Shown one piece after another: positions 1 through 64,000 of a stretch of 64,000 nucleotides of DNA. The notes under the pieces were generated by a model. The model was not told where the DNA came from and did not search any database. It saw only the letters and a program-made list of their open reading frames with translations. The stretch lies in the IMG/VR virus record IMGVR_UViG_3300021255_003058, positions 1 to 64,000 of that record. One strand, 5' to 3'. Numbering within the stretch: the stretch's first letter is position 1; each line of letters starts with the position of its first letter. This stretch comes from a virus (lineage: Duplodnaviria; Caudoviricetes). Made by a program: the position numbers and the translations under genes.

Positions 1-2
1 AT

Positions 3-920
3 ACAAAGTCTGTGTTTAGTAACAACAATTTAATAGAATGTATTATACCTGATAGTGTTAAAATTATTAGTAATAATGTTTTCAATAGTTGTAGTGGTTT
101 AACAAGTGTAACCATACCTGATAGTGTTACAAGTATTGGTCAAAGTGCTTTCATGAACTGTACTGGTTTAACGAGTGTAACCATACCTGATAGTGTTACA
201 AGTATTGGTCAAAGTGCTTTCTATAACTGTAGTGGTTTAACAAGCGTAGTCATAGCTGATAGTGTTACAAGTATTGGTAATAATGCTTTCTATTATTGTA
301 GTGATTTAACAAGTGTAACATTAGGTAATAATGTTACAGACATTGGCCAAGGCGCTTTCTCTTATTGTACTAGTTTAACAAGTATAACCATACCAGACAG
401 TGTTACAAATATTGGTAATACTGCTTTTGGTAGTTGTACTGGTTTAACAAGTATAATATCTAATGCTATTACAGCACCAACAATAACAAATACTACATTC
501 CAAAATGTACATATGTATGGAACATTAGTTACTCCAACAAATTCTACTGGATATAATACATGGATGAGTACTGGAAATTATTACTTAGGTAAATATGGTT
601 GGTATAATGCCAAAGGAACATTTGGAAATACAGAACCAACATTAAAATGGAGTTCTGATTCATATACTATTACTTCTAATTATTATTCTACACCAACATT
701 ATCTAAATCATCTGGAATATCTGTTATTTACGAATCAACTGATACTTCAGTAGCTACAATTAATTCATCAGGAGTTGTAACGAAAGGGTCAAATGGTGTA
801 ACAACTATAAAAGCTATATTTGCAGGTGACTCAACATATAAACCAAAGATTGCTGTATATAAATTAACAGTTAACATATATAGTGGTGGATCATCTGGTG
901 GTGGAGGAGGTGGTGAATAA
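3..920 (+). CDS. BspA-type leucine-rich repeat (LRR_5) protein with C-terminal Ig-like domain, 5'-truncated by window
   Basis: Repeated 23-aa units (LTSVTIPDSVTSIGxxAFxxC); C-terminal YESTDTSVATINSSGVVT Big_2-like motif; frame open to window edge. Confidence 0.85.
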   Translation, partial: TKSVFSNNNLIECIIPDSVKIISNNVFNSCSGLTSVTIPDSVTSIGQSAFMNCTGLTSVTIPDSVTSIGQSAFYNCSGLTSVVIADSVTSIGNNAFYYCSDLTSVTLGNNVTDIGQGAFSYCTSLTSITIPDSVTNIGNTAFGSCTGLTSIISNAITAPTITNTTFQNVHMYGTLVTPTNSTGYNTWMSTGNYYLGKYGWYNAKGTFGNTEPTLKWSSDSYTITSNYYSTPTLSKSSGISVIYESTDTSVATINSSGVVTKGSNGVTTIKAIFAGDSTYKPKIAVYKLTVNIYSGGSSGGGGGGE

Positions 921-945
921 CCTCTAAATAAATATGAATTAGTGT

Positions 946-1716
946 ATGAGGATAAAAAGAGATAATAATTATATAAATATTATCCATTTTCCTGGTAATT
1001 CTATCGATTATTTTTTAAAATTAATTGATTTAATATTAAATTATAATACTGTAACTCTTGATAGTATTAATGAAGACGAATTAACAATTATATCTTGTTG
1101 GACTGATAATGAAAAATGTATTTTATATAAACAATTAAAAAGTCAAAATATAAATATCAATAATTGTTTGCCACAAGATTATGATAAATCTCAAGAATGG
1201 TATATGCCAAATAAAATTAGATTTATATTAGATTATTTAAAAAATAAAGTTAAAACAGAAATCTCATTAATATTGGATGGATATGATGTATTAATAATGA
1301 ACACTAATACTATTTTAAAAAAATTTAAAAATCAAAAATATAGAATATTATTTAATGGCACTGTTGGTAAATATCCTTTAGAAGATATTGAATATATTGA
1401 AGATAGAGATTCATTTGGTGCAAAAAAGTATTTTAATGCTGGTTGTTGTATTGGGTATACTAAGGATTTAATTAAATTCTATGAAGAATGTTTAGAATAT
1501 ATAGACATTGATAATCCTATTAAAAGTGAACAAAAAATAATGAGAACAGCATTTTCAAAATATTCTAATGATAAAAACCAAAATTTTATATATTTTGAAT
1601 ATATTCCCGATATTTTCATAACAATGTCAATGATCAATTTAGTTGTAAAAACTGATGAAATAGATACATACGAAGCCAAAGATGCCGATGAATTATATGA
1701 TAATAAAAATACTTAA
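946..1716 (+). CDS. Putative glycosyltransferase (PLOD/LH3 GT-domain-like)
   Basis: ILDGYDVL DxxD motif, ILFNG and YFNAGCCIGY motifs. Confidence 0.55.
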   Translation: MRIKRDNNYINIIHFPGNSIDYFLKLIDLILNYNTVTLDSINEDELTIISCWTDNEKCILYKQLKSQNININNCLPQDYDKSQEWYMPNKIRFILDYLKNKVKTEISLILDGYDVLIMNTNTILKKFKNQKYRILFNGTVGKYPLEDIEYIEDRDSFGAKKYFNAGCCIGYTKDLIKFYEECLEYIDIDNPIKSEQKIMRTAFSKYSNDKNQNFIYFEYIPDIFITMSMINLVVKTDEIDTYEAKDADELYDNKNT

Positions 1717-1728
1717 ATAAATATAAAT

Positions 1729-2733
1729 ATGACTAACCAAGAAAAAACCAAATTTTATTATGCGGATGGTACTGAAGAATATAAAGAAATTATAGGAAAA
1801 TTAACATATTCAGATGTTGGAAAAGATAGTCCACGCAGTTTTCCTAAAAAAACAATAAAAAGAATTGAAATTGGTACAGCGGTTAATGAAATTGATGAAT
1901 TTTCTATAAAAGCTTGTATTGGCTTAGAAGAAATTATTATACCAGATAGTGTTACAAAAATTGGTCGTAAAGCATTTTCATTTTTAGATTCATTACGAAC
2001 ATTAACAATACCAGATTCTGTAACATATATAGGACCAAAACTTTTTTTATGTAATGAATATATTGATGAGTGGAAAGGATATAAAAGTGTACTTGAATAT
2101 GTTAAATTACCTAAAGATATTGAGGTTATTGGTGAATGGATGTTCCAACAATGTAGAAAATTAGAATCAATTGAAATACCAAATAAAGTTAAATTAATTG
2201 AACATGAAGCGTTTAGAGATTGCTCTGGTCTTACTTCAATAAATATTCCTAATTCAGTAAAAAAAATAAATTATCAAGCGTTTTTTGCTTGCACAAATTT
2301 AGAAAGTATTAATATTCCAAGTACAGTTGAATTTATTGGCGAAGGAACATTTTTAGGTTGTGCAAAACTTAAATCAATTGATATACCTTTATTAGAAATA
2401 ATAGAAATTAATACATTTGGATATTGTTCAAGTTTAACAAATATTATAATACCTGATTCTGTAAAAACAATTAAACCAGTTGCATTTTCTAATTGTGAAA
2501 ATTTGGAATCAGTAATAATTGGAACTTCTGTTGAAAACATTGAAGAAGAAGTATTTACTAATTGTGGAAAATTAAATTCAATTATATCTAATGCTAATAT
2601 TGCACCAAATATTAAAGAAAATACATTTACCAACATTGCACAAAATGGTACATTAACTATTCCTCAAGAAAGTACAGGTTATGATGAATGGTTATCTAAA
2701 TTACCTGAAGGATGGGAGATAATTAAAAAATAA
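1729..2733 (+). CDS. BspA-type leucine-rich repeat protein
   Basis: Multiple LESIxIPxxVxxIxxxAFxxC repeats. Confidence 0.85.
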   Translation: MTNQEKTKFYYADGTEEYKEIIGKLTYSDVGKDSPRSFPKKTIKRIEIGTAVNEIDEFSIKACIGLEEIIIPDSVTKIGRKAFSFLDSLRTLTIPDSVTYIGPKLFLCNEYIDEWKGYKSVLEYVKLPKDIEVIGEWMFQQCRKLESIEIPNKVKLIEHEAFRDCSGLTSINIPNSVKKINYQAFFACTNLESINIPSTVEFIGEGTFLGCAKLKSIDIPLLEIIEINTFGYCSSLTNIIIPDSVKTIKPVAFSNCENLESVIIGTSVENIEEEVFTNCGKLNSIISNANIAPNIKENTFTNIAQNGTLTIPQESTGYDEWLSKLPEGWEIIKK

Positions 2734-2735
2734 CT

Positions 2736-2766
2736 AAAAATGGTATTACTAAGTAATACCATTTTT
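2736..2766. terminator. Bidirectional intrinsic terminator
   Basis: aaaaatggtattac-taa-gtaataccattttt inverted repeat between convergent genes. Confidence 0.75.
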
Positions 2767-3740
2767 TATATTGTAACATTCCAACATTTTATTATTTCTT
2801 CGCATTCTTTAATTTTATCTTCATCAAATACAAATAATTCTTTCATAAATGTTTTATAAGGCAAAAGATGTAAATTATCAGGTTTACATAACATATAACT
2901 CATTGTCACCTTTAATTGTGTAACATAATCACCTTTAATTTTTAAATATTCTTTATCATAATATGGAACAATACCATCAATTATTCTTGGAATTCTTTTT
3001 TTACCTATATAATTTTTGAAATCATATGTATTAGTATAATAATCCCTACTTATATTTGCCATTCCTGATAATATTGTTTTATTATCTTTTATCGGCGATT
3101 CTCTATCTGATGTGTATTCTTTACATGGTAATTTATTAATAACATCTATTGCGTAATTAATTTCTCTCGGATCATTTTTTGTATATATATAATATTGTTT
3201 ACCAGTATTTCTCCAAAAATATGTTAAAGTTCTAGTATCAAATCCACCGCTGAGTTCAATTATTAAATCTTCTGGATCTAAACTACCAATATATTGTTTA
3301 TATTTTTCTAACCAAGGTTGAATAATATATCCGCAATCTCTAATTGGTATATATAAAATTTGATCCCAACAATAATTAAAATTAAAATGATCTTTATACA
3401 ATTCTAAACTATCAAAAAAATGATCTTCACAAATTATTTCATCATATTGATCATATTTTTTATTAGTTGTTATTTTATTTGATGGATCATATTTATCATT
3501 TATAATTCCTTTAATTAAATTATGTTCAATTAAATAATCAGCTAATGATTGTTCATTAAAAGACACCCAGTATCTGTTTCCATAAATAAAATAAAACACA
3601 TTAGTTGAATATGTTTGTTTAAATTTAATGATTACCTTATTCTTTTCTTTTTGTACAGAAAAATTAAAACTATCAATATTTTCTATTTTATCAAAATTAT
3701 CTGAAGAAAAAATTATTTTATGATAATTTGTTTTATTCAT
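2766..3740 (-). CDS. Asparagine synthetase-like (PP-loop) protein
   Basis: IELSGGFDTR PP-loop motif. Confidence 0.5.
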   Translation of the reverse strand: MNKTNYHKIIFSSDNFDKIENIDSFNFSVQKEKNKVIIKFKQTYSTNVFYFIYGNRYWVSFNEQSLADYLIEHNLIKGIINDKYDPSNKITTNKKYDQYDEIICEDHFFDSLELYKDHFNFNYCWDQILYIPIRDCGYIIQPWLEKYKQYIGSLDPEDLIIELSGGFDTRTLTYFWRNTGKQYYIYTKNDPREINYAIDVINKLPCKEYTSDRESPIKDNKTILSGMANISRDYYTNTYDFKNYIGKKRIPRIIDGIVPYYDKEYLKIKGDYVTQLKVTMSYMLCKPDNLHLLPYKTFMKELFVFDEDKIKECEEIIKCWNVTI

Positions 3741-3775
3741 TTATTAATATATTTTTAATAAAAATAAAATTAAAT

Positions 3776-4819
3776 ATGATATACTATGTAAATTCAGAAG
3801 ATATGTTTTTACAATTATTAAATAATATTAAAGAATATGATATAATTTATTTAACAAAAAATGAATATGTTTTTAATAAAACGATAAACATTAGTAAATC
3901 AAATATAATAATTTCTACGCAAAACAATATATCAGTAATATTTAATTTTAAAAATATTCCTTATGTTTGTGATAATTATAATTCTAAAAAAACAAAAGAA
4001 TATATAAAAAAAGGTAATGGAATTAATGTTTATGGTGATAATATTATATTAGAAAATATTATAATAAAATTTGCGGCATTTAGAGGATTAGAAAATTTTG
4101 GAAATAATAATAAATTTATAAATATTGAAACTTCATATAATTGTGATACAGGGCATTCGCAAAAGGGTTGTAACAATATAATAAAAAATTGTGTTTCTCA
4201 TCATAATTTTGATTATAGATTAATAAAAAATTATGTATTAAGTTTTGGCTTTAATTCTGATGGTTTTTCAGATAAATTTCATAATGGTCATGGAAATACA
4301 TATATAAATTGTTTATCATATGAAAATGGTGATGATGGTTATACATTCTTTCAAAGAGATACATCAGAAGAATTTCCAACAATTATGAAAAATTGCAAGG
4401 CTATCAACAATAGTTTACATGTTATTAATTTATCAGAAAATGAAAGATTTTTAGAAGATGATAATAAATTTAAAAATATGTATAATATAGATCTATACCC
4501 AAATTATGGTAATGGGCATGGATTTAAATTAGGTGGTGTACATAAAAGTGTAAAAAATACTTATATAAATAAACATTATATTAAATTATATAATTGTGAA
4601 TCACTAAGTAATAAACTATCAGGTTTTACTAATAATCACAATGAAGCTACAATATATTTAGAAAATTGTGTTTCTAAAGATAATTTTGGAAAAAATTATG
4701 GATTTTATGGTAATGTATCATTATATTTAATTAATTGCAAATCATCTCCAAAAACTAATATTTGTATATCTGATACTGTAAAAATAATTGAAAAATATAA
4801 TAATAATTTTATAAAATAA
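3776..4819 (+). CDS. Right-handed beta-helix protein, pectate lyase PL9-like
   Basis: NSDGFSDK, ENGDDGY and GNGHGFKLGG motifs; start moved to MIYYV. Confidence 0.6.
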   Translation: MIYYVNSEDMFLQLLNNIKEYDIIYLTKNEYVFNKTINISKSNIIISTQNNISVIFNFKNIPYVCDNYNSKKTKEYIKKGNGINVYGDNIILENIIIKFAAFRGLENFGNNNKFINIETSYNCDTGHSQKGCNNIIKNCVSHHNFDYRLIKNYVLSFGFNSDGFSDKFHNGHGNTYINCLSYENGDDGYTFFQRDTSEEFPTIMKNCKAINNSLHVINLSENERFLEDDNKFKNMYNIDLYPNYGNGHGFKLGGVHKSVKNTYINKHYIKLYNCESLSNKLSGFTNNHNEATIYLENCVSKDNFGKNYGFYGNVSLYLINCKSSPKTNICISDTVKIIEKYNNNFIK

Positions 4820-4850
4820 AAACACAACTATTAAATATTTAAATAAGAAA

Positions 4851-4884
4851 AACAAGAGGAGTTACTTAAGTAACTCCTCTTGTT
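4851..4884. terminator. Perfect 34-bp palindrome at convergent gene ends
   Basis: aacaagaggagttactt/aagtaactcctcttgtt. Confidence 0.6.
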
Positions 4885-5206
4885 CAATTTTATGTCTCAA
4901 ATATTCCGGAAGTCCTCCTTCCCAAACTGCAATTGAAGTCATTTTGTTTCCTAAGTCAGGTTCATAGAATTGTTCAAATGATTTAGCTCCATATTCATTC
5001 AATAGTTTCCACCATTTATTAATGTCCACTGCTAAATAAATAAGATAATCATTATTCCAATTCCATTTGATGCCATGTTCTCCACCTTTGTTGGTTTCAT
5101 AGTATTGGTATCTTACCCAATCAGCAACAGCATGACCTCCTTGTACAGCCCCATATATAGGATCTAATTTTTTATCTACTAATATATAAAGTTTATTCTT
5201 TTCCAT
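4862..5206 (-). CDS. Peptidyl-tRNA hydrolase type 2 (PTH2)-like protein
   Basis: KLYILVDKKL..GAVQGGHAVA..FYEPDLGNKMTSIA pattern. Confidence 0.6.
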   Translation of the reverse strand: MEKNKLYILVDKKLDPIYGAVQGGHAVADWVRYQYYETNKGGEHGIKWNWNNDYLIYLAVDINKWWKLLNEYGAKSFEQFYEPDLGNKMTSIAVWEGGLPEYLRHKIEQEELLK

Positions 5207-5426
5207 TGTCTTCATCAAAATCATCTAAGTAAGTAATTGACCAATATCCTTTTGAAGCATAGCTCATTGAATAGTTAGTTTCATCTTCTCCATAGCAAAG
5301 TAATGCAGGATATCTTTCAAAGTCTTTTGCTTCTAAATAATGATTTACTTTGTTTTTATTCCAACTATCAATAAAGCTCTGTGCTTCTTTTTCATTATGA
5401 ATCAAAATCTTATTGTAAAGTTCCAT
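5193..5426 (-). CDS. hypothetical protein
   Basis: ORF in tightly packed operon. Confidence 0.6.
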   Translation of the reverse strand: MELYNKILIHNEKEAQSFIDSWNKNKVNHYLEAKDFERYPALLCYGEDETNYSMSYASKGYWSITYLDDFDEDNGKE

Positions 5427-5427
5427 A

Positions 5428-5835
5428 TTATTTCAATTTTACTTCGTTATTAACTATTTCAAAATTATTTTCAGCAAACTTATTATATATACTTATTACT
5501 TTTCTCTTGAAATTAGGTATTGCCTCATATTTCATGCATCCTTCTCCACCTCCATAAACATAAGCATCTTTACCAGTCCAAAGCATTTTCCAACATCTAT
5601 TAACTATTTCATTATCTAAATATTCGTGAAGATTATCAATACGATGTTTGAACATATAGTAAGCTACATATTCATAATGATGTCTATATTCCGCTTGTTT
5701 AATATATTGTTTGAATGCTAAATATTGTTCTTTAGTTGTAGCATTTATTGAGAAATCTTCTTTACTATAAGTCTGGCAAAACTCATCACTTGACTTAACT
5801 AAATCTATTCTAAAATTGTTTTCTTGTGTATTCAT
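5428..5835 (-). CDS. hypothetical protein
   Basis: ORF in tightly packed operon. Confidence 0.65.
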   Translation of the reverse strand: MNTQENNFRIDLVKSSDEFCQTYSKEDFSINATTKEQYLAFKQYIKQAEYRHHYEYVAYYMFKHRIDNLHEYLDNEIVNRCWKMLWTGKDAYVYGGGEGCMKYEAIPNFKRKVISIYNKFAENNFEIVNNEVKLK

Positions 5836-5847
5836 AATTATCGTTGT

Positions 5848-6294
5848 TTATTTATTTGAAAAAATTAAATTTATATTTTCATTAGAAAATTCAATATTAT
5901 ATTCTTGACATTTATTCTTGTAATAATTCATTGCACTATGAATAATTACATCACCATGAGTTTTACCTTTATTATCACCATATTCTATTAGTTTATCCCA
6001 ATTCTTAATAAACCAATCTTCTGGATCATAGTCTTTGTAATAGTCTTTATAAGATTGCACATCTCTATTAGTCCAATATTTTAAACCGTGCTTAATCCAA
6101 CGATAATTATATAAAAGAACTTTGATTTTATACGCCCTAATTTTAATTTCATGTACTATATCTTGCAAACTCTTTTCTTTAGGACGATTTGTAAATTTAC
6201 GAGTTTTCTTTTGCTCTCTTTGTTCATTTGCGAGTTGAGCAATCTCAGCTTTCATAGCATTAACTAATGCGTTTCTAAATTCTTTGTTTTCCAT
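5848..6294 (-). CDS. hypothetical protein (first gene of PTH2-like operon)
   Basis: 148-aa ORF. Confidence 0.65.
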   Translation of the reverse strand: MENKEFRNALVNAMKAEIAQLANEQREQKKTRKFTNRPKEKSLQDIVHEIKIRAYKIKVLLYNYRWIKHGLKYWTNRDVQSYKDYYKDYDPEDWFIKNWDKLIEYGDNKGKTHGDVIIHSAMNYYKNKCQEYNIEFSNENINLIFSNK

Positions 6295-6403
6295 ATTTGT
6301 AAATATTTATATGATTTTATAAGTGATTTGATGTTCAATGAATCTTCTCTGTTCAAACAAAATGAACATCATAAAAATGTTGAACAGATTCTATAAAATC
6401 TAT

Positions 6404-6445
6404 TTACGGAAAACCTCTAATGTCAATCTACCAAAACTGTTTCAT
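6404..6445 (-). CDS. Candidate leader peptide MKQFW(TAG)IDIRGFP*
   Basis: ATG AAA CAG TTT TGG TAG ATT GAC ATT AGA GGT TTT CCG TAA, upstream of the PTH2-like operon. Confidence 0.45.
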
Positions 6446-6556
6446 AATTATTTAATTTTTATTTATTATTGAAAATTTGCAATTTTCAAATTGCAATAAT
6501 ATTTAATGGTTTGCCTCCACCAAAAGGAGTTTTGCTTAGGAACTTTAACCAAATCG

Positions 6557-6627
6557 TAGTCCCAGTAGGACTCGAACCCACCTCAGCTGGTTTAGAAGCA
6601 GCGGCACAACCTCTGTACCATGGGACC
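6557..6627 (-). tRNA. tRNA-Sup(CUA), amber suppressor
   Basis: Cloverleaf; anticodon arm GCTGC-TTCTAAA-CCAGC, loop centre CTA; same C31.C39 mismatch as tRNA-Thr at 8304. Confidence 0.75.
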
Positions 6628-6632
6628 AAATT

Positions 6633-6722
6633 TGTCAATAACCTTTATAACTATTAGGGATTTCACCTAAACCTGCACCTCGACCGTACCCGTGCTAAAT
6701 TACACCATAGTAGTTATTGACA
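6633..6722 (-). ncRNA. tRNA-like element inside a TGTCAATAAC/GTTATTGACA stem
   Basis: D-arm-like GTGT/GCAC; T-arm-like TTAGG-TGAAATC-CCTAA. Confidence 0.4.
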
Positions 6723-6754
6723 TTTAACAAACATATTGATACAACAAAATTTGA

Positions 6755-6822
6755 AAGCTATACTGGAATCGAACCTGCCTTTCTTGCACTACCAAGCGTA
6801 CTAACCGATATACTAATAGCCT
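6755..6822 (-). tRNA. tRNA-like gene with truncated anticodon arm
   Basis: Acceptor, D and T arms present; anticodon arm CTTG-GTAGTG-CAAG. Confidence 0.55.
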
Positions 6823-6905
6823 TTACACTGTTCATCATACAGCGTTCCTTAAATATAAATAATTTCCAATAAGTGATGAATTTATTTTCTATTATTTATA
6901 TTATG

Positions 6906-6977
6906 CACGGACTGCAGGAATCGAACCCACATCCACGGTTTTGGAGACCGTCATAATAACCGTTATACTAAGTCCGT
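6906..6977 (-). tRNA. tRNA-Trp(CCA)
   Basis: Cloverleaf, loop CTCCAAA. Confidence 0.9.
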
Positions 6978-6980
6978 GTG

Positions 6981-7213
6981 TTGATGAGTAAATTTGCGAG
7001 CTACGGACTAAAGAAACCACGGCTACAAAACGTGGATTGCATTATCTCTTTGAGATTTTACTCTTCTGTTGCGTTGCACCTTATGAGCTCTCACGAAACT
7101 CAACTCCTTTCACTGGGCGAGGACTATTTCTTAGATCCAACCAACGTAATAAGAAGAAGTCGACATTTGCTTATTACTTACCCCAATCCTACTCAGAGGC
7201 CTGTACTCATCAA
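6981..7213 (-). ncRNA. Putative structured ncRNA
   Basis: GC-richer non-coding block closed by TTGATGAGTA/TACTCATCAA. Confidence 0.4.
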
Positions 7214-7360
7214 ATTATATTAAAAACTTGCTTCTGGTGAAGTCAGATTTTTTCAAATCTTCGGTTCCTTGATTCTTCTCCGATAACCTCGTTAATGTGT
7301 ATACCCATAACTGTTAAAACGGTAACCAGTGTCATGAACTGTGTTAAGCAAGTTAATTAG

Positions 7361-7431
7361 TTGGGTCAGGCAGATTCGAACTGCCACTACAAGGACCAAA
7401 ATCTTGTGTACTGCCATTATACGATGGCCCA
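7361..7431 (-). tRNA. tRNA-Gln(TTG)
   Basis: Cloverleaf, loop TTTTGGT. Confidence 0.9.
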
Positions 7432-7438
7432 ATAAATA

Positions 7439-7548
7439 AAACAAACCTGTAACATTCTTATAAAGAAATAAAAATGTAATCGTAATAAAATAAAAATCAA
7501 ACAAACAATAAAATATGAAGTATCTCTATAATACAACAAGGTTTGTTT
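7439..7548 (-). ncRNA. Bipartite intron-like element, permuted order, U-rich cargo
   Basis: AAACAAACCT-TGTTGTA-TTATAGAGA-TACTTC...TCTTTATAA-GAATGTTAC-AGGTTTGTTT. Confidence 0.7.
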
Positions 7549-7682
7549 TTTGCTGTTTTTAACATTCCTTGTGTATATTCACTTATTTAAGTTATAATAC
7601 AACAAGGTTTGTTTTTGTTGTTTTTAACATTCCTTGTGTATATTCACTTATTTAAGTTATAATACAACAAGGTTTGTTTTTG
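7527..7682. repeat. Tandem repeat, 65-66 bp unit, about 2.4 copies
   Basis: tataatacaacaaggtttgtttt at 7527, 7593 and 7658 with near-identical intervening sequence. Confidence 0.85.
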
Positions 7683-7806
7683 TTTGACGTACAGTTACCA
7701 AAATATGGGTTAAGATTACTTACTGTAATCACCATGCAGATATTGGATTACTTACCAATGTCCAGTACTTAACTTTATAATCTCATATTTGACACTTTGT
7801 TACGTG

Positions 7807-7879
7807 TGGAGCCACCGGGCTTCGAACCCGGGATCTCTGCGTGCAAGGCAGAAGTGTTAGCCAACTATACCATGACCCC
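7807..7879 (-). tRNA. tRNA-Ala(TGC)
   Basis: Cloverleaf, loop CTTGCAC. Confidence 0.9.
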
Positions 7880-7936
7880 AAATGGTAATTTTTTATATCA
7901 CTAAATTTATCAAGAGAACTACCAAACTCATTGATT

Positions 7937-8075
7937 ATATCAAGGAACGTTCGACAAAAGTTCATAGAGTTGGATTCGAACCAACGACCTCCAGTTTTCA
8001 AGGCTGGTGTTCTACCACTGAACTACCCTTTCAAATTATTGGGAAAGAAGTAACTCTTATCTACACCATTGACAT
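7937..8075 (-). tRNA. Circularly permuted tRNA (anticodon TGA) flanked by split intron-like element
   Basis: Order: element 3' half, (C)TTTCCCA, spacer, GAAAGGG..D..anticodon..T arm, element 5' half. Confidence 0.7.
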
Positions 8076-8078
8076 TTG

Positions 8079-8149
8079 TTGCGTAGGGAGAAGTCGAACC
8101 CCCAGCACAAGGTTATGAGCCTTATATGTTACCCTTACACCACCACGCG
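8079..8149 (-). tRNA. tRNA-Met(CAT), C1:A72 initiator-like
   Basis: Cloverleaf, loop CTCATAA. Confidence 0.85.
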
Positions 8150-8303
8150 ATATTTACTACTCTGTATATAAACAAAAAAATCAATTTTAAATAATTGGAC
8201 AGATTTTACTGTTACTGTCATCACCTACACCTACGATTAGGAAACTCGTTTGAATTATTTCAGGGACGGAATACATTACGTTGAGGCGCGACCTCTTTTG
8301 ATG

Positions 8304-8375
8304 AGGCGCTACTGAGAATCGAACTCAGATTATCGGGTTACAAAGCCGAGGTAATAACCATTATACTAAAGCGCC
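8304..8375 (-). tRNA. tRNA-Thr(TGT)
   Basis: Cloverleaf, loop TTTGTAA. Confidence 0.85.
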
Positions 8376-8385
8376 ATTTCTTTAA

Positions 8386-8468
8386 AATTTCATGTAACTA
8401 ACAAAGAAAGTATTATATAATATAAACCTTAACATATTGATGTAACTCTCTTTTACAACAATGAAATT
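8386..8468 (-). ncRNA. Bipartite intron-like element, permuted order, short cargo
   Basis: AATTTCAT-TGTTGTA-AAAGAGAGT-TACATC...ACTTTCTTT-GTTAGTTAC-ATGAAATT. Confidence 0.75.
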
Positions 8469-8470
8469 AG

Positions 8471-8554
8471 TTGCGGGGGTTGGAATCGAACCAACACAAG
8501 CATTTTCTGTCTCAAGGTTATGAGCCTTGCATCTTACCATTAGACTACCCCACG
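8471..8554 (-). tRNA. tRNA-Met(CAT), C1:A72, long variable region
   Basis: Cloverleaf, loop CTCATAA, 17-nt variable region. Confidence 0.8.
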
Positions 8555-8626
8555 ATTTTTTAAAAATTTATTCCTTTTGTTTAATAATAATTAAACCAAT
8601 TTAGTTTTTATCATTTAATTTATGTG

Positions 8627-8700
8627 TAGGGTGTGATGGACTTGAACCACCGACCTTGAAGGTATAAGCTTCCTGCGCTAACCTACTGCGCCAACACCCC
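8627..8700 (-). tRNA. tRNA-Ile(TAT)
   Basis: Cloverleaf, loop CTTATAC. Confidence 0.85.
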
Positions 8701-8759
8701 ATATTATAATCATTATAAATAAATATAGTTTTCTAAAAAAATCAATTCAAAAATATATG

Positions 8760-8924
8760 TTGCCACTGCAGGACTCGAACCTGCGACCCCGAGCTTATCA
8801 GGCTGAAGTAACTCTTATCTTCAACAATAATATCATTCATATGTTTACATATTATAATTAATAATATTACGTAACTATCGACAAAGTAAACGTTACGTGC
8901 TCTATCCAACTGAGCTAAATGGCA
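8760..8924 (-). tRNA. tRNA-Ile(GAT) with 91-nt intron (8805-8895) in anticodon stem
   Basis: Removing the insert restores the stem CG|AGC/GCTCG and a full cloverleaf. Confidence 0.85.
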
Positions 8925-8930
8925 ATTTTG

Positions 8931-9150
8931 TAGCGGCCATGGGAGTCGAACCCATTATTTGTAGGTGCTATATCCCTACCGTGATCGTTTCCTAAACAAG
9001 TAACTTAGTTCCTCACTTTATCCCGGGCTTGCTTAACATTTAACCTTGTTTATTTCTTGATGCTGTTAAATACTCATATCAAAATTATAAGTTTTAACAT
9101 AGTCCGTCGACCACATCAACTTAGAAACATTTCCGTTTCACTCGGACACT
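8931..9150 (-). tRNA. tRNA-like gene with about 145-nt D-loop insertion and 9-nt anticodon loop
   Basis: GTGA/TCAC D stem, GTAGG/CCTAC stem, canonical T arm. Confidence 0.5.
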
Positions 9151-9161
9151 GAAGTTAATTG

Positions 9162-9296
9162 CGGGGACGATTGGAGTCGAACCAATTTTTGATTATTTGA
9201 CAGATAATTGCATTGAAGTAACTCACACTCTACACTATCATTATATTAATGAAGAAAAACGAATGAAGTTTTATACTACCGTTTTGCTACATCCCC
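9162..9296 (-). tRNA. tRNA-Asp(GTC) with about 63-nt intron (9215-9277) in D loop
   Basis: Cloverleaf restored after removing insert ending GAGTTACTTC. Confidence 0.8.
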
Positions 9297-9303
9297 ATAA
9301 TTG

Positions 9304-9439
9304 CTGGAGGGGTTGGATTCGAACCAACACTCTTTTGTTTATCAGACAAATACATTAACCTTTGAAGTAACTCACATTCTACACTACCTTCTGGAGAACC
9401 ACAAACGAAGTTTTAAATCTTTTTTTATGTTACCCTCCA
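9304..9439 (-). tRNA. tRNA-Ile(GAT) with about 63-nt intron (9364-9426) in D loop
   Basis: Cloverleaf restored after removing insert ending GAGTTACTTC. Confidence 0.8.
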
Positions 9440-9445
9440 ATAATG

Positions 9446-9518
9446 CGCGCCCTGAAGGAGTCGAACCCTCATCTACTGGGTTTGGAGTCCAGTGCCTTAA
9501 CCATTAGACCAAAGACGC
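9446..9518 (-). tRNA. tRNA-Trp(CCA)
   Basis: Cloverleaf, loop CTCCAAA. Confidence 0.9.
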
Positions 9519-9546
9519 ATTATAGTTTATTTTATTCAAACAATTG

Positions 9547-9625
9547 TACAGCGGGTGGGACTCGAACCCACATACACCAATTACGTGGTTAATGTCAGTG
9601 TATAAGACTGCGACGATACCGCTGT
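9547..9625 (-). tRNA. D-armless tRNA-like gene, anticodon TAT, long variable region
   Basis: Perfect acceptor ACAGCGG/CCGCTGT and T arm; only about 8 nt where the D arm should be. Confidence 0.65.
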
Positions 9626-9629
9626 AAAT

Positions 9630-9822
9630 AATATTTTAACTCACCTAAGTATTTTGTGATATGGTCCACTCAACTTATCCTTTGGCCTCGGATCCTAAGT
9701 AATTGCAACTCCTTAGGGTACTGTACCACCTACACAAGATCATTTCTTACTTTCACCATAACATGTAGATGTAACTCTACTACTTATAAGTATATGTCTT
9801 GTTCCGATCTGGTTAAAATATT
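9630..9822 (-). ncRNA. Putative structured ncRNA
   Basis: Closed by AATATTTTAAC/GTTAAAATATT; internal hairpins. Confidence 0.4.
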
Positions 9823-9824
9823 TG

Positions 9825-9896
9825 TTGCGGAAGTGAGATTTGAACTCCACCACTAAGGTTATGAGCCTTGTATGCGACCAACACACTGCTTCCGCG
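9825..9896 (-). tRNA. tRNA-Met(CAT), C1:A72 initiator-like
   Basis: Cloverleaf, loop CTCATAA. Confidence 0.75.
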
Positions 9897-9902
9897 ATAT
9901 TG

Positions 9903-9976
9903 TGCCTCCATAGGGACTCGAACCCTAACCTCACAGATTAAGAGTCTGGTACGCTAACCATTAACGCCATGGAGGC
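9903..9976 (-). tRNA. tRNA-Lys(CTT)
   Basis: Cloverleaf, loop CTCTTAA. Confidence 0.9.
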
Positions 9977-9979
9977 AAA

Positions 9980-10591
9980 TTATGTATTTAAAAATTCTTT
10001 TATTTGATTAATCAAATTTTCTTTATCATTATTTGACATTTTTTTATATTCAGACCAACGTATTCTAATTCCTTCCCAACCTTTTGTTTTTAAATATTCT
10101 GTTCTTTCAATATCATGTTTAATCATATAATCTGAATAATGTTGTTCACCATCAATTTCTACATATTTCATTAAATTTTCATTATAAAAATCTAATTCAT
10201 ATCTATCAATTTGTTTATGATATTGTAATGGAATATTTTCTTTAACAAACAATTCTTCAAAATATTTTTCTGGATAACTTTGTTTAGAAGAATGATTAAT
10301 TATAAATCCAACTTTATTTGGATGCTCGTTTAAATATTTTTTTCTTGAATTTGATATTTTATTTTTTACTTCATCAGTATGATGTTTTCCTTTAAATGTT
10401 TCTCCGCATTTTTTTCTTGTTTCATCAGAAACAATAATTTCTCTACCTTCTTCTTTAGCTTTTGTAAATTGATTACTATTTTTTGAACGTAATAAATATA
10501 CTGGAGTTAATTTATTAGGATTTTTTGAACATCTCATTTCATGTTGAATTAAATGTTTACATTCCTTTCCACAATATTTACAATTAAACAT
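9980..10591 (-). CDS. Free-standing homing endonuclease-like protein (Zn finger, NUMOD3, DUF559/Vsr-like nuclease)
   Basis: CKYCGKEC, KGKHHTDEVKNKIS, YELDF..VEIDGEQH; start moved to MFNCKYC. Confidence 0.75.
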   Translation of the reverse strand: MFNCKYCGKECKHLIQHEMRCSKNPNKLTPVYLLRSKNSNQFTKAKEEGREIIVSDETRKKCGETFKGKHHTDEVKNKISNSRKKYLNEHPNKVGFIINHSSKQSYPEKYFEELFVKENIPLQYHKQIDRYELDFYNENLMKYVEIDGEQHYSDYMIKHDIERTEYLKTKGWEGIRIRWSEYKKMSNNDKENLINQIKEFLNT

Positions 10592-10609
10592 ATATTCAAA
10601 ATATTTTTG

Positions 10610-10680
10610 TGACCCCACTGGGAATCGGACCCAGGTCACGTGATTAAAAGTCACGGGCTTTACCACTAAGCTATGAGGTC
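10610..10680 (-). tRNA. tRNA-Lys(TTT)
   Basis: Cloverleaf, loop CTTTTAA. Confidence 0.9.
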
Positions 10681-10725
10681 ATAATCATATTTAAATATAG
10701 TTATTTTACCTTTATAATTTAATAG

Positions 10726-10861
10726 TGCCATCGTGGGAATCGAACCTATTCACATATTCAACTTCTATTCATATATATTGTCTCGAGCTATATACTTTCG
10801 ATTGGTTGAACCCGCCTGTACGGGGCGGCTACAGTTACCAATATACTGTGATAAACCGGCA
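10726..10861 (-). ncRNA. Expanded tRNA-like element (GTA loop, about 60-nt variable region)
   Basis: CAGT/ACTG D-like arm, CCGCC-CCGTACA-GGCGG arm, TTCAAC/GTTGAA long arm, GGTTCGATTCC T loop. Confidence 0.45.
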
Positions 10862-10874
10862 TTGTTAAGAATTG

Positions 10875-10968
10875 TGCCTGAGGTAGGATTCGAACCTACT
10901 TACTGCGAGCCCACTACGACAATTTGTTGATGCAGATCGGTTTTACAGACCGGTGCCGTTACTCAGGC
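10875..10968 (-). tRNA. D-armless tRNA-Tyr(GTA)-like gene with 37-nt variable region
   Basis: Perfect acceptor GCCTGAG/CTCAGGC, loop CTGTAAA, T arm; no D arm. Confidence 0.65.
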
Positions 10969-11135
10969 TTGGTATAGAATGCTTCTGAGTCATCTATACC
11001 ACAATAAAATACTGCTTCCTTCATAACTCTTAACTTTTAAATTTATTAATAAAACTCGGACTTACACTGTTTTAACCATTTCTAAACTAAGTAGTACTAC
11101 TTCTCCAAGGATTCGAACCTTGGTTCTGATGCCAG

Positions 11136-11220
11136 TGGGGTGGGAGGGATTCGAACCCCCTGCGTTTCATAGTAACGGATTTACAGTCCGCCGCCCTTCC
11201 ACCATCAGAGCAGCCACCCC
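11136..11220 (-). tRNA. tRNA-Tyr(GTA)
   Basis: Cloverleaf with long variable arm. Confidence 0.9.
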
Positions 11221-11486
11221 AAAAGGTGGAAATTAAAACCGGAATTTCCACGAACCGGCTAAACGTATTTAGCAGTGTTTCATGCGTGGTATAAGTTTAG
11301 ATTCAACCACTGATAAGCCACAACTTATCGCTGTCCGAATTTAAAAGGCTCGGATCTGTTCCTTGTTACTGTTGAGAATTATATCGTCTCAACAGCCCGT
11401 GTTAAATCTATTTTCAACAAACCGACTTAACCAAACTATCTCCATTTCTTCCCATATAATTTGTTATATAAACATATAACAAATAG

Positions 11487-11559
11487 CGGTCCGTACGGGA
11501 ATCGAACCCGTACCACACGGCGTGACAAGCCGGCATTGTTACCGTTCAACCAACGGACC
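11487..11559 (-). tRNA. tRNA-Asp(GTC)
   Basis: Cloverleaf, loop TTGTCAC. Confidence 0.9.
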
Positions 11560-11696
11560 AAATATGGTTGTCATCCAGATACCAAAAAACTGGGAGCAGA
11601 TTTCTCGATTATCCATTCCAACGTCATTGTCTTTACACTTGATACACCTGGACCAAGAGGAAAAATGATAACCCTTATAAGCATGGCATGCAAGAG

Positions 11697-11769
11697 TGGG
11701 GCGGCAGAGAATCGAACTCTGGTTGGTAGGATGTAAGCCTACTGTCCTGGACCACTAAACGACCTCCCC
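11697..11769 (-). tRNA. tRNA-Val(TAC)
   Basis: Cloverleaf, loop CTTACAT. Confidence 0.85.
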
Positions 11770-11936
11770 ATTAAAATTCATATAAATTCACCGAATGGAT
11801 TTGACATTTGTTTTCTTAAGACAAGTCAACATTTACACATTTATTATTCGGTTTATATCAGCCGAACAGCCGTGACAGCTTCCACTTAAATATGAATTTT
11901 TTATATATTGATGCAGTCACATCCAATTTTAATTTG

Positions 11937-12025
11937 TAGCTCCGATGGGAGTTGAACCCACACGCCCATTTGTCTGGACCTCAGTTTTTAAGACTGATGC
12001 GTACTACCAATTTCGCCACGGAGCC
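11937..12025 (-). tRNA. tRNA-Leu(TAA)
   Basis: Cloverleaf with long variable arm. Confidence 0.9.
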
Positions 12026-12051
12026 ATATTGAACAATATGAAACCGTTGTG

Positions 12052-12124
12052 TACCTCCGGTGGGACTCGAACCCACAATCCTCGGCTTAAGAGACCGCAG
12101 CTTTACCAACTCAGCTACAGAGGC
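12052..12124 (-). tRNA. tRNA-Lys(CTT)
   Basis: Cloverleaf. Confidence 0.9.
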
Positions 12125-12138
12125 ATAATTTATAATTG

Positions 12139-12213
12139 TGCTCCCATAGTGATTCGAACCCTGACATCATATGTTAAAAATCTGGTACGCTAACCAATTA
12201 ACGCCATGAGAGC
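12139..12213 (-). pseudogene. Degenerate tRNA-Lys(TTT)
   Basis: Anticodon stem unpaired (CCAGA/CATAT); resembles the Lys gene at 9903. Confidence 0.65.
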
Positions 12214-12219
12214 ATATTG

Positions 12220-12292
12220 TACCCCCTCAGGGACTCGAACCCTGGATCCTCGGCTTAAAAGGCCGCAGCTTTACCAGCTCAGCTAAGAGGGC
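12220..12292 (-). tRNA. tRNA-Lys(TTT)
   Basis: Cloverleaf. Confidence 0.9.
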
Positions 12293-12477
12293 ATACACAT
12301 AATAAATTTCTGAATTAATTATTAAATTCATTTGTTTTGATTTTGATTTTACGTGCATGCTTCTTTTGGTTAAAACATAATACCAATTTCTCTCAGGAAA
12401 CATACACAACTAACGTTTTCGTTTCATTGTTTTCATATGTTTTTAATTTATATTTATAAGTTATTATTTTCTATTTG

Positions 12478-12551
12478 CGGTGACGAGGGGATTCGAACCC
12501 CCACCACACGGATTGACAGTCCGGCATTGTAACCATTCAAACCACGCCACC
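12478..12551 (-). tRNA. tRNA-Asp(GTC)
   Basis: Cloverleaf. Confidence 0.9.
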
Positions 12552-12576
12552 AAAATATATCACTTAGTTTATTTGG

Positions 12577-12648
12577 CGGTCCATGAGGGAGTCGAACCCT
12601 CATCTTGTGATCGACAGTCACATATTCTAACCGTTATACCAATGGACC
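12577..12648 (-). tRNA. tRNA-Asp(GTC)
   Basis: Cloverleaf, encoded CCA. Confidence 0.9.
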
Positions 12649-12693
12649 AAATATCTGTCACCTAAGTGATCCAAATTATTATTTTCTTCATAG

Positions 12694-12779
12694 TAGCTCG
12701 AGCGGGACTCGAACCCGCACGCCCCTTTCGGAACACGACATTTTAAGTGTCGGAAGTCTACCAATTCCTCCATCGAGCC
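12694..12779 (-). tRNA. tRNA-Leu(TAA)
   Basis: Cloverleaf with long variable arm. Confidence 0.9.
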
Positions 12780-12861
12780 ACATTATGGATGAAATTAGCG
12801 TTTTCGGACCACGGGAAGCTCTTCATCCTTTCAGTTGTCAATTCAACACTCAAACCACTCG

Positions 12862-12935
12862 CGGGGACAGAGGGATTCGAACCCACAACCATCGGCTTAA
12901 CAGGCCGCCGCTCTGACCATTATAGCTATATCCCC
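12862..12935 (-). tRNA. tRNA-Asn(GTT)
   Basis: Cloverleaf. Confidence 0.9.
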
Positions 12936-13145
12936 AAGTATAAAAATCAATTCTATACAAGTTTCATTACGGACACTTATTAGAAACTTTATCCTTTGTC
13001 ATAATAACCTCCGAAGCTTTTTGACCTACCCAATGTTATTGTTATTTTATTACTCTCATATTGTCTAAGACCTCTTAATAGTTATTGCAAATGTTCTATT
13101 AAGTTTTCATAAATAATCAATAACCCATAACCTCAAATTGATTTG

Positions 13146-13266
13146 CTATTCAGTGGGATTCGAACCCAACTAACTTGACCGGTTTCCTCATTGCAATCAG
13201 GCCTAATCAAGTAGCCACTTACATCTTCCCTACTGGGACGTTTTATCCATTTAAACTATAAACAAA
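13146..13266 (-). ncRNA. tRNA-like element with stub anticodon hairpin and long insertion
   Basis: D arm GTTT/AAAC, TCCC-AGTA-GGGA, long CTACTTGATT/GGTCAAGTTAG arm, T arm. Confidence 0.5.
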
Positions 13267-13376
13267 TTACTACGGCAATTAGTAATGATTTGTGAGATTC
13301 ACCAGTCCTACTCGATTATTTTGCCGTTCATCTTTCAGTTCACCATTTTGTTACTGGATCTGTCCCGCCATGTTCG

Positions 13377-13448
13377 CGGGAGTAGAGGGAATCGAACCCA
13401 CACCGAGTGGTTAACAGCCACCTGCTACGACCTTCGAGCTATACTCCC
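13377..13448 (-). tRNA. tRNA-Asn(GTT)
   Basis: Cloverleaf. Confidence 0.9.
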
Positions 13449-13633
13449 AAATTTAGATGTTTAATTCTAAATTTTTTGTCAATTAATTTATATTTATCTT
13501 TATATGATTCAATTACACCTAAATTATATAAATCATCTCCAAAATAAATATCTAAATTATCTGTAAATTGTTCCCATTTACAAAAATCTTTTAATGTAGG
13601 ATAACCTTTAATTTCAATATACATCGAAGACAT
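13439..13633 (-). CDS. hypothetical small protein
   Basis: AT-rich coding-like ORF between tRNAs; TAG stop overlaps tRNA-Asn 5' end. Confidence 0.4.
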   Translation of the reverse strand: MSSMYIEIKGYPTLKDFCKWEQFTDNLDIYFGDDLYNLGVIESYKDKYKLIDKKFRIKHLNLGV

Positions 13634-13643
13634 TCATATTAAG

Positions 13644-13732
13644 TTCCTAATATTGGATTTACACCAATGACCTCTCTGTTACTACTCTAAAGGCAACGAT
13701 GAGCGCTCTTATAATATCTGAGCTAATTAGGA
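13644..13732 (-). ncRNA. tRNA-like element with extended anticodon arm
   Basis: Acceptor TCCTAAT/ATTAGGA, D arm GCTC/GAGC, T loop TGTAAAT. Confidence 0.55.
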
Positions 13733-14086
13733 TTCTTAATGATATGGAAATTCTGTTAATGGTAACTGACCAGATTTGCAATAATTGCTTATGGTTACTG
13801 ACCATATTATATTTACTGAACTATTTCGCTGAGGTGCTTGGCATCTCATTGAAAGGGGTTTTCCACCACTCCTCTTCCGTATCAGTTTTTATATTTTGTT
13901 GTACCAATATGTCAATGATCGCTTCGTTCATTGAAACTCTCAGTTTCAATAATGAAATGATTATGTCAAAGAACTCAATTTCAAAAACTAAATATAATTA
14001 GTTTTCAAATATTATATTAATAATATAGAACTTATTTTCAAAATTTCAAATTTCTAAGAAAAATTTTCAAATATTTTCTACATTTG

Positions 14087-14212
14087 TGATTATGGTTGGA
14101 TTCGAACCAACGTAGCTCAGGGTAACTTACTTCCTCAGTTTAACTTTATCAAGAAACCTTCTAACGTTTTCAGCAGTGACCTGATAGCACATCCAATCTG
14201 CTTCACATAATC
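14087..14212 (-). tRNA. tRNA-like gene with about 60-nt anticodon-loop region
   Basis: Acceptor GATTATG/CATAATC, TCAGG/CCTGA stem, canonical T arm. Confidence 0.55.
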
Positions 14213-14228
14213 AAAGATCTATTTTTTG

Positions 14229-14296
14229 TTTCTACATCCGGATTCGAACCGAAGACCCCTTCTTCCAAGTGCTCTTCCTAACTGAGCTATGTAGAA
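14229..14296 (-). tRNA. tRNA-like gene with truncated anticodon arm
   Basis: Good acceptor, D and T arms; anticodon arm only CTT-GGAAG-AAG. Confidence 0.6.
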
Positions 14297-14391
14297 AATC
14301 AGCTTTCATAAAAACTACCATACTCCATTATATACATACGGCCGATATTATATAACTTCATTACTCTCATTAATAATCCCACTTAAAAATG

Positions 14392-14462
14392 TTGGACCTA
14401 CGGGACTCGAACCCATAACATGAGGACCAAAATCTCACGTGTTACCATTACACCAAGGTCCA
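14392..14462 (-). tRNA. tRNA-Gln(TTG)
   Basis: Cloverleaf. Confidence 0.9.
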
Positions 14463-14853
14463 ATTTATAAAAAATCCAGTACTATTCTTCTATAATGTTC
14501 ATTTAAGTGCGAATCCTTGCTTTACATGTGGTGGGTCACTTTACCCTGATTTTCAAATTCCCATGGAAATTATCAATCCCTCATATATAGTACCTTTGTA
14601 CTTTTACAAATTGTCGTTACATAATAATATCCTATTACACGAGTACCTTTAACCTACTGACAACTTGTGGATTTTATTTTCTCTTGAGTTCATATTTTCA
14701 AAGAACGAAATAAACAATTTCAAATATTAAATGTTCATATGAAAAATTCATATTATATTAGTATTCAAATATTATTTATTTTTATTATAATTATAATATA
14801 GTATCTTTAGATTTAATTTCAAATTATTTAAGAATTTTTTAGAAAATATTTTC

Positions 14854-14949
14854 AAAAAATAAGTGGTTAAGTTTTTCACCTAACCACTTGCAGCTATATC
14901 GTTTATAATTATATTCTTATTATCCTTCCATATCATTCTGCAAGTGGTC
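14854..14949 (-). promoter_or_regulatory. Attenuator 2: terminator with competing antiterminator
   Basis: Terminator AAGTGGTTAGG-TGAAAAA-CTTAACCACTT-ATTTTTT; GACCACTTGCAG in the leader ORF pairs with CTGCAAGTGGTT. Confidence 0.75.
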
Positions 14950-15030
14950 ATTCATTAACGCATAATCATTATTCCAAGCATTATCTAATGTTTGGTCTAA
15001 TATTTGTTTATATGTATTGACTAATTGCAT
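14920..15030 (-). CDS. Leader peptide 2 MQLVNTYKQILDQTLDNAWNNDYALMNDHLQNDMEG
   Basis: 36-codon ORF overlapping the antiterminator; composition matches downstream tRNAs. Confidence 0.7.
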   Translation of the reverse strand: MQLVNTYKQILDQTLDNAWNNDYALMNDHLQNDMEG

Positions 15031-15213
15031 TTGTGATATTTTCTTTAATTTAATTTGTATATACTTACATCTATTGATGTAATTTAATTAATAATAAAAA
15101 TTTAATTCTTAATTGTTATATAAAAATAGACTATATAAATAAAAAATTTCATAAAAATGAATGATTATGAAAATATTTTTCAAAAATCATCCAAATATAG
15201 TGTCAATTGCGAG

Positions 15214-15295
15214 TACCTCCCCTGGGATTCGAACCCAGACCCAATTAAGGACCGCTTTTGAGACGGTTGCGTAGACCCAATTCCGCCAGAGAGGC
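15214..15295 (-). tRNA. tRNA-Leu(CAA)
   Basis: Cloverleaf with variable arm. Confidence 0.9.
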
Positions 15296-15426
15296 ATAAT
15301 TATAAAAAGTTAGAATCATATACAGTAAGGGCTTCGTTCATTGGCTTCTCATTTCATGTATTTCTACAATCTCATCTATTCCTTCCCTTAATCATAACTT
15401 TATATAACAAATGTTGATACAATAAA

Positions 15427-15675
15427 TTAGTTTATCTTATACAATTCTTCATTATCAATTGCACGTCTTATCCATCTCATCAATATTAATGCTTTATCGT
15501 AATGAGACATAAATGTAGCTGTTTCTCCAACATCATGTTTATCAGACAAATCTATATCAAGTGAATAAATTGTACCATCTTCTACTGTTATATGATAAAC
15601 AGCTATTCCTCCAGATTTTACACAATCAAGTTCAGCAGAACCTTTAACAATAGTTTTTAAATCATGAATAATCAT
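15427..15675 (-). CDS. hypothetical protein
   Basis: 82-aa coding-like ORF. Confidence 0.7.
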   Translation of the reverse strand: MIIHDLKTIVKGSAELDCVKSGGIAVYHITVEDGTIYSLDIDLSDKHDVGETATFMSHYDKALILMRWIRRAIDNEELYKIN

Positions 15676-15699
15676 TTATACTAATATTTATTTTTATTG

Positions 15700-15779
15700 T
15701 GCGGCTGGTGGGATTCGAACCCACACCCAATTAAGGACGGCTTCTTAAACCGCTGCGTCGACCGTTGCGCCACAGCCGC
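15700..15779 (-). tRNA. tRNA-Leu(AAG)
   Basis: Cloverleaf, loop TTAAGAA. Confidence 0.85.
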
Positions 15780-15920
15780 ATTTAGTATTTTCTGCATAGG
15801 AGAACCTTGGATTTAATGAGTAACGATAACCACTCATCCTATGGTTATTGAAAATACTTTTACTATTGTTTTATTTTAACCGATAAAACTAAATAGCTTA
15901 AATTGTCGATATCGTTTTTG

Positions 15921-15994
15921 TACCCCGAGAAGGATTCGAACCCTCATCATGACATCCGTAGTGTCGTATTCTAAATCCATTGAACTACCGGGGC
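15921..15994 (-). tRNA. tRNA-Arg(ACG)
   Basis: Cloverleaf, loop CTACGGA. Confidence 0.9.
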
Positions 15995-16003
15995 ATTTAT
16001 TTG

Positions 16004-16079
16004 TTGAACTGGACAGATTCGAATTGTCGACCTTCTGTGTGTAAAACAAATACTACTGACCTAATTGAATTACAACCCA
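16004..16079 (-). tRNA. tRNA-Val(TAC), degenerate
   Basis: Cloverleaf with mismatches, loop TTTACAC. Confidence 0.6.
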
Positions 16080-16088
16080 ATATATATG

Positions 16089-16162
16089 CTGGGGTACCGG
16101 GACTCGAACCCAGAACTTCTGCTTCAGAGACAAATGTGTTAACCAATTACACGCATACCCTA
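16089..16162 (-). tRNA. tRNA-Gln(CTG)
   Basis: Cloverleaf, loop CTCTGAA. Confidence 0.8.
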
Positions 16163-16264
16163 ATTTAATAAATTAGACACATTCTGTTATTTAGTTAACC
16201 GAGCAGATATTTTGATTCTTTCAGGTTTCAATCATCTAAGAAACAAATGCAGGCATCTAATTTG

Positions 16265-16351
16265 TACCCTGGGGGAGACTTGAACTCCCACGCTACTATT
16301 ACTTCGCACTTGCTTCTAAGGCAAGGATGTCTACCATTCCAACACCAGGGT
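16265..16351 (-). tRNA. tRNA-Leu(TAG)
   Basis: Cloverleaf with long variable arm. Confidence 0.9.
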
Positions 16352-16566
16352 AAATAGTGTCCATGTTCCATTAACGCAGGTCTTAGACACCTAACCGCAC
16401 GAATAACCATCACAACAATTGGTTACGTTATCAATCAACCAAATTACCTTTCTATAAGATTTTATGACATCCAGTTTGGAGGCAACGGCCATCTTGCTCT
16501 AATGCTGCGTACGCCTGGCACCGATTTTACATCTTAGTAAATAAGATAACTTATAGATCATAATTG

Positions 16567-16635
16567 CCACCGAAGATGGAATCAAACCATCGTCTCTTGG
16601 CAAAATCCAAGGCTCTATCATTGAGCTAATCGGTG
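16567..16635 (-). tRNA. tRNA-like gene with 6-nt anticodon loop
   Basis: CTTGG-ATTTTG-CCAAG; D and T arms present. Confidence 0.55.
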
Positions 16636-16865
16636 AAGTGACCTTTCGAGTTTCAACGGGGCTCCTCGTCCCCTATAGGATGTGACACATATCCGAAGAT
16701 ACAAAATGCAACAACTCTAACTAACGCTTCTACAGATTCCTTAGGTCAACAAGGAATGGAACAAACGATTTCCCCTAAGTGACAGAGACATTAGACTGTT
16801 TCGATTCATAGGCCTGTGCACCAACCTATGAATACCCGTAATTGTATATAGTATTATCTTTAAAA

Positions 16866-18002
16866 TTATTTCAATTGGTCTTCAATTTCCTTAATCATTT
16901 TATTTACCTTTTCAAGATATTCTTTTGCATCACGTATTGATTCATCAGATGAAGATCTATCGAAACTTCCCCAGTTTTCAGGATTTTCTTTACCTCTTTC
17001 TTTTGCGCGTTGAACTGATTTTTCTGCTGAATGTTTATAATTCATTGATTTATAGAATTGTTCATATGCATAAGAAACATATCTCATTAAATCTGATAAA
17101 TCAAAACGCATATCCATATTTTCAGGTTTTGACATTACCTTTTGGAATAAAGCAACAACATCATCATTTGTTTTCTTTATTTCATCAAACAAAACATTTG
17201 GATCATCTTGAAGTTTCTTTGCTTTGATTTCTTTTACCATTACTTTATATCTTGCTTGTTGTTGTCTAAGAAGATTATCCATGCTATCTTTGTCCATTTC
17301 TATTGAACCTTTTTGAGATTCTTCGCGTTCTTTATGTAATTGATCATAATCTTTAATCATTGATTCTGTTATTTCAAGAACATAAACATCAAAATCTTTA
17401 ATTAATTCTAATGTTTCATTAACTTTTAAAGGACGAACATCATATTTATATTTCTTTGCAGTTTTCTCTTGGACTCCTTGTTTCCAACCTTCTGACTCAA
17501 AATAATATACTCTAACATCTCCTAAAGTTTTTGCATATCCTTTAATAAATGCAACAATATCTTTAGTACCTGGAGTACAAACAATCATATCAGCAATAGT
17601 TTTCTTTGCATAAACTGATTTTAAGAACTTTACAAATTCTTTATCGTCACCTTTATATTGTTTGAAATCACTATCTTTAATTTCTGACCATTTCAAACCA
17701 CGAATACCACTTTTCTTGTCACCCCATCTTGGAGTTTCTGTTAATGGACCAAAAATAGATGCAAAAGTTTTTGCTGTCTTTGTTGGCTTATAACCGCGAC
17801 CTCCTTCTTTGTATCTTTGCTCTTGTTTCTTGTCGTTTTCAGCATGTTCCTTTTCAGCATCTTTAATTGCTTTTGCAAGATTTGTTAATAATGATGATTG
17901 AAAACTCTCATTAATTGTTTCATCAATAATTAAATTACATGTTTCAATTAATATTTCATTATTACATAAACCGTCTGATACGAATTCAAATAAATTTTTC
18001 AT
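16866..18002 (-). CDS. hypothetical protein
   Basis: 378-aa ORF. Confidence 0.8.
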   Translation of the reverse strand: MKNLFEFVSDGLCNNEILIETCNLIIDETINESFQSSLLTNLAKAIKDAEKEHAENDKKQEQRYKEGGRGYKPTKTAKTFASIFGPLTETPRWGDKKSGIRGLKWSEIKDSDFKQYKGDDKEFVKFLKSVYAKKTIADMIVCTPGTKDIVAFIKGYAKTLGDVRVYYFESEGWKQGVQEKTAKKYKYDVRPLKVNETLELIKDFDVYVLEITESMIKDYDQLHKEREESQKGSIEMDKDSMDNLLRQQQARYKVMVKEIKAKKLQDDPNVLFDEIKKTNDDVVALFQKVMSKPENMDMRFDLSDLMRYVSYAYEQFYKSMNYKHSAEKSVQRAKERGKENPENWGSFDRSSSDESIRDAKEYLEKVNKMIKEIEDQLK

Positions 18003-18038
18003 TATATTATATATATTTTTTTATATATAAAAATAAAA

Positions 18039-18359
18039 TTATAATTTCATTTGTTTCTGATATTTTCTATCTCTCTTATCAATTTCTGATAATGGAGAAA
18101 CACCAGCATCAAGCAATTCAATTTTCTCAAATCCATTTGCTTCAGTTATAAGAGAATCTTTTTCAGATATGCATCCTTCATATCGTTCTCCATAAGATCC
18201 AGTCATCTTTTTTGTTGCAGGATCTAAATCTCCCCAATCTGCAGAATGTGTATTACCAATAGGTTCTACAAAATATTTCTTTCCTGTTATTTTAGACTTT
18301 ACAATAAAACGACCAGTTTTATCGCTTTCTTGTAAAAATCTCTTTTCATCAATTTTCAT
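18039..18359 (-). CDS. hypothetical protein
   Basis: Start moved to MKIDEK to avoid tRNA overlap. Confidence 0.75.
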   Translation of the reverse strand: MKIDEKRFLQESDKTGRFIVKSKITGKKYFVEPIGNTHSADWGDLDPATKKMTGSYGERYEGCISEKDSLITEANGFEKIELLDAGVSPLSEIDKRDRKYQKQMKL

Positions 18360-18379
18360 TTTCTCTCTATATATTATTG

Positions 18380-18470
18380 CGGAGAGGGTGGGGCTCGAAC
18401 CCACGCACCGGGTATTAGCCGACCTAAGACGTTAGCAGTGTCTCCCCTTCACCAACTTGGGTACCTCTCC
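18380..18470 (-). tRNA. tRNA-Ser(GCT)
   Basis: Cloverleaf with long variable arm. Confidence 0.9.
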
Positions 18471-18536
18471 AAATTGGTTGATCAATTGGCTCAACCATAG
18501 GCCTTAATAGATGAAATGGTTACAACTTACTTACTT

Positions 18537-18621
18537 AATTCCGCGCGAGATTCGAACTCATATTTCTTCAATGAACGTTCGCAAAGTGTTTTCTCCTTTA
18601 TTAAATTTAAACTACAAGAAT
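18537..18621 (-). pseudogene. Degenerate tRNA-like gene
   Basis: T arm and D stem present; enlarged D and anticodon loops. Confidence 0.4.
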
Positions 18622-18640
18622 CTTTCAGTCATTTCATTTG

Positions 18641-18714
18641 GGTGACTTGTGGGTAACGATCCCACTACCTGTTGAGCCACAATCAACCGCTCTACCATTT
18701 GAGCTAAAGCCACC
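18641..18714 (-). tRNA. tRNA-His(GTG)
   Basis: G-1/C73, loop TTGTGGC, atypical T loop. Confidence 0.8.
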
Positions 18715-18848
18715 ATATAAATTAGTTTTTCTCATTAAGAGCTTTTGCATTATAAAACTATAAACTTTCCCGAATCTGTACGTTTCGGTAACTGATGTTC
18801 TTATGGTAATCAATTAACAGTACGTTAAAGCGCGCAACTTTGTTTATG

Positions 18849-18923
18849 GGTATCGTGTCAGATTCGAACTGACATCTCAGTGATTCACAGTCACCGTCTT
18901 TCACCAGTTAAGTTAACGACACC
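18849..18923 (-). tRNA. tRNA-His(GTG)
   Basis: G-1/C73, loop CTGTGAA. Confidence 0.85.
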
Positions 18924-19158
18924 ATATTAATGACAGGTCAACCATTCTCCCTGTCTTGTCCCGATATGTTTTTCACTATAATCAAGGCTTATAGCTGCTC
19001 AAGCAAAGAGGGCGGGATTTCAACATTATATTGTAAATTAAAATTCACAATTTTTATAACCTCATGAAGATGGCCCTACACGGATTAAAAAGGCTGCAGA
19101 GAATCCTCTATTGGAGCAGGGTGGACATGCTGCGTACCTCACAGCTCCCTGCATATTG

Positions 19159-19230
19159 AGCAGTGTACCGGATTTGAACCGGCTCCTTAAGAATGGCGAT
19201 CTCATATGCAACCATTAACACCTACACTGC
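19159..19230 (-). tRNA. tRNA-Gly(GCC)
   Basis: Cloverleaf, U73. Confidence 0.85.
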
Positions 19231-19231
19231 A

Positions 19232-20143
19232 TTATTTTTCATATAATACTTCCCAAAATTTATTTCCATATTTATTAATAACATATTCAAATACTTCAGT
19301 TAAATCTTCTTTAAATAAAACTTTAATATCTGGATTTTGCTCAGATTTTATTTGAGCAACTTTATCATAATATCCTTTTATTTCAATTATTTCATTATCA
19401 TTAATAATAAAATCTGGAAAATATTTACAAACTTTTTTATTTAATTTATAATATCTTATTTCATCGCACCTTTTAATTTTTATATTATGTTCTAAACAAT
19501 ATACCAAATAAGCTAATTCCCATGAACTATCACAATGAATACCTTTATAGTTTCCATGATGATGATTTTTAATAGAATTTGGATGATAACCACCAAAATT
19601 ATTTTTCTTTGCGTTATCGCTTAACTTAGTATGTTTACCAATTTTTAAGCATTCATTTGAACAATATTTTAATTTCTTATTATAATATTTTTTACCACAA
19701 ATAGGACATATATTATAAGGCGTCCAATCTGGATTTACTGTCCATCGATTATTAATATTTAAATTATTAATTCTTTTCTTACCCTTTATCCATGATGATT
19801 TACCCTTTAAAGAATCAGCTATTTTCTTATTCTTTTCTTCTAAATTTGTATGTAATGATGATAACTTATGAGCACATGAAGAACAACACGTTTTTCTATA
19901 ATCACCTGCATTAAATTGTTTTTGTCTTATTTGTAATGTATATTCTTTACCACAAGCTAAACATATTAATTTATACTCTTTTAGAGGATTATTTTTTTCA
20001 AATTTTTCTTTTTTTCGTAAAGAAAAATCTTTTTGATATGAATTAGGATTTTTACTACAATGTATAATATGAGCCCCTAATGATTGACCAGAGTTAAATT
20101 CTTTATTACAAAATTTACAAATATGTTTTTTATTATCTTCCAT
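19232..20143 (-). CDS. Free-standing homing endonuclease-like protein (Zn fingers, PD-(D/E)XK nuclease)
   Basis: CxxC motifs; DSSWELAY..YFPDF..IEIKG. Confidence 0.75.
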   Translation of the reverse strand: MEDNKKHICKFCNKEFNSGQSLGAHIIHCSKNPNSYQKDFSLRKKEKFEKNNPLKEYKLICLACGKEYTLQIRQKQFNAGDYRKTCCSSCAHKLSSLHTNLEEKNKKIADSLKGKSSWIKGKKRINNLNINNRWTVNPDWTPYNICPICGKKYYNKKLKYCSNECLKIGKHTKLSDNAKKNNFGGYHPNSIKNHHHGNYKGIHCDSSWELAYLVYCLEHNIKIKRCDEIRYYKLNKKVCKYFPDFIINDNEIIEIKGYYDKVAQIKSEQNPDIKVLFKEDLTEVFEYVINKYGNKFWEVLYEK

Positions 20144-20224
20144 ATATTAATATAGTTTTATATAATTAATAATAAATATAGCAGAAGAAAAAAGTCAAAC
20201 TATAATTGTTAAAAAATGTTAAAG

Positions 20225-20297
20225 AGCGACTGATGGGAGTCGAACCCACATCACTGGATTGGAAGTCGAGTATAATAAACCGTTATACGACAGTCGC
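20225..20297 (-). tRNA. tRNA-Gly(TCC)
   Basis: Cloverleaf, U73. Confidence 0.85.
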
Positions 20298-20417
20298 AAA
20301 TTCGGTTTTCCTTAGATCCGAAAACTTAGTACCGTGTCTCGCCTCTGTACCCTCGCCTTAGCATACTTCCATTATATTATATAGTACGTAATTCAAATAT
20401 AATGTCTAAGGATTTTG

Positions 20418-20551
20418 TAGGGGAGGTTGGACTCGAACCAACATAATCTTTAACCAAAATAAAGTGTGTAAACCTGAAGTAACTCTAATCTACAGCATTC
20501 ATTAAGAAGCAACAGCGAATAAAGTCAATAAATTAATTTCACCACTCCCCT
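20418..20551 (-). tRNA. tRNA-Gln(TTG) with about 61-nt intron (20476-20536) in D loop
   Basis: Cloverleaf restored after removing insert ending GAGTTACTTC. Confidence 0.8.
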
Positions 20552-20553
20552 AG

Positions 20554-20627
20554 TAGCCCCCACGGGATTCGAACCCGTTATTCCGGCTTGAGAGACCGAC
20601 GACTTAAACCAATCTGTCCCGAGGGCC
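20554..20627 (-). tRNA. tRNA-Glu(CTC)
   Basis: Cloverleaf. Confidence 0.85.
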
Positions 20628-20634
20628 ATCAAAT

Positions 20635-20777
20635 AATTCCTGTAACATGCTTGAAAAGTGTTTTTATGGACTCGAACCATCACCTCGGGCTTTGCAGGCC
20701 CGCGCTCTAACCACTTAAGCTAAAAATCCAAAGTTTCTGGTGGATTAAGAAGTAACTCTTCAATTCAACAAGGAATT
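20635..20777 (-). tRNA. Circularly permuted tRNA-Cys(GCA) flanked by split intron-like element
   Basis: Acceptor 3' strand with CCA (TTAATCC-A-CCA, 20738-20748) lies upstream of the body GGATTTT..T arm (20666-20729). Confidence 0.8.
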
Positions 20778-20881
20778 TGGGTGGAGGTATCTTATCACTA
20801 TCAGATATCCGATTGTTTTTCTTTGCAAGATATAATTATAAGTACTGTTTAACTAGTCCTGCGCAAGTGAACCTCCATGTG

Positions 20882-20953
20882 TACCGATAGGCTGAGTTGA
20901 ACAGCCATCTAAGCCTTATGAGAGCCCCGTAATTACCGTTATACGATATCGGC
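20882..20953 (-). tRNA. tRNA-Met/Ile2(CAT)
   Basis: Cloverleaf, loop CTCATAA. Confidence 0.85.
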
Positions 20954-21247
20954 ATGGTCACCGGCCTAGTTCCATGCCTACCTCGAGTAGCATAGGATGG
21001 GACCGGTGTTGTATGGTCGGGAACCACTGACTTTCACAGGACCTCTACCCACCAACGGGTAGCGCAGTGTGTTCGCTTCTTCAAATTCAATTTCATAAGG
21101 TAGCTAATCTTACTAATTTTTCTCTCTGTCATTACTTATCATTATTATAAATATTATTGATCTCGAGAACTTTTGACCTAATCGCGGTCTTACGCAAATA
21201 TTTATAAATAATGACTTTCATACGAATCATTTTGCTAATTCCCAAAG

Positions 21248-21320
21248 TTGAGCGACCGGGACTTGAACCCGGATTGCGTGATTATCAGTCACGTCTCTTA
21301 ACCGTTTGGAGGATCGCTCA
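21248..21320 (-). tRNA. tRNA-Ile(GAT)
   Basis: Cloverleaf. Confidence 0.85.
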
Positions 21321-21324
21321 ATAT

Positions 21325-21403
21325 ATTCATGTAACATTCGAGAAAAGTAAATTTGGAATAATCTTGGCAAGATTTGAAGTATCTCTTCTCTACAACAATG
21401 AAT
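21325..21403 (-). ncRNA. Bipartite intron-like element, permuted order, short hairpin cargo
   Basis: ATTCAT-TGTTGTA-GAGAAGAGA-TACTTC...ACTTTTCTC-GAATGTTAC-ATGAAT. Confidence 0.75.
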
Positions 21404-21406
21404 TTG

Positions 21407-21480
21407 TTGGGCTACCGAGATTCGAACTCAGACCTTCAGCTTCAAAGGCTGACGTGCTAACCGTTACACAGCATAGCCCA
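21407..21480 (-). tRNA. tRNA-Gln(TTG)
   Basis: Cloverleaf. Confidence 0.85.
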
Positions 21481-21486
21481 ATATAA

Positions 21487-21611
21487 AAAATAATGCTACC
21501 TATTACACCACTCCCCGAATTACACTTTCACCTACAATGTTCATGACCATTAAGGAATCCCTCCATATAGAAGGCGACACAGGGAATTGGGATTCGAACC
21601 CAAACCATTTT
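21487..21611 (-). tRNA. Permuted tRNA-like gene opened at the anticodon loop
   Basis: 3' half (AAAAT..T arm..TTCCCTG) precedes 5' half (CGGGGAG..D arm..ATTTT); 61-nt spacer. Confidence 0.65.
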
Positions 21612-21617
21612 CGTTCG

Positions 21618-21691
21618 TTGGGATATCCGGATTCGAACCGAAACCTGCGGAGTCAGAGTCCGCTGTACTAACCATTATACTGTATATCCCA
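21618..21691 (-). tRNA. tRNA-Gln(CTG)
   Basis: Cloverleaf. Confidence 0.85.
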
Positions 21692-21714
21692 ATATTGTTA
21701 AAATTTTATTATTG

Positions 21715-21787
21715 TTGGGCCACTCGGGAATGATCCGAGATCGCATCCTTATCAGGGATGTATCCTTACCAGTTAGACGACAGCCCA
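21715..21787 (-). tRNA. tRNA-Ile(GAT)
   Basis: Cloverleaf, atypical T loop. Confidence 0.8.
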
Positions 21788-22125
21788 ATATAAAATTGAA
21801 ATTCTTGCAAGTAATACTTAGATAAACCCATCCTGTTTGGACCGTTCTGGGAATTAATAAGTTAACGTCAAATACCAGACTTCCCACGAATAGCATGCTT
21901 TCGAGACATACCTAATTAACTTCCTATTATCTTTGTATAATTTCAATTTAATTTGAAATAAAGTTCTGTTCCATCTCGCTCAATGTATTTAAGCTTAAGC
22001 CTATGGGAGTTCTTTCTTGATGCGCACTCGATTATGACAACTCCAGCAAGTGATATGTGGTAAATTTCCGGATAACCCATATCTCTAATGCCAACTTTAC
22101 CCATCTGTCTGGGATGTGAACTTTG

Positions 22126-22199
22126 TACGGATAAGCAGATTCGAACTGCCATCTCCAGCTTGAAAGGCTGGCCACCTAACCTATTAGTAAGATACCCGC
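22126..22199 (-). tRNA. tRNA-Glu(TTC)
   Basis: Cloverleaf. Confidence 0.85.
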
Positions 22200-22202
22200 A
22201 TG

Positions 22203-22280
22203 AATTCCTGTAATAAGCGAATAAAGTATTTTATTAAGATCCAAATTCTTTGAAGTAACTCTATTCTTCAACAAGGAATT
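22203..22280 (-). ncRNA. Bipartite intron-like element, permuted order, short cargo
   Basis: AATTCCT-TGTTGAA-GAATAGAGT-TACTTC...ACTTTATTC-GCTTATTAC-AGGAATT. Confidence 0.75.
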
Positions 22281-22285
22281 ATTTG

Positions 22286-22357
22286 TAGCCCCGCGGAGAC
22301 TCGAACTCCGATGACCAGGTTGAAAACCTGAGATCCTGACCGTTAGATGACAGGGCC
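22286..22357 (-). tRNA. tRNA-Glu(TTC)
   Basis: Cloverleaf. Confidence 0.9.
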
Positions 22358-22428
22358 ATAATTACAAGTGATAATATTTAAATTTATACTCAAATATATT
22401 TAAACTTATACTCATACATTAATGTAAT

Positions 22429-23370
22429 TTATAAACTTGTATTATTATAATAAATTAAAAACTTATTAATCTTTTCTTCCATTAATTGTTTACCATGTTC
22501 TGAATTAATTTCATTCCATGGTATTCTATAAACTTCTATTCCTTTAGATTTTATGAATTCATCTCTGATTTTATCAGATTCTTTTCGCTCTTTATATAAA
22601 TGTTGTTTACCATCTATCTCTAAATCAATCTTTCTATCATTTATTTCAATATAAAAATCTAAAAAATATCTTTCACCACTTCCTTTGTTACCATATTCTA
22701 ATACATATTCACGTACATATTGAATATTGTTATTATCTAAAACTTGTTTCCAAAATTTTTCTGCATAACTTATAATATTACGAGATTTCCAACCTTGAAA
22801 TGTTCCATTTTGAATTTCTTTTTTTCTTTGTAATGAAGATTGTTTTGATATTGATTTTTGTCTACATTCATCAGAACAATATTTTTGAAATTTATTACTT
22901 TCAAATTCTTTATTACAATATTTACATATACATTTTCGAACACCATAAACATATTCTCCATATTGGTTAGCTAATTTATATTTATGTTGTTTAATACCTT
23001 TTAAAAATGTATTAGATATTTTTCTTTTTGTTTCTTCTGTTCGTTTACCTTTTTTCTTATTTCCTAATGCTGAACCACAAGATTGATTACAACATTTTGC
23101 AAATCTTTTTTTAAATGGTAATTTCTTTCCACAATATTCACAATATTTAGGATTTAAATCATAATCTCGTTTTTGAATTTCTAGCCAATGATTAGATAAA
23201 TTCTTTTTAGAAATTTGTTCTTTAGATTCAATTCCTATTTGTGAAAAATACATAAGAATATCTTTATCTATGTATCCTCCATTTTGATTAGTGCGAATAT
23301 TTAGTTTTTTACAAATTTCTGATTTTGACTTAGAATAATCATAAATATTTTGAATTTCTTCTTTAGTCAT
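22429..23370 (-). CDS. Free-standing homing endonuclease-like protein (Zn fingers, DUF559/Vsr-like nuclease)
   Basis: CxxC motifs; YFLDF..LEIDGKQH..RIPW. Confidence 0.75.
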   Translation of the reverse strand: MTKEEIQNIYDYSKSKSEICKKLNIRTNQNGGYIDKDILMYFSQIGIESKEQISKKNLSNHWLEIQKRDYDLNPKYCEYCGKKLPFKKRFAKCCNQSCGSALGNKKKGKRTEETKRKISNTFLKGIKQHKYKLANQYGEYVYGVRKCICKYCNKEFESNKFQKYCSDECRQKSISKQSSLQRKKEIQNGTFQGWKSRNIISYAEKFWKQVLDNNNIQYVREYVLEYGNKGSGERYFLDFYIEINDRKIDLEIDGKQHLYKERKESDKIRDEFIKSKGIEVYRIPWNEINSEHGKQLMEEKINKFLIYYNNTSL

Positions 23371-23444
23371 TTTAACTATTATATATTTAATTAGTAATAG
23401 TAAAATTTATCAAAAAATTCAAATTCGAACTAACAACTTTATAG

Positions 23445-23517
23445 TCGGGAATGTTGGATTTGAACCACTCCTCATCACCCCAAATGACGTATGCTACCCG
23501 TTTACACTACATTCCCG
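23445..23517 (-). tRNA. tRNA-Pro(TGG)
   Basis: Cloverleaf. Confidence 0.85.
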
Positions 23518-23594
23518 TAGTAAACACTTTTATTATTTATACTCCTCACATGGTTCCCACACATTGTTTATACTCAAGTTTCTTGGAGTTTTTG

Positions 23595-23674
23595 TCTGGG
23601 AGACAGGACTCGAACCTGCATAACTTAATCTCGCTTCCAAAGCGAGTCGGTCACCCATTACCGGCTACACCCAG
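23595..23674 (-). tRNA. tRNA-Pro(TGG)
   Basis: Cloverleaf, enlarged variable region. Confidence 0.8.
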
Positions 23675-23951
23675 ATAAATCTTTCCAAATCCTTGTACTT
23701 AATATTTCCTCTACATTCCACGTAAGCGAGGTAATTCTTGGCGCCTTAAGGACAAGATAACTCTCAAGATACTGAAAATAATTATGAATATGCGCATATT
23801 GTTTAATATAATTACTTTCAGAGTTTACTCAACATCGGTTGAGCTTAAACAAATTTAGACTTAGATACACGTCTGGGGGACTTTGCTCAATTTAATCTAA
23901 GTCTTTATAATACAAATTACAACTTATTTTTTATATAAGTAATTTATATTG

Positions 23952-24028
23952 TGGGTTGGGCCAGAGTTGAACTGTTGAGCTCCTCCAGTTTTTCAGACTG
24001 GCGTGCGGACCGCCTACACCACCAACCC
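23952..24028 (-). tRNA. tRNA-Phe(GAA)
   Basis: Cloverleaf. Confidence 0.85.
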
Positions 24029-24066
24029 AAATTATAACCATTATAAAATGATTAAATTTTATTATA

Positions 24067-24202
24067 ATTATCGGAACAGCTATAAAAGTATTATTATGAA
24101 ACTTTCTCTCGGATTCGAACCGAGGAATCAATTCTGGAAAAATTGCATTAAACCACTTAATTAAAAAAGTAATCGAAGTAACTCTTATATACACCAGATA
24201 AT
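24067..24202 (-). tRNA. tRNA-Gly(TCC) (24100-24170) wholly enclosed by permuted intron-like element
   Basis: ATTATC-TGGTGTA-TATAAGAGT-TACTTC, tRNA, ACTTTTATA-GCTGTTCC-GATAAT. Confidence 0.75.
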
Positions 24203-25063
24203 TTATATCTTATTATTTTTCTTTATGTAAGGTTTATATATATTAAAAAAATCAATATAATATTTTTTTAATGCTCTAAATATACATTTATCAAATAATT
24301 CATTTTTTTCTTTTAAATAATTTATTAATTTTTTTGACCAACCAAATTTTGAAAAATCTATATTTGATTCTTTACATGCAGATTCTAAAATTTGTTTCTT
24401 TTTATTATTATCTTTTTCTTTTTTAATTTTTCTATTAATTTTATCAGTATACTGTTGATCTTTATATTTAGAAAAATCTTCATATAGTATTCTCCAAAAT
24501 TCTTTGCCATATTTATTTATAACATATTCTAAATAAGGTTTTATTAAAATTTCATCAATAACTTTAATATTTGGAAATTGTTTTTCCTTTTCTAAAGATT
24601 TTTTACTTTTTCGCCCTTTAATTTCAATTAAACCTTCATCTGTTATAAAATCAGGAATATAAATATGTTCTTCATTATTCCATATATATTTGAATTTTTT
24701 ATTACATCTTTCAATATATAAATTATGTTCAATATAATAAACTAAAAATGCTAATTCCCAAGTACTATCACAATGAATATTATTATACCAACCTTGTTTA
24801 CTATTACCATGTTTTTTATTAAACTTCCAATTAGTATTACCTTTCATTGATTTTGAAATTTTAATTCTTCTTTCAATTTCCTTTTGTGGATCTTTACATT
24901 TTCCACATGATATACCTTGTCTAGATTTTTTTATATGTTTTTTATATTCATCATTAATTCCATATACCCACCCTTCATTTAGGTATTTGTTAATATCATT
25001 AGGATTAACATAAATACATATATTATTTTTATTCATCCATTTATATCCTTTGCTAGTACTCAT
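24203..25063 (-). CDS. Free-standing homing endonuclease-like protein (PD-(D/E)XK)
   Basis: DSTWELAF..YIPDF..IEIKG; paralogous to 19232-20143. Confidence 0.75.
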   Translation of the reverse strand: MSTSKGYKWMNKNNICIYVNPNDINKYLNEGWVYGINDEYKKHIKKSRQGISCGKCKDPQKEIERRIKISKSMKGNTNWKFNKKHGNSKQGWYNNIHCDSTWELAFLVYYIEHNLYIERCNKKFKYIWNNEEHIYIPDFITDEGLIEIKGRKSKKSLEKEKQFPNIKVIDEILIKPYLEYVINKYGKEFWRILYEDFSKYKDQQYTDKINRKIKKEKDNNKKKQILESACKESNIDFSKFGWSKKLINYLKEKNELFDKCIFRALKKYYIDFFNIYKPYIKKNNKI

Positions 25064-25140
25064 ATATTAATATAGAAATATTTATAATTAAAAATAAACA
25101 TTTTTTATTAAATCAGATTACTACCTTAATAATATTTATG

Positions 25141-25225
25141 ACTCCGGTGTTGGATTCGAACCAACGCGAGGTTACCCTAATGGATTTGCAGTCCATCCCA
25201 ATCGACCAGACTCTAGCAACCGGAG
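25141..25225 (-). tRNA. tRNA-Cys(GCA) with long variable arm
   Basis: Cloverleaf, U73. Confidence 0.85.
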
Positions 25226-25231
25226 ATTAAA

Positions 25232-25395
25232 ATTTACGGAATAATCGAATAAAGAATAATTATAAAAGGACCAGCGCGTTTACCAGTTTCACCACCGCGG
25301 TACATAATGTACATGGGCCGGACTAGAACCGACAAGGAACTTACTTCCACCGGTTTTACAAGCTTATGAAGTAACTCTATTCTTCACCAGTAAAT
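25232..25395 (-). tRNA. Circularly permuted class-II tRNA-like gene (GTA?) split in the anticodon loop, flanked by split element
   Basis: Element 3' half, ..TTGTAAA-ACCGG-V arm-T arm-acceptor, linker, acceptor-D arm-CTGGT, element 5' half; acceptor stem imperfect. Confidence 0.65.
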
Positions 25396-25425
25396 CTTTT
25401 CTTTTATTTATAAAATATAAATTTG

Positions 25426-25512
25426 CGGAGAGACAGGGACTCGAACCCTGAAGCCGTTACTAGCGACCTGCCAATTTTCAAGATTGGTTCCTCATCCAGC
25501 CGGATCCTCTCC
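25426..25512 (-). tRNA. tRNA-Ser(TGA)
   Basis: Cloverleaf with long variable arm. Confidence 0.9.
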
Positions 25513-25605
25513 ATAACTTCCTTCCTCAACAGTTTATCTATACATCTATGAAGGACATCTGATTCTAATTATCTTCTCGACAACCAGTGACTGTATATTA
25601 TTTTG

Positions 25606-25850
25606 AAAGTTTCCTACATCTGTCTTAGAGCTATTAACCAACCGCCTTAAAAAGGATACGGTGCAGATTCTCACTGCTTTTCTCTTTCACAGTCCCCATC
25701 ACGTTGCTTTACGTACCTATGATCTCAATCACATGTTTGCCACTACAAGATCTTCCAACTGTCAATTCAGTATGCCCGTAGGATAAGATGGAATTACTTA
25801 AGGTAAACCTTAAACCCATATTTATATACTTATCCAGCCTCGGAAACTTT
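25606..25850 (-). ncRNA. Putative structured ncRNA
   Basis: GC-richer block closed by AAAGTTTCC/GGAAACTTT. Confidence 0.4.
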
Positions 25851-25889
25851 ATATTTATTTATTGTACCAACATGTCAAAGAACGTTTAT

Positions 25890-25989
25890 TAAATATTCTG
25901 GGATTCGAACCCAGGCGATGAGGTTTTCCCTTTCATCAGGGTTTTGAAATTATCTCGACTCCCGCAATTGGCCACTCTGCCAAATATTT
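25890..25989 (-). tRNA. Class-II tRNA-like gene with 15-nt anticodon loop ending TTTCAAA
   Basis: Acceptor AAATATT/AATATTT; D, V and T arms intact. Confidence 0.6.
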
Positions 25990-25997
25990 AATAATTG

Positions 25998-26069
25998 TAG
26001 CCGGTTCGGGATTCGAACCCGAATGGCAAGAATGAAAATCTTGAATCCTAACCTTTAGATGAACCGGCC
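25998..26069 (-). tRNA. tRNA-Glu(TTC)
   Basis: Cloverleaf. Confidence 0.9.
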
Positions 26070-26072
26070 ATT

Positions 26073-26084
26073 ATGTCAAAGAAC
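26073..26084 (-). promoter_or_regulatory. boxA-like antitermination motif GTTCTTTGACAT
   Basis: Repeated at 25872 and 13963, variants at 14695 and 13909, each shortly after a promoter-like motif. Confidence 0.55.
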
Positions 26085-26113
26085 TAATTCAATTTTAGAA
26101 ATTGAGAAAAAAT

Positions 26114-26188
26114 ACTCTGTTGACTTACCGTTAGTCTACCATGCCTTATTAGGTGCTTTAATCGGATTCGAACCGACATTTCCAGAGT
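26114..26188 (-). tRNA. Permuted tRNA-like gene opened at the anticodon loop
   Basis: ACTCTG..T arm precedes D arm (GACT/AGTC)..CAGAGT; acceptor stem degenerate. Confidence 0.55.
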
Positions 26189-26192
26189 TTTG

Positions 26193-26266
26193 TATGGATA
26201 ACGGGATTCGAACCCGTATCTTTAGCTTGAGAGGATAATCACCTGACCTATTAGTAAGATACCCAC
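26193..26266 (-). tRNA. tRNA-Glu(CTC)
   Basis: Cloverleaf. Confidence 0.85.
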
Positions 26267-26312
26267 ATATTAAATATTATTAATATTCAAATATTATTTG
26301 TTTTCGTTTACA

Positions 26313-26346
26313 ATTATAATATAGTATCTTTAGATTTTGTTTCAAA
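26313..26346 (-). promoter_or_regulatory. Promoter-like motif TTTGAA-N16/17-CTATATT
   Basis: Near-identical copy at about 14790-14823; same consensus ahead of many minus-strand blocks. Confidence 0.55.
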
Positions 26347-26398
26347 ATATTTTAATTTTTTTTCTAATTTTTTTAATTTCTTAATTTCTTATATAACT

Positions 26399-26490
26399 AA
26401 AAACTCCGGAATTTATATTCCGGAGTTCTACTTTATATATTAGTATTAAATTATATAATCATTATTATATTTTAGTATATCCGGAAACAT
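26399..26490 (-). promoter_or_regulatory. Attenuator 1: terminator with competing antiterminator
   Basis: Terminator AACTCCGGAAT-ATAA-ATTCCGGAGTT-TTT; ATGTTTCCGGA in the leader ORF pairs with TCCGGAATAT. Confidence 0.7.
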
Positions 26491-26577
26491 TTGTCTAAAT
26501 TCAAAGCTCAATCCACAAGGTTCACCAAAAATTGATGATCCGAAAATTGATTCAATATGTTGACTTAATTGCTTCAT
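26446..26577 (-). CDS. Leader peptide 1 MKQLSQHIESIFGSSIFGEPCGLSFEFRQMFPDILKYNNDYII
   Basis: 43-codon ORF overlapping the antiterminator; composition matches downstream tRNAs. Confidence 0.7.
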   Translation of the reverse strand: MKQLSQHIESIFGSSIFGEPCGLSFEFRQMFPDILKYNNDYII

Positions 26578-26603
26578 GTTATACTTATTTTATAATCTTA
26601 TTA

Positions 26604-26716
26604 TTTAAGATATTTACTATCTTTATAATTTATAATAATGGAAATTTCATAAATAAAATATTCCATATTTAATCTTACTGTTTAAGATATTTACTATCTT
26701 TATAATTTATAATAAT
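26604..26716. repeat. 36-bp direct repeat, 2 copies
   Basis: tttaagatatttactatctttataatttataataat at 26604 and 26681. Confidence 0.8.
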
Positions 26717-26827
26717 ATTAAATTAGATAAATGTTAAAAGAATTTCAATTTTTTTAGAAAAAATTTCTTATTCTGATAATTTTACTATTATTTTTAATTA
26801 TATATAATATATAGTAAGATTAATAAT

Positions 26828-29800
26828 ATGTTCAAACCTTTATTAAGAACATTACCAACGTTATCTGGTAATTTTACAATTGCATGTAAACTTAGAGAAT
26901 TCAATAAAGAAAATAATAATGAATATTCTACATATGTTAGATTAGCAAATATGATTCCATTACAAAATTTCATGTCAAACAAAAACATTGAAATTAATTT
27001 ATTGGATGGAAAATATGAATATGATGTAGCAAAATATTACTATTACTATTCAAATGTATTTTATAAGCATAATTACACATATAATAAAAATAATTATGCA
27101 ATTTTAGATTTAGACTCTATATATAATTACAATAATGATTCTCGTAATAAAGATTATGAATTTGGTTGTAAACGTATTCAATTTAGTCAGCATGGAAGTC
27201 AATTTAATTTCTATGCTCCAATATATATAGATAATATTAATGACTTACCAGAATATTTCTGTATTAATATTGTTATTAATGACCATTTAACTAAAAAAAT
27301 AAAAATATATATAAATAAAGATAATAAAAGAAATTATCTTAAAAATTACTTAGTAAGATATTTAAAACAAATAGATGAACGAGTAATATTTTGTTTACCA
27401 GAATCTTTACAAGCAACATATTTTGGTATTGATATTAGAAATGGTGGTATAAGCCAATATAAAGATAATGTATTTGGTAGTTTATATATTAATCAAAAGA
27501 CAATTAATAACTTTGATTATACTATATGCAAAGGATTTGAAAGAAATAATATTATAATGAGACAAATCATTCCTTTAAGTTTTTCATTTAATATTAATGA
27601 TTTGTTTAATAATTATGAACGTGATTTCTTTACAGGAGCAAAAATGCATATAAATGGAAATTATTTTACTAAAGGAAATACTGTATATGATATGTATGAT
27701 TTTGATATTAACTATACAAATAGTTTTAAGAATTTCAAAAAATATAATGAATATACAGGAGCATATGATTTCGTTATTGGAAAAGACTCAAATAATAAAT
27801 CAATAAATATAATGGATGTTGGGTTCCCTGCATTAAATGAATCCAAATATATTAAATATGCATACACTAATAAAATAACACCAATGTATTGTAAATTTAA
27901 AATGATGTTATCTGATGATAGTAATCCTTATATAACAAATATTAATTTTGCATATTCATATAACCAATATCCAAATCAGAAATATGGAGAATTTCCTACA
28001 ATGTTTAAAGGATTATTTCCAAAAATCATTATTGATAATAATGATTTAAAACTTCCTATTGGAGCATCATTAGATAAATATTATAAAGTAATAAAGAACA
28101 CCGGTAATAAAGTTATTATAAATACTAACAATATTGACAAATATAATAAATTAATGTCTAACTATTGTTCATCATGGTATAAAATAAATAATAATTTTGA
28201 TACTGATAATTTAGATGATTTCTTTAATAATGAAAATTGGTCAGACGTTAAATATGGATATTCATATTTTAATGGAATATTATATAATTTGAAAGATATT
28301 GGTAAAATTGATAAATTTGGTGTATTCTGTGATGTAAAATTAAATTATTTAAGTGAATCTAATATATATAATAACTTAATTAAAGGTAATATAATTTTAA
28401 GTGGAGAAACATTGTCATCTGGTAAAAAATTCTTTAATTATAATCAATCATATGATATGAAAATATATGATAATGATTATAATATAGAATATTTTAATAA
28501 AATTGTTGATATATCATTAAATAATTTTTCAGAAGATAATGTTAAAATTAATCAAAATATGATTAAAGATATCTATGGAACATATATAATTGAAGAAAAT
28601 TTTATCGAAGAAAATATGTTCTATAAAATTGATGATATATTTAATCAATTTAAAATTTATTTATCTATACAAGAATTAAAAGATAAATTAATAGAAAAAC
28701 AAATAAATGGATTTGAATTATTAGAAGCATACAATAATATAAATTTCTTTAATGAAAAATATGACAGTATATATGGAGAAACTGTTAAACAATTTATGCT
28801 TATTGGAAAAACATATGACACACAAGAATATCAAGAAAAATATAATTGGCTTTATAATTTATTATATTATACTACACAGTTAACGAAAGAAAAATATAAA
28901 GTTAGTGATAATTATAATTCAATATATTATAATGAAGATATTAATGGTAAATTGTGTATGTTTATCAAAAACAGATTTATTCATAAAACAGATTTATTGA
29001 ATATATTAAAAGAATATAATGAAGACTTATTAAAGTTTGGTGATCTGAATCAACTTGTAAAAATTTGTTTTAATTATTTTGTAGAAAACGAAAGAAACAT
29101 ATTTCATAATATTAGTAATATTGATTCTCCAATTTTAGATGAAAATGGGAAAACAATTAGATTGTCATTAGATAATTGGCTTATTAATCAAATTGGAACT
29201 GATTTATTTAATGAATTAAAAACTCATTATGCTTATTCGCAATTTAGAACAATTTTATTACAAATGATTACTGAATATAATAGTGATTCAAGTATAACAC
29301 CAGATAAAATTAATCCTAATGAAACAATAAAAGGGCATAATTTAATATTTCTATCAAATTATTTATCATTATTGCAATCATATAAATTTGAAATACTTGG
29401 TAATAAAAATGGAATTGATATAAAAGATTATTTTATAAAAAATGAATCAAATGAAAAGGACATATATGTTGATCCATATAATTTAGAAAATTATATAGAT
29501 TTATATAATAAAAATCATAATGATAAAATATCAAAAAAATTTACATATAGAAAAATATTTAGTAATATAATTGATAAAAATCATTTAATAGAATTTTGTC
29601 AAAAACTTAAGAATTTTGATAATGATTTAAATCCAATAATATCTAACGTAAATTTATTGGATATTATATATGTAAAAGAACGTTGCTGGTATATTGAAAA
29701 TAATGTAATTGATATTAAAGATAGATATATTTCATTATATGATTATCTTTATAATAAATTCGTTGAAATTGGTAATAAAGAACGTATTAAATATAAATCA

Positions 29801-32344
29801 TATACAAGTAATGAAAATAAAGAAGTTCAAAATCAATTAGAAAATAGATATTTAACATGTCTTGAAGATTTTCTAAAATATTTCATATATTTACATAAAT
29901 CAAATAATAATGGCTTAATATTACAATGGTTAGAAAATTCATTATCTGATACAAAATCAGAATCAAATAAATTTATATTACATATTGAATTATTAGATAC
30001 AAATATTTCAGAATCATGGAATATTGAATTAGATTTATGTGTTTATAAAAATATGATATTGTTTGATAATAACTTAAGAAAATTAATACAAAATAATTTA
30101 TTCTTATATTTATATGTCAATGATAAAATGTCTTTAGAAAATTTAAGTATGTGGCCTATTATTTCATCAAATGATATTAATAATTCAAAATATATATATA
30201 AAGACACTGATGATTTTTTGACACCATTATTTACAAATATTTATTTTAATGAAGATGATTTTAATAATTTAAAGCAAATGATATCTAAAGAAAAAATAAA
30301 TATAAACAACAAATATGTATTGTCAAGTAATAAATATTTTAAAGAAATAAATGTTGATGAAACATTTAACACGTTAATTATAAATAACGATAAATCTATA
30401 TACAATATTATTGATAACATTAATAATTTATATAATATTTTGAATAATGACATATTAGATTTATTAAATCAAATTAAAAATTTATTATCAGATTGTTTTA
30501 ATTTCACATATACTTTATATGATCAAAATGCTGAACACTATTATTTGCAAAAAATATTATTAGAATCATATATTAATAATTTAGAAAACGAAAATAAGCT
30601 AAATAACGAAATATTTGATAATAATTATAAAGACATATTTATTGAATTAAATATTATTCAAGATCAATCTTTATTATTTACTGATATTAAAGATGATATA
30701 AATATATTGCAACGAGTAAATGATTCTTTAGTTAAATATCAATATCAATATAATATATATACATATTTAAAAAAATTAAATGTATATAACATATTTAATA
30801 TGATTGATAACATTATCAATGATTTACTATCATATAAATTAAACAATATTGATTTATTGATTAAAAATGATGCAAATATAAAACATATTATAAATTTATT
30901 ACAAAATATTAATAATATTTATAATGAACAAGTTTTATCATTGTTTAATAATGTTAAAAAATTACTTAATAATTTATATAATACTAATAGTTATTTTAAA
31001 TCATCAATAAGTAATTTTAACATAAAAGGATTACATATTAATACATTATTATCAAATAAAGATATATTTATTGAACAATTAAGAAATACAACATTTAGTG
31101 TAAATTGGATTAATGAAATTTCAAATATTAATTCATATAATAACATTGAAAAATTAACATTTAAAGATAAATGGAATGAATATTGTTTAGATAATGATAT
31201 ATATACTGAAGATATTAATTCTGATAATTATATTGAGCAAATTAATTTAATTATTGATTATCTTAAAAAATATTATAATGATTTATATTATAAAATAATT
31301 GAAAGCAAAGGCATAATTTTATATTCAATAAGTAACATATTAAATATTGATTATAAACCTATTTTATGTGATAAATTTAATTATAATGATTTATATAAAA
31401 TATATACATATGATTATAATGGCCAGACATATGCATTTTATTTTATTAAAATAAATGTTGATAATACTAATAATTCATTTAATGTTCTTAATGAATTTAA
31501 TCTTAATGTAAAATTTGATTCAATTGATGGTGTATTAATTAATGATGCAAAGTTTAATGATTTCTTTAATAAAATATTTTATTTATTAGAGCCTTTTTTA
31601 AAATTAAATATATTTAATGAATTCACAAAAAATATAAATACTATCATATATCCACACGAGTCAGAAATTAATATTGAATATATAGGATCTATTACAAATA
31701 ATGATACAACAAAAATAAGATATAGCAATTTAACAGATGATGGCGTATTATATGATAATATTGTTAAAATGTCAAAATCTAAAAAAATTAAATTATTAAG
31801 ATACTTTAATTATATTACACCTTTGTTAGTTAAAACAAATGTAATAAATGACACATGGGAATTACAATTTATAGACAATAATAATATTAGTATATATAAT
31901 AAAAAATATAATATATTAAGTAAAGAAAACATTAATATTTATAAATATAATGGTATTAAATATTATACTGGAGTATATTCAACTTCTAATGAATTATTTA
32001 TGAAAAACAATAACATTGAAATTCCAGATATAATAGAACAATATGAATATAAGCATTTTAATGATAATGTTGTGTATAATTTACCAGAAGAAATATATAT
32101 AAAAATTGATAAATATTATACATATGATGAAATTTCTTTATTTAAAGAAAATGATATGAATATAATTGAAGAAAAAAAGAATATATTATTAAAATATTTT
32201 AATAATTTGGGATTAGATTTTAAAAATATTATTTTATTTTTATTTAATAAGTATAATAGTAATATGACTATTGAGCCTATTCATTTAAGAGCAAATAAAA
32301 ACGAAAAACTTTATAAAGTTTCATATAAATTTAACTTAATATAA
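26828..32344 (+). CDS. Giant hypothetical protein (possibly structural)
   Basis: 1838-aa uninterrupted Asn/Ile/Tyr-rich ORF. Confidence 0.8.
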   Translation: MFKPLLRTLPTLSGNFTIACKLREFNKENNNEYSTYVRLANMIPLQNFMSNKNIEINLLDGKYEYDVAKYYYYYSNVFYKHNYTYNKNNYAILDLDSIYNYNNDSRNKDYEFGCKRIQFSQHGSQFNFYAPIYIDNINDLPEYFCINIVINDHLTKKIKIYINKDNKRNYLKNYLVRYLKQIDERVIFCLPESLQATYFGIDIRNGGISQYKDNVFGSLYINQKTINNFDYTICKGFERNNIIMRQIIPLSFSFNINDLFNNYERDFFTGAKMHINGNYFTKGNTVYDMYDFDINYTNSFKNFKKYNEYTGAYDFVIGKDSNNKSINIMDVGFPALNESKYIKYAYTNKITPMYCKFKMMLSDDSNPYITNINFAYSYNQYPNQKYGEFPTMFKGLFPKIIIDNNDLKLPIGASLDKYYKVIKNTGNKVIINTNNIDKYNKLMSNYCSSWYKINNNFDTDNLDDFFNNENWSDVKYGYSYFNGILYNLKDIGKIDKFGVFCDVKLNYLSESNIYNNLIKGNIILSGETLSSGKKFFNYNQSYDMKIYDNDYNIEYFNKIVDISLNNFSEDNVKINQNMIKDIYGTYIIEENFIEENMFYKIDDIFNQFKIYLSIQELKDKLIEKQINGFELLEAYNNINFFNEKYDSIYGETVKQFMLIGKTYDTQEYQEKYNWLYNLLYYTTQLTKEKYKVSDNYNSIYYNEDINGKLCMFIKNRFIHKTDLLNILKEYNEDLLKFGDLNQLVKICFNYFVENERNIFHNISNIDSPILDENGKTIRLSLDNWLINQIGTDLFNELKTHYAYSQFRTILLQMITEYNSDSSITPDKINPNETIKGHNLIFLSNYLSLLQSYKFEILGNKNGIDIKDYFIKNESNEKDIYVDPYNLENYIDLYNKNHNDKISKKFTYRKIFSNIIDKNHLIEFCQKLKNFDNDLNPIISNVNLLDIIYVKERCWYIENNVIDIKDRYISLYDYLYNKFVEIGNKERIKYKSYTSNENKEVQNQLENRYLTCLEDFLKYFIYLHKSNNNGLILQWLENSLSDTKSESNKFILHIELLDTNISESWNIELDLCVYKNMILFDNNLRKLIQNNLFLYLYVNDKMSLENLSMWPIISSNDINNSKYIYKDTDDFLTPLFTNIYFNEDDFNNLKQMISKEKININNKYVLSSNKYFKEINVDETFNTLIINNDKSIYNIIDNINNLYNILNNDILDLLNQIKNLLSDCFNFTYTLYDQNAEHYYLQKILLESYINNLENENKLNNEIFDNNYKDIFIELNIIQDQSLLFTDIKDDINILQRVNDSLVKYQYQYNIYTYLKKLNVYNIFNMIDNIINDLLSYKLNNIDLLIKNDANIKHIINLLQNINNIYNEQVLSLFNNVKKLLNNLYNTNSYFKSSISNFNIKGLHINTLLSNKDIFIEQLRNTTFSVNWINEISNINSYNNIEKLTFKDKWNEYCLDNDIYTEDINSDNYIEQINLIIDYLKKYYNDLYYKIIESKGIILYSISNILNIDYKPILCDKFNYNDLYKIYTYDYNGQTYAFYFIKINVDNTNNSFNVLNEFNLNVKFDSIDGVLINDAKFNDFFNKIFYLLEPFLKLNIFNEFTKNINTIIYPHESEINIEYIGSITNNDTTKIRYSNLTDDGVLYDNIVKMSKSKKIKLLRYFNYITPLLVKTNVINDTWELQFIDNNNISIYNKKYNILSKENINIYKYNGIKYYTGVYSTSNELFMKNNNIEIPDIIEQYEYKHFNDNVVYNLPEEIYIKIDKYYTYDEISLFKENDMNIIEEKKNILLKYFNNLGLDFKNIILFLFNKYNSNMTIEPIHLRANKNEKLYKVSYKFNLI

Positions 32345-32345
32345 A

Positions 32346-35300
32346 ATGATAAAAAATGTAAATTTATTACAAAATCCTGTAGAATATGATAAATATTTAG
32401 AAGAATATCTTATACAAGCGTTGGCTAATCTTGGACAACGTATAGGTATTAAAGGTGATGGCATATCATATGAATATTTTACTTTTAGTGATTTATTAGG
32501 AGATTCAATATCATATTATAATGCATCAAAAATAGGATTTGTTCAATATAAAAAATCAATTGATTCAGATAAATATGCTGCTAATTTTGGTATATGTGAT
32601 TATGATCCTGAAACTGGTTCATTATTCAATTATAATAAATTATCTGAAAGTTTAGATATTAATGATATTTTATATTTTCCAAATGATTTGACTTTCGATA
32701 TTACATTAGGTGGTATTGAAAAATATTCAAAAAATAGTATTTGTATTAATGATGGAAATGATATAACATTTATGCTTGTTGGAAAACTAATAGGTACAAA
32801 TGATGATGAAGAACTTAATTCAATATTATATTATTATAAATTTGATATTAATTCTAATTTATTAAAATATGGGGCTAAAATATATCATGATAGTGATGAT
32901 TGGTTTCATTTAATAACATTTGTTAATAAAACATATAAAAATAATAATTATAAGTCTAGTGCATTATCAAATGAATATGAAATGAATATACATATGTTTA
33001 ATGCGCAAAAATTAAAAGAATTAGATTTATTACTTAAAACAACACAAAGCAAATATTATAATAGTTTTATATCATTATTTAAATTTAGTAATTATAAATC
33101 AACAAATGAAATACCATTATCATTAATAAGACCAGAATTTAATGATATTAATGAATTATTAAATTATAGTGATGAAGAGTCATATCATTTTTCAACAAAT
33201 TCACCAATTGCTTTAATACTTAATTATTTACCAAATTCATTATATGATAAAAGAACTATTGATTTAATATATAATACAAGCAATAATGAATTTTTCTCTA
33301 TTGATTCAAATGAATTTGAAGATATAATATCAATGTTCAATTCTGAATATGGAATTAACTTAAATGAAGAATTAGTTCAATTAAATGAAGATTGCAATAA
33401 TTTATATTTTAATATCTTCAATTATTATAATGAAAAATATTATTTAGAAACAAAAGCTGGTTTTATTAAAAGAATATTGTCTAAATTATATGAAAAGATT
33501 TCTGATTACAACTATAATGATGAATTAATGTTATATATACCTTTAGATTATCAATTTCATTATATTTGCAATAGTAATAATAGTATGTATATATATTATT
33601 CTACTAATACATATGTTACATTTGTTAATTTAGACTCTATTAATACAAGTAATTTTTGGGATAATAATACAAATTTGATTTTTGATTATAATAGTGATGT
33701 AAGTAAAGTCAAAACATATAATTTTGAAATTAGTTATAATCGTAGTGATGATAAATTAATTAACTCTGTTGTAATCAAAGATATATTTACGATGCCTTAC
33801 ATTAATGCAAATAGTAATTGGAGTATTAATGATAAAGATACAAAAATTCAAGCAATTGGCAAAGACGCAGGTAATCCAAATATTATATTGATATATAATA
33901 AAGACAAGCAAAATCTTGGTTTAGATAATAGTTTCTATTTACTTAATGCAATATCAAACTATAAAGAAATATTAGGATCAACATTCAATAAGCAAGAGTT
34001 TAATGTTAATCCCGCATTATTTGAAAATACATATACAACAGATGTTAAATGTTGTTCTTATATTCCAGAAATTAATAAGAATAATTTTGAATACTTTAGA
34101 AATAGTATGATTATTAGTATTTCAGATTTAGATTGTTTATCTGATGAATCTATGAAAACATACTATAAAGGATCGTATATATTAACAATGTGGTGTGTTA
34201 AAGAAACATCAAATACTGATTATAAGTTTGAATGTATTAATCATATAAATACTAATTATGCATTAGCTTTAGGTTCAACAGTCAATCTAATTAATGCAAC
34301 TAGTGATTCATCTGTTGAAAACTTAAATGATCAAGATTTAATACTATTAAAAGCAATAATAACAGAATTAGCTCAAAATAGATTATCAATCAATGAAAAT
34401 AATTGGTTAATTATAAAGAATAAGCAATCAGAAGAATATTCTGCAATAAATGAAAACATTGGACAATATTTAAATGATCTTAATGCTATTATCCAATATA
34501 ATGATACTGTGAAACTAAATAATAATCATATACAACATTCACAGACAAATAAGTATATTAAATCATTAACTAATATTAAAACAACAAATTCTCTTTATCC
34601 TAAATATTATAAGACACAAACAACAATTTCTACTGTTAAACAAGATGTAATAAAAGAATTAAGAAATGTAGGAACAACAATTAATAATGTAAGAACATCT
34701 AAAGTTTATGTTGATGGATCACAAGTGCAAAATGTTGAATCATTAATACAAAATATTGAAAACAAATATGGTGAACAAAAAAGTATAATTGAACACGAAA
34801 TACAAATTGAGCAAATAGAAAAATCTAAATATAATTATAATGAATTTATATTTAATGAAAATATTCCTACATTAGATTTTGCTGAAATATTCAATAGAAA
34901 CTTTAATGTATTAAATAGATTAAATGTTGTTTCATTAGATAATAATGGAACTATTTATAATGCATATATTGGAACATCTTACGATGAACAAAATAAATCA
35001 ACATTACATATTGGTACAACAAATACTAATATTAATATTGGTAGTGAAACATTAGTTGATGAATTAGAAAAAACTAAATTTAATACGCATAATAATATTT
35101 CTATTGATTTTGAAAATATTATATTAAATGCAACTAAACAAGTAATAACAAAACAAAATATATTATATCAGGCAACTTTTAATAATATAACATATAATAT
35201 ATTATCAATTCCTTTAATTGGTATTTGTAGTGCTATGTATTCATCATCATTATTTACTACTGAAAATATTAGTTTATCAAATACATTATATATTAATGAT

Positions 35301-35648
35301 ATACCACAAATATCTAATTATAAATTATCTCTATATAATTTATTTAATACATATTTTAATGTTAACTTACCTAATAACGAAAAAAATATATCATTAAATA
35401 TATATAATATTAAAGATATTATATCATCAGTAAATCCTCAGTATAATGAAGATATGTATTTTATTTCTACGAAATATAATAACAATGATAGATTACATAT
35501 TTTATTTAGTAATAATATAATACAAAGTAATAATGTTGTTAATAGTAATGTTATATATGCTGGATATAAATTAAATATAATGTATTATGTTTCATATGAT
35601 AATAATGATAAGATAAGTAAGTATAATATTTATCTTTCTATCAGCTAA
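32346..35648 (+). CDS. Large hypothetical protein (possibly structural)
   Basis: 1100-aa ORF coupled to the previous gene. Confidence 0.8.
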   Translation: MIKNVNLLQNPVEYDKYLEEYLIQALANLGQRIGIKGDGISYEYFTFSDLLGDSISYYNASKIGFVQYKKSIDSDKYAANFGICDYDPETGSLFNYNKLSESLDINDILYFPNDLTFDITLGGIEKYSKNSICINDGNDITFMLVGKLIGTNDDEELNSILYYYKFDINSNLLKYGAKIYHDSDDWFHLITFVNKTYKNNNYKSSALSNEYEMNIHMFNAQKLKELDLLLKTTQSKYYNSFISLFKFSNYKSTNEIPLSLIRPEFNDINELLNYSDEESYHFSTNSPIALILNYLPNSLYDKRTIDLIYNTSNNEFFSIDSNEFEDIISMFNSEYGINLNEELVQLNEDCNNLYFNIFNYYNEKYYLETKAGFIKRILSKLYEKISDYNYNDELMLYIPLDYQFHYICNSNNSMYIYYSTNTYVTFVNLDSINTSNFWDNNTNLIFDYNSDVSKVKTYNFEISYNRSDDKLINSVVIKDIFTMPYINANSNWSINDKDTKIQAIGKDAGNPNIILIYNKDKQNLGLDNSFYLLNAISNYKEILGSTFNKQEFNVNPALFENTYTTDVKCCSYIPEINKNNFEYFRNSMIISISDLDCLSDESMKTYYKGSYILTMWCVKETSNTDYKFECINHINTNYALALGSTVNLINATSDSSVENLNDQDLILLKAIITELAQNRLSINENNWLIIKNKQSEEYSAINENIGQYLNDLNAIIQYNDTVKLNNNHIQHSQTNKYIKSLTNIKTTNSLYPKYYKTQTTISTVKQDVIKELRNVGTTINNVRTSKVYVDGSQVQNVESLIQNIENKYGEQKSIIEHEIQIEQIEKSKYNYNEFIFNENIPTLDFAEIFNRNFNVLNRLNVVSLDNNGTIYNAYIGTSYDEQNKSTLHIGTTNTNINIGSETLVDELEKTKFNTHNNISIDFENIILNATKQVITKQNILYQATFNNITYNILSIPLIGICSAMYSSSLFTTENISLSNTLYINDIPQISNYKLSLYNLFNTYFNVNLPNNEKNISLNIYNIKDIISSVNPQYNEDMYFISTKYNNNDRLHILFSNNIIQSNNVVNSNVIYAGYKLNIMYYVSYDNNDKISKYNIYLSIS

Positions 35649-35669
35649 AAAAATAAATTATGCAGTAAA

Positions 35670-36203
35670 ATGAATTTAAAAACATTTATAGTATGTTTAG
35701 ATAAAAGAAAAGCATTAAATATAGCAAAAGATATCATTAAAGTAAATGATGAGTTATCAATTATTCCAAGATTTACAACAGATATTGAATATAAAAATGA
35801 AGTTAATGAAAACTATATTTATTATCTTGATGTAAACACTGTTAATTTATCATATAAAAATAATGCTCTTTTATATATAAAAACAGATAAATACATATCA
35901 ACAGGAATAACTATTGATGACTTTTATAATAATGATATATGCTATATGAATATTGAAGAATTTAATTTAATTCCTGAAATAATATTTAAGAAATATGACA
36001 TATTAATTATTTGGGTTGATACAAAGAATCATAAATACATATCAAATTCAGACTTAATAGAAATTGATTATTTTAATGCATTTATTAATACAACAAATTA
36101 TTTATATTTTTTAGAAGATGAAATTGAAATTCATAATATTATACTTGAATATATTTTTGGAAATGAAGAAAAAAGAAAGTATTTACTAGAAGAAAATAAT
36201 TAA
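35670..36203 (+). CDS. hypothetical protein, weak guanylate kinase-like resemblance
   Basis: IPRFTTD..NYIYY pattern but no P-loop. Confidence 0.4.
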   Translation: MNLKTFIVCLDKRKALNIAKDIIKVNDELSIIPRFTTDIEYKNEVNENYIYYLDVNTVNLSYKNNALLYIKTDKYISTGITIDDFYNNDICYMNIEEFNLIPEIIFKKYDILIIWVDTKNHKYISNSDLIEIDYFNAFINTTNYLYFLEDEIEIHNIILEYIFGNEEKRKYLLEENN

Positions 36204-36294
36204 TAAAATTTAACAAAATATATAATATATTTGAATTAAAAAATAAATATTATCTATATTTTTGTATAAATAAACATATAAGATTAATATAAAG

Positions 36295-36909
36295 ATGGCA
36301 GAATATCAACCAACACCTTTTGAAGGTAAGGTACAAGGACGTGAATTTGAACCTGGATCTGATGGTAGTGGCATGGGTATTGAAGGTATATGGATGAATA
36401 GACAAACTGGTCAAAAAATTCGTATCAATCAAACCGTACAAGATGGTAATAATATGATAATTATAACAGATAAAGGTCAGCTTCCAATGGAAATCTTTTC
36501 ACGTGATTATATACAAGTTTCTGATGATATATATGATGATTCAGGAAAAGTTGTTGGAAAAGCTGAACCAACAAGTGATGATGTTACAGCAATTGCTGAA
36601 TATGAAAAGGAATTTGGAGTTGACCCTTTAGTTCCACAAGCAACATCAGCACCTATCAATAATGAACAAATAATCAAAAAGGTATTTGATAAATTAACAT
36701 CAGTACCTAAAATTGAAGTAAATGTAAAATGGGATGATTTTCCTGAAGCTCAAATTAATACATTAGTTGAATTTCTTGATGTAAAATTTGAAGACATTTC
36801 TGCTTATATCATCAAAAAATATGTAAATGTTGAAGTATTGGCTTTAGAATTAACAGATATTCTTAAAGAAAAATTACACAAAAATATTGAAGATACAATT
36901 GATGAGTAA
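36295..36909 (+). CDS. hypothetical protein
   Basis: 204-aa ORF. Confidence 0.8.
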   Translation: MAEYQPTPFEGKVQGREFEPGSDGSGMGIEGIWMNRQTGQKIRINQTVQDGNNMIIITDKGQLPMEIFSRDYIQVSDDIYDDSGKVVGKAEPTSDDVTAIAEYEKEFGVDPLVPQATSAPINNEQIIKKVFDKLTSVPKIEVNVKWDDFPEAQINTLVEFLDVKFEDISAYIIKKYVNVEVLALELTDILKEKLHKNIEDTIDE

Positions 36910-37147
36910 GGAAAATGAAAAAATTCTTGTAGAGACATTTTTAGGATTAAATGACAATATATCAAAGGCACAACAATATATAAAAGAAAATTATCATATT
37001 AATAGTGAATATTCTGAAGAAGATGATATATTGTATATTTGGTCTCCTAATGTAAATGAAAGCTTGAACCTTGCAGCTGCTAAGGAATATGTTCAAGAAA
37101 CAATTGGGGATGAATTTATTAATGTAATCTACGGAAAGAAGCAGTAA
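36902..37147 (+). CDS. hypothetical protein
   Basis: ORF coupled to the previous gene (MSKENEK). Confidence 0.7.
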   Translation: MSKENEKILVETFLGLNDNISKAQQYIKENYHINSEYSEEDDILYIWSPNVNESLNLAAAKEYVQETIGDEFINVIYGKKQ

Positions 37148-37230
37148 ATCATTCCTGTATTGCGGTCTATATTCATTCATAATATAATTTAATTATTTTA
37201 ATATTTGACCGTGCTAAAGGAAAGAATAAC

Positions 37231-37259
37231 AATAGCTAGGAAGATATTTCCTAGCTATT
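37231..37259. terminator. Intrinsic terminator
   Basis: aatagctaggaa-gatat-ttcctagctatt between convergent genes. Confidence 0.7.
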
Positions 37260-37293
37260 ATTGCTTTTATTTTATTTAATAATTATTAACAGA

Positions 37294-38361
37294 TTATATT
37301 ATATCTAATATTCCATTTAATTTGTTACTTTTTGCTTGAATTTGACTTTCTGCTATTGATGTATCTTTGCATATTTTATAATCATGATATTTTTCAAAAA
37401 TATCTAAAATTTCTTGTGGATATGAATCTTTTTCTAATGCAACGAGCATTCTATTATATTTGAAATGCTTTATAATATCTGATTCTGATTTATTAATTCT
37501 TCCTATGTAATTTTTTGAATTAATAAGATTATGAATATATTTGTTTATTTCATTGTCATCATTATAGTTTAATGAATAATCAATATCTTTTGATGCAACT
37601 TTAAATAATCGTTCTGATTTTGTTTTTGACGTTCTTAATATTATTGGATATATATTATCTCCTTTATCTCCTCTTATAATTTTGTCAATAATAATATTAG
37701 ATGGATCAATTTTTGTTACTTCATTTGATTTATTAATTAAGTTATTTAATATGTCTTCATTAATATTAAATTCTGTATTAAACAAAAAATTAAATTCTTC
37801 TTCTGGAAAATCTTTTATAAATAATCCATTTTGAGAATTCCACCATGCTGTAAAACATTTATTAGAATCTATATTCACTAATTGCTTAAGATCATTATCT
37901 TTAGTCCAAATAATACAATTAGTGCCTTGTGAATTAAGATATGTTGACCAATGATAACACCAATCATCTCCTTCAACTCCTTGCTCTTGACATGCAGTAA
38001 TTCCATTACTTTGTAATGTCGTTATAAATTCATCATAAGAATTAAATAATAATTCCCAGTTTATATCTGATGATCTTACACGATTTCCCTTATATTCTAC
38101 TGATTGATCTTCTGATGTTTTTTCTTTATATAAAAAATCTGGTACTTCAATAGAATTTCTCCAAGAACCGCCATCAGCAACAAAAATAATATTATCAATA
38201 TCTACAAATGTACGAAGTACAACATTTATAGATTTAATAAGCATTAGTTTAAGTTCTTGATTTAATTCATATTCATCAATATAACGATTATTTAATACTG
38301 AAAGTCTACTCATCAAAAGCCAGTTTCCATCAACAATTAATGTTAATTTACTTTTAGGCAT
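37294..38361 (-). CDS. rnh: T4 RNase H-like / FEN-family 5'-3' exonuclease
   Basis: LIVDGN, YKGNR, EGDD, DNDLKQL and GDKGDNI motifs. Confidence 0.85.
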   Translation of the reverse strand: MPKSKLTLIVDGNWLLMSRLSVLNNRYIDEYELNQELKLMLIKSINVVLRTFVDIDNIIFVADGGSWRNSIEVPDFLYKEKTSEDQSVEYKGNRVRSSDINWELLFNSYDEFITTLQSNGITACQEQGVEGDDWCYHWSTYLNSQGTNCIIWTKDNDLKQLVNIDSNKCFTAWWNSQNGLFIKDFPEEEFNFLFNTEFNINEDILNNLINKSNEVTKIDPSNIIIDKIIRGDKGDNIYPIILRTSKTKSERLFKVASKDIDYSLNYNDDNEINKYIHNLINSKNYIGRINKSESDIIKHFKYNRMLVALEKDSYPQEILDIFEKYHDYKICKDTSIAESQIQAKSNKLNGILDII

Positions 38362-38421
38362 ATTTATGAAAGTATATATTTATATAAAAATAGTAAACAT
38401 GCCTTATATAATAAAACATAT

Positions 38422-38740
38422 TTACTCATTATTTAATTTGTTATTTATATTACACCAGTTTGCACATTCTATGCCATTATTAAAAACAGCTAATGTTAAA
38501 AATTTATTCCCAAACAAATCATTTCCTTTGAATTCATGTAAAAATGATTTATACGAATATTCTACATTGCTTTTAAGAGGAGAATGTGTAACATATACAG
38601 GTTTCATAAACTTAATCGTATAATACTTTGTTACATTAACAATACAAGGAATATAATATATGTTATCTCTTTTTCTTGATAAAAAAACAACATTATATTC
38701 TTTATTGATTTCTAAATCTTTAAGTTCAATAAAATTCATA
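38422..38740 (-). CDS. hypothetical protein
   Basis: ORF in packed minus-strand block; start approximate. Confidence 0.55.
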
Positions 38741-38749
38741 TTAATATAT

Positions 38750-39121
38750 TTAATCTTTCTTGAATCTCTGTGTTGTAAACCAAGGACCAAGTTTAGCAAC
38801 CCACTTCATATATTTCATAAATGCCTCATCATTTTCATCAAAAATTTTAACATAAGGATTATCAGCAAAATACTTATTAAACTCTTCAGTATCCCATGAC
38901 CAAACAGAACCGTAAACATTTCCAGTATAAGAATGACTAATTCCAATTTCTAACCATTCCTGGTCTAATATCTTAGTATTTGGTTTGTCCATGAAAAGAA
39001 AACGAACAGCATTATCGGTACTAAGCCATTCAATAAGATCTGGATTAAATTTGATTACTGCACTCTTTGGCATTACATAACCTTTACGATCAACATAACA
39101 ATTATATGGAAGCTTACTCAT
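38750..39121 (-). CDS. hypothetical protein
   Basis: ORF in packed block. Confidence 0.7.
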   Translation of the reverse strand: MSKLPYNCYVDRKGYVMPKSAVIKFNPDLIEWLSTDNAVRFLFMDKPNTKILDQEWLEIGISHSYTGNVYGSVWSWDTEEFNKYFADNPYVKIFDENDEAFMKYMKWVAKLGPWFTTQRFKKD

Positions 39122-39123
39122 AA

Positions 39124-39327
39124 TTAAAAAATATATCCTTTTTCGTTTAACATTGACTGATACTTGAGATAAATTTCTTTTGCAATATCTCCCGTTGTCT
39201 TATGAATATAATCTTCTGTTTGATAATATCCAGTTGTAACAACCTTCTTTGATTTACTTTCAATAATTTTATATTGATAAGAATGTGATTGTGGATTCCA
39301 ACAGCAATTGATTTTTATCTTCTTCAT
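39124..39327 (-). CDS. hypothetical protein
   Basis: ORF in packed block. Confidence 0.6.
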   Translation of the reverse strand: MKKIKINCCWNPQSHSYQYKIIESKSKKVVTTGYYQTEDYIHKTTGDIAKEIYLKYQSMLNEKGYIF

Positions 39328-39676
39328 ATTAAAAAATATTTGATATTATTAACGATATTTTTCTATTTCTTTCTTAACTTCTCGTTTTGAATCTGTCTCA
39401 TATAAAACTTTGCATTTAGAAGCAATTAATTCATATTCCCAATCAGTTAAAATGCAGATTTCAGTTAAACCGTTTGGTAAAGTAACTTCTCCAATACAAC
39501 ATTTATGAGTCATATTTAATATATTTATTGATTACAAATATAATGAATGTTTTATGTTACCATCCATACATAAATAATATAGAACATATATTAAAAAATT
39601 AAATATTATATGAAAAATATTAAGATAAAAAATGCAGGTATTTCTACCTGCCTATACTACATTTGAGTTTTCAAAT

Positions 39677-39871
39677 TTACTCAGCAACTACTGTAGTATC
39701 TACTGCAATTGTGTCTGCAACAACTGAGTCTACTGCTGTGCTATCTACAAGTACAGTATCAACTTTTGTGCTATCTGCATCTGTTGCTGTTCCAGCTCCA
39801 CATCCATTACAAGATGAAACTGAGAAACCTAACATCATTGCAAAAATTAAAGCAAAAATTGTCTTTTTCAT
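39677..39871 (-). CDS. Small Bacteroidota-type lipoprotein
   Basis: Signal peptide with SSC lipobox; Asp/Thr/Val-rich tail. Confidence 0.75.
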   Translation of the reverse strand: MKKTIFALIFAMMLGFSVSSCNGCGAGTATDADSTKVDTVLVDSTAVDSVVADTIAVDTTVVAE

Positions 39872-39962
39872 TTTACGATTTGTTATATTTAAGTTAATAA
39901 AATAATTAAACGAATTATAAATAGTTCTTAACTATTATATATTCAATAAATAATAATATTTT

Positions 39963-40436
39963 TTATCGTCTTCCGCCAAAATTTCTATGATTATTGTGAT
40001 TTCTGTTAATATTCGAACGATTATTCCTTATTGGGGGTGTTACTCTGTTATGAAAACCTCTATTATGATGTCTATCTGGTCTATTAAATCCTCTATAATG
40101 ACCAGGTCTAAATCTATAGTCATATCTATGAGGTCTAAAATATGGTGGTCTATCAAAGTGAATAAAAGGACGTCTATATGCTCTTACATACCAATAATTA
40201 TTATAATAGAATGGATAGTAATATATATCTCTATAAATATAATATAATAATAGACCATCTCTATAATAAGGTGTTCCATATTGCATAATTACATCAAAAG
40301 ATACATTTGAACGAACAATATCTATTTCAGTTTCTGTATAAATATCGTCTTGTGTAGTTGCATATGTATATGTTTCACATGAACTTAATGAAAATATCAT
40401 CATTAAGCCAATTATTAAAATATATAATTTTTTCAT
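39963..40436 (-). CDS. Lipoprotein with Tyr-rich core and Arg/His-rich tail
   Basis: LSSC lipobox. Confidence 0.7.
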   Translation of the reverse strand: MKKLYILIIGLMMIFSLSSCETYTYATTQDDIYTETEIDIVRSNVSFDVIMQYGTPYYRDGLLLYYIYRDIYYYPFYYNNYWYVRAYRRPFIHFDRPPYFRPHRYDYRFRPGHYRGFNRPDRHHNRGFHNRVTPPIRNNRSNINRNHNNHRNFGGRR

Positions 40437-40444
40437 AATAAATA

Positions 40445-40669
40445 TTAACTTAATTTTGTTGCTAATATTTTAGCTCGTTCAATTGCAGCATCTGCTAATT
40501 GTGATGCTGATTTAGATGTATGATCAAAATCTGAATTTACATATAAGCGAATAGCAATATCCTGAATCATCTTTTTTGGATCATTATTTAACGCTTTTAT
40601 AATTTGATCAAGTTTTTGATTAGTTTCAGTTAAATCTATACTAGTTCCTTCTGGTCCAGATTCAGCCAT
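40445..40669 (-). CDS. hypothetical protein
   Basis: ORF in packed block. Confidence 0.65.
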   Translation of the reverse strand: MAESGPEGTSIDLTETNQKLDQIIKALNNDPKKMIQDIAIRLYVNSDFDHTSKSASQLADAAIERAKILATKLS

Positions 40670-40684
40670 GTTTATTTAAAAATA

Positions 40685-41272
40685 TTATATTTCTTCTGTA
40701 ATAAATTTTTCTAAAGGATTAAATTTAAGTTTAATAAAATTATTATAATATTCTTTCATTTCATTATAATCTTTAATCGTCTTTATATTTTTTAAATCAT
40801 TTTTCTTTAATGCATCATATCTACAACTAAAGTATTCCCATTTTTTATCATTTATTAAATCAATAAGATTTCTATAAATATATTGATAAAGTTTATCATC
40901 TGAATAATCTATACAATATTTATTGAATGTTTTTCCTGTTTCAGTATTATATAATACATATCCATACCATCCTGTATCTCGAGACGTTATAGAATAGTAT
41001 ATAAATAATTTATTATACTTTCCAGGATTCCATTTGTTGTAAGTAAGATCATAAATTAAACAATTAGTCTTTGCTCTATTAAAACGTTCTTGTTCTTCTA
41101 CACTTATTTTATTATTTTTTTCATTTAATGATGTAATTATAGCATATGATGAAAATTTTGCATAATCAATCATTCTGCCACTACTAAATAATCCTTGTAA
41201 AATAAGTGCTCCTTTTTGTTTGAAATTATCAAATTCCTGGTAATTAATTGCTAAATTTAATTCGTAATTCAT
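40685..41272 (-). CDS. hypothetical protein
   Basis: ORF in packed block. Confidence 0.7.
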   Translation of the reverse strand: MNYELNLAINYQEFDNFKQKGALILQGLFSSGRMIDYAKFSSYAIITSLNEKNNKISVEEQERFNRAKTNCLIYDLTYNKWNPGKYNKLFIYYSITSRDTGWYGYVLYNTETGKTFNKYCIDYSDDKLYQYIYRNLIDLINDKKWEYFSCRYDALKKNDLKNIKTIKDYNEMKEYYNNFIKLKFNPLEKFITEEI

Positions 41273-41290
41273 ATATTAAGTTTTATAATT

Positions 41291-41869
41291 TTATTCTCTT
41301 TCATTTAACAGATTTTCTAATTGGAAAATTATCCAATCACTATTTTCAATTGAAATATTATCTGTCTTTTGAAGTTCACTTCTAATATAATTGATTACGG
41401 TACTCTTAATTACACGTTTAGGATATTTCTCTTGAATTTTATCATATATATCAAGTACAGTATCATCAATCCCCATAATTGATATATCCTCTTTATATTC
41501 CTCATGATATGCACTTTTATAAAGATATAAGAAATGATTTAATAGATATTCTTTATAAAAGAGACTTTCAGAAGGTTTCATATCTTTAAGTTTCAAAAAA
41601 TCTTGAATATTTAATTTATCTTCTTGATAATGTTCTTTACCTTCACTATCAAGATAATACTTAAAAAATGAAAACCATGCATCAGTATATTTATCTTTAT
41701 TAATAACTGTATGCATCAAATAATCAATAAAGTCTGGATTGGTTTCCAAAGCTTCATATATATCTTGTTGTCCATCCCAATAAAATAATATTGGAGTACC
41801 GTTTTTATTTATAATTTTATCATTTGAAATAACATTAATTGCTACTAATGATTCACTCATAAATTCCAT
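41291..41869 (-). CDS. hypothetical protein
   Basis: ORF in packed block. Confidence 0.7.
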   Translation of the reverse strand: MEFMSESLVAINVISNDKIINKNGTPILFYWDGQQDIYEALETNPDFIDYLMHTVINKDKYTDAWFSFFKYYLDSEGKEHYQEDKLNIQDFLKLKDMKPSESLFYKEYLLNHFLYLYKSAYHEEYKEDISIMGIDDTVLDIYDKIQEKYPKRVIKSTVINYIRSELQKTDNISIENSDWIIFQLENLLNERE

Positions 41870-41911
41870 TAATAATTTTGTATCTGTAATATAGTTAATA
41901 TGTGTTAATTT

Positions 41912-42478
41912 TTAAAATTTAATTCCATCATAATTTACGAAATTATATATTGCATCTTCTACATAATATTGTCCGTATTTTTTCATTAACTCATATTTGT
42001 TTTCTGTAATTGAACTTGGTTCAGCAATAAACATAATATTATCTAATGGAACATATCTAAATCTTGCTTTACCTTCTTTATTAAAGTAAAATATTTCTAC
42101 AATTTGCATTTTTTTCCAAGGATGTCCATTATTAGTTCTTTCAATTAATGACAAAACTTTAACTTTTATTTCATCATCAACTTTAGCATTTTCAAACCAA
42201 ATTGCATTATCATTTTCAAATTTTAATTCTTGTGTACGGCAAAACTTATTATCATACCAAGCTTTGAAATTTTCTTTATTATCCCACAATTCATTTTCTT
42301 TATACCAATTACCACATATAAGATATTCAATTGTAGGACTCATATAATCACTTGGACCCATATATGTAATATGAATCTTTATTTCACTAATATGCCCATG
42401 CTTAGGTGTTTGTTTGTTTTTATGAATATACCAAACATCTTCTCCAATTTTATATAAAAAACAAACTGCGTGCTCCAT
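41912..42478 (-). CDS. hypothetical protein
   Basis: ORF in packed block. Confidence 0.7.
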   Translation of the reverse strand: MEHAVCFLYKIGEDVWYIHKNKQTPKHGHISEIKIHITYMGPSDYMSPTIEYLICGNWYKENELWDNKENFKAWYDNKFCRTQELKFENDNAIWFENAKVDDEIKVKVLSLIERTNNGHPWKKMQIVEIFYFNKEGKARFRYVPLDNIMFIAEPSSITENKYELMKKYGQYYVEDAIYNFVNYDGIKF

Positions 42479-42480
42479 AG

Positions 42481-42825
42481 TTAATCTAAATTAAAAAGTT
42501 GGTCTTCAGTTACATTATAACCACCATCTCTATCTACACAACAAATATTAAATGGATTTTTGCATTCTTGTATTTTTTGAATTAACTTAAGTTTTAATTC
42601 ATCAATTTTCTGTTGTGTAAAATATTTTTCTTGTACTAATTCTTCCTGTTTATCATATTCTTTATACCAATCTTCTTCAGTAGCTTCTTTTCCTAATAAT
42701 GGTAAGTCAGGAAATGGTTTTGTATAAACAGTTATATCATCTAATTCTAATTCATTTTTTAATGATATTCTAAATCTGAATACATCATTATCTACATATT
42801 CTTTATTCATCTTTAATAATTCCAA
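42481..42825 (-). CDS. hypothetical protein
   Basis: ORF in packed block. Confidence 0.65.
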   Translation of the reverse strand: MELLKMNKEYVDNDVFRFRISLKNELELDDITVYTKPFPDLPLLGKEATEEDWYKEYDKQEELVQEKYFTQQKIDELKLKLIQKIQECKNPFNICCVDRDGGYNVTEDQLFNLD

Positions 42826-42991
42826 ATAGTTTTAAGTTGTTTTCAATATCCTTTTCAATTTTTTCTAATCGTTCATCAATATCACCCCAAAAATGTGAGC
42901 CACAAAAATCATTAACTAAAGGATTTTTTAGAAATTCTGTCTTTTTACGAATTTCTATGATTTCATTTAATACTTCAATATCTCTAATCAT
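42803..42991 (-). CDS. hypothetical protein
   Basis: ORF in packed block. Confidence 0.6.
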   Translation of the reverse strand: MIRDIEVLNEIIEIRKKTEFLKNPLVNDFCGSHFWGDIDERLEKIEKDIENNLKLFGIIKDE

Positions 42992-43179
42992 TACTCAATA
43001 AGTTTAAAGTTTTTATCAAAATCTTCTTCTTGTATATAAATATAATCATCCCACCCTCCATTTTGATATACTTGATAATAGAGTGGAAAAATATCTACTT
43101 GATATTCTCTTCCTTTATGAAATATCAAATCTTCAATTTCATAGTCTTCAGTACAGACACAAGTACGTTCAAACTTCAT
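42991..43179 (-). CDS. hypothetical protein
   Basis: ORF in packed block. Confidence 0.6.
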   Translation of the reverse strand: MKFERTCVCTEDYEIEDLIFHKGREYQVDIFPLYYQVYQNGGWDDYIYIQEEDFDKNFKLIE

Positions 43180-43335
43180 ATTCTTCCTTTTCTTTTTTAT
43201 CTGTATTAATAATTATTGTTTTCTTTGGTCCATGTATTGCTTCACCCATTGCTCCTAATATCCAGCAAAGACCACAAACCAAAAAGAATGTAGTCCAAGG
43301 ATATTCATTTACAAGTTCAAAAAATTCACGCATAA

Positions 43336-43539
43336 TCAAAAGAATGTTTTAAATATTTTCTGTTCATTAGAATCTATAATTTCTCCTTCAAGTTTAAGAG
43401 TGACTTTTATTTTGCCATCATTTAAACCTATAGGAGAATTATATTCAACTTCTATTTTTAAATTATCTTTTAAGTATTTCTTAACTTCATTATCAATGTA
43501 TTCTGTATTTAATGGTTTTGCTAACATACATTGTAACAA
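43336..43539 (-). CDS. hypothetical protein
   Basis: ORF in packed block. Confidence 0.55.
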   Translation of the reverse strand: MLQCMLAKPLNTEYIDNEVKKYLKDNLKIEVEYNSPIGLNDGKIKVTLKLEGEIIDSNEQKIFKTFF

Positions 43540-43609
43540 TATATTTATTACAATATAGTAAATACCAATATATTATTTATAATTTTACACCCCAATATTC
43601 TATAAGTTA

Positions 43610-43891
43610 CTATGAATTAAATTTAATATTGTTTCCGTCCCAGTCATATTGTTTCAAAAACCAACTTAACATCTTCTTATGATTATGATTAAGAAAATCT
43701 GGAGAAGAATAAATAATATCAAATGAATCAGTATCAAAATGATACAAGCCAGTCAACTTACACTTATTATTTACAAATTTCTTATATGTATGCCGCTTGA
43801 CAATCATACAATATAGATCACCATTAGCATCATACTTCGTAGGTTGAAATACATACGGACCGCGCCTTACTGAATTTGTTGCTGATAACAT
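43610..43891 (-). CDS. hypothetical protein (ends TAG-TAA)
   Basis: ORF in packed block. Confidence 0.65.
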   Translation of the reverse strand: MLSATNSVRRGPYVFQPTKYDANGDLYCMIVKRHTYKKFVNNKCKLTGLYHFDTDSFDIIYSSPDFLNHNHKKMLSWFLKQYDWDGNNIKFNS

Positions 43892-43892
43892 A

Positions 43893-44213
43893 TTAAAGAA
43901 TTATTTTACGATTATATTCCTGTTTAACACCGAAGCCAAAACGATAAATACCGTCTTTATAACCAATATAGAACTGACAACCAGTAGGAATATGAACAAC
44001 TTTAAATGCAATTTTGTTATCCATGAAATTTGTATTGTGATCTTTGTTTGCCTTCTCAAGAACCTTATCAAACAAATTCTTTATCTTTTTATCTCCAGTT
44101 CCTGGGCTCCATATCTCATCATACATTCCAAGTGTATATAAAACAACAGAAGGATAAGGATAAAACTCAGTTACCTTCAATTCGTCCATTCGTAAATTAA
44201 ATGTACTATACAT
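43893..44213 (-). CDS. hypothetical protein
   Basis: ORF in packed block. Confidence 0.65.
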   Translation of the reverse strand: MYSTFNLRMDELKVTEFYPYPSVVLYTLGMYDEIWSPGTGDKKIKNLFDKVLEKANKDHNTNFMDNKIAFKVVHIPTGCQFYIGYKDGIYRFGFGVKQEYNRKIIL

Positions 44214-44406
44214 ATTAGTTATTAATATATTTATTGTAATACTTATTATAGTTCTTTATAATATCAATATAATCATGATAATTCAAACCAGTTTCAATAA
44301 GTACCTCACTCATTTGCATTATCATATTATATTTGCCTTTCATTTGACAATTGTAATACTTAAGGAACTTTTTCTTTGTCATAGTTTATATAATTAATAA
44401 TTAATA

Positions 44407-44982
44407 TTAATCAATACGAGATTCAATTCGCATTTCAATTCCCTTTGTTCTTGCAAAATCTACAACATAACTATAATATAAATTTTGAAGATTAAACATC
44501 TGATACCAAATTGCTTCAAGCGGACATCCAATTTTCTTAAGATAATTATAATCTTTCTTTGAAAATTTTTTTACAAGCATATTCAATACTTCATTTCCTC
44601 TATATTTTCTAGCTGCTTCATCAATAGCTTTTGCTTTCTTATTATTCTTATTGTATTTTAACCAAGTAATACCGCAGCCATAGCCAACGAATGCCCATCT
44701 TTTTTTATTTCCATTTTTATTTGGAACATCATTTTCAAGAACTGATTTGAACCCAGTTTCTTTAAGAAGACCTTCGTACATTGAATCAATATTAGACTTA
44801 AGATAGTCAAGAAGCTCATCTTCAATAGTCTTCTTAGATGCCTTTTTATAATTTGGATCACCAAGCTCTTTGATCATTTTTGCAGCCTCTTCTTTAGAAA
44901 GAATTTTATTACGATAATCCTTTTTTGTAATACAGAAAAGGGCCCAACGTTGACGAGGAGTTGCAGTATTTTCTATGTTCAT
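44407..44982 (-). CDS. hypothetical protein
   Basis: ORF after promoter-like motif. Confidence 0.75.
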   Translation of the reverse strand: MNIENTATPRQRWALFCITKKDYRNKILSKEEAAKMIKELGDPNYKKASKKTIEDELLDYLKSNIDSMYEGLLKETGFKSVLENDVPNKNGNKKRWAFVGYGCGITWLKYNKNNKKAKAIDEAARKYRGNEVLNMLVKKFSKKDYNYLKKIGCPLEAIWYQMFNLQNLYYSYVVDFARTKGIEMRIESRID

Positions 44983-45056
44983 ATTTTATATATTAATTAC
45001 TGAATACATAAATAAAATAGAACATTATATATAAAATTCAAATATTATTAAAAAAA

Positions 45057-45689
45057 TTAATCTTCATATCCATTTCTTACTCTATATTCAAGATAATTAC
45101 AAAACCATCTTGCAGCAATTTCGGCTTCATGTTTTGTAAACCAAATAGTGTTTCCTTCTTTATCTTTTACTTGTCTATTACCAATCTTTGCAGACCATTT
45201 AGATAATCCAGTATAATTGTATTTAACATCAGAAAAATGTATTAACTCTTCAGTTGGATAAACTAGCTCTTCAGAATATTTATCTTCTATTATTTCACAA
45301 TAACAATCATTTTTATTTGGCCAAACAAAAATTTGAAGACCATTTGATAGATACATATTTGTACCTTTTGAAAATGACTTAATACGATCTAAATATGTTG
45401 TATCTTTTAATTTATTTGCAATATCAAACCAATCATTTTCAAATATTTTAGTCAATATTTGTACTGATACACCCCAATTGCTATTGAAATCATTTAAAAA
45501 ATGTCTAAATACACTTCCGTCTTTTCTTGTTACTAAAAATTCATTATTGATTTTTTCATAAGTACCCATAGCAATATCTTTGCTTACAATCATATCAAAA
45601 TGTTTAATGACATCTTGTAAGTTTTCTGGCTTAAGATACCAGTAAGATTTGTTTTCTTTATTAAAATGAATTTTTACAAAATGATACAT
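45057..45689 (-). CDS. hypothetical protein
   Basis: ORF in packed block. Confidence 0.7.
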   Translation of the reverse strand: MYHFVKIHFNKENKSYWYLKPENLQDVIKHFDMIVSKDIAMGTYEKINNEFLVTRKDGSVFRHFLNDFNSNWGVSVQILTKIFENDWFDIANKLKDTTYLDRIKSFSKGTNMYLSNGLQIFVWPNKNDCYCEIIEDKYSEELVYPTEELIHFSDVKYNYTGLSKWSAKIGNRQVKDKEGNTIWFTKHEAEIAARWFCNYLEYRVRNGYED

Positions 45690-45690
45690 A

Positions 45691-46164
45691 TTAAAATAAA
45701 ATAAATGACATTATTGCTGGATGAAGATGCTTATTTGTTCTCAAGATAATATCTGAATGCTTTCTGGAGTCTCCGATATATACTGCATTATCTTTATATG
45801 TATATAATAGATTAGTATATGATGTTACATTGCCCTTATAAAATTTTCCAAATGAATGTGTTCCAATGATATTAAATGACATTGTAGAGTTTCCTCTATA
45901 AAGTTTATTATTATGCCATGTAGCAAGTATATCTGATCTTTTTCGTGAATTTCCTAAATAAATGTACTTTCCATCAAATGAAATTGTAATATCTCGTGTT
46001 GAACGTGAACGACCTTCATATAAGTAACCGTTGTAATAATTCCATTTTATATCAGAATATGATGATGAATTTCCAATAAATATATTTTGAGCATTTGAAT
46101 TAATTGAAAACCACAGAATAAAAAGAAATATAAACTTATGCATATTAATTAAATATTTGTACAT
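45691..46164 (-). CDS. Secreted repeat protein
   Basis: Signal peptide (SINSNA-Q); about 22-aa YxGNS..SDI repeats. Confidence 0.6.
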   Translation of the reverse strand: MYKYLINMHKFIFLFILWFSINSNAQNIFIGNSSSYSDIKWNYYNGYLYEGRSRSTRDITISFDGKYIYLGNSRKRSDILATWHNNKLYRGNSTMSFNIIGTHSFGKFYKGNVTSYTNLLYTYKDNAVYIGDSRKHSDIILRTNKHLHPAIMSFILF

Positions 46165-46466
46165 TTATCTGAATCCATGTCTAAAATCTTGCCAGTTGAC
46201 CAGTCTGTCTTTACACAATGAGTAAAATACTCAGTATGCATTGTTAAAAGTGAAAGAATTGCAGTTGTTTCCTTAGGAGCATCATTTCCATTAGCAGTAA
46301 TCCAAGGCTCGTTAATATTGAACTTAATGTATCTGAAATTATAGTTGCCATGATATCCATCAGTTTCATAAAAATCTTTGATGAGAGCTTCAATTACTAA
46401 CCTCATATTTTTCTTTGAAGAAAATACACCAACAAAACTACCGTTTCTTCTAATTAATGCGTACAT
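46149..46466 (-). CDS. hypothetical protein
   Basis: ORF in packed block. Confidence 0.65.
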   Translation of the reverse strand: MYALIRRNGSFVGVFSSKKNMRLVIEALIKDFYETDGYHGNYNFRYIKFNINEPWITANGNDAPKETTAILSLLTMHTEYFTHCVKTDWSTGKILDMDSDKCTNI

Positions 46467-46479
46467 AATATTATATATT

Positions 46480-46722
46480 TTAACAAAAATTCAACCTCAT
46501 AGTAACATACCCAATCACTCCCCAATAGTTTTCTCTAAGATAATTTTCATCTTTGTCTGAAAGTATTTCCATGCAATTCAAAAACTCCTTAAGAACATTT
46601 ACGGGATATTCTTGTAGTTCAACAAGTACATTGTAAATATCTTCATTATTATTATACTTTGTTTTTGCTTCTGCAAACAAATCAACTAAATTCTGAATGT
46701 CTGATGATTTATACTTTAACAT
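46480..46722 (-). CDS. hypothetical protein
   Basis: ORF in packed block. Confidence 0.65.
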   Translation of the reverse strand: MLKYKSSDIQNLVDLFAEAKTKYNNNEDIYNVLVELQEYPVNVLKEFLNCMEILSDKDENYLRENYWGVIGYVTMRLNFC

Positions 46723-46734
46723 ATTATATATAAT

Positions 46735-46971
46735 TTAATTAGCCATTGATTTAATTACATTCATCTCTGTATTTCCAAGAATAGAATGAATTTCAGCAAG
46801 ATCACGTATATTATTTTCCATTACTTTAAGAATCTTGTCGCTTTTCAATTCACCGTTTTCAACTTTCTTTTTGTATATTTCATACTTTTCGGAAAGATTA
46901 CGCTCAGCATTATAAATAGCTTCAAATAATGCATTTAACTGAAATTGATTTGCTTCAAATATAACTTTCAT
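46735..46971 (-). CDS. hypothetical protein
   Basis: ORF after promoter-like motif. Confidence 0.65.
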   Translation of the reverse strand: MKVIFEANQFQLNALFEAIYNAERNLSEKYEIYKKKVENGELKSDKILKVMENNIRDLAEIHSILGNTEMNVIKSMAN

Positions 46972-47077
46972 ATAATATATATTTTTAATTATATATAAAA
47001 TATAGTATAAGATTTATAAAATTCAAATATAATTCAAATTTCACATGAAATTTTCATGTTATATAATATGAATAATT

Positions 47078-47305
47078 TTATTTATTGATTAATTTCCTTA
47101 ATTCTTTATAATCATCAGTATGCATATATGCTCCACAATCATAATCTTCTTCGCGAGGATCATCATCATTGGTATCATCAAAATAATAACAGTCTTTTAC
47201 TGGGTCAAAATCTAAACAATCAGGAAATTTATTTTGACCACCATTAATACATACTTGACACCTACAAAGCAATTTCTTTGATAATTCTTCTCGTTTATAA
47301 TTCAT
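47078..47305 (-). CDS. hypothetical Cys-rich protein
   Basis: ORF in packed block. Confidence 0.6.
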   Translation of the reverse strand: MNYKREELSKKLLCRCQVCINGGQNKFPDCLDFDPVKDCYYFDDTNDDDPREEDYDCGAYMHTDDYKELRKLINK

Positions 47306-47314
47306 AATACATTT

Positions 47315-47641
47315 TTATTTGAATTTATTTATAATTCGTTTCCATAAAGATCTATTTGCTTTAGGTCTATCTAAATGTATTTTTATATAATGTCTCCTAT
47401 GAATAGTAACATAATATCCATTTTCAATAAGTTTTTCTTTAACTGCTTTTGCTAGCATTTCTTCAGTTTCACAGTCACCCCAATTAATAGAAGTAGATGA
47501 TTCTCTTATTCCATATTCTGTTACACTTTTCTGAAAATCTTCAATTGATTTTTTATAATATTCATTAATTTTCTTGCGGAAATTTTTTGTAAATTCACTT
47601 TCTAATTCTGACATTACCTTTTCTGCTTCTAACCCACTCAT
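47315..47641 (-). CDS. hypothetical protein
   Basis: ORF in packed block. Confidence 0.65.
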   Translation of the reverse strand: MSGLEAEKVMSELESEFTKNFRKKINEYYKKSIEDFQKSVTEYGIRESSTSINWGDCETEEMLAKAVKEKLIENGYYVTIHRRHYIKIHLDRPKANRSLWKRIINKFK

Positions 47642-48156
47642 TTTTCAAAAAAATAAATTATGTTATCAATTATTCTTTTTATCTTTTTTGTAATTCTATA
47701 TAATATAAACAATTTATAGTTCATATTATTTGCAATTTAAAGGTTTATCTCTATCTTCGCAAGACAACATGCATTTATAACAATTACCATCACAGAGACC
47801 TTCAAAAATATATTTCTGTGAATCTGATAAACTATCATATAATTTCTTTGTATTCATTATTTATTATAATATTCTTGTGATCTATTAATTATATTATAAA
47901 TCCTTAATTTGGATTATGTTTATTTTTCAAAAAACCAAAATATGTTATCTAAAAATTTTTGTATTTTTCTTACAATTATATATATCTTATTCATTATTTA
48001 TATTCTCCTAATTTAATTAAATTATTCATTTCTCTTTCAAAATATAATAATTGTGTATCAGTGACATTTAATATCCACATATTCATATATTCTTTTGACT
48101 TAAGATACTTTGAATGCCAATTTATTCTGCATCTCCATTCAAGATATCTTTTAATA

Positions 48157-48438
48157 TCATTTCTCATAACTTAATGTAATTGGAATAATACTTATTTTAT
48201 ATTTTTTCTTAGGTGTATAACAAGTCTTTATAAATTCTATTAAAGACAAAATACGTTTATTTTCATCAATATTAAGACCGTAATTGAATTTCATTGCATC
48301 CCAGATATTACCTGTGTTCCTAGCAATTAAATGTCCATATTGATCTAAAGCAATATCTAACAAATAATAATGCTCTTCATACCCATTTATAGAATCTGGC
48401 ATTTTAATAATGCTTATGACATGTTTTGTTGTTTCCAT
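48157..48438 (-). CDS. hypothetical protein
   Basis: ORF in packed block. Confidence 0.6.
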   Translation of the reverse strand: METTKHVISIIKMPDSINGYEEHYYLLDIALDQYGHLIARNTGNIWDAMKFNYGLNIDENKRILSLIEFIKTCYTPKKKYKISIIPITLSYEK

Positions 48439-48439
48439 T

Positions 48440-48673
48440 TTATTTTTTTGAATTATGTCTAAATAATGAACTTATCAAAGAAACAAGAATCATTACACCA
48501 CAAGCCTCCCAAAATGTCAAAATTGGAGCGTTTGTCCAAAATAATGGAGCAAGCCAATTCCATAGTATCATAAATATAAAACCACCAAATGCTCCAAATA
48601 AAATGCAAATCAATAATATTATTGATATTATAAAGCAATAAACAAAAATACCTGATGAATTATAAAAGCTCAT
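48440..48673 (-). CDS. Small membrane protein
   Basis: Two hydrophobic segments. Confidence 0.65.
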   Translation of the reverse strand: MSFYNSSGIFVYCFIISIILLICILFGAFGGFIFMILWNWLAPLFWTNAPILTFWEACGVMILVSLISSLFRHNSKK

Positions 48674-48694
48674 AATTATTTATAAATTTATTTA

Positions 48695-49168
48695 TTAAAA
48701 TGTATCATCAAATGTCGAATGTTCTTTAAGAAATCCATACTCAACATCATGTTTATATGTTATGTTTTTTAGTTTTTCATGTAATTTAATTAATGCATCT
48801 TCATACGATATTGAACTTTTACAATATTCTTCAAATTTTTGATCTGATTTATATCCAGCAATATACATATTTGATTGCTTAAATAATGTCAATTTACAAT
48901 ATGTTTCAAACCACTTCCATTTTTTATTGAATTTACACTCAAAATGAGAAGGTATCTTAATTCCATATATATCATTCATTAAATGAATATATATATCTTC
49001 TTTACAATGTGTCTGATGAATTGTTTTCCAATACCCAAAAATCCAAATACCTTTATAAACTTGTAACTTATATGTAATTTCATCACCATTCATAAGTGCA
49101 AATGAAAGTACTGGCAATAAAAAATAATCAAAAGTATTATCAGTTGTCTTAATCCTATATTTTTGCAT
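48695..49168 (-). CDS. hypothetical protein
   Basis: ORF in packed block. Confidence 0.65.
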   Translation of the reverse strand: MQKYRIKTTDNTFDYFLLPVLSFALMNGDEITYKLQVYKGIWIFGYWKTIHQTHCKEDIYIHLMNDIYGIKIPSHFECKFNKKWKWFETYCKLTLFKQSNMYIAGYKSDQKFEEYCKSSISYEDALIKLHEKLKNITYKHDVEYGFLKEHSTFDDTF

Positions 49169-49170
49169 AA

Positions 49171-49365
49171 TTACTTAAGTTTGAATTCACGTCCACAGAA
49201 AGGACAAAATCTGATTGAAGCATAACAATTTTCTTCACCATGAGCAGTAATAGATCCAAGCTCCATTGTTAGCCCTATGTAATTTTCTTTATGATCTTCA
49301 ATATTTATTGATTTTCTAATACCTTTACGAAGATCGTTGTAAATACAATTTTTATAATCTAACAT
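49171..49365 (-). CDS. hypothetical protein with CPFCG motif
   Basis: C-terminal IRFCPFCGR. Confidence 0.65.
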   Translation of the reverse strand: MLDYKNCIYNDLRKGIRKSINIEDHKENYIGLTMELGSITAHGEENCYASIRFCPFCGREFKLK

Positions 49366-49535
49366 AATTAAATTTATTTATCTGTTAAAATAAAATAGAA
49401 CATTATTAAATAAATTCAAATTATATATAAAAACTAAATATGAAAATAAAAATTTAAAAAATTTAAATGAATTAAATGTATTTAACTATTTTTATTAGAT
49501 AATCTCATTAAGTAGTAAAAATATAATTATGAATA

Positions 49536-50558
49536 ATGAGAACATTAATTATAGGAGATTTGCATTTTGGTATAAAAAATAATTCACTTTCATGGTTAGA
49601 ATTACAATTAGATTTTTTTAAAAAACAAATATTTAATATTATTGAAACAAAAAATATTGATAGAATAATACAATTAGGAGATTTAAGTGATATAAGATAT
49701 TCAATTAATCAACAAATTGGCATAGAAATTAAAAAATTATTTCGTGAAATGCTTAATAAATTTAATGATAAAGAATTTATATTTATAGCTGGAAATCATG
49801 ATTATTATTCGCCTCTTGAAGAATTTGCAGAATATACATCATATGAATTAATGTTTGGTGATGAATTTTATAAATGCCATCCAAATTTTAAAGTAATTCA
49901 AAGTGATCCTTATATAACTGAAGATGGTTGTTTGATACTTCCATGGTATTGGACAGAAAATACGGATCATATAGATGAATTATTATATACATATGATTTT
50001 GGCTCAGAAGTTAAAGCAATCTTTTGTCATACAGATTTAACTTCTTGGCCAGGAGCTCGAATAGCATCATTTAAAGGTGTTCCTATTTATTCTGGCCACA
50101 TACATTTTATAGTTGAAGATAATCTTTGTAATTTACATAATATTGGAGCAGCTGTGCCATTAACATTTAATGATGTTAATCAAGATAGATATTTATATAT
50201 ATTGGAAGATTATAAAATTGTAGACAAAATTAAAAATGAAACTACACCACAATTCAAAAGAGCATATAATGAACAGATATTTGAATTAAAAGAAGAATAT
50301 TTTAATAATTCTTATGTGCAGTTATGTATATCGTCTGCAAATATAAATAAAGCAAAATATGTTGAATATCTTAAAGAGCTAAAAACTACATATATTAATG
50401 CAAATATTAGACTTCATATTATTGATGATGATACAAATATTGAAACGTTAAAAGCTGAAGGATTCAATACAAATATTGAAACTTATATTGAAAAGAATAT
50501 TCCTGAACATTTAGATGATAAGTACAATTTAATTAAACAAAAATTACAAGAGCAATAA
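49536..50558 (+). CDS. SbcD/Mre11-like recombination nuclease (T4 gp47-like)
   Basis: GDLHFG, LGDL, AGNHD and SGHIH metallophosphoesterase motifs. Confidence 0.9.
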   Translation: MRTLIIGDLHFGIKNNSLSWLELQLDFFKKQIFNIIETKNIDRIIQLGDLSDIRYSINQQIGIEIKKLFREMLNKFNDKEFIFIAGNHDYYSPLEEFAEYTSYELMFGDEFYKCHPNFKVIQSDPYITEDGCLILPWYWTENTDHIDELLYTYDFGSEVKAIFCHTDLTSWPGARIASFKGVPIYSGHIHFIVEDNLCNLHNIGAAVPLTFNDVNQDRYLYILEDYKIVDKIKNETTPQFKRAYNEQIFELKEEYFNNSYVQLCISSANINKAKYVEYLKELKTTYINANIRLHIIDDDTNIETLKAEGFNTNIETYIEKNIPEHLDDKYNLIKQKLQEQ

Positions 50559-50567
50559 TATTTAAAT

Positions 50568-52271
50568 ATGACTATACATAGTATACAAATAAAAGATTTT
50601 AAAAGTCTTTATGGCACTCATTATTTTGATTTTGATAAGATGAAAGGTCTTATTAAGTTATCTGGACCTATTGGATCTGGTAAAACATCAATTGGTGAAG
50701 CATTAATATGGGGACTTTATGGAAATGTAAAGGGACAAACTAATCCTGGATTAGTGGCATGGAACTGTAAAGCATGTGAAGTAGAAATCAATTTAACATC
50801 AAAAGATAAAGAAGTTCATATTGTAAGAAATATTCGTGAACCACTGATTGTTGAAATCAATGGAAAAACGTTATCTGCTTCAAACAAAAAAGATACACAA
50901 TCAATACTTGAAGAGGAAGTATTTGATATTCCTAAACTTGCAGTAACAAAAATGTGTATTATTTCATTTAATGCATTCAATAGTCTTGCTTCTATGGGTG
51001 TTGGTGAAACTAAACAATTTCTTGACGATATATTTGGATTTAAATTATTCTCTGAATATAATGATGAAGTTAAGATTGAAAGAAAAACACAAGAAAATGA
51101 AGCAATAAGATTACAGTCAGTATATGATGAAAATTTAGAACAAATTGAGCATCTTAAAGAAAAGCAGATATCACAAACAAAAGAGTTAACACAAACAATA
51201 GATGTTGAAGCTCTTAATAAAAGGAGAGCAGAATATATTGAGCAAGGTGTCGCTGAAAAGAAAAAGAAAGAAGGTTTTGAAAATAAAATCTTCACTGAAA
51301 AACAAGAAGTAGATACAAAGATTAAAGAATGCCAAGATAAGATGACTGAAACAAAGACATTAGGTCAGCAAGCAAAAAGTCATTATAATACATTTAAGAC
51401 TGGTATTTGTCCTACTTGTGGACAAAAAATTGATCAATCACATATTGATGAGTATAAACAAAAATATGATGATTATATTGAGATTTACAAAGAATGGGAT
51501 AAGAAGAAAAAAGAGTATGAATTAGATAAGATTAATATTGACAAGAAATATTATAATAGTATTGAAACTTGTAAGAACAATATGACAGATCTAAAGCAGA
51601 AGATTGTAAATATTGATGCCGAGCTTAAATCTTATAATGATTCAGTTCAATTATTGAATGATAATTATGATGTATTAATTAAAGAATTAGAAGATAAAAC
51701 TAAAAAAATCAAGGAACAACTTGATAAATGTGATTTAGAAATTGCTGAATGGAATGAAATGAATGAATTATTTAGTAAGACGTTACGTTATAATTTATTA
51801 GAAACATTGATACCTCATATTAATCGTTCAATACAATTTTTTATAAATAAACTTGAACAAAACTACAAGATTGAATATGATCAAGAATTTAAGGCTCATA
51901 TTTATGTTGATGGCTGGGATAAAGAAATTTCTTATAACAATTTAAGTACAGGACAGAGAAAATCTCTGGATCTTGCAATTATTTTTGGAATATTGCAAAA
52001 TATTATTGCTAATGTAGATCTTAATATATTATTTTTAGATGAATTATTTAGTAATATGGATGTTAATGCTAGAAACATTATGATATCTCTTTTACAAGAA
52101 AACATGGGTGACAATAAGACAATATTTATTATTAATCATGCAGAAATGGGAGACGATATGTTTAATCATAAAATACGAGTAAAACTTGAAAAGAAAAGAA
52201 TAATATCGGCTTCGCAGAAAAAAGGAGAAGATGTTGTAGTACAAGCTTCAAAATATGAACAAGAATTTTAA
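50568..52271 (+). CDS. SbcC/Rad50-like ATPase (T4 gp46-like)
   Basis: GPIGSGKT Walker A, CPTCGQ Zn hook, LSTGQ signature, FLDE Walker B. Confidence 0.9.
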   Translation: MTIHSIQIKDFKSLYGTHYFDFDKMKGLIKLSGPIGSGKTSIGEALIWGLYGNVKGQTNPGLVAWNCKACEVEINLTSKDKEVHIVRNIREPLIVEINGKTLSASNKKDTQSILEEEVFDIPKLAVTKMCIISFNAFNSLASMGVGETKQFLDDIFGFKLFSEYNDEVKIERKTQENEAIRLQSVYDENLEQIEHLKEKQISQTKELTQTIDVEALNKRRAEYIEQGVAEKKKKEGFENKIFTEKQEVDTKIKECQDKMTETKTLGQQAKSHYNTFKTGICPTCGQKIDQSHIDEYKQKYDDYIEIYKEWDKKKKEYELDKINIDKKYYNSIETCKNNMTDLKQKIVNIDAELKSYNDSVQLLNDNYDVLIKELEDKTKKIKEQLDKCDLEIAEWNEMNELFSKTLRYNLLETLIPHINRSIQFFINKLEQNYKIEYDQEFKAHIYVDGWDKEISYNNLSTGQRKSLDLAIIFGILQNIIANVDLNILFLDELFSNMDVNARNIMISLLQENMGDNKTIFIINHAEMGDDMFNHKIRVKLEKKRIISASQKKGEDVVVQASKYEQEF

Positions 52272-52315
52272 ATTATTTTTAAATATATTGAACAAATTAA
52301 TTAAACTAAAAATTT

Positions 52316-53608
52316 ATGAAAAAGTTAATTTTTACATTAATCTTTGTAATGGTTATGGGATTTGGTTTTATATCATGTACTAAAGATATAGAATCATATA
52401 CTCCACAACAAGTAAAAGAAATGCAGTATGCTGCTGCATTTGAACAAACTTTCGGTGCAATTTCTCCATCACAAACTTGGGGATTTTCAAATCCGACTTC
52501 TGCTACAAAAGCAATAACACGTTCTGCACAACCTAATTCTAACCAATGGGGAACTAACGATTGGGATGGAAGATATAAAGATTACCCAAAGCCAGCAGAT
52601 ATTACTCCTGAAGAAAGAGCTAAAGTGTTAGCTGTGTTTAATGAAAAGGGTGAAGAAAGTTATACTGATTTAGTTAATTGGTCTAATTTTTTTGTACAGC
52701 AAGTTTATTGTGGACCTAATGGATGGAAAATGAATGAGCTTGCATGTTGGGACACACAAGGTTACAATAGCACAATTTATCCAGATTGGAACAATTATCA
52801 ACCAACAATTGTATTTTCAAATGATGATATTGTAAACAATTTTAATGGTGGTAAATATAGTGGAAATGCAGAACAAGGCTGTATGTTAATGTTTAATTCT
52901 TCTACTTCACAATGGAGTTTCAAGACTTCTCAAAGTGGTGGTGAGCGTATATATGACCATTGGAGAATGGAAGAAATTGATGGTAATTATTATGTAGGTC
53001 TTGACCATGAAGCATGGAAACAAGCTCCTACAAATGCAAATGAAGAAGATAAAAGAGACTATGTTTATAATGATTGGATTATAAAGATTGCTCCAGGTAA
53101 CGGGCAAACACCTCCAGATAAAGTTAAAGAAGAAGGAATGATTATTTGTGAAGATTTAGGTAATATAGGTGATTTTGATTTTAATGATGTTGTTTTTTAT
53201 GCAAAGATATTTGAAAGCGGAAGAACTGAAATTACTTTATTAGCTGCAGGTGGAACATTAGATATATCAGTTGCTGGTGTTAATGTTGGTCAAGTAATGG
53301 GTAAGATGGTTAATACTGGTCTTAAATCAGTTCAAGAATATTTCTTTGTTGCAGCAAATACTTATAATTCATTAATTGATATTCCTATTATTGTTTCACA
53401 AACTGATAATGCAGGTAATGTTACATCATATGAATTAACAGCAGTAATGGGTAAAGCTCCACAAAAAATTTGTGTACCACTTGGATTTAAATGGTGTAAA
53501 GAATACAAATCATTAGCAGATGCATATGAAGGATTCAAAACATGGACAACTGGAGCTTCATCAACATGGACAGAAGGAGCATTTAATGAAGAATTAGTAA
53601 TGCCATAA
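52316..53608 (+). CDS. Bacteroidota-type lipoprotein, DUF4842/LruC-like C-terminus
   Basis: FISC lipobox; CEDLGNIGDFDFNDVV..LLAAGGT motif. Confidence 0.7.
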   Translation: MKKLIFTLIFVMVMGFGFISCTKDIESYTPQQVKEMQYAAAFEQTFGAISPSQTWGFSNPTSATKAITRSAQPNSNQWGTNDWDGRYKDYPKPADITPEERAKVLAVFNEKGEESYTDLVNWSNFFVQQVYCGPNGWKMNELACWDTQGYNSTIYPDWNNYQPTIVFSNDDIVNNFNGGKYSGNAEQGCMLMFNSSTSQWSFKTSQSGGERIYDHWRMEEIDGNYYVGLDHEAWKQAPTNANEEDKRDYVYNDWIIKIAPGNGQTPPDKVKEEGMIICEDLGNIGDFDFNDVVFYAKIFESGRTEITLLAAGGTLDISVAGVNVGQVMGKMVNTGLKSVQEYFFVAANTYNSLIDIPIIVSQTDNAGNVTSYELTAVMGKAPQKICVPLGFKWCKEYKSLADAYEGFKTWTTGASSTWTEGAFNEELVMP

Positions 53609-53693
53609 CAATTATAATTATATAAATTAAGGAGGAACATATGTTTCTCCTTTTTAATGTTTAATAAAAGATATGGTGTTGACAGATTCTGTC

Positions 53694-54176
53694 TTAACAT
53701 TTTTTAGCTTTTCTATACTTAATCAACCACTTTCGATAATCTTTATTATTAAAGATACCTATGTGTTCTCGTTTATTAAGTTCATTTTTAATATCCTGAA
53801 TTCTACCTTCCCAATATAATCCTTCAAATCTAAAATTCATTTCATCTCCAAATTGCCATTCATTATATCCATAATAATATCCATCCTCATCCCAGTGAGC
53901 ATCCTGTTTGCTTTTAACAGTTGTGAACTTTTTATGACATTCTTCTCCAGTTGATTTTGTGTAACCTAAACATACGTGATTATATATTACTCCATCTTTT
54001 TCAAATGGTCCATAAAAAGGAATCCAAAATTCATTCTTTTTAGAATTCCAATTATAAATTTCTTTATACTTCCCATGGTCAGTAAGACAATGTCTATTTT
54101 TGCGATAGAAATGTAATATTACCTCTGTTGGGAATTTTGATAACGGTGTTATCTTTTTACTATTATTGTTATGCAT
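53694..54176 (-). CDS. hypothetical protein
   Basis: ORF in packed block. Confidence 0.7.
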   Translation of the reverse strand: MHNNNSKKITPLSKFPTEVILHFYRKNRHCLTDHGKYKEIYNWNSKKNEFWIPFYGPFEKDGVIYNHVCLGYTKSTGEECHKKFTTVKSKQDAHWDEDGYYYGYNEWQFGDEMNFRFEGLYWEGRIQDIKNELNKREHIGIFNNKDYRKWLIKYRKAKKC

Positions 54177-54177
54177 A

Positions 54178-54414
54178 TTAGTCTAAAATTGTTAATTTAA
54201 CTCCAGGCAAACGATTATTAAATGTCCGCCAAATTTTATTATAATGATATTTTGAACACGTTTCAGATCTCATCCAATAATATATTGCAACATTATCGTG
54301 ATCTGGATTTTCATTAACACTTTTGACTAGTACTTTGTAAGCTTCATCATTTAATTGTAAATTTAATTTTGTTGTTCGTATTACGTTTGTTCTTTCTAAT
54401 GTAATGTGGTGCAT
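54178..54414 (-). CDS. hypothetical protein
   Basis: ORF in packed block. Confidence 0.6.
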   Translation of the reverse strand: MHHITLERTNVIRTTKLNLQLNDEAYKVLVKSVNENPDHDNVAIYYWMRSETCSKYHYNKIWRTFNNRLPGVKLTILD

Positions 54415-54417
54415 ATA

Positions 54418-55041
54418 TTAGAACTTCCAAAAATTAATATCCTTATTGATTGACATTTCCATTGAGTTTACGTCCTCCTTGACTTCCTTCAAATCATATT
54501 TCAACTCAAGGAACTTCTTAATAAAATCAAGAGTGATAAACTCATTGCACTGCTCGTAATATTTCTCGCGCCATGAATAAGTTCTAAAATCAGTAATTGT
54601 ATTGAACAATTTCTCAGCGTTAGTCTCACCCTTCTCAATTTCAGCCTGCAGAAACTCGAGGAAGATTCGAACCTCTCCGAGCGACTGAAGCTTTTCCCAA
54701 GTCAAATCAGAATAAATGCGGCCGAACTTACCGAAAGCAATGATTCTAGTTGCCCAGAGGTAGTCAGAGTCATTCTTCTTGCGCCACTTATTAATGTAAC
54801 CTCCCCACTCACGAAGATTATATTTCTTTGAACCAGCTTCCCACCCGAAACGAGCATTGTAACCAACAGCAGCAATTCCCATTGTACCATCAACAATTGC
54901 GGTTTCAACATCTCCAATCCAATGCCAATGATTAAACGGACGGGAGTTCTCGTACTTGCCATCAGAAATCTGTCCTTCCATTTCCATTGAATAGAGGCAC
55001 ATTGCAGAAGCGTTCTTGAAATGAATTGTCAAATTCTTCAT
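54418..55041 (-). CDS. hypothetical protein
   Basis: 207-aa ORF with higher GC, after promoter-like motif. Confidence 0.75.
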   Translation of the reverse strand: MKNLTIHFKNASAMCLYSMEMEGQISDGKYENSRPFNHWHWIGDVETAIVDGTMGIAAVGYNARFGWEAGSKKYNLREWGGYINKWRKKNDSDYLWATRIIAFGKFGRIYSDLTWEKLQSLGEVRIFLEFLQAEIEKGETNAEKLFNTITDFRTYSWREKYYEQCNEFITLDFIKKFLELKYDLKEVKEDVNSMEMSINKDINFWKF

Positions 55042-55204
55042 ATTGTTTATTTATTTTGATTAATGCAATTTTGGAAATTTCATATTTCAATACAATTATA
55101 ATGAATGTTTTTTTTATGTTACCATCCATACATAAATAATATAGTATCTTATTCAAAAAATTCAAATATTATATAAATTTCATATAAAATTTATAAAACA
55201 TATA

Positions 55205-55447
55205 TTAAATATTTTTAGTTACGAATAATTCTACACCATCATATTCTTTAATAAAGTCCTCATAAGATATGATATCTACATCAACCATATCCAATATTCC
55301 ATCACCGCGGTCCTCCCATATTTCAATATCAATAGTATTATTATTACCGAGATAATATGAATTACCATACTCATCATCTAGATGATGAGTAAAACGATTA
55401 GTCATCAAATATAAAAGGGCATCCTGAGAATTTATAAAACTTTTCAT
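55205..55447 (-). CDS. hypothetical protein
   Basis: ORF. Confidence 0.6.
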   Translation of the reverse strand: MKSFINSQDALLYLMTNRFTHHLDDEYGNSYYLGNNNTIDIEIWEDRGDGILDMVDVDIISYEDFIKEYDGVELFVTKNI

Positions 55448-55597
55448 ATTTATTTCTTTTTATAATATTTTTGGTCTTCAATATACAATTCATTAACAAT
55501 AAACATCTTACGAATAAGATATCCATTATCCGTAAATCCTTCAACAGTCCAATATTCTTTTGAACCTATTTTATATATTGTATCGTTAATGTTAAAT

Positions 55598-55861
55598 TTA
55601 CGCTTCATTTTCTTTCTTTTTGATAACTGCTAAAAATATATTTCTATCTGAAACTTTATATGAACGCTTCAAATCATCAATTCCTGCCCCTTTATATTTT
55701 GCAGAAGGAACAACAGTGAACTTCTGATTACCACTTTTATCATAGTCAAATTTTACAACTGTTCCGAAAATAAAGTGTCCTTTAACCTTAATGAACACAG
55801 GATCTCCGAGATGCAGTTCATGACAAAAACTATCGTAAAAATTTTCAAATAATGTACTCAT
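55598..55861 (-). CDS. hypothetical protein
   Basis: ORF. Confidence 0.65.
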   Translation of the reverse strand: MSTLFENFYDSFCHELHLGDPVFIKVKGHFIFGTVVKFDYDKSGNQKFTVVPSAKYKGAGIDDLKRSYKVSDRNIFLAVIKKKENEA

Positions 55862-56040
55862 ACAAATGCTTTATGTGAATCTCTATAACTGTCTGAATAA
55901 CCTTGTGAATAACCTGTTTCCCAGCACTTCTGAAAATAGTTCTTTACAGCAGTTAACTGATATTCATTTAATTGGTTTTCACAAACAGTATTCTGAATGA
56001 ATTTATTGAATATTGACTCTACCTGTGCTTCGTATTTCAT
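55858..56040 (-). CDS. hypothetical protein
   Basis: ORF coupled by ATGA overlap. Confidence 0.6.
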   Translation of the reverse strand: MKYEAQVESIFNKFIQNTVCENQLNEYQLTAVKNYFQKCWETGYSQGYSDSYRDSHKAFV

Positions 56041-56298
56041 ATTATTATGATATATAATTAAACGTAAAACTCACGGAAAAAAGAACCAGGATAACGCTTA
56101 TGTAATTCGCGCATTTCTTTACGACCGGGACTCATTGCCTGATGCCATTCACCGTTCTCAAGATAACGAACTTCGTACCACTTAATTTTTTTCTTTGCCA
56201 TATTATTATTCAATTTTATTACAATATTAATTCAGTTTATTGTATTACTGAATACATAAATAATATAGAACATATTTTAAAAAATTAAATATTATTAA

Positions 56299-56439
56299 AA
56301 AAATTATGCTAATTTTTTAAAATTGCATTATTAGAAAAATTATGCTAATTTTTTAAAATTGCATTATTAGAAAAATTATGCTAATTTTTTAAAATTGCAT
56401 TATTAGAAAAATTATGCTAATTTTTTAAAATTGCATTAT
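56299..56439. repeat. 36-bp tandem repeat, about 4 copies
   Basis: aaaaattatgctaattttttaaaattgcattattag head-to-tail with no spacers. Confidence 0.9.
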
Positions 56440-56534
56440 ATGTAATTTTTTACATACAACATGTAATATAATACATGAAAAATATTTTAATTGTCAAAAA
56501 TTTTTTATTTTTTATTAAAATATATATATATAAT

Positions 56535-57020
56535 ATGATATCAATTAAAGATTTTATACTTGAACATAATAATAAATTTAATGTTAATATGTTAGTAAGT
56601 CAATATGATAAATCAGATTTATTAAAATTAAAAGAACATGATAAAACAACAATACATAATATTGAATTTGAAATTACATACGTTAATCCAAAATATTATA
56701 AAGAAACACAATGTTCACCTATAAAAAATAAAGAATTAAAATATGGTTTATTTCAATTATTTTTATGGGATACTTGTGAAGAGTTAACAAATATGTATCC
56801 TGTACCAACAAATGTTAATAATAATGGTATTTATCCAAATTATTTTACTGATGGCAAAAATATATATGATATTGAAAATAATTTAAAACTAGTTACAAAA
56901 AATTCAAAAGATAAATCACGAATTTTATGTCATGGCGGATATCGTTCTCCAGAAGGTAAATATTATTTATCAACAAATAATTTAATTGATAAATCATTAA
57001 AAATTAAAGAATTATTATAA
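56535..57020 (+). CDS. hypothetical protein
   Basis: Likely start MISIKDFILE. Confidence 0.65.
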   Translation: MISIKDFILEHNNKFNVNMLVSQYDKSDLLKLKEHDKTTIHNIEFEITYVNPKYYKETQCSPIKNKELKYGLFQLFLWDTCEELTNMYPVPTNVNNNGIYPNYFTDGKNIYDIENNLKLVTKNSKDKSRILCHGGYRSPEGKYYLSTNNLIDKSLKIKELL

Positions 57021-57025
57021 TAAAC

Positions 57026-57053
57026 AAAGGGTTGTTTTACGACAACCCTTTTT
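57026..57053 (+). terminator. Intrinsic terminator
   Basis: aaagggttgt-tttacg-acaacccttt-ttt. Confidence 0.7.
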
Positions 57054-57222
57054 ATAATATATTTTGTTTATAATTTAAATATTATATAAAAAATAATAAG
57101 AAATAAATATAATTTATGTATTTTTTTATTAATATTTGTTAAAAGAATCTATTTTTTCTATATATAGTTATATTTTTATATAATCAGAAACAATACAAAA
57201 ATATATATAGTTTTTTATTTAT

Positions 57223-58344
57223 ATGAGTGTTACAGATGAAGAATTAATGGAAAGAGTATTAGCAGAACAAATTCCTGAAGCTCCAGAAGATGCACATCAA
57301 GGTGAAGATCACGAATCAGAAAAAGAAGCTTCTGTTGAAGAAGCACCAAGATCTGAAGCAGCAAAATATCTTGGTACAAAATTGAATCATAAACCAGGTG
57401 ATAATCCATTTGCTGACAAAGAGGCAGATAAAGAAATGATTGAAAAAAAAGGTCTTTCCCGCATTGGTGAAAACCTTAATAAAAATATTGAATATCGTGA
57501 AGGATGGTTACCAGTTGATATTGCGCTTTTAGGCAAGAGAGCAACATATTATCCTGAAGATTGGTCGTTCCGTATTCGTCCTGCAACTGTTGAAGCAATT
57601 CGTAACTGGTCAAATATTGATGATGAAAATCCAAATTCAGTAGATGAAGTTTTCAATGAAGTTATCAAGAGTTGTGTTGCTATTGTTGGCCCAAGTGGAC
57701 AACCAATTTCTTGGGGTAACTTGTCAGACTGGGATCGTTTCTTCTTCTTATGTCTTACCCGTGAATATACATTCCGTAACGGTGAGAGAAAGATTAAGTA
57801 TACTGATTATTGTCCAGAATGTGATAATGAAATTGAATTTGAATTAAATTCACAATCATTAATGTACGACTTCCCTGATGAAGAAGTAATGAAGTATTAT
57901 GATCGTGAGAATAGATGTTGGTATATCGACCCATCAGAATTTGGTATTGAAGGAGAAGAACCAATTCAATTGTATATTCCTACACTTGAAAAGGATGCTG
58001 CAATTAAAGCATGGCTTATTGCTCGTCTTCAAGAAAATCGTAACTTCAAGATTGACCAAACATTCTTACGTTTTGTTGCATGGATGACTCCAAAACTTTC
58101 AAAGGATGCAACTATTGCAGCACGTCAAATTAGAGAGCTTAACTTAAAATACAAGAGCTGGGATGAAGAGATGTTCTCATTTATGGATGATGTTATTCGT
58201 AATATTGTTGTTACACCTTCAAATAAATTGGTAATTAATTGTCCAATATGTGGAGAGGAGGTAACATCAAATATACGATTTCCGAACTCAATCAAGGAAC
58301 TTTTCTCTTACGAATCAAAGTTCAAGAAATTCGGAAAGAAATAA
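57223..58344 (+). CDS. Baseplate hub subunit, T4 gp26-like
   Basis: IRPATV, CPECDNE and C-terminal CPICGE motifs. Confidence 0.55.
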   Translation: MSVTDEELMERVLAEQIPEAPEDAHQGEDHESEKEASVEEAPRSEAAKYLGTKLNHKPGDNPFADKEADKEMIEKKGLSRIGENLNKNIEYREGWLPVDIALLGKRATYYPEDWSFRIRPATVEAIRNWSNIDDENPNSVDEVFNEVIKSCVAIVGPSGQPISWGNLSDWDRFFFLCLTREYTFRNGERKIKYTDYCPECDNEIEFELNSQSLMYDFPDEEVMKYYDRENRCWYIDPSEFGIEGEEPIQLYIPTLEKDAAIKAWLIARLQENRNFKIDQTFLRFVAWMTPKLSKDATIAARQIRELNLKYKSWDEEMFSFMDDVIRNIVVTPSNKLVINCPICGEEVTSNIRFPNSIKELFSYESKFKKFGKK

Positions 58345-58393
58345 ATATTCTATTTTATCTAAAGCTGAACAGGATATTTATGATTCTTATTTA

Positions 58394-58690
58394 TTGTTAA
58401 TTTATGCTCCATTTAGAATTGACACGGAGCAAATGTTGAAAAACTTTTTATATATATGTAAAGATTATCATATTCAGCCTTCTGAAATTAATCAGATGCC
58501 ATATTATCAATATGAAATATATCTTGAAGAAATAAAAGCAATTCAAAAACAACAAGAAAAAGAGAACGAAAATCAAGAAAAACAACAGGCGCAAATGATG
58601 AAAGGTATGAATCCTAATTCAATGATGAATAATATTAATAGAAATATGCCTAATATGAGTATGCCTAAGATTAATGTTCCAAAATTTTAA
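58394..58690 (+). CDS. Baseplate hub assembly protein, T4 gp51-like
   Basis: YHIQPSEINQMPYYQYEIY motif downstream of the gp26-like gene. Confidence 0.5.
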   Translation: MLIYAPFRIDTEQMLKNFLYICKDYHIQPSEINQMPYYQYEIYLEEIKAIQKQQEKENENQEKQQAQMMKGMNPNSMMNNINRNMPNMSMPKINVPKF

Positions 58691-58710
58691 CATAGAAAAA
58701 GCGAAGCTTA

Positions 58711-59196
58711 TCAATAAGTTTCGCTTTTTTGTTGTATATTACTTGCCATTATTGACAATATAATTTCTGGTTTTTTGCTTATAATATTTTTCTCATCAAT
58801 TTCACCTTCTCTTGAATTGTCCCAATTATGAATAACTGTTCTTGTATCATCAAAACAATACATTTGTTCTGCAATATCAATTCCATCTTTCATAATATCA
58901 GGCAAATCCATAATAGGATTTAAATCTGCAAGAACTAATGATGATGCTAAGAAACTACCAAATCCACAAAATTGCTCAGAAACATCAGAATAATCTGGAA
59001 AGATATAAAACATACAATGTGAACGAATATATGTTATTCTTATCTTATGCCATCCAGCCCCATGTTTTCGACCAATTGGAGTATCATAAGGCCAGTCCCG
59101 CCAGTATTCTCTTCCTACTTTAAGAGCTCTTTCATAATTATCTCTACCATATAAATCACTAATCATAGTAGAAAAACAAGTTTTTTTAATTTTCAT
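58711..59196 (-). CDS. hypothetical protein
   Basis: ORF in packed block. Confidence 0.7.
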   Translation of the reverse strand: MKIKKTCFSTMISDLYGRDNYERALKVGREYWRDWPYDTPIGRKHGAGWHKIRITYIRSHCMFYIFPDYSDVSEQFCGFGSFLASSLVLADLNPIMDLPDIMKDGIDIAEQMYCFDDTRTVIHNWDNSREGEIDEKNIISKKPEIILSIMASNIQQKSETY

Positions 59197-59202
59197 ATTA
59201 CA

Positions 59203-59937
59203 TTACAATGTTTTATTTTTTATGATTTCTCTTAAAATTATTTCTCCATTATCATTAATTGTTTCAATTAAATATTCTGTTGTTATACAATCAATATCAT
59301 AAAAATCTGCATTATTAACTTTAAATGTTAATACAAATTTATTGTGAGTATGACCAAAAACTTGATTCCATGTTATTCCACTATTATCAATATATGGATC
59401 ACTTTTTAATGCTTCAGGACGAACCCACATTGGAGAATTACGTTTATCATTTCCAAACCAATCAGATCCAACATGTTCAAATGCTTTATATTCTATTGTA
59501 TTGATATTTCCTAATGAAGGATAACACCATTTCATAAACCAAGTCATTGTAACACCAGCATGTGTATAAATTGTTTTATTAATTTCATCAACAAAACAAA
59601 AACTTAGTATATTATCATCTATTGCTTTTGAAACAAAATCTGAAGCAAACCACGCAGTATCTTTATTATATCCAGAATATTGACCTCTAAAACTCGTAAG
59701 ATAATGCATATCATGATTACCAATTAGCATTATGAATTTACCTTTTTTAGATTTAATATGTTGCTTACGAAGTTTAATTAAATCTAACCATGCTAATTTT
59801 TGTAGCTCAGGAGCAATTGTAAATGAATCAAAATAATCACCAACAATTATAACATCATCAGGTTGTTCAAGATCATAAATATCTTTTATAATCCCAAACA
59901 TACCATGCATATCTCCTAAAACTAATCTTTTTCTCAT
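59203..59937 (-). CDS. Calcineurin-like metallophosphoesterase
   Basis: GDMHG, GDYFD, GNHD, THAG and FGHTH motifs. Confidence 0.85.
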   Translation of the reverse strand: MRKRLVLGDMHGMFGIIKDIYDLEQPDDVIIVGDYFDSFTIAPELQKLAWLDLIKLRKQHIKSKKGKFIMLIGNHDMHYLTSFRGQYSGYNKDTAWFASDFVSKAIDDNILSFCFVDEINKTIYTHAGVTMTWFMKWCYPSLGNINTIEYKAFEHVGSDWFGNDKRNSPMWVRPEALKSDPYIDNSGITWNQVFGHTHNKFVLTFKVNNADFYDIDCITTEYLIETINDNGEIILREIIKNKTL

Positions 59938-59960
59938 TTTAAATATTATCTAATCATAAA

Positions 59961-60155
59961 TTATAAAAATAAAACAATTAACAAACAAAATATTATAAAT
60001 ACCCAAAATAGACATCCTAATCCTTTAATTAAACCTTTCCATAGAAATTCAAACACATATTTAAATAATTCACATGCCCAGCCAAGAATACCTAAAAATA
60101 CAAAAATTACTACTAATGATATTAAAACTTCTAAAGCAGATATAATAGCTGTCAT
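59961..60155 (-). CDS. Small membrane protein
   Basis: Two hydrophobic segments. Confidence 0.6.
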   Translation of the reverse strand: MTAIISALEVLISLVVIFVFLGILGWACELFKYVFEFLWKGLIKGLGCLFWVFIIFCLLIVLFL

Positions 60156-60262
60156 ATTCTATAAATTTTATATAAATTAATATAGAATATTATATATAAA
60201 ATTCAAATATAATTCAAATTTCACATAAAATTTCATGTTATAAATGATAAATAATATATAAA

Positions 60263-60913
60263 TTATAAATTATATTTATTTAAATATGATTCTAATTTAT
60301 TTTTTATTTCATTTGCATAAGGTTTCCATTTTTCTCTCTGAATCTCATATTCAAGAGTTTCACGAGCATCAAGTTGTGCTACTTGCTTTGACAAACCACA
60401 GCATTCCCAATCAATCATTAATGCTTCCCAGTCAATAGCATCCCAACCATGTTCTAATCCGTATTCAAGATGATGTCTATTATGTGTACGATGCCATTTT
60501 TGTACTCTTTTATAATCACCTCTCCATAACAATTTAAGCCATGGCTTTTCAGCGTCATGCAATAAATACTTAGGTTTCCAAATACCAAGATTAAGAGCTG
60601 TCAATTGAAATCCGCACCAATGAGCGAACCAATATTTGAATGAACTTCTATCTTGTTTTGTAAACATTGAAAAGTTCTTATAAAAATCTAATACATCTTC
60701 AAATGATGAATATAACCAATAATCTTTATGATATTCATCTACAGCTATCCAATATTGTTTGGCTTGAGAACATTGTTCGCAAATCCATAAATATTTATCT
60801 CCACCAAATACCTTTGTAAGATATTCTACAGCTGCGGGATCGTTAAGCATATCAATAACAGTAACCTTTCCTACTCTATCATGAACTGATAATCTTTTTC
60901 TTAATGTTATCAT
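60263..60913 (-). CDS. HD-superfamily (DUF5662-like) protein
   Basis: LLHDAEK..HRTHNRHHLEY..MIDW motifs. Confidence 0.55.
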   Translation of the reverse strand: MITLRKRLSVHDRVGKVTVIDMLNDPAAVEYLTKVFGGDKYLWICEQCSQAKQYWIAVDEYHKDYWLYSSFEDVLDFYKNFSMFTKQDRSSFKYWFAHWCGFQLTALNLGIWKPKYLLHDAEKPWLKLLWRGDYKRVQKWHRTHNRHHLEYGLEHGWDAIDWEALMIDWECCGLSKQVAQLDARETLEYEIQREKWKPYANEIKNKLESYLNKYNL

Positions 60914-60914
60914 A

Positions 60915-61310
60915 TTATCTTGTGTATTTGTTAAAATAAATTGGTTTTGTTATTCTTTCATAATATCCTGATGGATCTGAAACATGTTGTTCAAGTTGAT
61001 GACATAATTTGTCCCATTCCTTAAATCGTTTATATTCCTCAAGATATTCATTAGGGCAATCAGGAACATACATATAAGTTCCCCATTTATGATAATCTTC
61101 ACAATCTTTGCCTAAGACCATTGTATTATCAATATCACTAAACATACGATTATCTGAAAAATAACCCTTATTAGGCTTAGTATCAAATTCAGGATAATAT
61201 GTTATATTATATTGATGAATCTTGAAATTGGGAAAGCAACAGTAGTCACCGTCCCAAAAACAAAAATTCTCACAATTGATACAACAATCTTTATGTGTAA
61301 AATCTTTCAT
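60915..61310 (-). CDS. hypothetical protein
   Basis: ORF in packed block. Confidence 0.65.
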   Translation of the reverse strand: MKDFTHKDCCINCENFCFWDGDYCCFPNFKIHQYNITYYPEFDTKPNKGYFSDNRMFSDIDNTMVLGKDCEDYHKWGTYMYVPDCPNEYLEEYKRFKEWDKLCHQLEQHVSDPSGYYERITKPIYFNKYTR

Positions 61311-61484
61311 TACATTTCTTTAATATAATTTTTTAATTCAGCAAGAATATCTAATGATCCATTGAAATAATTTATATCGCAACTTTCAATACTTGATTTT
61401 AATTGTTTTCTTGTTGTATCAATAGAATCATTAATATAATCTATTAACTGATTTTTAAATAGTTCTTTATATTATTTAATTAAA

Positions 61485-62246
61485 TTATCCATAAATTTTA
61501 TCAAAATATTGTAAAAGAATTTCTTTTATTAAATATGATGAATATGAATTTGATTCTTTACGCCAATGATTTTCGGAAATACGTCCAAAATATATTTCTT
61601 TAATAGTTGTTGTATATGTTTTAAAATTTCGTTCTACTCTACAAAGTGTATAATAATGCATTTCATCCATACTTTTTGTTTTTCTAGAAGTTTCTGCGTT
61701 TTGGCAAACATGATTTTTAAAATTATTATCACCTACTGCAGATTTTACTTCCATATCATATGAAGGTGTTTCAATACATACAACATCAGTTTCAACATTT
61801 TCATTTTCGCAAGATCTGAAATGATAATTACTTTGAGCTTTATTCATTTCATCTGCAAAAAATGCGTCAAAATATTTTCCATAATGAGGCATATCTTTTT
61901 TATCAATTGGACCGAGAACACTTAAAATTTTATCATCAAATATTTTTGCAACATTATGAACAACATTAATTATTTGTTCTTTAGATAATACATTACTATA
62001 ATATTTATCTATTTTTTCTCTTGTTAAAGAATCCATAGTCAGATCTTTTAACATATATCCTCTTGGAATTTTTCTATATGACGGATCACTTTTTGTATTA
62101 ATATTTTTAATTCTCAAGCAATCATCATATTCAATTAATCTATATGTATATTTATCTTCAGATGTTGGAACATAATATACAAATATTGTTTCTAAATTTG
62201 TATTATAACTTGTATAACATTCTGATGCGTAAATAATATTTTTCAT
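61485..62246 (-). CDS. hypothetical protein, possible PD-(D/E)XK nuclease
   Basis: TDVVC..YDMEVKS pattern. Confidence 0.4.
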   Translation of the reverse strand: MKNIIYASECYTSYNTNLETIFVYYVPTSEDKYTYRLIEYDDCLRIKNINTKSDPSYRKIPRGYMLKDLTMDSLTREKIDKYYSNVLSKEQIINVVHNVAKIFDDKILSVLGPIDKKDMPHYGKYFDAFFADEMNKAQSNYHFRSCENENVETDVVCIETPSYDMEVKSAVGDNNFKNHVCQNAETSRKTKSMDEMHYYTLCRVERNFKTYTTTIKEIYFGRISENHWRKESNSYSSYLIKEILLQYFDKIYG

Positions 62247-62263
62247 TTATTCAATTTTATAAT

Positions 62264-62488
62264 TTAACTTAATTTTTCTTCAATCCACTCATTAATTGCA
62301 AGTATTCCACCAACTAAAAGAAATACACTTATAACAAATATACCTAACCATGAAAATATACCTGTCCAAAATGATCTCCAAACAATAAGTTTTTTACTTT
62401 TCCAAGATTTTTCATAATGTACAGTATATACATAATAGCATACTGACAAAATAATCCAACCTATTAAATATGCAATAAATTGTTCCAT
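62264..62488 (-). CDS. Small membrane protein
   Basis: Two hydrophobic segments. Confidence 0.6.
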   Translation of the reverse strand: MEQFIAYLIGWIILSVCYYVYTVHYEKSWKSKKLIVWRSFWTGIFSWLGIFVISVFLLVGGILAINEWIEEKLS

Positions 62489-62629
62489 TATTTGTTAATT
62501 TCAAAATTCATATAATAACAATATCCAGTAAACAATAATCCAATCATTTCAAGTTCAGAAAGATCTTTAGTATATTTATGATTGGACACAAGAGTCATTA
62601 AATTATAAATCAAACTTTCTCTCATTTTA

Positions 62630-64000
62630 TTAATATAAACGAAGTTCAATTCCCTTCTCACGGGCTTTTTTCATCTTACCAGTATTTGACTCGAGTGAAT
62701 TTGTAAATACAATTTGTACCTCCTTCCAAGAACCTGTCTGACGATACTCAGGGTGACAAGCAAGGAACTCACCCTTTGACTTATAATCATTAGGTTCACC
62801 TGTTAAAATAACAGGAATCTGATTTGAAGTAGTCTTCTTAATTGCTGCATGAACAACTTTGAAATCATCAACAGTCATTCCAATTTTGTTCAAAATTTCA
62901 TTAATCTCCTTACACTCATTTGAATTTTCATTCTTGACCCACTGATAACCTTCTGTTGCAAGGTGTTCAAAATCAGCATCTCCAGTAAGAATATAACTTG
63001 CACACTGCTCAGCAACCTTTGAACCACAAAGCTTGAATGAACAAGATTTGATAATATCAGTTAGAGTCAACTGTTTCAAAACTTCCTCAAAAGCTTTCTT
63101 TGCATTTGAACCATTCTTACCAGCTCCTGCGCCAAAATAAATCTCCTCAGGAGTACATTCCAAAATATTATATTTCAATGTTGGCTCAGCTTCATCGAAG
63201 AAATTAGCAGTTGTCGGATCTACAGAAGAAATATAATCAAAAATCTTCTTAGCAGTTTCACCTCCGATACTAGGAATATTCAAACTATTTGCTGAATAGA
63301 TAAACTTTAATTTTGCATGATCCTTTTCATTAAGTACAGCCATCAAATGAATATCATCAATAAGAGTTTCTCCTTCAGGCATTGGAATTTCTCCATCATT
63401 TGCTTGGGTAACTTTGTAAAGGAAAGGAATAATATCACCAGCAAGTGACATAATAACCTTTGAGCCAATTGTTACACCTTTTGACTTTAAATATCCATAA
63501 TTGTGACCAGAACATTTCTGAACATCTCGACCATCCATATTAACTGGATTAACCCAAATAATTGGAGTATATTCTCCAGTTTTTCCAAGATTCCATGTAA
63601 TGTTTACAACCTCAGTTTCCTCAAGCATTGGTACAAACTTAATTGCAACACAGTCAGATGGACGATGCTCAGTTGTATTATTAATTCGGAAATCTTCAGT
63701 TGGCTTAATAACGATGCCATCAAGAGCAAATGGGCAATTGTGACGGTACTCAGCAAATTCATTATAGATATTTGCAAAGTCATTTTCATTCAAGATATAA
63801 CGAGTCTTGAAGAATTGTGGAGTAACACCCGAATGATAATCAGCTTCAGACATCAGAACATTAAGTTTCGTCCACTCACGATCTTTAACAATACCTCCAC
63901 TGACTTGACGCCAATCATAAATAACAATTGACAAATCATTTCTCATTGCAAGATATTCAGGATCTTCTGAATAATCACGGTTCAGAACTCCTGATACAAA
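62630..64000 (-). CDS. ligA: NAD-dependent DNA ligase, N-terminus outside window
   Basis: LDGIVIK, AIKF, WNLGKTGEYTP, AGDIIP motifs and C-terminal BRCT (LTG..KMKKAREKGI). Confidence 0.9.
   Translation of the reverse strand, partial: FVSGVLNRDYSEDPEYLAMRNDLSIVIYDWRQVSGGIVKDREWTKLNVLMSEADYHSGVTPQFFKTRYILNENDFANIYNEFAEYRHNCPFALDGIVIKPTEDFRINNTTEHRPSDCVAIKFVPMLEETEVVNITWNLGKTGEYTPIIWVNPVNMDGRDVQKCSGHNYGYLKSKGVTIGSKVIMSLAGDIIPFLYKVTQANDGEIPMPEGETLIDDIHLMAVLNEKDHAKLKFIYSANSLNIPSIGGETAKKIFDYISSVDPTTANFFDEAEPTLKYNILECTPEEIYFGAGAGKNGSNAKKAFEEVLKQLTLTDIIKSCSFKLCGSKVAEQCASYILTGDADFEHLATEGYQWVKNENSNECKEINEILNKIGMTVDDFKVVHAAIKKTTSNQIPVILTGEPNDYKSKGEFLACHPEYRQTGSWKEVQIVFTNSLESNTGKMKKAREKGIELRLY

Follow-up and report, generated by a model that had tools for sequence, protein, structure and literature searches.

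The closest described systems are the attenuators of amino-acid operons, namely the multivalent leaders of ilvGMEDA and ilvBN (Ile, Leu, Val) and of thr (Thr, Ile), together with trpL, hisL, leuL, and pheL. With all of these the locus described here would share a short translated ORF, pairing between the end of this ORF and an arm of the terminator, and a choice of helix made by the position of the ribosome. Sensing codons that name the products of the controlled genes are a further common feature, and the ilv and thr leaders likewise sense more than one amino acid. In E. coli, pheST (pheM leader) subjects phenylalanyl-tRNA synthetase to attenuation by the supply of charged tRNA. This is likewise a leader-peptide attenuator acting on a component of translation, although a single amino acid is sensed, by means of a codon run, and the gene under control is a synthetase. 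T-box leaders have in common with our locus a terminator/antiterminator switch that would respond to particular tRNAs, so that the aim is alike and the mechanism different. As for tRNA genes themselves, their regulation is known through promoter strength and the stringent response, and we know of no leader-peptide attenuator ahead of them.

The window, that is, the whole stretch of DNA analysed here, is 64,000 nucleotides long and makes up the initial 64 kb of an IMG/VR viral record that is 116 kb in length (completeness estimate, 44%). The phage genome has a GC content of 27%, and part of its tRNA array matches Prevotella Lak-B megaphages at 72–73% DNA identity. Judged by sequence, it is a phage of the same group as the Lak megaphages, a giant gut or rumen phage. 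The array extends over 20 kb and holds about 51 tRNA genes, every one on the minus strand. A CUA suppressor tRNA closes the array, a feature also reported for Lak phages (PMC6784885). An SD-like sequence was found before only 2 of 67 long ORFs of the phage, which fits a Bacteroidetes host, as mRNAs of this phylum lack an SD (PMC7366714). For the same reason, the missing SD before the short ORF that we call leader B is no argument against its translation. Leader-peptide attenuation has been inferred in Flavobacterium, a member of the presumed host phylum (PMC9723704), which, together with the lack of an SD in Bacteroidetes mRNAs (PMC7366714), makes this type of control plausible there. The main elements of the array are the following.

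15030..14920, minus strand: leader B, a 36-codon ORF that ends in TAA and is unbroken in 13 distinct relatives
14462..6556, minus strand: downstream tRNA sub-array (ARAGORN)
26577..26446, minus strand: leader A, an ORF of 43 codons at the head of the upstream sub-array, with a complementary roster of amino acids
15213..26069, minus strand: upstream tRNA sub-array (ARAGORN and Rfam)

Leader B lies between tRNA-Leu(CAA) (15295..15213) on one side and tRNA-Gln(UUG) (14462..14391) on the other. The downstream sub-array supplies Gln, Asn, Leu(UAA), Asp, Lys, Val, Tyr, Trp, Ile, Met, Thr, and Ala, and the upstream one Glu, Cys, Gly, Phe, Pro, Ile(GAU), Gln, Met, His, Ser, Leu(CUN/UUG), and Arg. A tRNA found by Rfam alone at 16004–16079 reads as a degenerate Val(UAC), so that Val belongs to both blocks. 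We propose that leaders B and A are ribosome-mediated transcription attenuators which gate the entry of RNA polymerase into the phage tRNA blocks, a reading that we consider probable.

An earlier note on this DNA had pointed out a 36-codon ORF using twelve amino acids in its first 28 codons, the same twelve as the tRNAs downstream. The count was confirmed, including the codon choices: codons 1–28 of leader B encode exactly Met, Gln, Leu, Val, Asn, Thr, Tyr, Lys, Ile, Asp, Ala, and Trp, with Leu as TTA (4/4), Ile as ATA (1/1), Thr as ACA (2/2), and Gln as CAA (3/3). The identity with the downstream set is true of the conventional tRNAs only, since ARAGORN also called an atypical 74-nt Ser(UGA) without a long variable arm, the CUA suppressor, and odd tRNA-like genes in this sub-array. 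Similarly, the match between codons and anticodons that the note had claimed stood for the Leu, Ile, Thr, and Gln codons and did not extend to Val (GTC) or Ala (GCT/GCG), which under strict wobble are noncognate to the anticodons of the block. As TTA, CAA, and ACA are already favoured throughout the phage (62% of Leu, 86% of Gln, and 59% of Thr codons, respectively), the codon-level match alone is weak evidence, apart from the contrast of ATA and ATT between leaders B and A (see below).

At the level of amino acids, the overlap proved to be above chance. All 27 residues after the initial Met fall within the set of twelve (P = 3.6e-5, with the amino-acid composition of the phage as null), only 3 of 21,714 windows of 28 residues from phage proteins lie wholly within it, and leader B was the only one of 315 small ORFs in the genome with such a roster prefix longer than 20. 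When we considered just the portion ahead of the switch, all residues were again within the downstream tRNA set (P ~5e-5). AT bias as the cause of this overlap was ruled out by the P value obtained under the phage's own composition and by the window count. It was also contradicted by leader A, which is rich in other amino acids with AT-rich codons (Phe, Glu, Ser, and Ile-ATT). We propose codons 2–26 of leader B as the sensing part. There are no tandem codon runs in this ORF; the roster amino acids are scattered, with 1–6 occurrences each, which makes its sensitivity to a mild shortage doubtful.

Leader A presents the complementary picture. Its codons 1–30 encode Met, Lys, Gln, Leu, Ser, His, Ile, Glu, Phe, Gly, Pro, Cys, and Arg, so that the upstream sub-array (26069..15213) is represented in full and the only addition is a single Lys, at codon 2. 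Accordingly, 28 of the 29 residues in codons 2–30 belong to the upstream set (P = 3e-7). Counting only amino acids exclusive to one sub-array, the ratio of upstream to downstream residues was 19:1 in leader A versus 0:17 in leader B (Fisher, 1.1e-9); a hand calculation by amino-acid types rather than residues gave about 1e-4 for leader B and about 1e-3 for leader A. The two leaders differ in their Ile codon in the same sense as their blocks, with ATA in leader B (block tRNA-Ile UAU) versus ATT in leader A (block tRNA-Ile GAU). The TTA and AGA codons of leader A are noncognate to the block anticodons under strict wobble. Jointly, leaders A and B cover all 20 amino acids. A blind scan of the entire 116-kb record for an ORF combined with a terminator and complementarity returned only these two on the tRNA strand, and each of them heads a tRNA sub-array.

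The RNA elements predicted for both leaders are listed below.

14950..14938, minus strand: 5′ arm of the leader B antiterminator, made up of codons 28–31 and the final base of codon 27
14893..14881, minus strand: 3′ arm of the antiterminator, overlapping the terminator 5′ arm
14889..14861, minus strand: intrinsic terminator of leader B, with a 12-bp stem and a 5-nt loop, followed by a U tract at 14860..14853
14974..14995, minus strand: hairpin within the leader B ORF, codons 12–19, predicted in all folds
26473..26487, minus strand: leader A segment (codons 31–35) complementary to the terminator 5′ arm and the bases just before it
26427..26398, minus strand: leader A terminator, with an 11-bp stem, a 4-nt loop, and a U tract

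The terminator of leader B begins thirty bases past the stop codon and is the sole strong terminator-like site on the minus strand within 6500..26400. The pairing of codons near the end of the ORF with its 5′ arm, as claimed in the earlier note, is real and comprises 13 bp with one G-U, starting in codon 27 (14950..14938 with 14893..14881). Because the 3′ arm shares bases with the terminator 5′ arm, antiterminator and terminator are mutually exclusive. The antiterminator is the minimum-energy fold of 14840–15060 (z = −4.96; none of 200 shuffles as stable), and the duplex between its arms has an energy of −22.3 kcal/mol, versus −9.5 ± 2.2 for shuffled ORFs (0/300 as low). With these exclusive helices and a U-tailed terminator after the ORF, the trp/his-type geometry that had been recognised before was borne out. 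The hairpin of codons 12–19 does not overlap the antiterminator arm and may act as a pause or timing hairpin. No clear 1:2 anti-antiterminator helix was apparent in the leader B geometry; in some relatives, the start region is able to pair with the antiterminator arm. For leader A, the arm energy was −13.4 kcal/mol versus −8.3 ± 2.2 (15/500 shuffles as low), so that the antiterminator predicted there is weak. Neither leader B nor the conserved block downstream matched an Rfam family (cmscan of 13000–17000, E ≤ 1), only tRNAs and chance-level matches being returned, and the folding of the conserved block at 14466–14712 was no better than that of its shuffles (z = −0.18).

To follow leader B through related phages, we gathered sequences from viral and metagenome collections using the conserved block downstream of promoter P2 (see below) as an anchor, which yielded 13 distinct versions of the leader region. 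An open frame of 35–37 codons was found in 13/13, with indels in multiples of three, and the best complement to the terminator 5′ arm was always located just before the end of the ORF. In the main clade, arm energies ranged from −17 to −24 kcal/mol, versus about −9 ± 2 for shuffled ORFs (0–1/300 as low). In the divergent clade, represented by L017 and L029, the value was −13.2 kcal/mol, with 3–4 of 300 shuffles as low. The terminator stem of this clade has a quite different sequence, and the complementary segment of the leader has been replaced in step. Within the comparison of helices, no other single observation weighs as much as this concerted exchange of the two.

Pairing was counted in an alignment of 11 main-clade sequences. 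The antiterminator was 96.5% paired, with two pairs changed on both sides, and the terminator was 100% paired, with two compensatory pairs; the codons 12–19 hairpin was also 100% paired and showed one compensatory change from C-G to U-A in 4 of the 11 sequences. In L008, a change in the terminator 5′ arm is matched both in the terminator 3′ arm and in the leader arm. These counts are supportive and not decisive, as they reflect few events among mutually related sequences. In several relatives, the minimum-energy fold is the terminator and not the antiterminator. The ORF, the terminator, and the antiterminator were all kept in the 13 relatives, with compensatory changes. Two further sequences recovered by the exact terminator pattern (L003 and L004) were discarded as chance matches, having no tRNAs and a different sequence context.

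The peptide itself was found to drift. Among eight gap-free variants, codons 2–25 of leader B showed 4 synonymous and 12 nonsynonymous changes, a per-site ratio of about 0.7, which indicates that residue identity matters little. All 12 nonsynonymous variants stayed within the roster, compared with an expectation of 51% for nonsynonymous single-base neighbours (crude P = 3e-4), and a Thr to Ile and an Ala to Thr replacement are the two sides of one compensatory hairpin pair. The exceptions to the roster in relatives are confined to the last 1–2 codons adjoining the arm, where a stalled ribosome would already cover the arm. L017 and L029 encode a largely different peptide, yet its first 20–21 residues are roster-only. 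The partition of the array around leader B was identical in all relatives, with Glu, Cys, Gly, Phe, Pro, His, Ser, Arg, and Leu(CUN/UUG) upstream and Gln or Leu(UAA), Thr, Ala, Asn, Asp, Lys, Val, Tyr, Ile(UAU), Trp, and Met downstream. In close relatives, the roster is kept while the residues drift and the partition stays constant, and all comparative tests that the earlier note had proposed turned out in its favour.

The reading frame and the RNA can also be told apart. In L008, the leader arm has its eight-base core displaced by 1 nt relative to the frame of the window, and the frame is then restored to give the same ORF end. In a relative of leader A (L010:11835–11948), the arm is nucleotide-identical and lies in another frame, and the ORF is still open through it. 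As the frame is kept while the RNA motif slides, translation and structure both appear to be selected, and from these alignments the ORF and the RNA appear to be selected separately. Further relatives of leader A were sought with its terminator pattern, which gave none, and with its ORF pattern together with the neighbouring 1838-residue protein, which gave only the one contig already known. Taken together, sequence comparison shows the ORF, both helices, their mutual exclusion, the covariation, and the match between leader and tRNA block.

Homologous modules were present in the Lak megaphages. Lak-B1 (L033:14812–14925), Lak-A1, and Lak-C1 carry a homologous 37-codon ORF and a long terminator, with a promoter-like motif upstream, and their codons 27–34 could pair with almost all of the terminator's 5′ half. 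The energies of this complementarity were −18.8 (0/300), −14.2 (7/300), and −12.6 kcal/mol (23/300 shuffles as low), respectively. In Lak-A/B/C, the first tRNA (Trp) follows the U tract after about 20 nt, with no promoter between. The roster match was not significant in Lak-A/B/C, with Phe (twice), Cys, and Ser as exceptions; as a single array there covers about 78% of residues, the test has no power. The attenuator reading of the earlier note is thus strengthened by the conservation of ORF and helices, by drift within the roster, by leader A, and by the Lak modules, and it gains nothing from the Lak rosters. The arrays of the Lak phages (PMC6784885, PMC8346664) share with ours the 72–73% DNA match, a GC content of 26–27%, the CUA suppressor, insert-bearing tRNAs, and the leader with its terminator. 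The publications on Lak phages (PMC6784885, PMC8346664) cover the tRNAs with their introns as well as intergenic regions of high expression, and wording on a terminator or attenuator does not occur in PMC6784885.

The note had cautioned that a promoter-like motif lies downstream of the terminator, and this caveat was justified. The promoter motif of the phage (TTGAAW, 15–16 bases, [CA]TATATTA) occurs 10 times, always on the minus strand, versus 0.7 expected, and several copies lie 25–45 bases before the ATG of a protein gene. The elements around the leaders are as follows.

15119..15152, minus strand: P1, candidate weak promoter of leader B, a variant of the phage motif
14822..14793, minus strand: P2, directly after the leader B terminator, matching the motif and present in all close relatives
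14695..14706, minus strand: boxA-like motif downstream of P2, conserved in relatives
26316..26345, minus strand: P2-type promoter after the leader A terminator, matching the motif

Variants resembling P1 were found upstream of the leader in L002, L005, and L008. The controlled tRNAs are not free of a promoter of their own after the terminator, as P2 and the promoter at 26345 intervene. Because P2 follows the terminator, the switch probably adds to a baseline rather than acting as on/off, and the regulatory gain from it may be small. In L014, tRNA-Leu(UAA) is located between the terminator and P2, which together with the arrangement in Lak-A/B/C indicates that read-through from the leader can be a direct route into tRNA genes. 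The boxA-like motif has 4 matches on the minus strand versus 0.12 expected, one after each P2-type promoter, and presumably resembles the rrn boxA. If, by analogy, it works as in rrn, polymerases started at P2 would ignore terminators, and those coming from the leader promoter would be unprotected at the attenuator. The attenuator would then gain a distinct clientele.

The mechanism that we envisage for both leaders would operate as follows. A short transcript would start from the weak promoter upstream of the ORF, and a ribosome would translate the leader. On fast passage through the approximately 25 sensing codons, the ribosome would cover codons 27–31 or fill the 43-base loop at the stop. 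With the antiterminator arm covered or the loop filled as the terminator emerges, the terminator would form and the transcript would end. With a ribosome that is slow or stalls within the sensing part, or with none at all, the antiterminator of 13 bp would form first and allow read-through into the tRNA block; without translation, the default is thus probably read-through. As the sensing codons come only from the amino acids of the block, the switch would report the supply of those charged tRNAs, and the phage's own tRNA output would feed back on it. Translation, termination, timing, and the direction of the response we infer from the geometry. Of the hallmarks of an attenuator, we found a maintained ORF, an intrinsic terminator, an exclusive antiterminator that a ribosome could cover, and codons naming the supplied products; runs of tandem regulatory codons are absent.

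Other readings of the locus were weighed against these data. The terminator could mark an ordinary boundary between units, insulating P2 and the array, with the ORF and the pairing having no regulatory role. A terminator followed by a promoter is the commonest phage arrangement, and P2 is a genuine recurrent motif after the terminator in all close relatives. We nevertheless regard a simple boundary as unlikely, since it leaves unexplained the compensatory upkeep of the antiterminator, including the joint helix swap in L017/L029, the open frame with its indels in threes, and the rosters of two separate leaders, and since Lak-A/B/C have no promoter after the terminator. It is similarly improbable that the leaders are genes for functional micropeptides, each equipped with a promoter and a terminator, the pairing serving mRNA stability or the coupling of termination to translation and the composition being coincidental. 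The near-neutral drift of residues (12 nonsynonymous versus 4 synonymous changes, ratio about 0.7) speaks against such peptides, as does the hairpin in which Thr to Ile is coupled with Ala to Thr, where the RNA was kept and not the peptide. So do the conserved C-terminal nucleotides, for which leader A and its relative use different frames, and a composition match of P ~1e-9. These points have to be set against the conserved length and frame of the ORF, the conservation of C-terminal and a few N-terminal residues even between clades, and a dedicated promoter-like element upstream, all of which a micropeptide would account for.

Two further explanations seem less probable still. The RNA from P1 to the terminator might be an sRNA, or the structure a hairpin for the cleavage of tRNA precursors, the open frame being incidental. 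The strong folding stability would suit this, tRNA arrays need processing signals, and attenuator RNAs act in trans in other bacteria (PMC7968998). Yet a frame of 36 codons is unlikely by chance at 27% GC, it has been kept through indels and a 1-nt slide of the motif, and composition is restricted at the level of amino acids, not of nucleotides, so that we hold a purely RNA-based role to be quite unlikely. Finally, a sensor based on nascent-peptide arrest, of the TnaC, SecM, or Erm-leader type and responding to a small molecule or to the state of translation, would have the same geometry of ORF, antiterminator, and terminator, and the main clade shows conservation of a Trp and of Asp residues close to it. 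However, the Trp codon belongs to the conserved internal hairpin, residue identity is only weakly constrained, and our search for a conserved arrest motif found none that is common to the clades or to leader A. As the complementary rosters would also be left unexplained, we consider arrest very unlikely.

Attenuation by the translating ribosome is therefore the reading that we prefer. A wider claim, on which we are evenly divided, is that giant phages tune their tRNA supply via roster leaders, each sampling all the codon families of its block. If this roster reading is true, a shortage of any one tRNA would increase the transcription of its block, which would fall again after replenishment by the phage's tRNAs, and the shortage could be caused by a codon-usage mismatch with the host, by starvation, or by tRNA-cleaving defences; the link to host anticodon nucleases drawn in the earlier note is speculation. 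Such leaders would constitute a general, hitherto undescribed feedback loop on tRNA genes. They would explain how phages with dozens of tRNA genes set the amount of each tRNA set, as well as the fixed order of sub-blocks in the arrays, and would yield natural compact sensors of the charged-tRNA pool for twelve amino acids at once. It would also become testable whether phage tRNAs serve to match codon usage or to survive tRNA-directed host defences, and for this a genome that has two complementary leaders brings its own control.

With regard to known systems, a full-text literature search found no publication, on phages or on other systems, in which tRNA genes are described as being under leader-peptide attenuation; what we describe is a known type of control applied to a gene class for which no prior description was found. 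A T-box makes direct contact with uncharged tRNA, at a specifier codon and at the acceptor end, and needs no ribosome, whereas the phage has a conserved ORF instead, and no T-box or Rfam leader (Trp, His, Leu, Thr, Phe) was matched by cmscan in 13000–17000 at E ≤ 1. Leaders of amino-acid operons control biosynthetic enzymes, and those of the phage precede tRNA genes. Compared with the operon leaders, the phage system has no clear 1:2 helix, has a promoter after the terminator, and would operate in a Bacteroidetes-type host without SD. Particular to the phage system are a roster of twelve amino acids without tandem runs and two leaders that divide the amino acids between them.

Homologues of the leader ORF, 37 codons long and followed by a terminator, were found in the published genomes of the megaphages Lak-B1, Lak-A1 and Lak-C1 (unannotated records). 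In all three, ORF and terminator lie directly upstream of the first tRNA (Trp), at the following positions:

L033:14812-15014, Lak-B1
L034:12091-12284, Lak-A1
L035:12090-12283, Lak-C1

In the related locus L014 (L014:3460-3900), a tRNA-Leu(UAA) is inserted with the leader terminator on one side and the promoter P2 on the other, and the terminator has an interrupted U tract. Ahead of leader A, which heads the upstream tRNA sub-array, a stretch of about 60 nt occurs in two direct copies (26590-26740, minus strand) that lie between a promoter-like motif and the leader's start; the final portion resembles the sequence immediately upstream of the leader B start in relatives. An AT-rich hairpin, also kept in the related locus L002, may be the endpoint of upstream sub-array transcripts, before leader B's own candidate promoter.

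15152-15191 (-), 8-bp hairpin plus U run, directly after tRNA-Leu(CAA)

Between P2 and the next tRNA lies a block that is nearly unchanged across more than 20 metagenome contigs.

14466-14712 (-), near-invariant block of about 230 nt; also L002:6740-7020 and others

This block constantly follows the leader-terminator-P2 unit, regardless of which tRNA is next; some relatives carry an altered middle segment or large inserts. Portions of it are tRNA-like in appearance. An Rfam search of the block returned no family match, and its folding was not more stable than that of shuffled sequences.

Three tRNA-like genes in the array were detected by the Rfam tRNA model and missed by ARAGORN; two tRNA calls are listed after them.

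14229-14296 (-), tRNA-like, shortened anticodon arm
16004-16079 (-), tRNA-like, read as a degenerate Val(UAC)
16567-16635 (-), tRNA-like, shortened anticodon arm
7960-8033 (-), tRNA call, anticodon UGA, called Ser, 74 nt
6556-6627 (-), tRNA call, CUA suppressor

The UGA-anticodon tRNA is without the long variable arm that a tRNA-Ser should have. Because the CUA suppressor is the array's last gene, any read-through along the downstream block would end with the tRNA on which TAG recoding depends.

A phage promoter motif, TTGAAW followed after 15-16 nt by [CA]TATATTA, occurs in 10 copies against 0.7 expected, all confined to the minus strand of the whole record, and protein-gene starts lie 25-45 nt downstream of several of them.

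14822, 14049, 26345, 55165, 60206 (-), promoter motif matches
64603-91198 (-), further matches beyond the window

On the tRNA strand, the motif GTTCTTTGA[AC]A[AT] was matched four times (0.12 expected), each time with a promoter motif upstream.

13963-13974, 14695-14706, 25872-25883, 26073-26084 (-), pattern matches

This motif, which we take to be similar to the rrn boxA, may confer terminator resistance on polymerases initiating at P2-type promoters.

What the first reader, a model, noticed from the sequence alone, without database searches (positions are those of the whole stretch)
20635..20777. Circularly permuted tRNA-Cys in a natural permuted intron-exon arrangement
Seen: element half B, then TTAATCC-A-CCA (acceptor 3' strand with CCA), an 8-nt spacer, the body from GGATTTT through the D, GCA anticodon and T arms, then element half A. 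Inference: back-splicing would join the T arm to the acceptor 3' strand and give a circle that end-processing opens into a tRNA. Established: permuted tRNA genes are known from some algae and archaea, where they depend on BHB splicing. I do not know of a phage example. The last two acceptor pairs would be mismatched and the junction is uncertain by 1 nt.
Basis: partly seen in the sequence, partly recalled or inferred. Interest (0 to 1): 0.92.

Follow-up and report, generated by a model that had tools for sequence, protein, structure and literature searches.

The report
Phage Y RNA mimicking cysteine tRNA
The back-to-front cysteine tRNA is really in the sequence, but the two flanking "intron halves" are the paired stem of a Y RNA, a small RNA that docks onto the Ro60 protein, so this is most likely an unspliced tRNA look-alike and not a tRNA gene that needs back-splicing.

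Summary
Observation confirmed. On the minus strand of 20635-20777, half B of a recurrent element is followed by UUACUU-C, UUAAUCC-A-CCA, an 8-nt spacer, tRNA positions 1-64 with a GCA anticodon, a 7-nt A-rich linker and half A. At least 12 independent contigs carry the same arrangement, so it is not an assembly artefact. In a fixed register its chance probability is about 7e-6.

The permuted order is real, and the contiguous reading by ARAGORN and Infernal is the weaker one. The flanking element, however, is not an intron. It is a covarying two-strand stem that lies in tandem beside Ro60 (TROVE plus vWA) genes. That holds in 19 of 31 phage contigs searched, in all seven contigs at least 90% complete, and in bacterial MAGs. 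Relatives with a capped tRNA-like cargo score as YrlA (Rfam RF02553), but below that family's threshold.

Best reading (0.68): a YrlA-like Y RNA whose tRNA-like domain is a whole tRNA-Cys look-alike joined to the Ro60 stem at the T-stem/acceptor junction. RNase P probably opens the cap loop that starts N-CCA, as in Mycobacterium smegmatis YrlA. Splicing into a working tRNA remains possible (about 0.1). No RNA data could be obtained, and this phage fragment encodes no Ro60.

The scan has met handle-plus-tRNA-mimic RNAs before on other DNA.

The parts
20771..20777 (-). P1 5' strand (AAUUCCU), the outer helix of the Y-type stem
   Evidence: Pairs with 20635-20641. Recovered in both the MFE and the centroid fold.
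20764..20770 (-). Bulged U, the 2-bp P1a strand (GU) and the loop strand UGAA. This is the motif R-N-U-G-W-A, related to the YrlA motif GNCGAAN0-1G.
   Evidence: P1a covaries across 57 distinct cores: GU/AC 23, GG/CC 16, AG/CU 5, GC/GC 1. Motif census. YrlA motif from Chen 2014.
20756..20763 (-). P2 5' strand (UUGAAGAG)
   Evidence: Forms 8 bp with 20651-20658. Copies show compensatory changes.
20749..20755 (-). Conserved single-stranded UUACUU plus C, which can pair with G49 to complete the T stem
   Evidence: Invariant in almost all copies.
20738..20748 (-). 3' acceptor strand UUAAUCC, then N73 (A), then CCA
   Evidence: Five Watson-Crick pairs with G1-U5. Invariant in 11 orthologs except N73, which is A here and G elsewhere.
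20730..20737 (-). 8-nt remainder of the cap loop (GAAACUUU)
   Evidence: Invariant in orthologs. RNase P would cut at its 3' side, before G1.
20666..20729 (-). tRNA-like body, positions 1-64: 5' acceptor strand, D arm, GCA anticodon arm, T arm up to CCAU
   Evidence: ARAGORN calls tRNA-Cys(gca) at 20657-20729. Rfam tRNA 46.8 bits.
20659..20665 (-). Variable junction linker (AAAAACA). The 'contiguous' reading takes its last six bases (20659-20664) plus the first base of P2 (C, 20658) as a 3' acceptor strand.
   Evidence: Three forms among orthologs, AAA followed by AACA, UAUA or CAACA, including an indel.
20642..20658 (-). P2 3' strand CUUUUCAA, loop strand GCAUGUU and P1a strand AC
20635..20641 (-). 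P1 3' strand (AGGAAUU). tRNA-Glu starts 7 nt further on, at 20627.

Best explanation
The locus encodes a Y-RNA-like small RNA of the YrlA kind, not a tRNA gene that must be spliced. It is transcribed with the minus-strand tRNA array and is probably released when the neighbouring tRNAs are processed. Its two ends pair into a conserved stem: P1, a bulged U, the 2-bp P1a, a 4/7 internal loop and the 8-bp P2. In related phages and bacteria this stem is the signature of RNAs encoded beside Ro60, so it most likely binds Ro60, here from the host or from a part of the genome not held. The stem carries a nearly complete tRNA-Cys look-alike, attached at the T-stem/acceptor junction (about position 64/65). 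The upstream strand UUAAUCC closes the acceptor helix, and a 12-nt cap loop begins with N-CCA. By analogy with M. smegmatis YrlA, RNase P may cut before G1 and exonucleases may trim back to CCA. That would leave a two-piece RNA with a tRNA-like CCA end, held together by the stem. Shown: the sequence, the structure, covariation, conservation among orthologs and the genomic link of the stem to Ro60. Inferred: Ro60 binding, RNase P opening, absence of splicing and any downstream role such as tethering or decoying tRNA-binding proteins.
For: (1) The element is a structured RNA. It occurs 13 times against 0.74 expected, P2 shows compensatory changes and P1a covaries. (2) Link to Ro60. TROVE is encoded in 17 of 27 element-bearing contigs in one search, including 6 of 6 that are at least 90% complete. 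Two more positives came from another search, so the total is 19 of 31 and 7 of 7. (3) All 14 TROVE loci examined hold 2-7 half-B motifs on the gene's strand within 1.5 kb. For example, seven copies lie just upstream of L055:4410-5738(-), a TROVE plus vWA_Ro60 protein. (4) A bacterial MAG contig holds at least 11 tandem copies followed by two TROVE genes. (5) Copies with capped tRNA-like cargo hit Rfam YrlA at 28-45 bits, E 3e-7 to 0.05. (6) Chen 2014 reports that YrlA is a permuted tRNA mimic with a Ro60 stem carrying GNCGAAN0-1G. It also reports that M. smegmatis YrlA, with a 7-bp acceptor stem, is cut by RNase P and carries CCA in vivo. (7) At this locus the leader with N-CCA is conserved and the tail is variable. 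N73 is A or G, and the anticodon is ACA in L115, which fits a mimic better than a CysRS substrate. (8) The unspliced 150-nt RNA folds into the stem, the capped acceptor hairpin and the anticodon and T hairpins. (9) Empty copies packed exactly between tRNAs look like plain Y RNAs released by tRNA processing.
Against: No Ro60 homolog was found in this contig (44% complete), in the close relative G001 (83%), or in G004, G027 and G008. None was found in the complete Lak-A1 genome either. Binding would therefore need a host Ro60 or an unseen gene. The Rfam YrlA model does not match this locus. The stem joins the tRNA-like domain at 64/65, whereas in YrlA it replaces the anticodon arm. The stem motif differs from GNCGAA, mostly with U in place of C. 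No RNA or protein-binding data were available. The relative G001 encodes RtcB and an RNA ligase, so ligation chemistry is on hand.
Confidence: 0.68

Rival explanations
1. This is a true circularly permuted tRNA gene. The RNA is cut at both junctions next to the stem, the ends are joined (for example by the phage RtcB), and RNase P plus trimming opens the circle at the N-CCA loop to give a working tRNA. The Ro60-type stem would then act as the splicing handle.
For: The permuted readings give a better cloverleaf, -17.4 to -20.4 against -12.2 kcal/mol. With a cut after UUACUU, the C at 20749 completes the T stem. A sister locus (8047 here, L110 elsewhere) gives a perfect 7-bp acceptor stem across the junction and a compensatory A2-U71 to G2-C71 change. 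CCA is encoded only in these loci, in none of 51 ordinary tRNAs. RtcB and an RNA ligase are encoded in the close relative G001. In five-arm copies the junctions always restore canonical helices.
Against: Helix continuity across the junction is equally expected in an unspliced three-way junction. The inferred cut sites are not at a fixed distance from the conserved core. The flank pairs (5', 3') run 6/6, 8-9/7, 11/10 and 13-14/16 nt. The Cys tail has an indel between orthologs. Many relatives cap the acceptor stem with GAA, UUCG or GCAA loops that RNase P could hardly open. N73 is A or G, not U73. Pairs 6:67 and 7:66 are U.U. No EndA homolog, BHB motif or group I intron was found. The element's genomic partner is Ro60, and known Ro60 partners are not spliced.
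Confidence: 0.1
2. This is an ordinary contiguous tRNA-Cys(GCA) at 20657-20729 that happens to sit in the loop of a Y-type stem. The stem-enclosed tRNA-Gly(UCC) at 24100-24170 shows that arrangement. RNase P and 3' processing release a normal tRNA, and the upstream UUAAUCCACCA is only a leader.
For: ARAGORN and Infernal both call it. This reading gives U73. A clearly contiguous tRNA-Gly lies inside the same kind of stem and shows compensatory acceptor changes in L096.
Against: The acceptor stem is only 5 of 7 pairs, with G2.A71 and A3.C70, and G49.A65 in the T stem. The 3' strand is the most variable stretch of the locus and carries an indel. C72 and U73 belong to the conserved P2 helix, so U73 comes with the stem and is not evidence of tRNA identity. 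Only 6 nt separate the T stem from P2. The leader match with CCA has a chance of about 7e-6.
Confidence: 0.08
3. This is a decaying or non-functional copy: a former tRNA or Y RNA rearranged by recombination or by the homing endonucleases in the array, kept only by linkage.
For: Endonuclease-like ORFs (DUF559, NUMOD3) are scattered through the array. There are two U.U pairs. The anticodon changes from GCA to ACA in L115. The orthologs are all close relatives, so conservation has limited power.
Against: Constraint is non-uniform: 1 variable site in the 19-nt leader against 4 in the 7-nt tail. The arms, the G18G19 pair and the T loop are intact. An independent second locus has the same design and covaries.
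Confidence: 0.08

Closest known systems
YrlA-type Y RNAs of bacteria and phages bound by Ro60/Rsr (Chen et al. 2014, PMC4201824; Rfam RF02553)
   Same: A stem formed by the 5' and 3' ends, with an asymmetric internal loop and a G-N-Y-G-W-A motif. A tRNA-like domain in permuted order with T arm, D arm and a capped acceptor stem. Genes of the same stem family lie in tandem beside Ro60. There is precedent for RNase P cutting the cap and for a CCA end.
   Different: Here the stem joins at the T-stem/acceptor junction and does not replace the anticodon arm, so a full GCA anticodon arm is kept. N-CCA is encoded. The motif has U where YrlA has C. The Rfam model does not match this locus. No Ro60 gene is present in this phage fragment or its 83%-complete relative. 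There are 13 stem copies inside a tRNA array of more than 50 genes.
Circularly permuted tRNA genes of Cyanidioschyzon merolae and Thermofilum pendens (from my own knowledge: Soma 2007, Chan 2011)
   Same: The 3' part lies upstream of the 5' part in one transcript, and the flanks pair with each other.
   Different: Those flanks form a bulge-helix-bulge motif that the splicing endonuclease cuts, and a circular intermediate has been demonstrated. Here there is no BHB and no EndA, the break lies at 64/65, and the flanks form a Ro60-type stem.
'Enigmatic introns' of Lak megaphage tRNAs (Devoto et al. 2019, PMC6784885)
   Same: Related megaphages of gut Bacteroidota. Oversized tRNA genes carry inserts that Rfam does not classify, and one insert holds tRNA-like parts.
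   Different: Lak-A1 has no copy of this stem motif and no TROVE gene. The published Tyr intron sequence is not obviously the same element.
Permuted intron-exon (PIE) group I arrangements
   Same: Two halves of one RNA element flank a cargo in B...A order.
   Different: No group I intron is present. Rfam finds only tRNAs in the window. The whole element is about 45 nt.

Membership tests
YrlA / Y RNA (Ro60 partner) | Stem formed by the RNA's two ends that carries the Ro60-binding motif GNCGAAN0-1G | tested here: inconclusive
   The stem is present and covaries. The motif here is GUUGAAUUG. Family-wide it reads R-N-U-G-W-A, and only a few copies have GGCGA.
YrlA / Y RNA (Ro60 partner) | tRNA-like domain with T arm, D arm and a capped acceptor stem | tested here: met
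   This locus has an anticodon arm as well.
YrlA / Y RNA (Ro60 partner) | The Ro60 stem takes the place of the anticodon arm (order: T arm, acceptor stem, D arm) | tested here: not met
   At this locus the stem joins at positions 64/65. The feature is met, or nearly met, in relatives L034, L116, L004, L055 and L048.
YrlA / Y RNA (Ro60 partner) | Encoded next to a Ro60 (TROVE) gene | tested here: not met
   No TROVE in G000, or in G001, G004, G027 and G008. The same stem family does meet this feature in 19 phage contigs and in bacterial MAGs.
YrlA / Y RNA (Ro60 partner) | Rfam RF02553 score at or above the gathering score of 69 bits | tested here: not met
   No hit at this locus at E up to 10. 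Relatives score 28-45 bits.
YrlA / Y RNA (Ro60 partner) | Physical binding to Ro60 | not testable with these tools
   Needs pull-down or gel-shift experiments.
Circularly permuted tRNA gene (BHB type) | 3' part upstream of the 5' part in one transcription unit | tested here: met
Circularly permuted tRNA gene (BHB type) | Bulge-helix-bulge motif at the junctions and a splicing endonuclease | tested here: not met
   The flanks form P1, a loop and P2, with 6-7-nt linkers. PF01974 is absent from 5 contigs.
Circularly permuted tRNA gene (BHB type) | Circular intermediate and a joined mature tRNA | not testable with these tools
Bacterial-type tRNA-Cys | Contiguous cloverleaf with a paired, conserved acceptor stem | tested here: not met
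   Five of 7 pairs. The 3' strand varies and has an indel among orthologs.
Bacterial-type tRNA-Cys | U73 discriminator and GCA anticodon (CysRS identity, established knowledge) | tested here: inconclusive
   The GCA anticodon is present, but L115 has ACA. U73 exists only in the contiguous reading, where it is part of P2. The upstream strand gives A73 here and G73 in 10 orthologs.
Permuted group I intron (PIE) | Group I catalytic core split around the exon | tested here: not met
   No RF00028 match or any other ribozyme match.

The most novel reading that the evidence does not exclude
The Ro60-type stem is a handle for protein-assisted tRNA splicing in phages. RNAs carrying it are cut beside the stem and rejoined by the phage RtcB. 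In that case the five-arm genes would be intron-containing tRNAs, and the Cys locus and the 8047 locus would be the first circularly permuted tRNA genes outside archaea and algae. This would also give the long-unexplained Ro60-Y RNA-RtcB gene linkage a function.
Probability: 0.1. Interest if true: 0.95.

Novelty: new variant of a known kind. Interest (0 to 1): 0.5.

Why it matters
Y RNAs that imitate tRNA are known, but their function in bacteria and phages is still unclear. This locus shows a form in which a whole tRNA look-alike, with its anticodon arm and an encoded CCA, hangs from the Ro60-type stem at a new attachment point. It is one of 13 such stems woven into a megaphage tRNA array that seems to lack its own Ro60 gene. 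That suggests the phage loads host Ro60, or another partner, with a panel of tRNA mimics, which is a testable route to what Ro60-Y RNA particles do during infection. It also gives a concrete, testable candidate explanation for oversized or 'intron-bearing' tRNA genes in gut megaphages. Annotators should note that ARAGORN and Infernal report these RNAs as plain tRNAs.

Tried and rejected
I therefore obtained no read evidence and did not pursue it by other means.

(2) Fixed-distance splice rule: I first derived a rule with cuts 6 nt on either side of P2. It fits L034, L004 and 8047/L110. It fails for the 8805 copy (9/7), L008 (11/10) and L110 (13-14/16), so I dropped it as a mechanism.

(3) Known ribozymes and introns: Rfam shows nothing except tRNAs at this locus. 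My comparisons with the hairpin ribozyme loop B, hammerhead, twister, pistol and hatchet were made from memory only and did not hold up.

(4) Contiguous ancestor of the Cys gene: the IMG/VR pattern scan found only unrelated tRNAs.

(5) Intron-less allele of the L067-type five-arm tRNA: none found.

(6) The same stem motif in Lak-A1: none found.

(7) Literature: no paper in the held library reports permuted tRNA genes in phages. One search was badly posed and wasted.

(8) ARAGORN on circularised inserts proved too permissive to fix the junction.

(9) Genome-contig scan: most of its 120 hits are chance matches, and only a few are true copies.

Full report
**What is there.**
The window holds an array of more than 50 tRNA genes on the minus strand, from 6.5 to 26.3 kb. 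It comes from a 116-kb phage fragment, about 44% complete. Its DNA is about 70% identical to Prevotella Lak megaphages over short stretches.

In order:
- half B of a recurrent element;
- UUACUU-C;
- UUAAUCC-A-CCA;
- the spacer GAAACUUU;
- tRNA positions 1-64 (GGAUUUU, D arm, GCA anticodon arm, T arm up to CCAU);
- a 7-nt A-rich linker;
- half A.

ARAGORN and Infernal call a contiguous tRNA-Cys at 20657-20729 (46.8 bits). That reading has G2.A71, A3.C70 and G49.A65 mismatches.

**Is it more than chance, or an artefact?**
- AGAGUUACUUC (one mismatch allowed) occurs 13 times, all on the minus strand, against 0.74 expected.
- Five Watson-Crick pairs between the upstream strand and G1-U5, followed in register by N-CCA, have a chance of about 7e-6 given the array's composition.
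- None of the 51 ordinary tRNAs encodes CCA.
- At least 12 independent contigs carry the same locus.

**Which strand closes the acceptor stem?**
- Among 11 orthologs the 19-nt leader is invariant except N73, which is A here and G in ten others.
- After CCAU the tail reads AAA followed by AACA, UAUA or CAACA.
- L122 has U7-to-A. This creates a pair with U66 of the upstream strand and would break a pair in the contiguous reading.
- Cloverleaf energies are -12.2 kcal/mol for the contiguous reading, against -20.4, -17.4 and -19.4 for three possible permuted junctions.
- C72 and U73 of the contiguous reading are simply the first bases of the conserved P2 helix.

So the permuted pairing is real and the contiguous tRNA is the weaker reading.

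**A sister locus.**
A second locus has the same design: about 7937-8075 here and L110 elsewhere. There the upstream strand covaries with the 5' acceptor strand (A2-U71 to G2-C71). L110 reads CUUCC-G-CCA.

**What the flanking element is.**
- Structure: P1, a bulged U, the 2-bp P1a, a 4/7 internal loop (UGWA opposite GNNNGUU), the 8-bp P2 ending GAG/CUU, then single-stranded UUACUU.
- P2 shows compensatory changes between copies.
- P1a covaries in 57 distinct cores: GU/AC 23, GG/CC 16, AG/CU 5, GC/GC 1.
- The module occurs in two connectivities.
  - In one it is a closed hairpin inside tRNA genes, in the D loop or in the anticodon stem.
  - In the other it is an open stem that encloses nothing much, a normal tRNA-Gly, or tRNA parts in permuted order.

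I first followed the intron idea. The inferred junctions do restore canonical helices. But they lie at variable distances from the core (6/6, 8-9/7, 11/10, 13-14/16 nt). Many permuted relatives also cap the acceptor stem with GAA, UUCG or GCAA loops. That is hard to reconcile with a ruler-type endonuclease or ribozyme, or with RNase P reopening a circle.

**The turning point.**
Notes from other agents of this scan pointed to Y RNAs. Four tests followed.
- Rfam YrlA (RF02553) matches the capped relatives below its gathering score but significantly. L004 scores 39.6 bits and L116 38.9. L055 scores 36.9, L034 32.7 and L048 27.9. L308 scores 45.3 and L261 38.5.
- A TROVE (Ro60) gene is present in 17 of 27 element-bearing phage contigs, and in all six that are at least 90% complete. 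Two further positives came from another search.
- All 14 TROVE loci hold 2-7 half-B motifs on the gene's strand within 1.5 kb. For example, seven copies lie directly upstream of L055:4410-5738(-), which carries TROVE and the Ro60 vWA domain.
- A bacterial MAG contig has at least 11 tandem copies followed by two TROVE genes.

The module's 5' strand (R-N-U-G-W-A, with a few GGCGA variants) resembles the published YrlA motif GNCGAAN0-1G. Chen et al. 2014 describe YrlA as follows:
- it has a Ro60-binding stem carrying a tRNA-like domain in permuted order with a capped acceptor stem;
- M. smegmatis YrlA, whose acceptor stem has 7 bp, is cut by RNase P in vivo and in vitro;
- it ends in CCA, and the two halves stay on Rsr.

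**How the locus most likely works.**
The unspliced 150-nt RNA folds into P1, P1a and P2, a hairpin between the upstream strand and G1-U5, and the anticodon and T hairpins.

I read it as a YrlA-like Y RNA. Its tRNA-like domain is a whole tRNA-Cys look-alike joined to the Ro60-type stem at about position 64/65.
- The variable A-rich tail and the conserved UUACUU are the two linkers of a three-way junction.
- The cap loop A-CCA-GAAACUUU is a likely RNase P and trimming site.
- N73 = A/G, the ACA anticodon in L115 and the two U.U pairs next to the junction suit a mimic better than a CysRS substrate.
- Empty copies packed exactly between tRNAs would be released as plain Y RNAs by tRNA processing.

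**What speaks against it, and what remains open.**
- No Ro60 homolog is found in this fragment, in the 83%-complete relative G001, in G004, G027 or G008, or in the complete Lak-A1 genome. A host Ro60 or an unseen gene would therefore be needed. Bacteroides thetaiotaomicron scores positive in the control set.
- The YrlA model does not match this locus.
- The attachment point differs from YrlA.
- G001 encodes RtcB and an RNA ligase, so a cut-and-ligate pathway cannot be excluded. I give it about 0.1.
- No EndA, BHB motif or group I intron is present.
- Read evidence could not be obtained.

**Verdict.**
The permuted order is real. The permuted intron-exon and back-splicing interpretation is not supported.

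This is a new variant of a known kind: a Y RNA with a tRNA-like domain. It is of moderate interest in itself. The wider pattern is more interesting: 13 Ro60-type stems woven into a megaphage tRNA array, and five-arm, capped and permuted tRNA mimics across many phages.

The scan has met comparable handle-plus-tRNA-mimic RNAs on other DNA before, with different handles.

Noticed in passing
window 7937-8075 (-): Second locus of the same design. UUACUU-C-UUUC-CCA-AUAAUUU is followed by GAAAGGG and a class-I tRNA body with a UGA anticodon. The contiguous acceptor stem fails (Rfam matches only model positions 6-65). The upstream strand gives 7 of 7 pairs. The ortholog in L110 has a compensatory G2-C71 change and reads G-CCA.
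   Followed up: partly
window 24090-24210 (-): The same stem encloses an intact contiguous tRNA-Gly(UCC) at 24100-24170. The ortholog in L096 has three compensatory acceptor-stem changes, so a normal tRNA can also be the cargo.
   Followed up: partly
window 25255-25400 (-): The stem encloses a 113-nt insert that looks like a class-II tRNA in permuted order: T arm and 3' acceptor strand first, then 5' acceptor strand and D arm. An ortholog lies in L006. The junction was not resolved.
   Followed up: partly
window 8760-8924, 9162-9439, 20418-20551 (-): tRNA-Ile, tRNA-Asp, a second tRNA-Ile and tRNA-Gln genes carry the same module as a closed hairpin in the anticodon stem or the D loop ('five-arm' tRNAs). 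All have intact paralogs in the array.
   Followed up: partly
window 20779-20880 (-): Directly upstream of P1, a 7-bp long-range stem UGGAGGU/ACCUCCA encloses about 80 nt and is followed by C-CCA. It resembles an acceptor stem with an encoded CCA, but nothing inside is recognisable as tRNA. It is conserved in L119.
   Followed up: no
window 6556-6627 (-): A tRNA with a CUA anticodon (ARAGORN labels it 'Pyl') is a TAG suppressor. It suggests TAG recoding, as in Lak phages.
   Followed up: no
window 9980-10666, 22429-23370, 24203-25063 (-): ORFs inside the tRNA array carry DUF559 (Vsr-like nuclease) and NUMOD3 motifs. They are likely free-standing homing endonucleases.
   Followed up: partly
window 25140-25225 (-): A tRNA with a GCA anticodon, U73 and a long variable arm (86 nt). 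This body type is unusual for tRNA-Cys.
   Followed up: no
L210:7993-9309 and L210:14695-15357 (contig G001, a close relative): The relative phage encodes RtcB (184 bits) and an RNA ligase of family PF09414 about 5 kb apart. It has no TROVE gene in 236 kb.
   Followed up: partly
L277:395-2400 (+) (Candidatus Angelobacter MAG contig): At least 11 tandem copies of the same stem (CGGUGGUGAAGA...GAGUUACUUC ... GUUCCCCG) carry varied cargo. Two TROVE genes follow on the same contig.
   Followed up: partly
half B of the module, e.g. window 20749-20770 (-): From memory only: the 5' strand (GGUGAAG ... GAGUUACUUC) resembles the 5' region of human Y1 RNA (…CCGAAGGUAGUGAGUUAUCUC). The 3' strand CUUGUUCC resembles CUUGAC of Y RNAs. 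This is an untested lead for deep homology of the stem.
   Followed up: no

What the first reader, a model, noticed from the sequence alone, without database searches (positions are those of the whole stretch)
25232..25395. Permuted class-II tRNA split in the anticodon loop by the same element
The 3' half (TTGTAAA-ACCGG, variable arm, T arm, acceptor) precedes the 5' half (acceptor, D arm, CTGGT), and both are enclosed by halves B and A. This third break point shows permutation is not tied to one site. The spliced loop would be over-long (about 14 nt) and the acceptor imperfect, so it may be a circular tRNA mimic or degenerate.
Basis: partly seen in the sequence, partly recalled or inferred. 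Interest (0 to 1): 0.72.

Follow-up and report, generated by a model that had tools for sequence, protein, structure and literature searches.

The report
Phage Y RNA mimicking leucine tRNA
The back-to-front tRNA is real and conserved in related giant phages, but it is most likely a Y RNA, a known kind of small RNA with a permuted tRNA look-alike on a stem that docks the Ro60 protein, not a tRNA gene awaiting splicing.

Summary
Observation confirmed. On the minus strand at 25396-25231, the variable arm, T arm and 3' acceptor strand come before the 5' acceptor strand and D arm. Two flanking halves pair around them.

The order stem, V, T, closed acceptor, D, stem is the published layout of YrlA-type Y RNAs, described as resembling circularly permuted tRNAs.

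- **Conservation:** orthologs exist in related phage records at 67-93% identity, and 16 of 40 proposed pairs covary.
- **Not a decoder:** the anticodon-like triplet drifts from GTA to GCA to nothing. The body matches tRNA-Leu, not tRNA-Tyr.
- **Ro60 link:** the 5' flank motif occurs in 58 IMG/VR stretches. Of 47 records searched, 35 carry a Ro60 (TROVE) gene, always on the same strand, and within 2 kb in 33.
- **Bridge to YrlA:** my model of this element hits a Ro60-adjacent RNA that Rfam YrlA also scores, though below threshold.

Caveats: Rfam does not score the element itself. No Ro60 gene lies in this 44%-complete record, although a same-clade phage has one. Ro60 binding is inferred.

Earlier reports of this scan reached the Y-RNA reading for other copies in this genome. 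I checked the Ro60 association and the YrlA link with my own searches.

Verdict: a new member of a known kind.

The parts
25390..25395 (-). Outer stem, 5' strand (AUUUAC). It pairs with 25232-25237.
   Evidence: 100% paired in 5 orthologs, and 5 of the 8 pairs in helix 1 change on both sides. Coordinates.
25383..25389 (-). Bulged U, the 2-bp element GG, and the loop UGAA. Together they read U-GGUGAAG, the likely counterpart of the YrlA Ro60 motif GNCGAAN0-1G.
   Evidence: GG/CC covaries with AG/CU in G035, G012 and G024. The motif comparison with Chen et al. 2014 is by eye and shows one mismatch (C to U).
25375..25382 (-). Conserved helix, 5' strand (GAAUAGAG). It pairs with 25247-25254.
   Evidence: 100% paired, and 4 of 8 pairs change on both sides. 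The register was fixed by G012, where AAUUGGAG pairs with CUUCAAUU.
25362..25374 (-). Conserved unpaired UUACUUC plus a variable spacer on the 5' side.
   Evidence: AGAGTTACTTC recurs 14 times in the window's tRNA array. It is part of the motif linked to Ro60 genes.
25350..25361 (-). Anticodon-loop-like UUGUAAA and the 3' strand of the anticodon stem (ACCGG).
   Evidence: The stem ACCGG/CUGGU covaries: UUGGU/ACCGA in G035 and UCAAU/AUUGA in G012. The loop triplet is GTA here, GCA in G019 and absent in G035 and G024.
25334..25349 (-). Variable arm (stem GGAA/UUCC with loop GUAAG).
   Evidence: This corresponds to the 'V' stem-loop of YrlA.
25317..25333 (-). T arm, GUCGG-UUCUAGU-CCGGC.
   Evidence: 100% paired with compensatory changes. 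The stretch spanning the end of the variable arm and most of the T arm (element nt 60-78, window 25319-25337) matches a canonical tRNA-Leu(UAA) at 18 of 19 nt. Position 57 is U here but G or A in the orthologs.
25295..25316 (-). Closed acceptor stem-loop: CCAUGUA, the loop CAUUAUGU, then ACCGCGG. In this copy it can refold as the hairpin GUACA-UUA-UGUAC.
   Evidence: 4 of 7 pairs here, 6 of 7 in G019, G035 and G012, and 7 of 7 in G024.
25276..25294 (-). U8-G9 and the D arm (GUG-AAACUGGUAAA-CGC) with G18 G19, A14 and A21.
   Evidence: The stem covaries (U-G, U-A, C-G). The stretch from the 5' acceptor strand into the D arm (element nt 97-119, window 25278-25300) matches a canonical tRNA-Leu(UAA) at 22 of 23 nt.
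25270..25275 (-). N26 and the 5' strand of the anticodon stem (CUGGU).
25255..25269 (-). Variable spacer on the 3' side (CCUUUUAUAAUUAUU).
   Evidence: Its length varies from 6 to 15 nt among orthologs. Its drawn pairing with UUGUAAA is no better than shuffled spacers.
25232..25254 (-). 3' half of the Y stem: helix strand CUUUAUUC, internal loop GAUUAUU, 2-bp CC, and outer stem GUAAAU.
   Evidence: It matches the consensus ACUCUnnUCGCUUGUUCC found opposite the 5' motif in Ro60-adjacent RNAs. Covariation.

Best explanation
The locus encodes a YrlA-type Y RNA of about 165 nt. It is cut out of the polycistronic tRNA-array transcript.

Its two ends pair into a bulged stem built from these parts:
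- a 6-bp outer helix;
- a bulged U;
- 2 bp;
- a 4 x 7 internal loop;
- an 8-bp conserved helix followed by the unpaired UUACUUC.

This stem is the docking site for the ring protein Ro60, supplied by the phage or the host. The stem continues into the anticodon stem of a tRNA-shaped domain with a variable arm, a T arm, a closed acceptor hairpin and a D arm. That domain is derived from a class-II tRNA-Leu.

Because the acceptor is closed and the anticodon is not conserved, the domain is neither charged nor read on the ribosome. Like other YrlA RNAs, it probably presents a tRNA elbow to a tRNA-binding partner and so tethers that partner, or an exonuclease such as PNPase, to Ro60.

What is shown: the anatomy, its conservation and covariation, and the genomic association of the stem motif with Ro60 genes. 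What is inferred: Ro60 binding, the processing route and the effector.
For: 1. The order stem, V, T, closed acceptor, D, stem is the layout described for YrlA. [quoted passage not shown]

2. Orthologs of the whole element exist in G019 (93% identity), G035 and G012 (77%) and G024/G028 (67%). They sit in syntenic positions, about 6-7 kb from a shared 1100-aa gene that is 41-73% identical.

3. Covariation:
- On a MAFFT alignment, 91.5% of cells are paired against 40-47% in slid controls, and 16 of 40 pairs change on both sides.
- On a 10-sequence model-based alignment, 93.6% are paired and 33 of 40 pairs covary.

4. The 5' flank motif TGKTGWAGANNAGAGTTACTTC is found in 58 IMG/VR stretches.
- 35 of the 47 records searched carry a TROVE gene, including 18 of the 20 that are at least 90% complete.
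- The motif is on the same strand as the gene in 35 of 35 records, and within 2 kb in 33 of 35.
- 23 of 39 bacterial loci with the motif also hold a Ro60 gene.

5. The Ro60-adjacent RNAs carrying this motif show the same arrangement: B, T arm, closed acceptor, D arm, A.
- Model R1, built only from this element's orthologs, hits one of them (L040:5000-5133) at 61.9 bits.
- Rfam YrlA scores the same RNA full length at 38.9 bits, E = 2.8e-7.

6. A same-clade phage, G028 (98% complete), encodes a 482-aa protein with TROVE and vWA domains. It matches Thermus phage phiLo Ro60 structures 9L5Y and 9KOP.

7. tRNA tertiary-contact bases are kept: U8, A14, G18 G19, A21, T54 Psi55 C56, A58, and an A15:U48 pair (read directly from the sequence).
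Against: - Rfam RF02553 and RF00019 give no hit on the element, even at E <= 10.
- The Ro60 motif is GGUGAAG, not GNCGAA.
- No TROVE or RtcB gene lies in the 116-kb record, which is 44% complete.
- G035, at 83% complete, also shows no TROVE gene.
- In G028 and G040 the Ro60 gene has no such RNA within 5 kb, so the usual YrlA-Ro60 adjacency is lost in this clade.
- The single-sequence folding energy is ordinary (z = -0.32).
- This copy has a weakened acceptor and a pyrimidine at T-loop position 57, so it may be drifting.
- Many of the roughly 100-kb Ro60-positive records are close relatives of one another, so the 35 records are not 35 independent events.
- No expression or binding data exist.
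Confidence: 0.78

Rival explanations
1. It is a true circularly permuted tRNA gene. The flanks would be removed, the ends ligated into a circle, and the acceptor loop opened by RNase P or RNase Z, giving a working class-II tRNA with anticodon GUA.
For: - Direct joining gives a 7-nt loop UUGUAAA and a class-II cloverleaf.
- Orthologs have 6-7 bp acceptors closed by 8-9 nt loops.
- M. smegmatis YrlA with a 7-bp acceptor is cut by RNase P, and Wang et al. raise the possibility of such processing.
Against: - The triplet is GTA here, GCA in the 93%-identical ortholog, and missing in G035 and G024.
- The body is Leu-like, not Tyr-like.
- The acceptor has only 4 of 7 pairs here.
- No bulge-helix-bulge site is present, and no splicing endonuclease is known in bacteria.
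- The phage already has a normal tRNA-Tyr(GTA) at 11135-11220.
- No RtcB gene is in the record.
Confidence: 0.04
2. It is debris: two tRNA-Leu fragments left by deletion within a tandem tRNA pair, with no function of their own, sitting next to a repeated array motif.
For: - Both halves match a tRNA-Leu closely.
- This copy has a damaged acceptor top and an unusual T loop.
- Folding energy is ordinary.
- A dimeric-tRNA origin has been proposed for YrlA itself.
Against: The whole architecture is kept in phages whose proteins are only 41-51% identical. Compensatory changes occur in the outer stem, conserved helix, anticodon stem, T, D and acceptor stems. Debris would not covary.
Confidence: 0.08
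3. The flanking stem is a processing or punctuation signal of the tRNA array, for example an RNase III or RNase E site, or a small mobile hairpin. It would not be a Ro60 handle, and the tRNA-like part would be a passenger.
For: - About a dozen copies lie between or inside tRNA genes of the array.
- Homing-endonuclease-like ORFs are interspersed.
- No Ro60 gene is nearby in this clade.
Against: The same motif sits within 2 kb of Ro60 genes, on the same strand, in 33 of 35 phage records, and beside Ro60 in 23 of 39 bacterial loci. Many of those have no large tRNA array. Rfam YrlA aligns to one of these RNAs.
Confidence: 0.1

Closest known systems
YrlA-type Y RNAs of bacteria and phages (Rfam RF02553; Chen et al. 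2014, PMC4201824; Wang et al. 2018, bioRxiv 10.1101/312249)
   Same: - The 5' and 3' ends form the Ro60-binding stem.
- The stem runs into the anticodon stem of a tRNA-like domain ordered V, T, closed acceptor, D.
- tRNA elbow nucleotides are kept.
- The stem motif is genomically linked to Ro60 genes.
   Different: - Rfam RF02553 does not score it.
- The motif is GGUGAAG instead of GNCGAA.
- It lies inside a phage tRNA array, far from any Ro60 gene.
- Both halves of the body are still nearly identical to a canonical tRNA-Leu, including acceptor-derived sequence.
- This copy still carries a 7-nt anticodon-loop-like stretch.
Circularly permuted tRNA genes of Cyanidioschyzon merolae, other algae and an archaeon (Soma 2007; Maruyama 2010; Chan 2011, as cited)
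   Same: - The 3' half is encoded upstream of the 5' half.
- The acceptor is initially a closed loop.
- The ends pair to extend the anticodon stem.
   Different: Those genes carry a bulge-helix-bulge site cut by the splicing endonuclease, and they mature into decoding tRNAs with a conserved anticodon. Here there is no such site, the anticodon drifts, and the host is bacterial.
Thermus phage phiLo Yrl1 and Yrl2 with phage Ro60 (PMC12135203)
   Same: Phage-encoded Y RNA-like stems with a large internal loop. There they bind a phage Ro60 and host PNPase. The Ro60 of the same-clade phage G028 matches the phiLo protein.
   Different: The phiLo RNAs lie next to the Ro60 gene and carry a CGAA motif. 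No tRNA-Leu-like domain is described for them.
tRNA genes interrupted by group I introns in the anticodon loop (from general knowledge)
   Same: An element sits at the anticodon side of a tRNA body.
   Different: The flanks are about 35 nt each with no ribozyme core, and the exon order is reversed.

Membership tests
YrlA-type Y RNA | The 5' and 3' ends pair into a stem that carries the Ro60 motif GNCGAAN0-1G near the 5' end. | tested here: inconclusive
   The stem is present and covaries. The motif reads GGUGAAG, with one mismatch, and this comparison is by eye.
YrlA-type Y RNA | A tRNA-like domain in the order V, T, acceptor-like stem-loop, D, with conserved T-loop and D-loop nucleotides. | tested here: met
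   UUC..A in the T loop, GG in the D loop, U8, A14, A21 and A15:U48 are all present.
YrlA-type Y RNA | The acceptor is closed by a loop, with no free CCA end and no functional anticodon loop. | tested here: met
   The acceptor is closed by an 8-nt loop. The anticodon-like triplet is not conserved among orthologs.
YrlA-type Y RNA | Encoded within about 4 kb of a Ro60 gene and on the same strand. | tested here: not met
   No TROVE gene in the 116-kb record, which is 44% complete. The criterion is met for the stem motif elsewhere: 33 of 35 records within 2 kb and 35 of 35 on the same strand.
YrlA-type Y RNA | Scores at or above the Rfam RF02553 gathering score of 69 bits. | tested here: not met
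   No hit at E <= 10. A Ro60-adjacent relative of the module scores 38.9 bits.
YrlA-type Y RNA | Bound by Ro60 in vivo or in vitro. | not testable with these tools
   This needs a pull-down or a gel shift.
Circularly permuted tRNA gene | The 3' half lies upstream of the 5' half on one strand. | tested here: met
Circularly permuted tRNA gene | A bulge-helix-bulge site (two 3-nt bulges around a 4-bp helix) at the junction to be cut. | tested here: not met
   By inspection of the covarying structure, the junction has a variable spacer, and the stem has a 1-nt bulge and a 4 x 7 loop.
Circularly permuted tRNA gene | The mature product has a conserved anticodon and a pairable 7-bp acceptor. | tested here: not met
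   The triplet is GTA, GCA or absent among orthologs, and the acceptor has 4 of 7 pairs in this copy.

The most novel reading that the evidence does not exclude
In this phage clade the Ro60 stem may be a portable handle grafted onto tRNA bodies at different sites:
- at the anticodon side here;
- around a whole tRNA-Gly at 24066-24203;
- at the acceptor side at 7937-8075;
- inside D loops and an anticodon stem elsewhere.

About a dozen tRNA-shaped RNAs in the array would then be marked for Ro60. That would be an undescribed layer of tRNA-array quality control, or of decoy defence against host tRNA-cutting nucleases. At the extreme, some copies might be converted into working tRNAs.
Probability: 0.12. 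Interest if true: 0.75.

Novelty: new member of a known kind. Interest (0 to 1): 0.4.

Why it matters
It removes a tempting false lead. There is no evidence here for back-spliced permuted tRNA genes in a phage.

It adds a divergent Y RNA subfamily that Rfam's YrlA model misses. This subfamily is common next to Ro60 genes in uncultured phages and in Acidobacteriota.

This copy is also useful for evolution. Its V/T half and its D half both still match a canonical tRNA-Leu almost base for base, and the acceptor is still recognisable in relatives. That is what the published 'dimeric tRNA origin' model of Y RNAs predicts, and it makes the model testable.

Finally, it shows a phage clade that keeps its Y RNAs in the tRNA array rather than beside Ro60.

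Tried and rejected
- **ARAGORN on rejoined halves.** It calls a tRNA only at lowered threshold and only when padding bases supply the acceptor. The 'Tyr' identity was rejected because the body matches tRNA-Leu and the triplet is not conserved.
- **Rfam.** Neither the 3-kb nor the 200-nt search gave a tRNA, YrlA or Y_RNA hit on the element.
- **Folding energy.** The z-score is uninformative at -0.32.
- **Pairing of UUGUAAA with UUUAUAA on the 3' side.** This looked attractive, but it is no better than shuffled spacers and is not kept in orthologs.
- **First helix register.** GAAGAAUAG/UUAUUCUUU was replaced by GAAUAGAG/CUUUAUUC after G012 and G035 showed compensatory changes only in the second register.
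- **Genes in the own record.** No TROVE or RtcB gene was found.
- **Y modules next to Ro60 in the clade.** None was found within 5 kb of the Ro60 gene in G028 or G040.
- **Local transcription signals.** No minus-strand promoter-like or terminator-like site lies between 25100 and 25560.
- **Group I or permuted intron-exon reading.** Rejected because each flank is only about 35 nt.

Full report
**Setting.** The window is part of a 116-kb IMG/VR virus record judged 44% complete. It is AT-rich, at 15-38% GC. About 55 tRNA genes lie on the minus strand between 6.5 and 26.3 kb, interspersed with homing-endonuclease-like ORFs. The finding sits between a class-II tRNA-Ser(UGA)-like gene at 25426-25513 and a tRNA-Cys at 25140-25225. 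No promoter-like or terminator-like site lies on the minus strand next to it. It is therefore probably part of the array transcript.

**Observation.** Read on the minus strand, the element runs in this order:
- a 5' flank;
- UUGUAAA-ACCGG;
- a variable arm;
- a T arm;
- a 3' acceptor strand, an 8-nt loop, and a 5' acceptor strand;
- U8-G9 and a D arm;
- CUGGU;
- a 3' flank.

So the 3' half of a class-II tRNA does precede the 5' half. Rejoining the halves gives a cloverleaf with a normal 7-nt loop. ARAGORN accepts it only at lowered threshold and with borrowed acceptor bases. The acceptor has 4 of 7 pairs in this copy. The sequence can instead form the hairpin GUACA-UUA-UGUAC.

**The flanks.** The 5' flank contains AGAGTTACTTC, which recurs 14 times in the array. 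From the orthologs, the two flanks pair as follows:
- a 6-bp outer stem;
- a bulged U;
- 2 bp;
- a 4 x 7 internal loop;
- an 8-bp helix, GAAUAGAG with CUUUAUUC;
- then an unpaired, conserved UUACUUC.

**Relatives.** BLAST of the element against records sharing the motif found the whole element in G019 (93% identity), G035 and G012 (77%) and G024/G028 (67%). It again lies directly after a tRNA 3' end. These phages belong to the same clade: the window's 1100-aa ORF is 73%, 51% and 41% identical in G019, G024/G028 and G035. It lies 6-7 kb from the element in both the window and G028.

On a plain MAFFT alignment, the proposed 40 pairs are 91.5% paired, against 40-47% when partners are slid. Sixteen pairs change on both sides, against 1-3 in the slid controls. 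A covariance model built from this alignment found further full-length members: L056:124-268, L011:11866-12019 and L035:754-907. On ten sequences, pairing is 93.6% and 33 of 40 pairs covary. That second alignment is fitted to the model, so it leans toward the structure.

**Not a decoding tRNA.**
- The anticodon-like triplet is GTA here, GCA in the 93%-identical G019 copy, and absent in G035 and G024. The spacers around it vary from 13 to 44 nt on one side and from 6 to 15 nt on the other.
- A scan for the conserved D-arm stretch found canonical tRNA-Leu(UAA) genes in unrelated viral contigs.
- The element matches one such gene at 22 of 23 nt (5' acceptor strand into the D arm) and 18 of 19 nt (end of the variable arm into the T arm). 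In G012 the matches are 25 of 25 and 21 of 27.
- The body is thus Leu-like. The phage has an ordinary tRNA-Tyr elsewhere.

**What it is.**

Chen et al. 2014 describe YrlA as Ro60 motif, V, T, acceptor-like stem-loop, D. Wang et al. [quoted passage not shown] That is exactly this anatomy.

The 5' flank motif occurs in 58 IMG/VR stretches. Of 47 records that could be searched, 35 have a TROVE gene, including 18 of the 20 that are at least 90% complete. The motif is on the gene's strand in all 35 and within 2 kb in 33. In bacterial genomes, mostly Acidobacteriota, 23 of 39 motif loci also hold a Ro60 gene.

The Ro60-adjacent RNAs come in two forms. Some are simple hairpins. Others show the same arrangement: B, T arm, closed acceptor, D arm, A, with the 3' consensus ACUCUnnUCGCUUGUUCC. 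My model hits one of them (L040:5000-5133) at 61.9 bits. Rfam YrlA aligns to the same RNA end to end at 38.9 bits, E = 2.8e-7, below its gathering score of 69.

**Limits.**
- Rfam gives nothing on the window's own element.
- No TROVE or RtcB gene is in the record.
- The same-clade phage G028 (98% complete) does encode a 482-aa protein with TROVE and vWA domains, which matches the Thermus phage phiLo Ro60 structures. However, neither G028 nor G040 has a module within 5 kb of that gene. In this clade the Y RNAs therefore live in the tRNA array.
- Many Ro60-positive records are near-duplicates, so the counts overstate independence.
- Single-sequence folding energy is ordinary.
- A drawn pairing of the anticodon-like stretch with the 3' spacer is not supported.
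- This copy's weakened acceptor and its U at T-loop position 57 may mean relaxed constraint.

**Mechanism, with what is inferred marked.** The RNA would be released when RNase P cuts at the 5' end of the downstream tRNA-Cys and the upstream tRNA's 3' end is trimmed. This is inferred from position alone. The bulged stem would bind Ro60, which is inferred from the genomic association and the YrlA homology. The tRNA-Leu-shaped domain would offer a tRNA elbow to a partner protein, or help tether an exonuclease, as shown for other Y RNAs. This is by analogy.

**Novelty.** Phage Y RNAs and Ro60 are known. I searched the paper library once and found no description of Y RNAs embedded in phage tRNA arrays. 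This is a new, divergent member of a known kind. Its tRNA-Leu ancestry is unusually legible, which fits the dimeric-tRNA origin model. Other reports of this scan reached the Y-RNA reading for other copies in the same genome.

Noticed in passing
window 24066-24203 (-): The same Y stem encloses a complete, normal-order tRNA-Gly(TCC). ARAGORN places it at 24100-24170, Rfam tRNA scores it 51.1 bits, and model R1 scores the whole region 44.3 bits. This is a different topology from the permuted one.
   Followed up: partly
window 22203-22280, 21324-21404 and 8387-8467 (-): Simple hairpin copies of the Y stem with no tRNA-like payload lie upstream of tRNA genes (22203-22280 ends only a few nt before a tRNA-Glu 5' end). 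R1 scores them 47-57 bits. They resemble the hairpin RNAs next to Ro60 genes in L006 and L005.
   Followed up: partly
window 25426-25513 (-): A class-II tRNA-like gene with anticodon loop CUUGAAA (UGA, Ser). ARAGORN misses it. Rfam scores it only as tRNA-Sec at 32.2 bits, below threshold. Its D arm is unusual.
   Followed up: no
window 6556-6627 (-): A tRNA with a CTA anticodon, called 'Pyl' by ARAGORN, that would read TAG. This may hint at amber suppression or stop-codon recoding in this phage.
   Followed up: no
window 9980-10666, 19232-20143, 22429-23370 and 24203-25063 (-): ORFs inside the tRNA array with DUF559/Vsr-like nuclease, NUMOD3 or C2H2 zinc-finger matches. They are likely homing endonucleases. 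19398-19549 and 24636-24787 are 72% identical repeats.
   Followed up: no
L088 (G028:125000-135000) and L089 (G040:54000-63000): The Ro60 genes of same-clade phages have no Y-stem module and no tRNA within about 5 kb. This differs from most other phages carrying the motif.
   Followed up: yes
L090-L128 (bacterial contigs): The exact 22-nt motif also occurs in 39 bacterial contigs, mostly Acidobacteriota (Terriglobia, 'Candidatus Angelobacter'). In 23 of them a Ro60 gene lies in the same 8-kb locus.
   Followed up: partly
window 26828-35648 (+): Two very large ORFs of 1838 and 1100 aa, at 15-20% GC, have no Pfam match. The second is conserved across the clade at 31-73% identity.
   Followed up: partly

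Follow-up and report, generated by a model that had tools for sequence, protein, structure and literature searches.

A probable ribosome-mediated attenuator, with a twin, at the heads of the two tRNA arrays of a phage

A short open reading frame (ORF), here called leader A, which lies at the head of the first of two tRNA arrays in the genome of a giant phage, is probably the leader of a ribosome-mediated transcription attenuator, with a twin (leader B) at the head of the second array. Judged from sequence comparison, such leaders would serve as supply meters for the tRNAs encoded downstream of them. The window in which they lie is a stretch of 64,000 nucleotides from a 116-kb phage contig with 27% GC. 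An attenuator had been proposed in the initial annotation of this DNA, and the comparisons with related phages reported here support that interpretation.

By ARAGORN, 51 tRNA genes were detected, all of them on the minus strand and spanning positions 6556-26069. A few weaker calls were added from Rfam and relaxed ARAGORN, among them Glu(ctc) at 26195-26264 and, at 16004-16079, a poor Val(tac). The genes are arranged as follows.

15213..26264, minus strand: tRNA array A (ARAGORN, Rfam and relaxed ARAGORN)
6556..14462, minus strand: tRNA array B (ARAGORN; set common to the relatives)

Array A encodes tRNAs for Glu, Cys, Gly, Phe, Pro, Ile(gat), Gln, Met and His, together with Ser(gct), Leu(tag, aag and caa), one Arg(acg) and the weak Val(tac). 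Array B encodes tRNAs for Gln, Asn, Leu(taa), Asp, Lys, Val, Tyr, Trp, Ile(tat and gat), Met, Thr, Ser(tga) and Ala, plus a CUA suppressor. The genes 3′ of leader A are tRNA genes only, with the endonuclease ORFs of the initial annotation scattered among them. Conventional Ser(tga), Leu(taa) and Arg(tct) tRNAs were not detected in array A of the window. A Ser-tRNA-like element at 25880-25995, a candidate for the missing Ser(tga), is without a normal acceptor stem. A call of Phe(gaa) at 14229-14296 in array B was rejected because the element aligns as a derivative of Thr(tgt) with a 5-nt deletion in the anticodon stem; a true Phe(gaa) at this place would have broken the partition between the arrays.

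Relatives of the phage were found through a neighbouring protein of 1838 residues, which identified five viral contigs (52-80% identity), and an exact-pattern scan of metagenome contigs gave 18 further leader-A loci. The viral and metagenome contigs yielded 12 distinct leader-A sequences. Leader B was found in four viral relatives and in a sixth genome (L096), giving five distinct variants plus L096, in all of which the frame is open. All variants come from one phage family and are therefore not independent of one another. The leader region had no blastn match among public phage genomes, a 15-base leader pattern hit 58 viral loci, all spurious apart from the five known relatives, and a second leader pattern and a profile search with the neighbouring protein gave no further relatives. 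The split of isotypes between arrays A and B is identical in the relatives; array A of the five relatives has a good Val(tac) and is without Arg, no Arg tRNA being present anywhere in their genomes.

The elements of the two leaders, the pairing segments being predicted, are listed below.

26446..26577, minus strand: leader ORF A, 43 codons, open in 12 distinct variants
26570..26585, minus strand: segment 1, putative protector, the start-codon region of leader A, paired with segment 2 in folds of the untranslated leader
26519..26541, minus strand: central hairpin inside leader A (codons 13-20), present in all folds
26480..26490, minus strand: segment 2, putative antiterminator of leader A, core UUCCGGA at 26480-26486
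26399..26427, minus strand: segments 3 and 4, predicted intrinsic terminator A, stem 26427-26402, loop AUAA, U-run 26403-26399
14920..15030, minus strand: leader ORF B, 36 codons, open in 5 variants and L096
14938..14950, minus strand: putative antiterminator of leader B, forming a 13-bp duplex with 14881-14893
14854..14893, minus strand: predicted terminator of leader B, stem 14889-14861, U-run 14859-14854, with a 5′ extension that pairs with the antiterminator

The stem of terminator A has 13 pairs in the minimum-energy fold (11 by the count of the terminator scan) and an energy of -17.8 kcal/mol. It and the terminator of leader B are the only strong intrinsic terminators on the minus strand of 13000-27500, a region that covers array A and the start of array B. 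Leader A, confirmed as an ORF of 43 codons, stops 17 nt before the terminator hairpin in the window and is 34-37 codons long in the relatives. In every variant of both leaders, the stop codon lies beyond segment 2.

The comparative checks named together with the original proposal all came out in its favour: leader A is open from the same ATG in all 12 distinct variants, the stem of the terminator and the in-ORF segment covary, and alternative structures can be folded in all variants. The motif UUCCGGA inside leader A, earlier pointed out as an antiterminator, is a copy of the terminator 3′ arm and indeed pairs over 7 bp with the 5′ arm. When nascent RNA was folded, for leader A from just 5′ of the antiterminator segment through the terminator loop, the antiterminator was the minimum-energy structure in 17 of 17 variants (12 of leader A and 5 of leader B). 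The duplex measures 7-10 bp across the 12 leader-A variants and 7-13 bp across both leaders. Its fold energies, from -12 to -20.6 kcal/mol for A (12 variants) and from -17.6 to -23.6 kcal/mol for B (5 variants), are at least as strong as those of the terminators, which when folded alone gave -15 to -19 kcal/mol for A and -13.6 to -17.7 kcal/mol for B (overall, about -14 to -21 kcal/mol). For leader B of the window, the values are -23.6 kcal/mol for the nascent antiterminator fold versus -16.0 kcal/mol for the terminator.

Covariation was tabulated from anchored pairs, since the MAFFT alignment misregistered the terminator 5′ arm between lineages. At the variable pair between the antiterminator of leader A and the 5′ arm, C-G occurs in 6 variants, U-A in 5 and U-G in 1, so that the bases are paired in 12 of 12. 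The same base of the 5′ arm is paired with the 3′ arm as G-C, A-U or G-U; the in-ORF segment and both arms thus covary (CCGG versus CUGG/CCAG). A second pair of terminator A covaries between A-U and U-A. The other leader, which had been described as sharing this layout, does have the same build, with three-way covariation, an A-to-G change in the antiterminator of the relative G004 being matched in both terminator arms. From this comparison, the terminator/antiterminator switch is very likely real.

The order of promoter, ORF, terminator and new promoter is also that of a separate transcription unit, and the peptide block GSSIFGEPCG is conserved in leader A, as would be expected of a free-standing micropeptide gene with some other function, which has its own promoter and an insulating terminator and happens to lie beside the promoter of the array. 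Such a gene is very unlikely here, since it gives no role to a covarying complement of the terminator 5′ arm within the ORF. Moreover, the C-terminal part varies freely in frame and length, and substitutions keep the amino-acid set of the array, not the character of the side chains; in one lineage a Gln and a Leu codon have exchanged order, leaving the composition unchanged. Array B is preceded by another peptide, unrelated to the first, whose RNA has the same design.

In the minimum-energy fold of untranslated leader A, segment 1 pairs with segment 2 in 12 of 12 variants, and the same pairing is found in the minimum-energy folds of leader B. Sequences of the start region vary by lineage, yet pairing with the antiterminator is kept. 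Compared with 500 shuffles, the energy of the leader-A duplex between segments 1 and 2 ranked at 3/500 or better in 6 of the 9 variants tested, the duplex being weaker in the other three (L003-type and L002; 45-141/500); the corresponding duplex of leader B ranked at 11-38/500 in 4 of 5 variants. As modelled, the leaders are thus of a four-segment, trp-like attenuator design. The central hairpin of leader A is almost invariant in nucleotides, with one pair swapped from A-U to U-A in the L003-type lineage, and the ORF of leader B likewise contains a near-invariant central hairpin. In the folded model, that of leader A is possibly a pause hairpin for RNA polymerase.

Structures of this kind may also be formed by an RNA switch that works without ribosomes (riboswitch-like, binding a protein or a tRNA), in which case the open frame would be incidental. 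Extensive structure is predicted for the leader, including helices that close it over a long range and the invariant central hairpin, and almost every nucleotide of the central block is conserved. The near invariance of the central parts of the ORF fits constraint at the RNA level as well as on coding, and an unusual CUC Leu codon in two lineages also completes an RNA stem. No Shine-Dalgarno motif was found before the leaders. Against this reading, a missing Shine-Dalgarno motif is the rule for genes of this phage: the motif is present in just 2 of 67 long ORFs, and many of them start with ATG AAA or ATG AAG, so that its absence and the Lys at codon 2 are ordinary here. An incidental frame would hardly be open in 12 + 5 variants with the stop always past segment 2, nor would variation be skewed to third positions and synonymous states. 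In leader A, variable sites number 9, 8 and 14 at the first, second and third codon positions, and 14 synonymous states are found in the leader frame versus 10 and 5 in the other two frames. Searches of both leader regions against Rfam at E up to 10 returned noise only (FourU, 18.7 bits; MicC; His_leader, 15 bits), and the T-box covariance model gave no match to either region at the same limit. The match of codons to tRNAs described below, and its end 1-3 codons before segment 2, is not predicted by a ribosome-free switch either, and we consider such a switch unlikely. On comparative grounds, there is moderate evidence that the leader ORF is read, and coupling to translation is likely, as is a codon panel that selection has fitted to the array.

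The first 32 codons of leader A use exactly the 13 amino acids originally listed for them. It had been stated that 12 of 13 match the tRNAs of array A each way, which holds by amino acid; the Arg pair is not cognate, the codon being AGA and the anticodon ACG, and leader A of the relatives has no Arg codon except for one near the antiterminator. As claimed before, the two leaders jointly use all 20 amino acids. Leader A covers nearly every isotype of array A, and its first 32 codons include 16 residues exclusive to array A versus 1 exclusive to array B (Lys, codon 2). Leader B contains 18 residues exclusive to array B and none exclusive to array A in its first 28 codons. Against proteome frequencies the split of leader A has P ~6e-7, and that of leader B P ~4e-4 (0.649^18), the prefix lengths in both having been chosen post hoc.

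An empirical null set was formed by the 652 ORFs that begin with ATG and span 25 codons or more in the six frames of the 116-kb genome. The longest prefix with no more than one residue exclusive to the other array belongs to leader A (32 codons, the next being 28 and 19), and leader B ranks second in the equivalent comparison. The view that chance is unlikely was thereby sustained. A random small ORF, lying by a terminator in AT-rich DNA and fortuitous in its composition, is highly improbable, even granting that short ORFs are common, that the 32-codon cut-off was picked post hoc in the initial annotation, and that the composition of leader B is by itself moderately unusual, with equally long runs elsewhere in the six-frame translation. 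Chance is opposed by the genome-wide null and the binomial tests, by conservation and covariation in the relatives, and by the presence of complementary sets in two leaders at the heads of two arrays. Base composition does not explain the split either: His (CAU), Cys and Phe are in the set of leader A, and Asn (AAU), Asp (GAU), Tyr (UAU) and Trp in that of leader B, and the codons of His and of Asn, Asp and Tyr differ only in the first base.

The match was also assessed by codon, using a decoding rule of standard wobble in which U34 reads a whole four-codon family box (strict wobble gave similar values) and, as background, the fraction of genome codon usage that the array can read. That the leader matches its downstream tRNAs was confirmed at this level, more cleanly in the relatives than in the window. 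Before the antiterminator, leader A codons readable by its own array A number 26/27 in G001, 28/29 in G004 and 26/27 in G003 (background 0.46-0.55; P 3e-8 to 7e-7), Lys-2 being the sole failure. The corresponding counts for leader B and array B are 28/28, 26/26, 24/24 and 27/27 (background 0.59-0.71; P 2e-6 to 7e-5), and in the window codons 1-28 of leader B are all readable by array B. The match of leader A is weaker in the window (26/32; P ~1e-5), where UCA (three times), UUA and AGA are without a conventional cognate in array A. Both leaders are poor in codons of the opposite array. Among 57,764 stop-free 26-codon windows of the 116-kb genome, decoding by array A of G001 or G003 gave 25/26 in only two places, one of them leader A, and decoding by array B of these relatives gave 26/26 in leader B only.

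Leader and array differ in G004 from the common pattern in the same way. In this relative array A contains Ile(tat), which is absent from array B, and Leu(taa) as well. The early AUA codon is missing from leader B of G004, and UUA occurs three times in its leader A. A Ser tRNA is present in some B arrays, yet leader B is without Ser. In every variant the codon match stops 1-3 codons 5′ of the antiterminator segment, at the point where segment 2 would come under the stalled ribosome itself, as predicted from a ribosome footprint.

A translation-coupled attenuator could instead sense amino-acid starvation or general translation capacity, with the tRNA arrays merely among its targets. A stalled ribosome cannot distinguish a missing tRNA from an uncharged one, and the design is the same as that of the attenuators of amino-acid operons. 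A general sensor, in contrast, needs no split of the 20 amino acids that mirrors the split of the arrays and has no reason to track the arrays at the codon level, and extra tRNA gives no relief from amino-acid starvation. We therefore regard this alternative as quite improbable and the tRNAs of each array as the probable object of the measurement.

In the window, Asn, Asp and Tyr occur in leader A only after the antiterminator, as first reported; this tail is peculiar to the window. There leader A differs from all relatives by 1 nt in length just 5′ of the antiterminator, and this difference shifts the frame and so produces the tail rich in Asn, Asp and Tyr and the later stop. Tolerance of frame-disrupting changes had been named as an observation that would speak against the proposal. 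A frame change is tolerated in the window, but it concerns the last codons only, where the attenuator model expects indifference.

Promoter elements on the minus strand were located as follows.

26709..26737, minus strand: candidate promoter P1 of the leader A transcript, TTAACA, 17 nt, TATTAT, 10/12 consensus matches
26284..26346, minus strand: promoter motif P2, between terminator A and the first tRNA gene, TTGAAA, 16-18 nt, TATATT/TATTAT, with a conserved downstream block
14762..14823, minus strand: second copy of P2, after the terminator of leader B, sharing a motif of ~60 nt

P1 is assigned by consensus match, and at its position the relatives have TTGACA-17-TATTAT. The shared core of P2 lies at 26313-26346 and 14790-14823, with a weaker third copy at 14017-14050. 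The near-identical motif earlier noticed after both terminators is therefore real, and it is not particular to the arrays: it occurs dozens of times per relative genome, in L015 ~40 nt upstream of a protein gene. As judged from these occurrences, P2 is a general phage promoter with sigma-70-like hexamers. A reading as the Bacteroidota consensus (TTTG / TAnnTTTG) was rejected as a poor fit by eye. Viral contigs scanned for exact copies of the motif gave no match. Since a general promoter lies between each terminator and its tRNA genes, the arrays need not depend on read-through, and the switch would modulate read-through only. The read-through so governed comes from the upstream promoter at leader A and arrives from array A at leader B. 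Internal promoters are also present in classical attenuated operons, so P2 complicates the attenuator model without contradicting it.

With coupling of transcription and translation in the host as an assumption, and with pairing structures that rest on comparison, we infer the following dynamics. Transcription from the upstream promoter would give a leader RNA with four pairing segments, which are the start region, the in-ORF antiterminator and the two terminator arms. If no ribosome is loaded, segment 1 would pair with 2 and segment 3 with 4, and transcription would end. If the leader is read smoothly, the ribosome would cover segment 2 while the polymerase makes segments 3 and 4, and the terminator would form. 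If the ribosome is held within codons 1 to ~27 of leader A, the proposed sensing region, segment 2 would be free to pair with segment 3, and the polymerase would continue into the tRNA genes. Slow decoding by any tRNA of the set would thus lead to more transcription of the set, and sufficiency to shut-off. The switch would add a regulated component to the output of the promoter that follows the terminator.

Attenuators of the trpL type precede the amino-acid operons of enterobacteria (trpL, hisL, pheL, leuL and thrL; the ilvGMEDA leader is multivalent for Ile, Leu and Val) and are also found at pheST. The phage leaders share with them a short ORF, an intrinsic terminator and an antiterminator in competition for the 5′ arm, with a putative protector further upstream, and the proposed read-out is likewise the position of the ribosome on the leader. 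They differ in several respects: the controlled genes encode tRNAs and not biosynthetic enzymes or synthetases; single-codon runs are replaced by a panel of ~11-12 amino acids with one to four codons each; the protector covers the start codon and not the regulatory codons; the stop codon lies after and not before the antiterminator segment; and a promoter follows the terminator. There is no sequence similarity, the score with the His_leader model being 15 bits versus a gathering score of 49. By their predicted structure, the phage leaders belong with the leader-peptide attenuators, and they depart from the definition of that kind in the genes that they would control.

A T-box also ties the decision between terminator and antiterminator to the state of a particular tRNA. 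It binds one uncharged tRNA through a specifier codon and the T-box bulge without a ribosome and controls synthetase or amino-acid genes; the phage leader, in contrast, has a conserved ORF and would read a dozen tRNA species together. The element is not a T-box. The leaders of ermC, cat and other genes under translation attenuation are similar in that a ribosome stalled on a short ORF remodels the downstream pairing. What those leaders sense is a ribosome that carries a drug at a defined peptide motif, and the effect of most of them is to expose a ribosome-binding site instead of preventing termination; no drug or arrest motif is implied in the phage leaders.

To our knowledge, leader-peptide attenuation has been described since the trp operon only for amino-acid and synthetase genes, and the regulation of phage tRNA genes is largely unknown, debate being centred on the purpose of these tRNAs. 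A full-text literature search of incomplete coverage gave no account of leader-peptide control of tRNA genes. The purpose of phage tRNAs is the concern of the relevant parts of three reports, in which they are regarded as codon compensation or as a counter-defence against host tRNA nucleases (PMC10264068, PMC11464382, PMC11555353). They offer a reason why a phage should need tRNAs of its own when those of the host are cut or short, and such a lack is the condition that the switch would sense.

On balance we lean towards a wider view, in which the tRNA arrays of giant phages are self-tuning units, each under a translated codon panel that lists nearly all of its tRNAs and is coupled to a four-segment terminator switch. 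Scarcity of a single tRNA species, be it caused by tRNA nucleases of the host, by host shut-off or by codon demand, would then induce its array, and sufficiency would silence it. It also seems somewhat more probable than its opposite that, in this family, the 19 amino acids served in all members are split between two such units, an Arg tRNA being found in the window only. If this is true, leader-peptide attenuation would extend to tRNA genes under a new principle, that of a multi-codon panel instead of a single-codon run, and the leader ORF would spell out which tRNAs the phage treats as one unit of supply. A testable link would be provided between depletion of host tRNAs, including that by anticodon-nuclease defences, and the counter-response of the phage, and the leader would offer a small natural device that senses how fast about a dozen codons are decoded, all of them together.

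The promoter-like motif that follows the terminators of leaders A and B, the short ORFs heading tRNA arrays A and B, was located at the following positions:
window 26313-26346, post-terminator promoter-like motif
window 14790-14823, post-terminator promoter-like motif
window 14017-14050, further copy of the motif
L015 (a related locus) 1510-1570, further copy of the motif
Strong copies in the 116-kb contig numbered only three, all within the tRNA region, and each relative genome carried dozens. The L015 copy precedes a protein gene by approximately 40 nt. The motif is thus a promoter-like element found family-wide.

Upstream of leader A, a 47-nt direct repeat was observed, with copies 96% identical and spaced 77 nt apart:
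window 26593-26639, first copy
window 26670-26716, second copy
Owing to this repeat, the -10-like part of the candidate leader-A promoter is present twice in the window. The relatives have a single copy of the 47-nt unit; therefore, leader A may possess tandem promoters in the window.

A short repeat, GTTCTTTGACAT, was found in three exact copies shortly past the array heads, with near-copies at the same place in relatives:
window 26073-26084, (-), array strand
window 25872-25883, (-), array strand
window 13963-13974, (-), array strand
When two mismatches were allowed, 15 occurrences of GTTCTTTGACAT were found against 10.3 expected, which is not above chance.

Three elements were noted in array A:
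window 25880-25995, (-), Ser-tRNA-like element, its D and T arms resembling those of Ser tRNA
window 16004-16079, (-), degraded copy of a Val(tac) gene
window 15921-15994, (-), Arg(acg) tRNA
The Ser-tRNA-like element is without a normal acceptor stem, has an interrupted anticodon region, and occupies the site of Ser(gct) or Ser(tga) in relatives; it may be one of the unconventional tRNA forms described in the initial annotation. The degraded Val(tac) copy, whose counterpart is intact in all relatives, adjoins the Arg(acg) gene, which is absent from all five. The distance from the end of array A to leader B was about 4.2 kb in a sixth related genome, L096 (8120-12330), compared with about 180 nt in the window.

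Two further genes were noted in array B:
window 14229-14296, (-), tRNA-like gene (Rfam, 44 bits)
window 6556-6627, (-), tRNA with anticodon CUA (TAG suppressor), last gene of the array
A relaxed ARAGORN search called the former Phe(gaa); this reading was rejected, as the gene aligned as a homologue of Thr(tgt) lacking 5 nt of the anticodon stem; it is probably a pseudogene. The CUA-anticodon tRNA was also found in the relative G004, and TAG may be read as sense in some phage genes. No TAG codon occurs in leader A or leader B.

In the whole contig, a Shine-Dalgarno motif preceded 2 of 67 long ORFs, a frequency below background, and many long phage ORFs start with ATG AAA or ATG AAG. Together, these features suggest that the host belongs to a group, such as the Bacteroidota, in which translation initiates independently of Shine-Dalgarno motifs.
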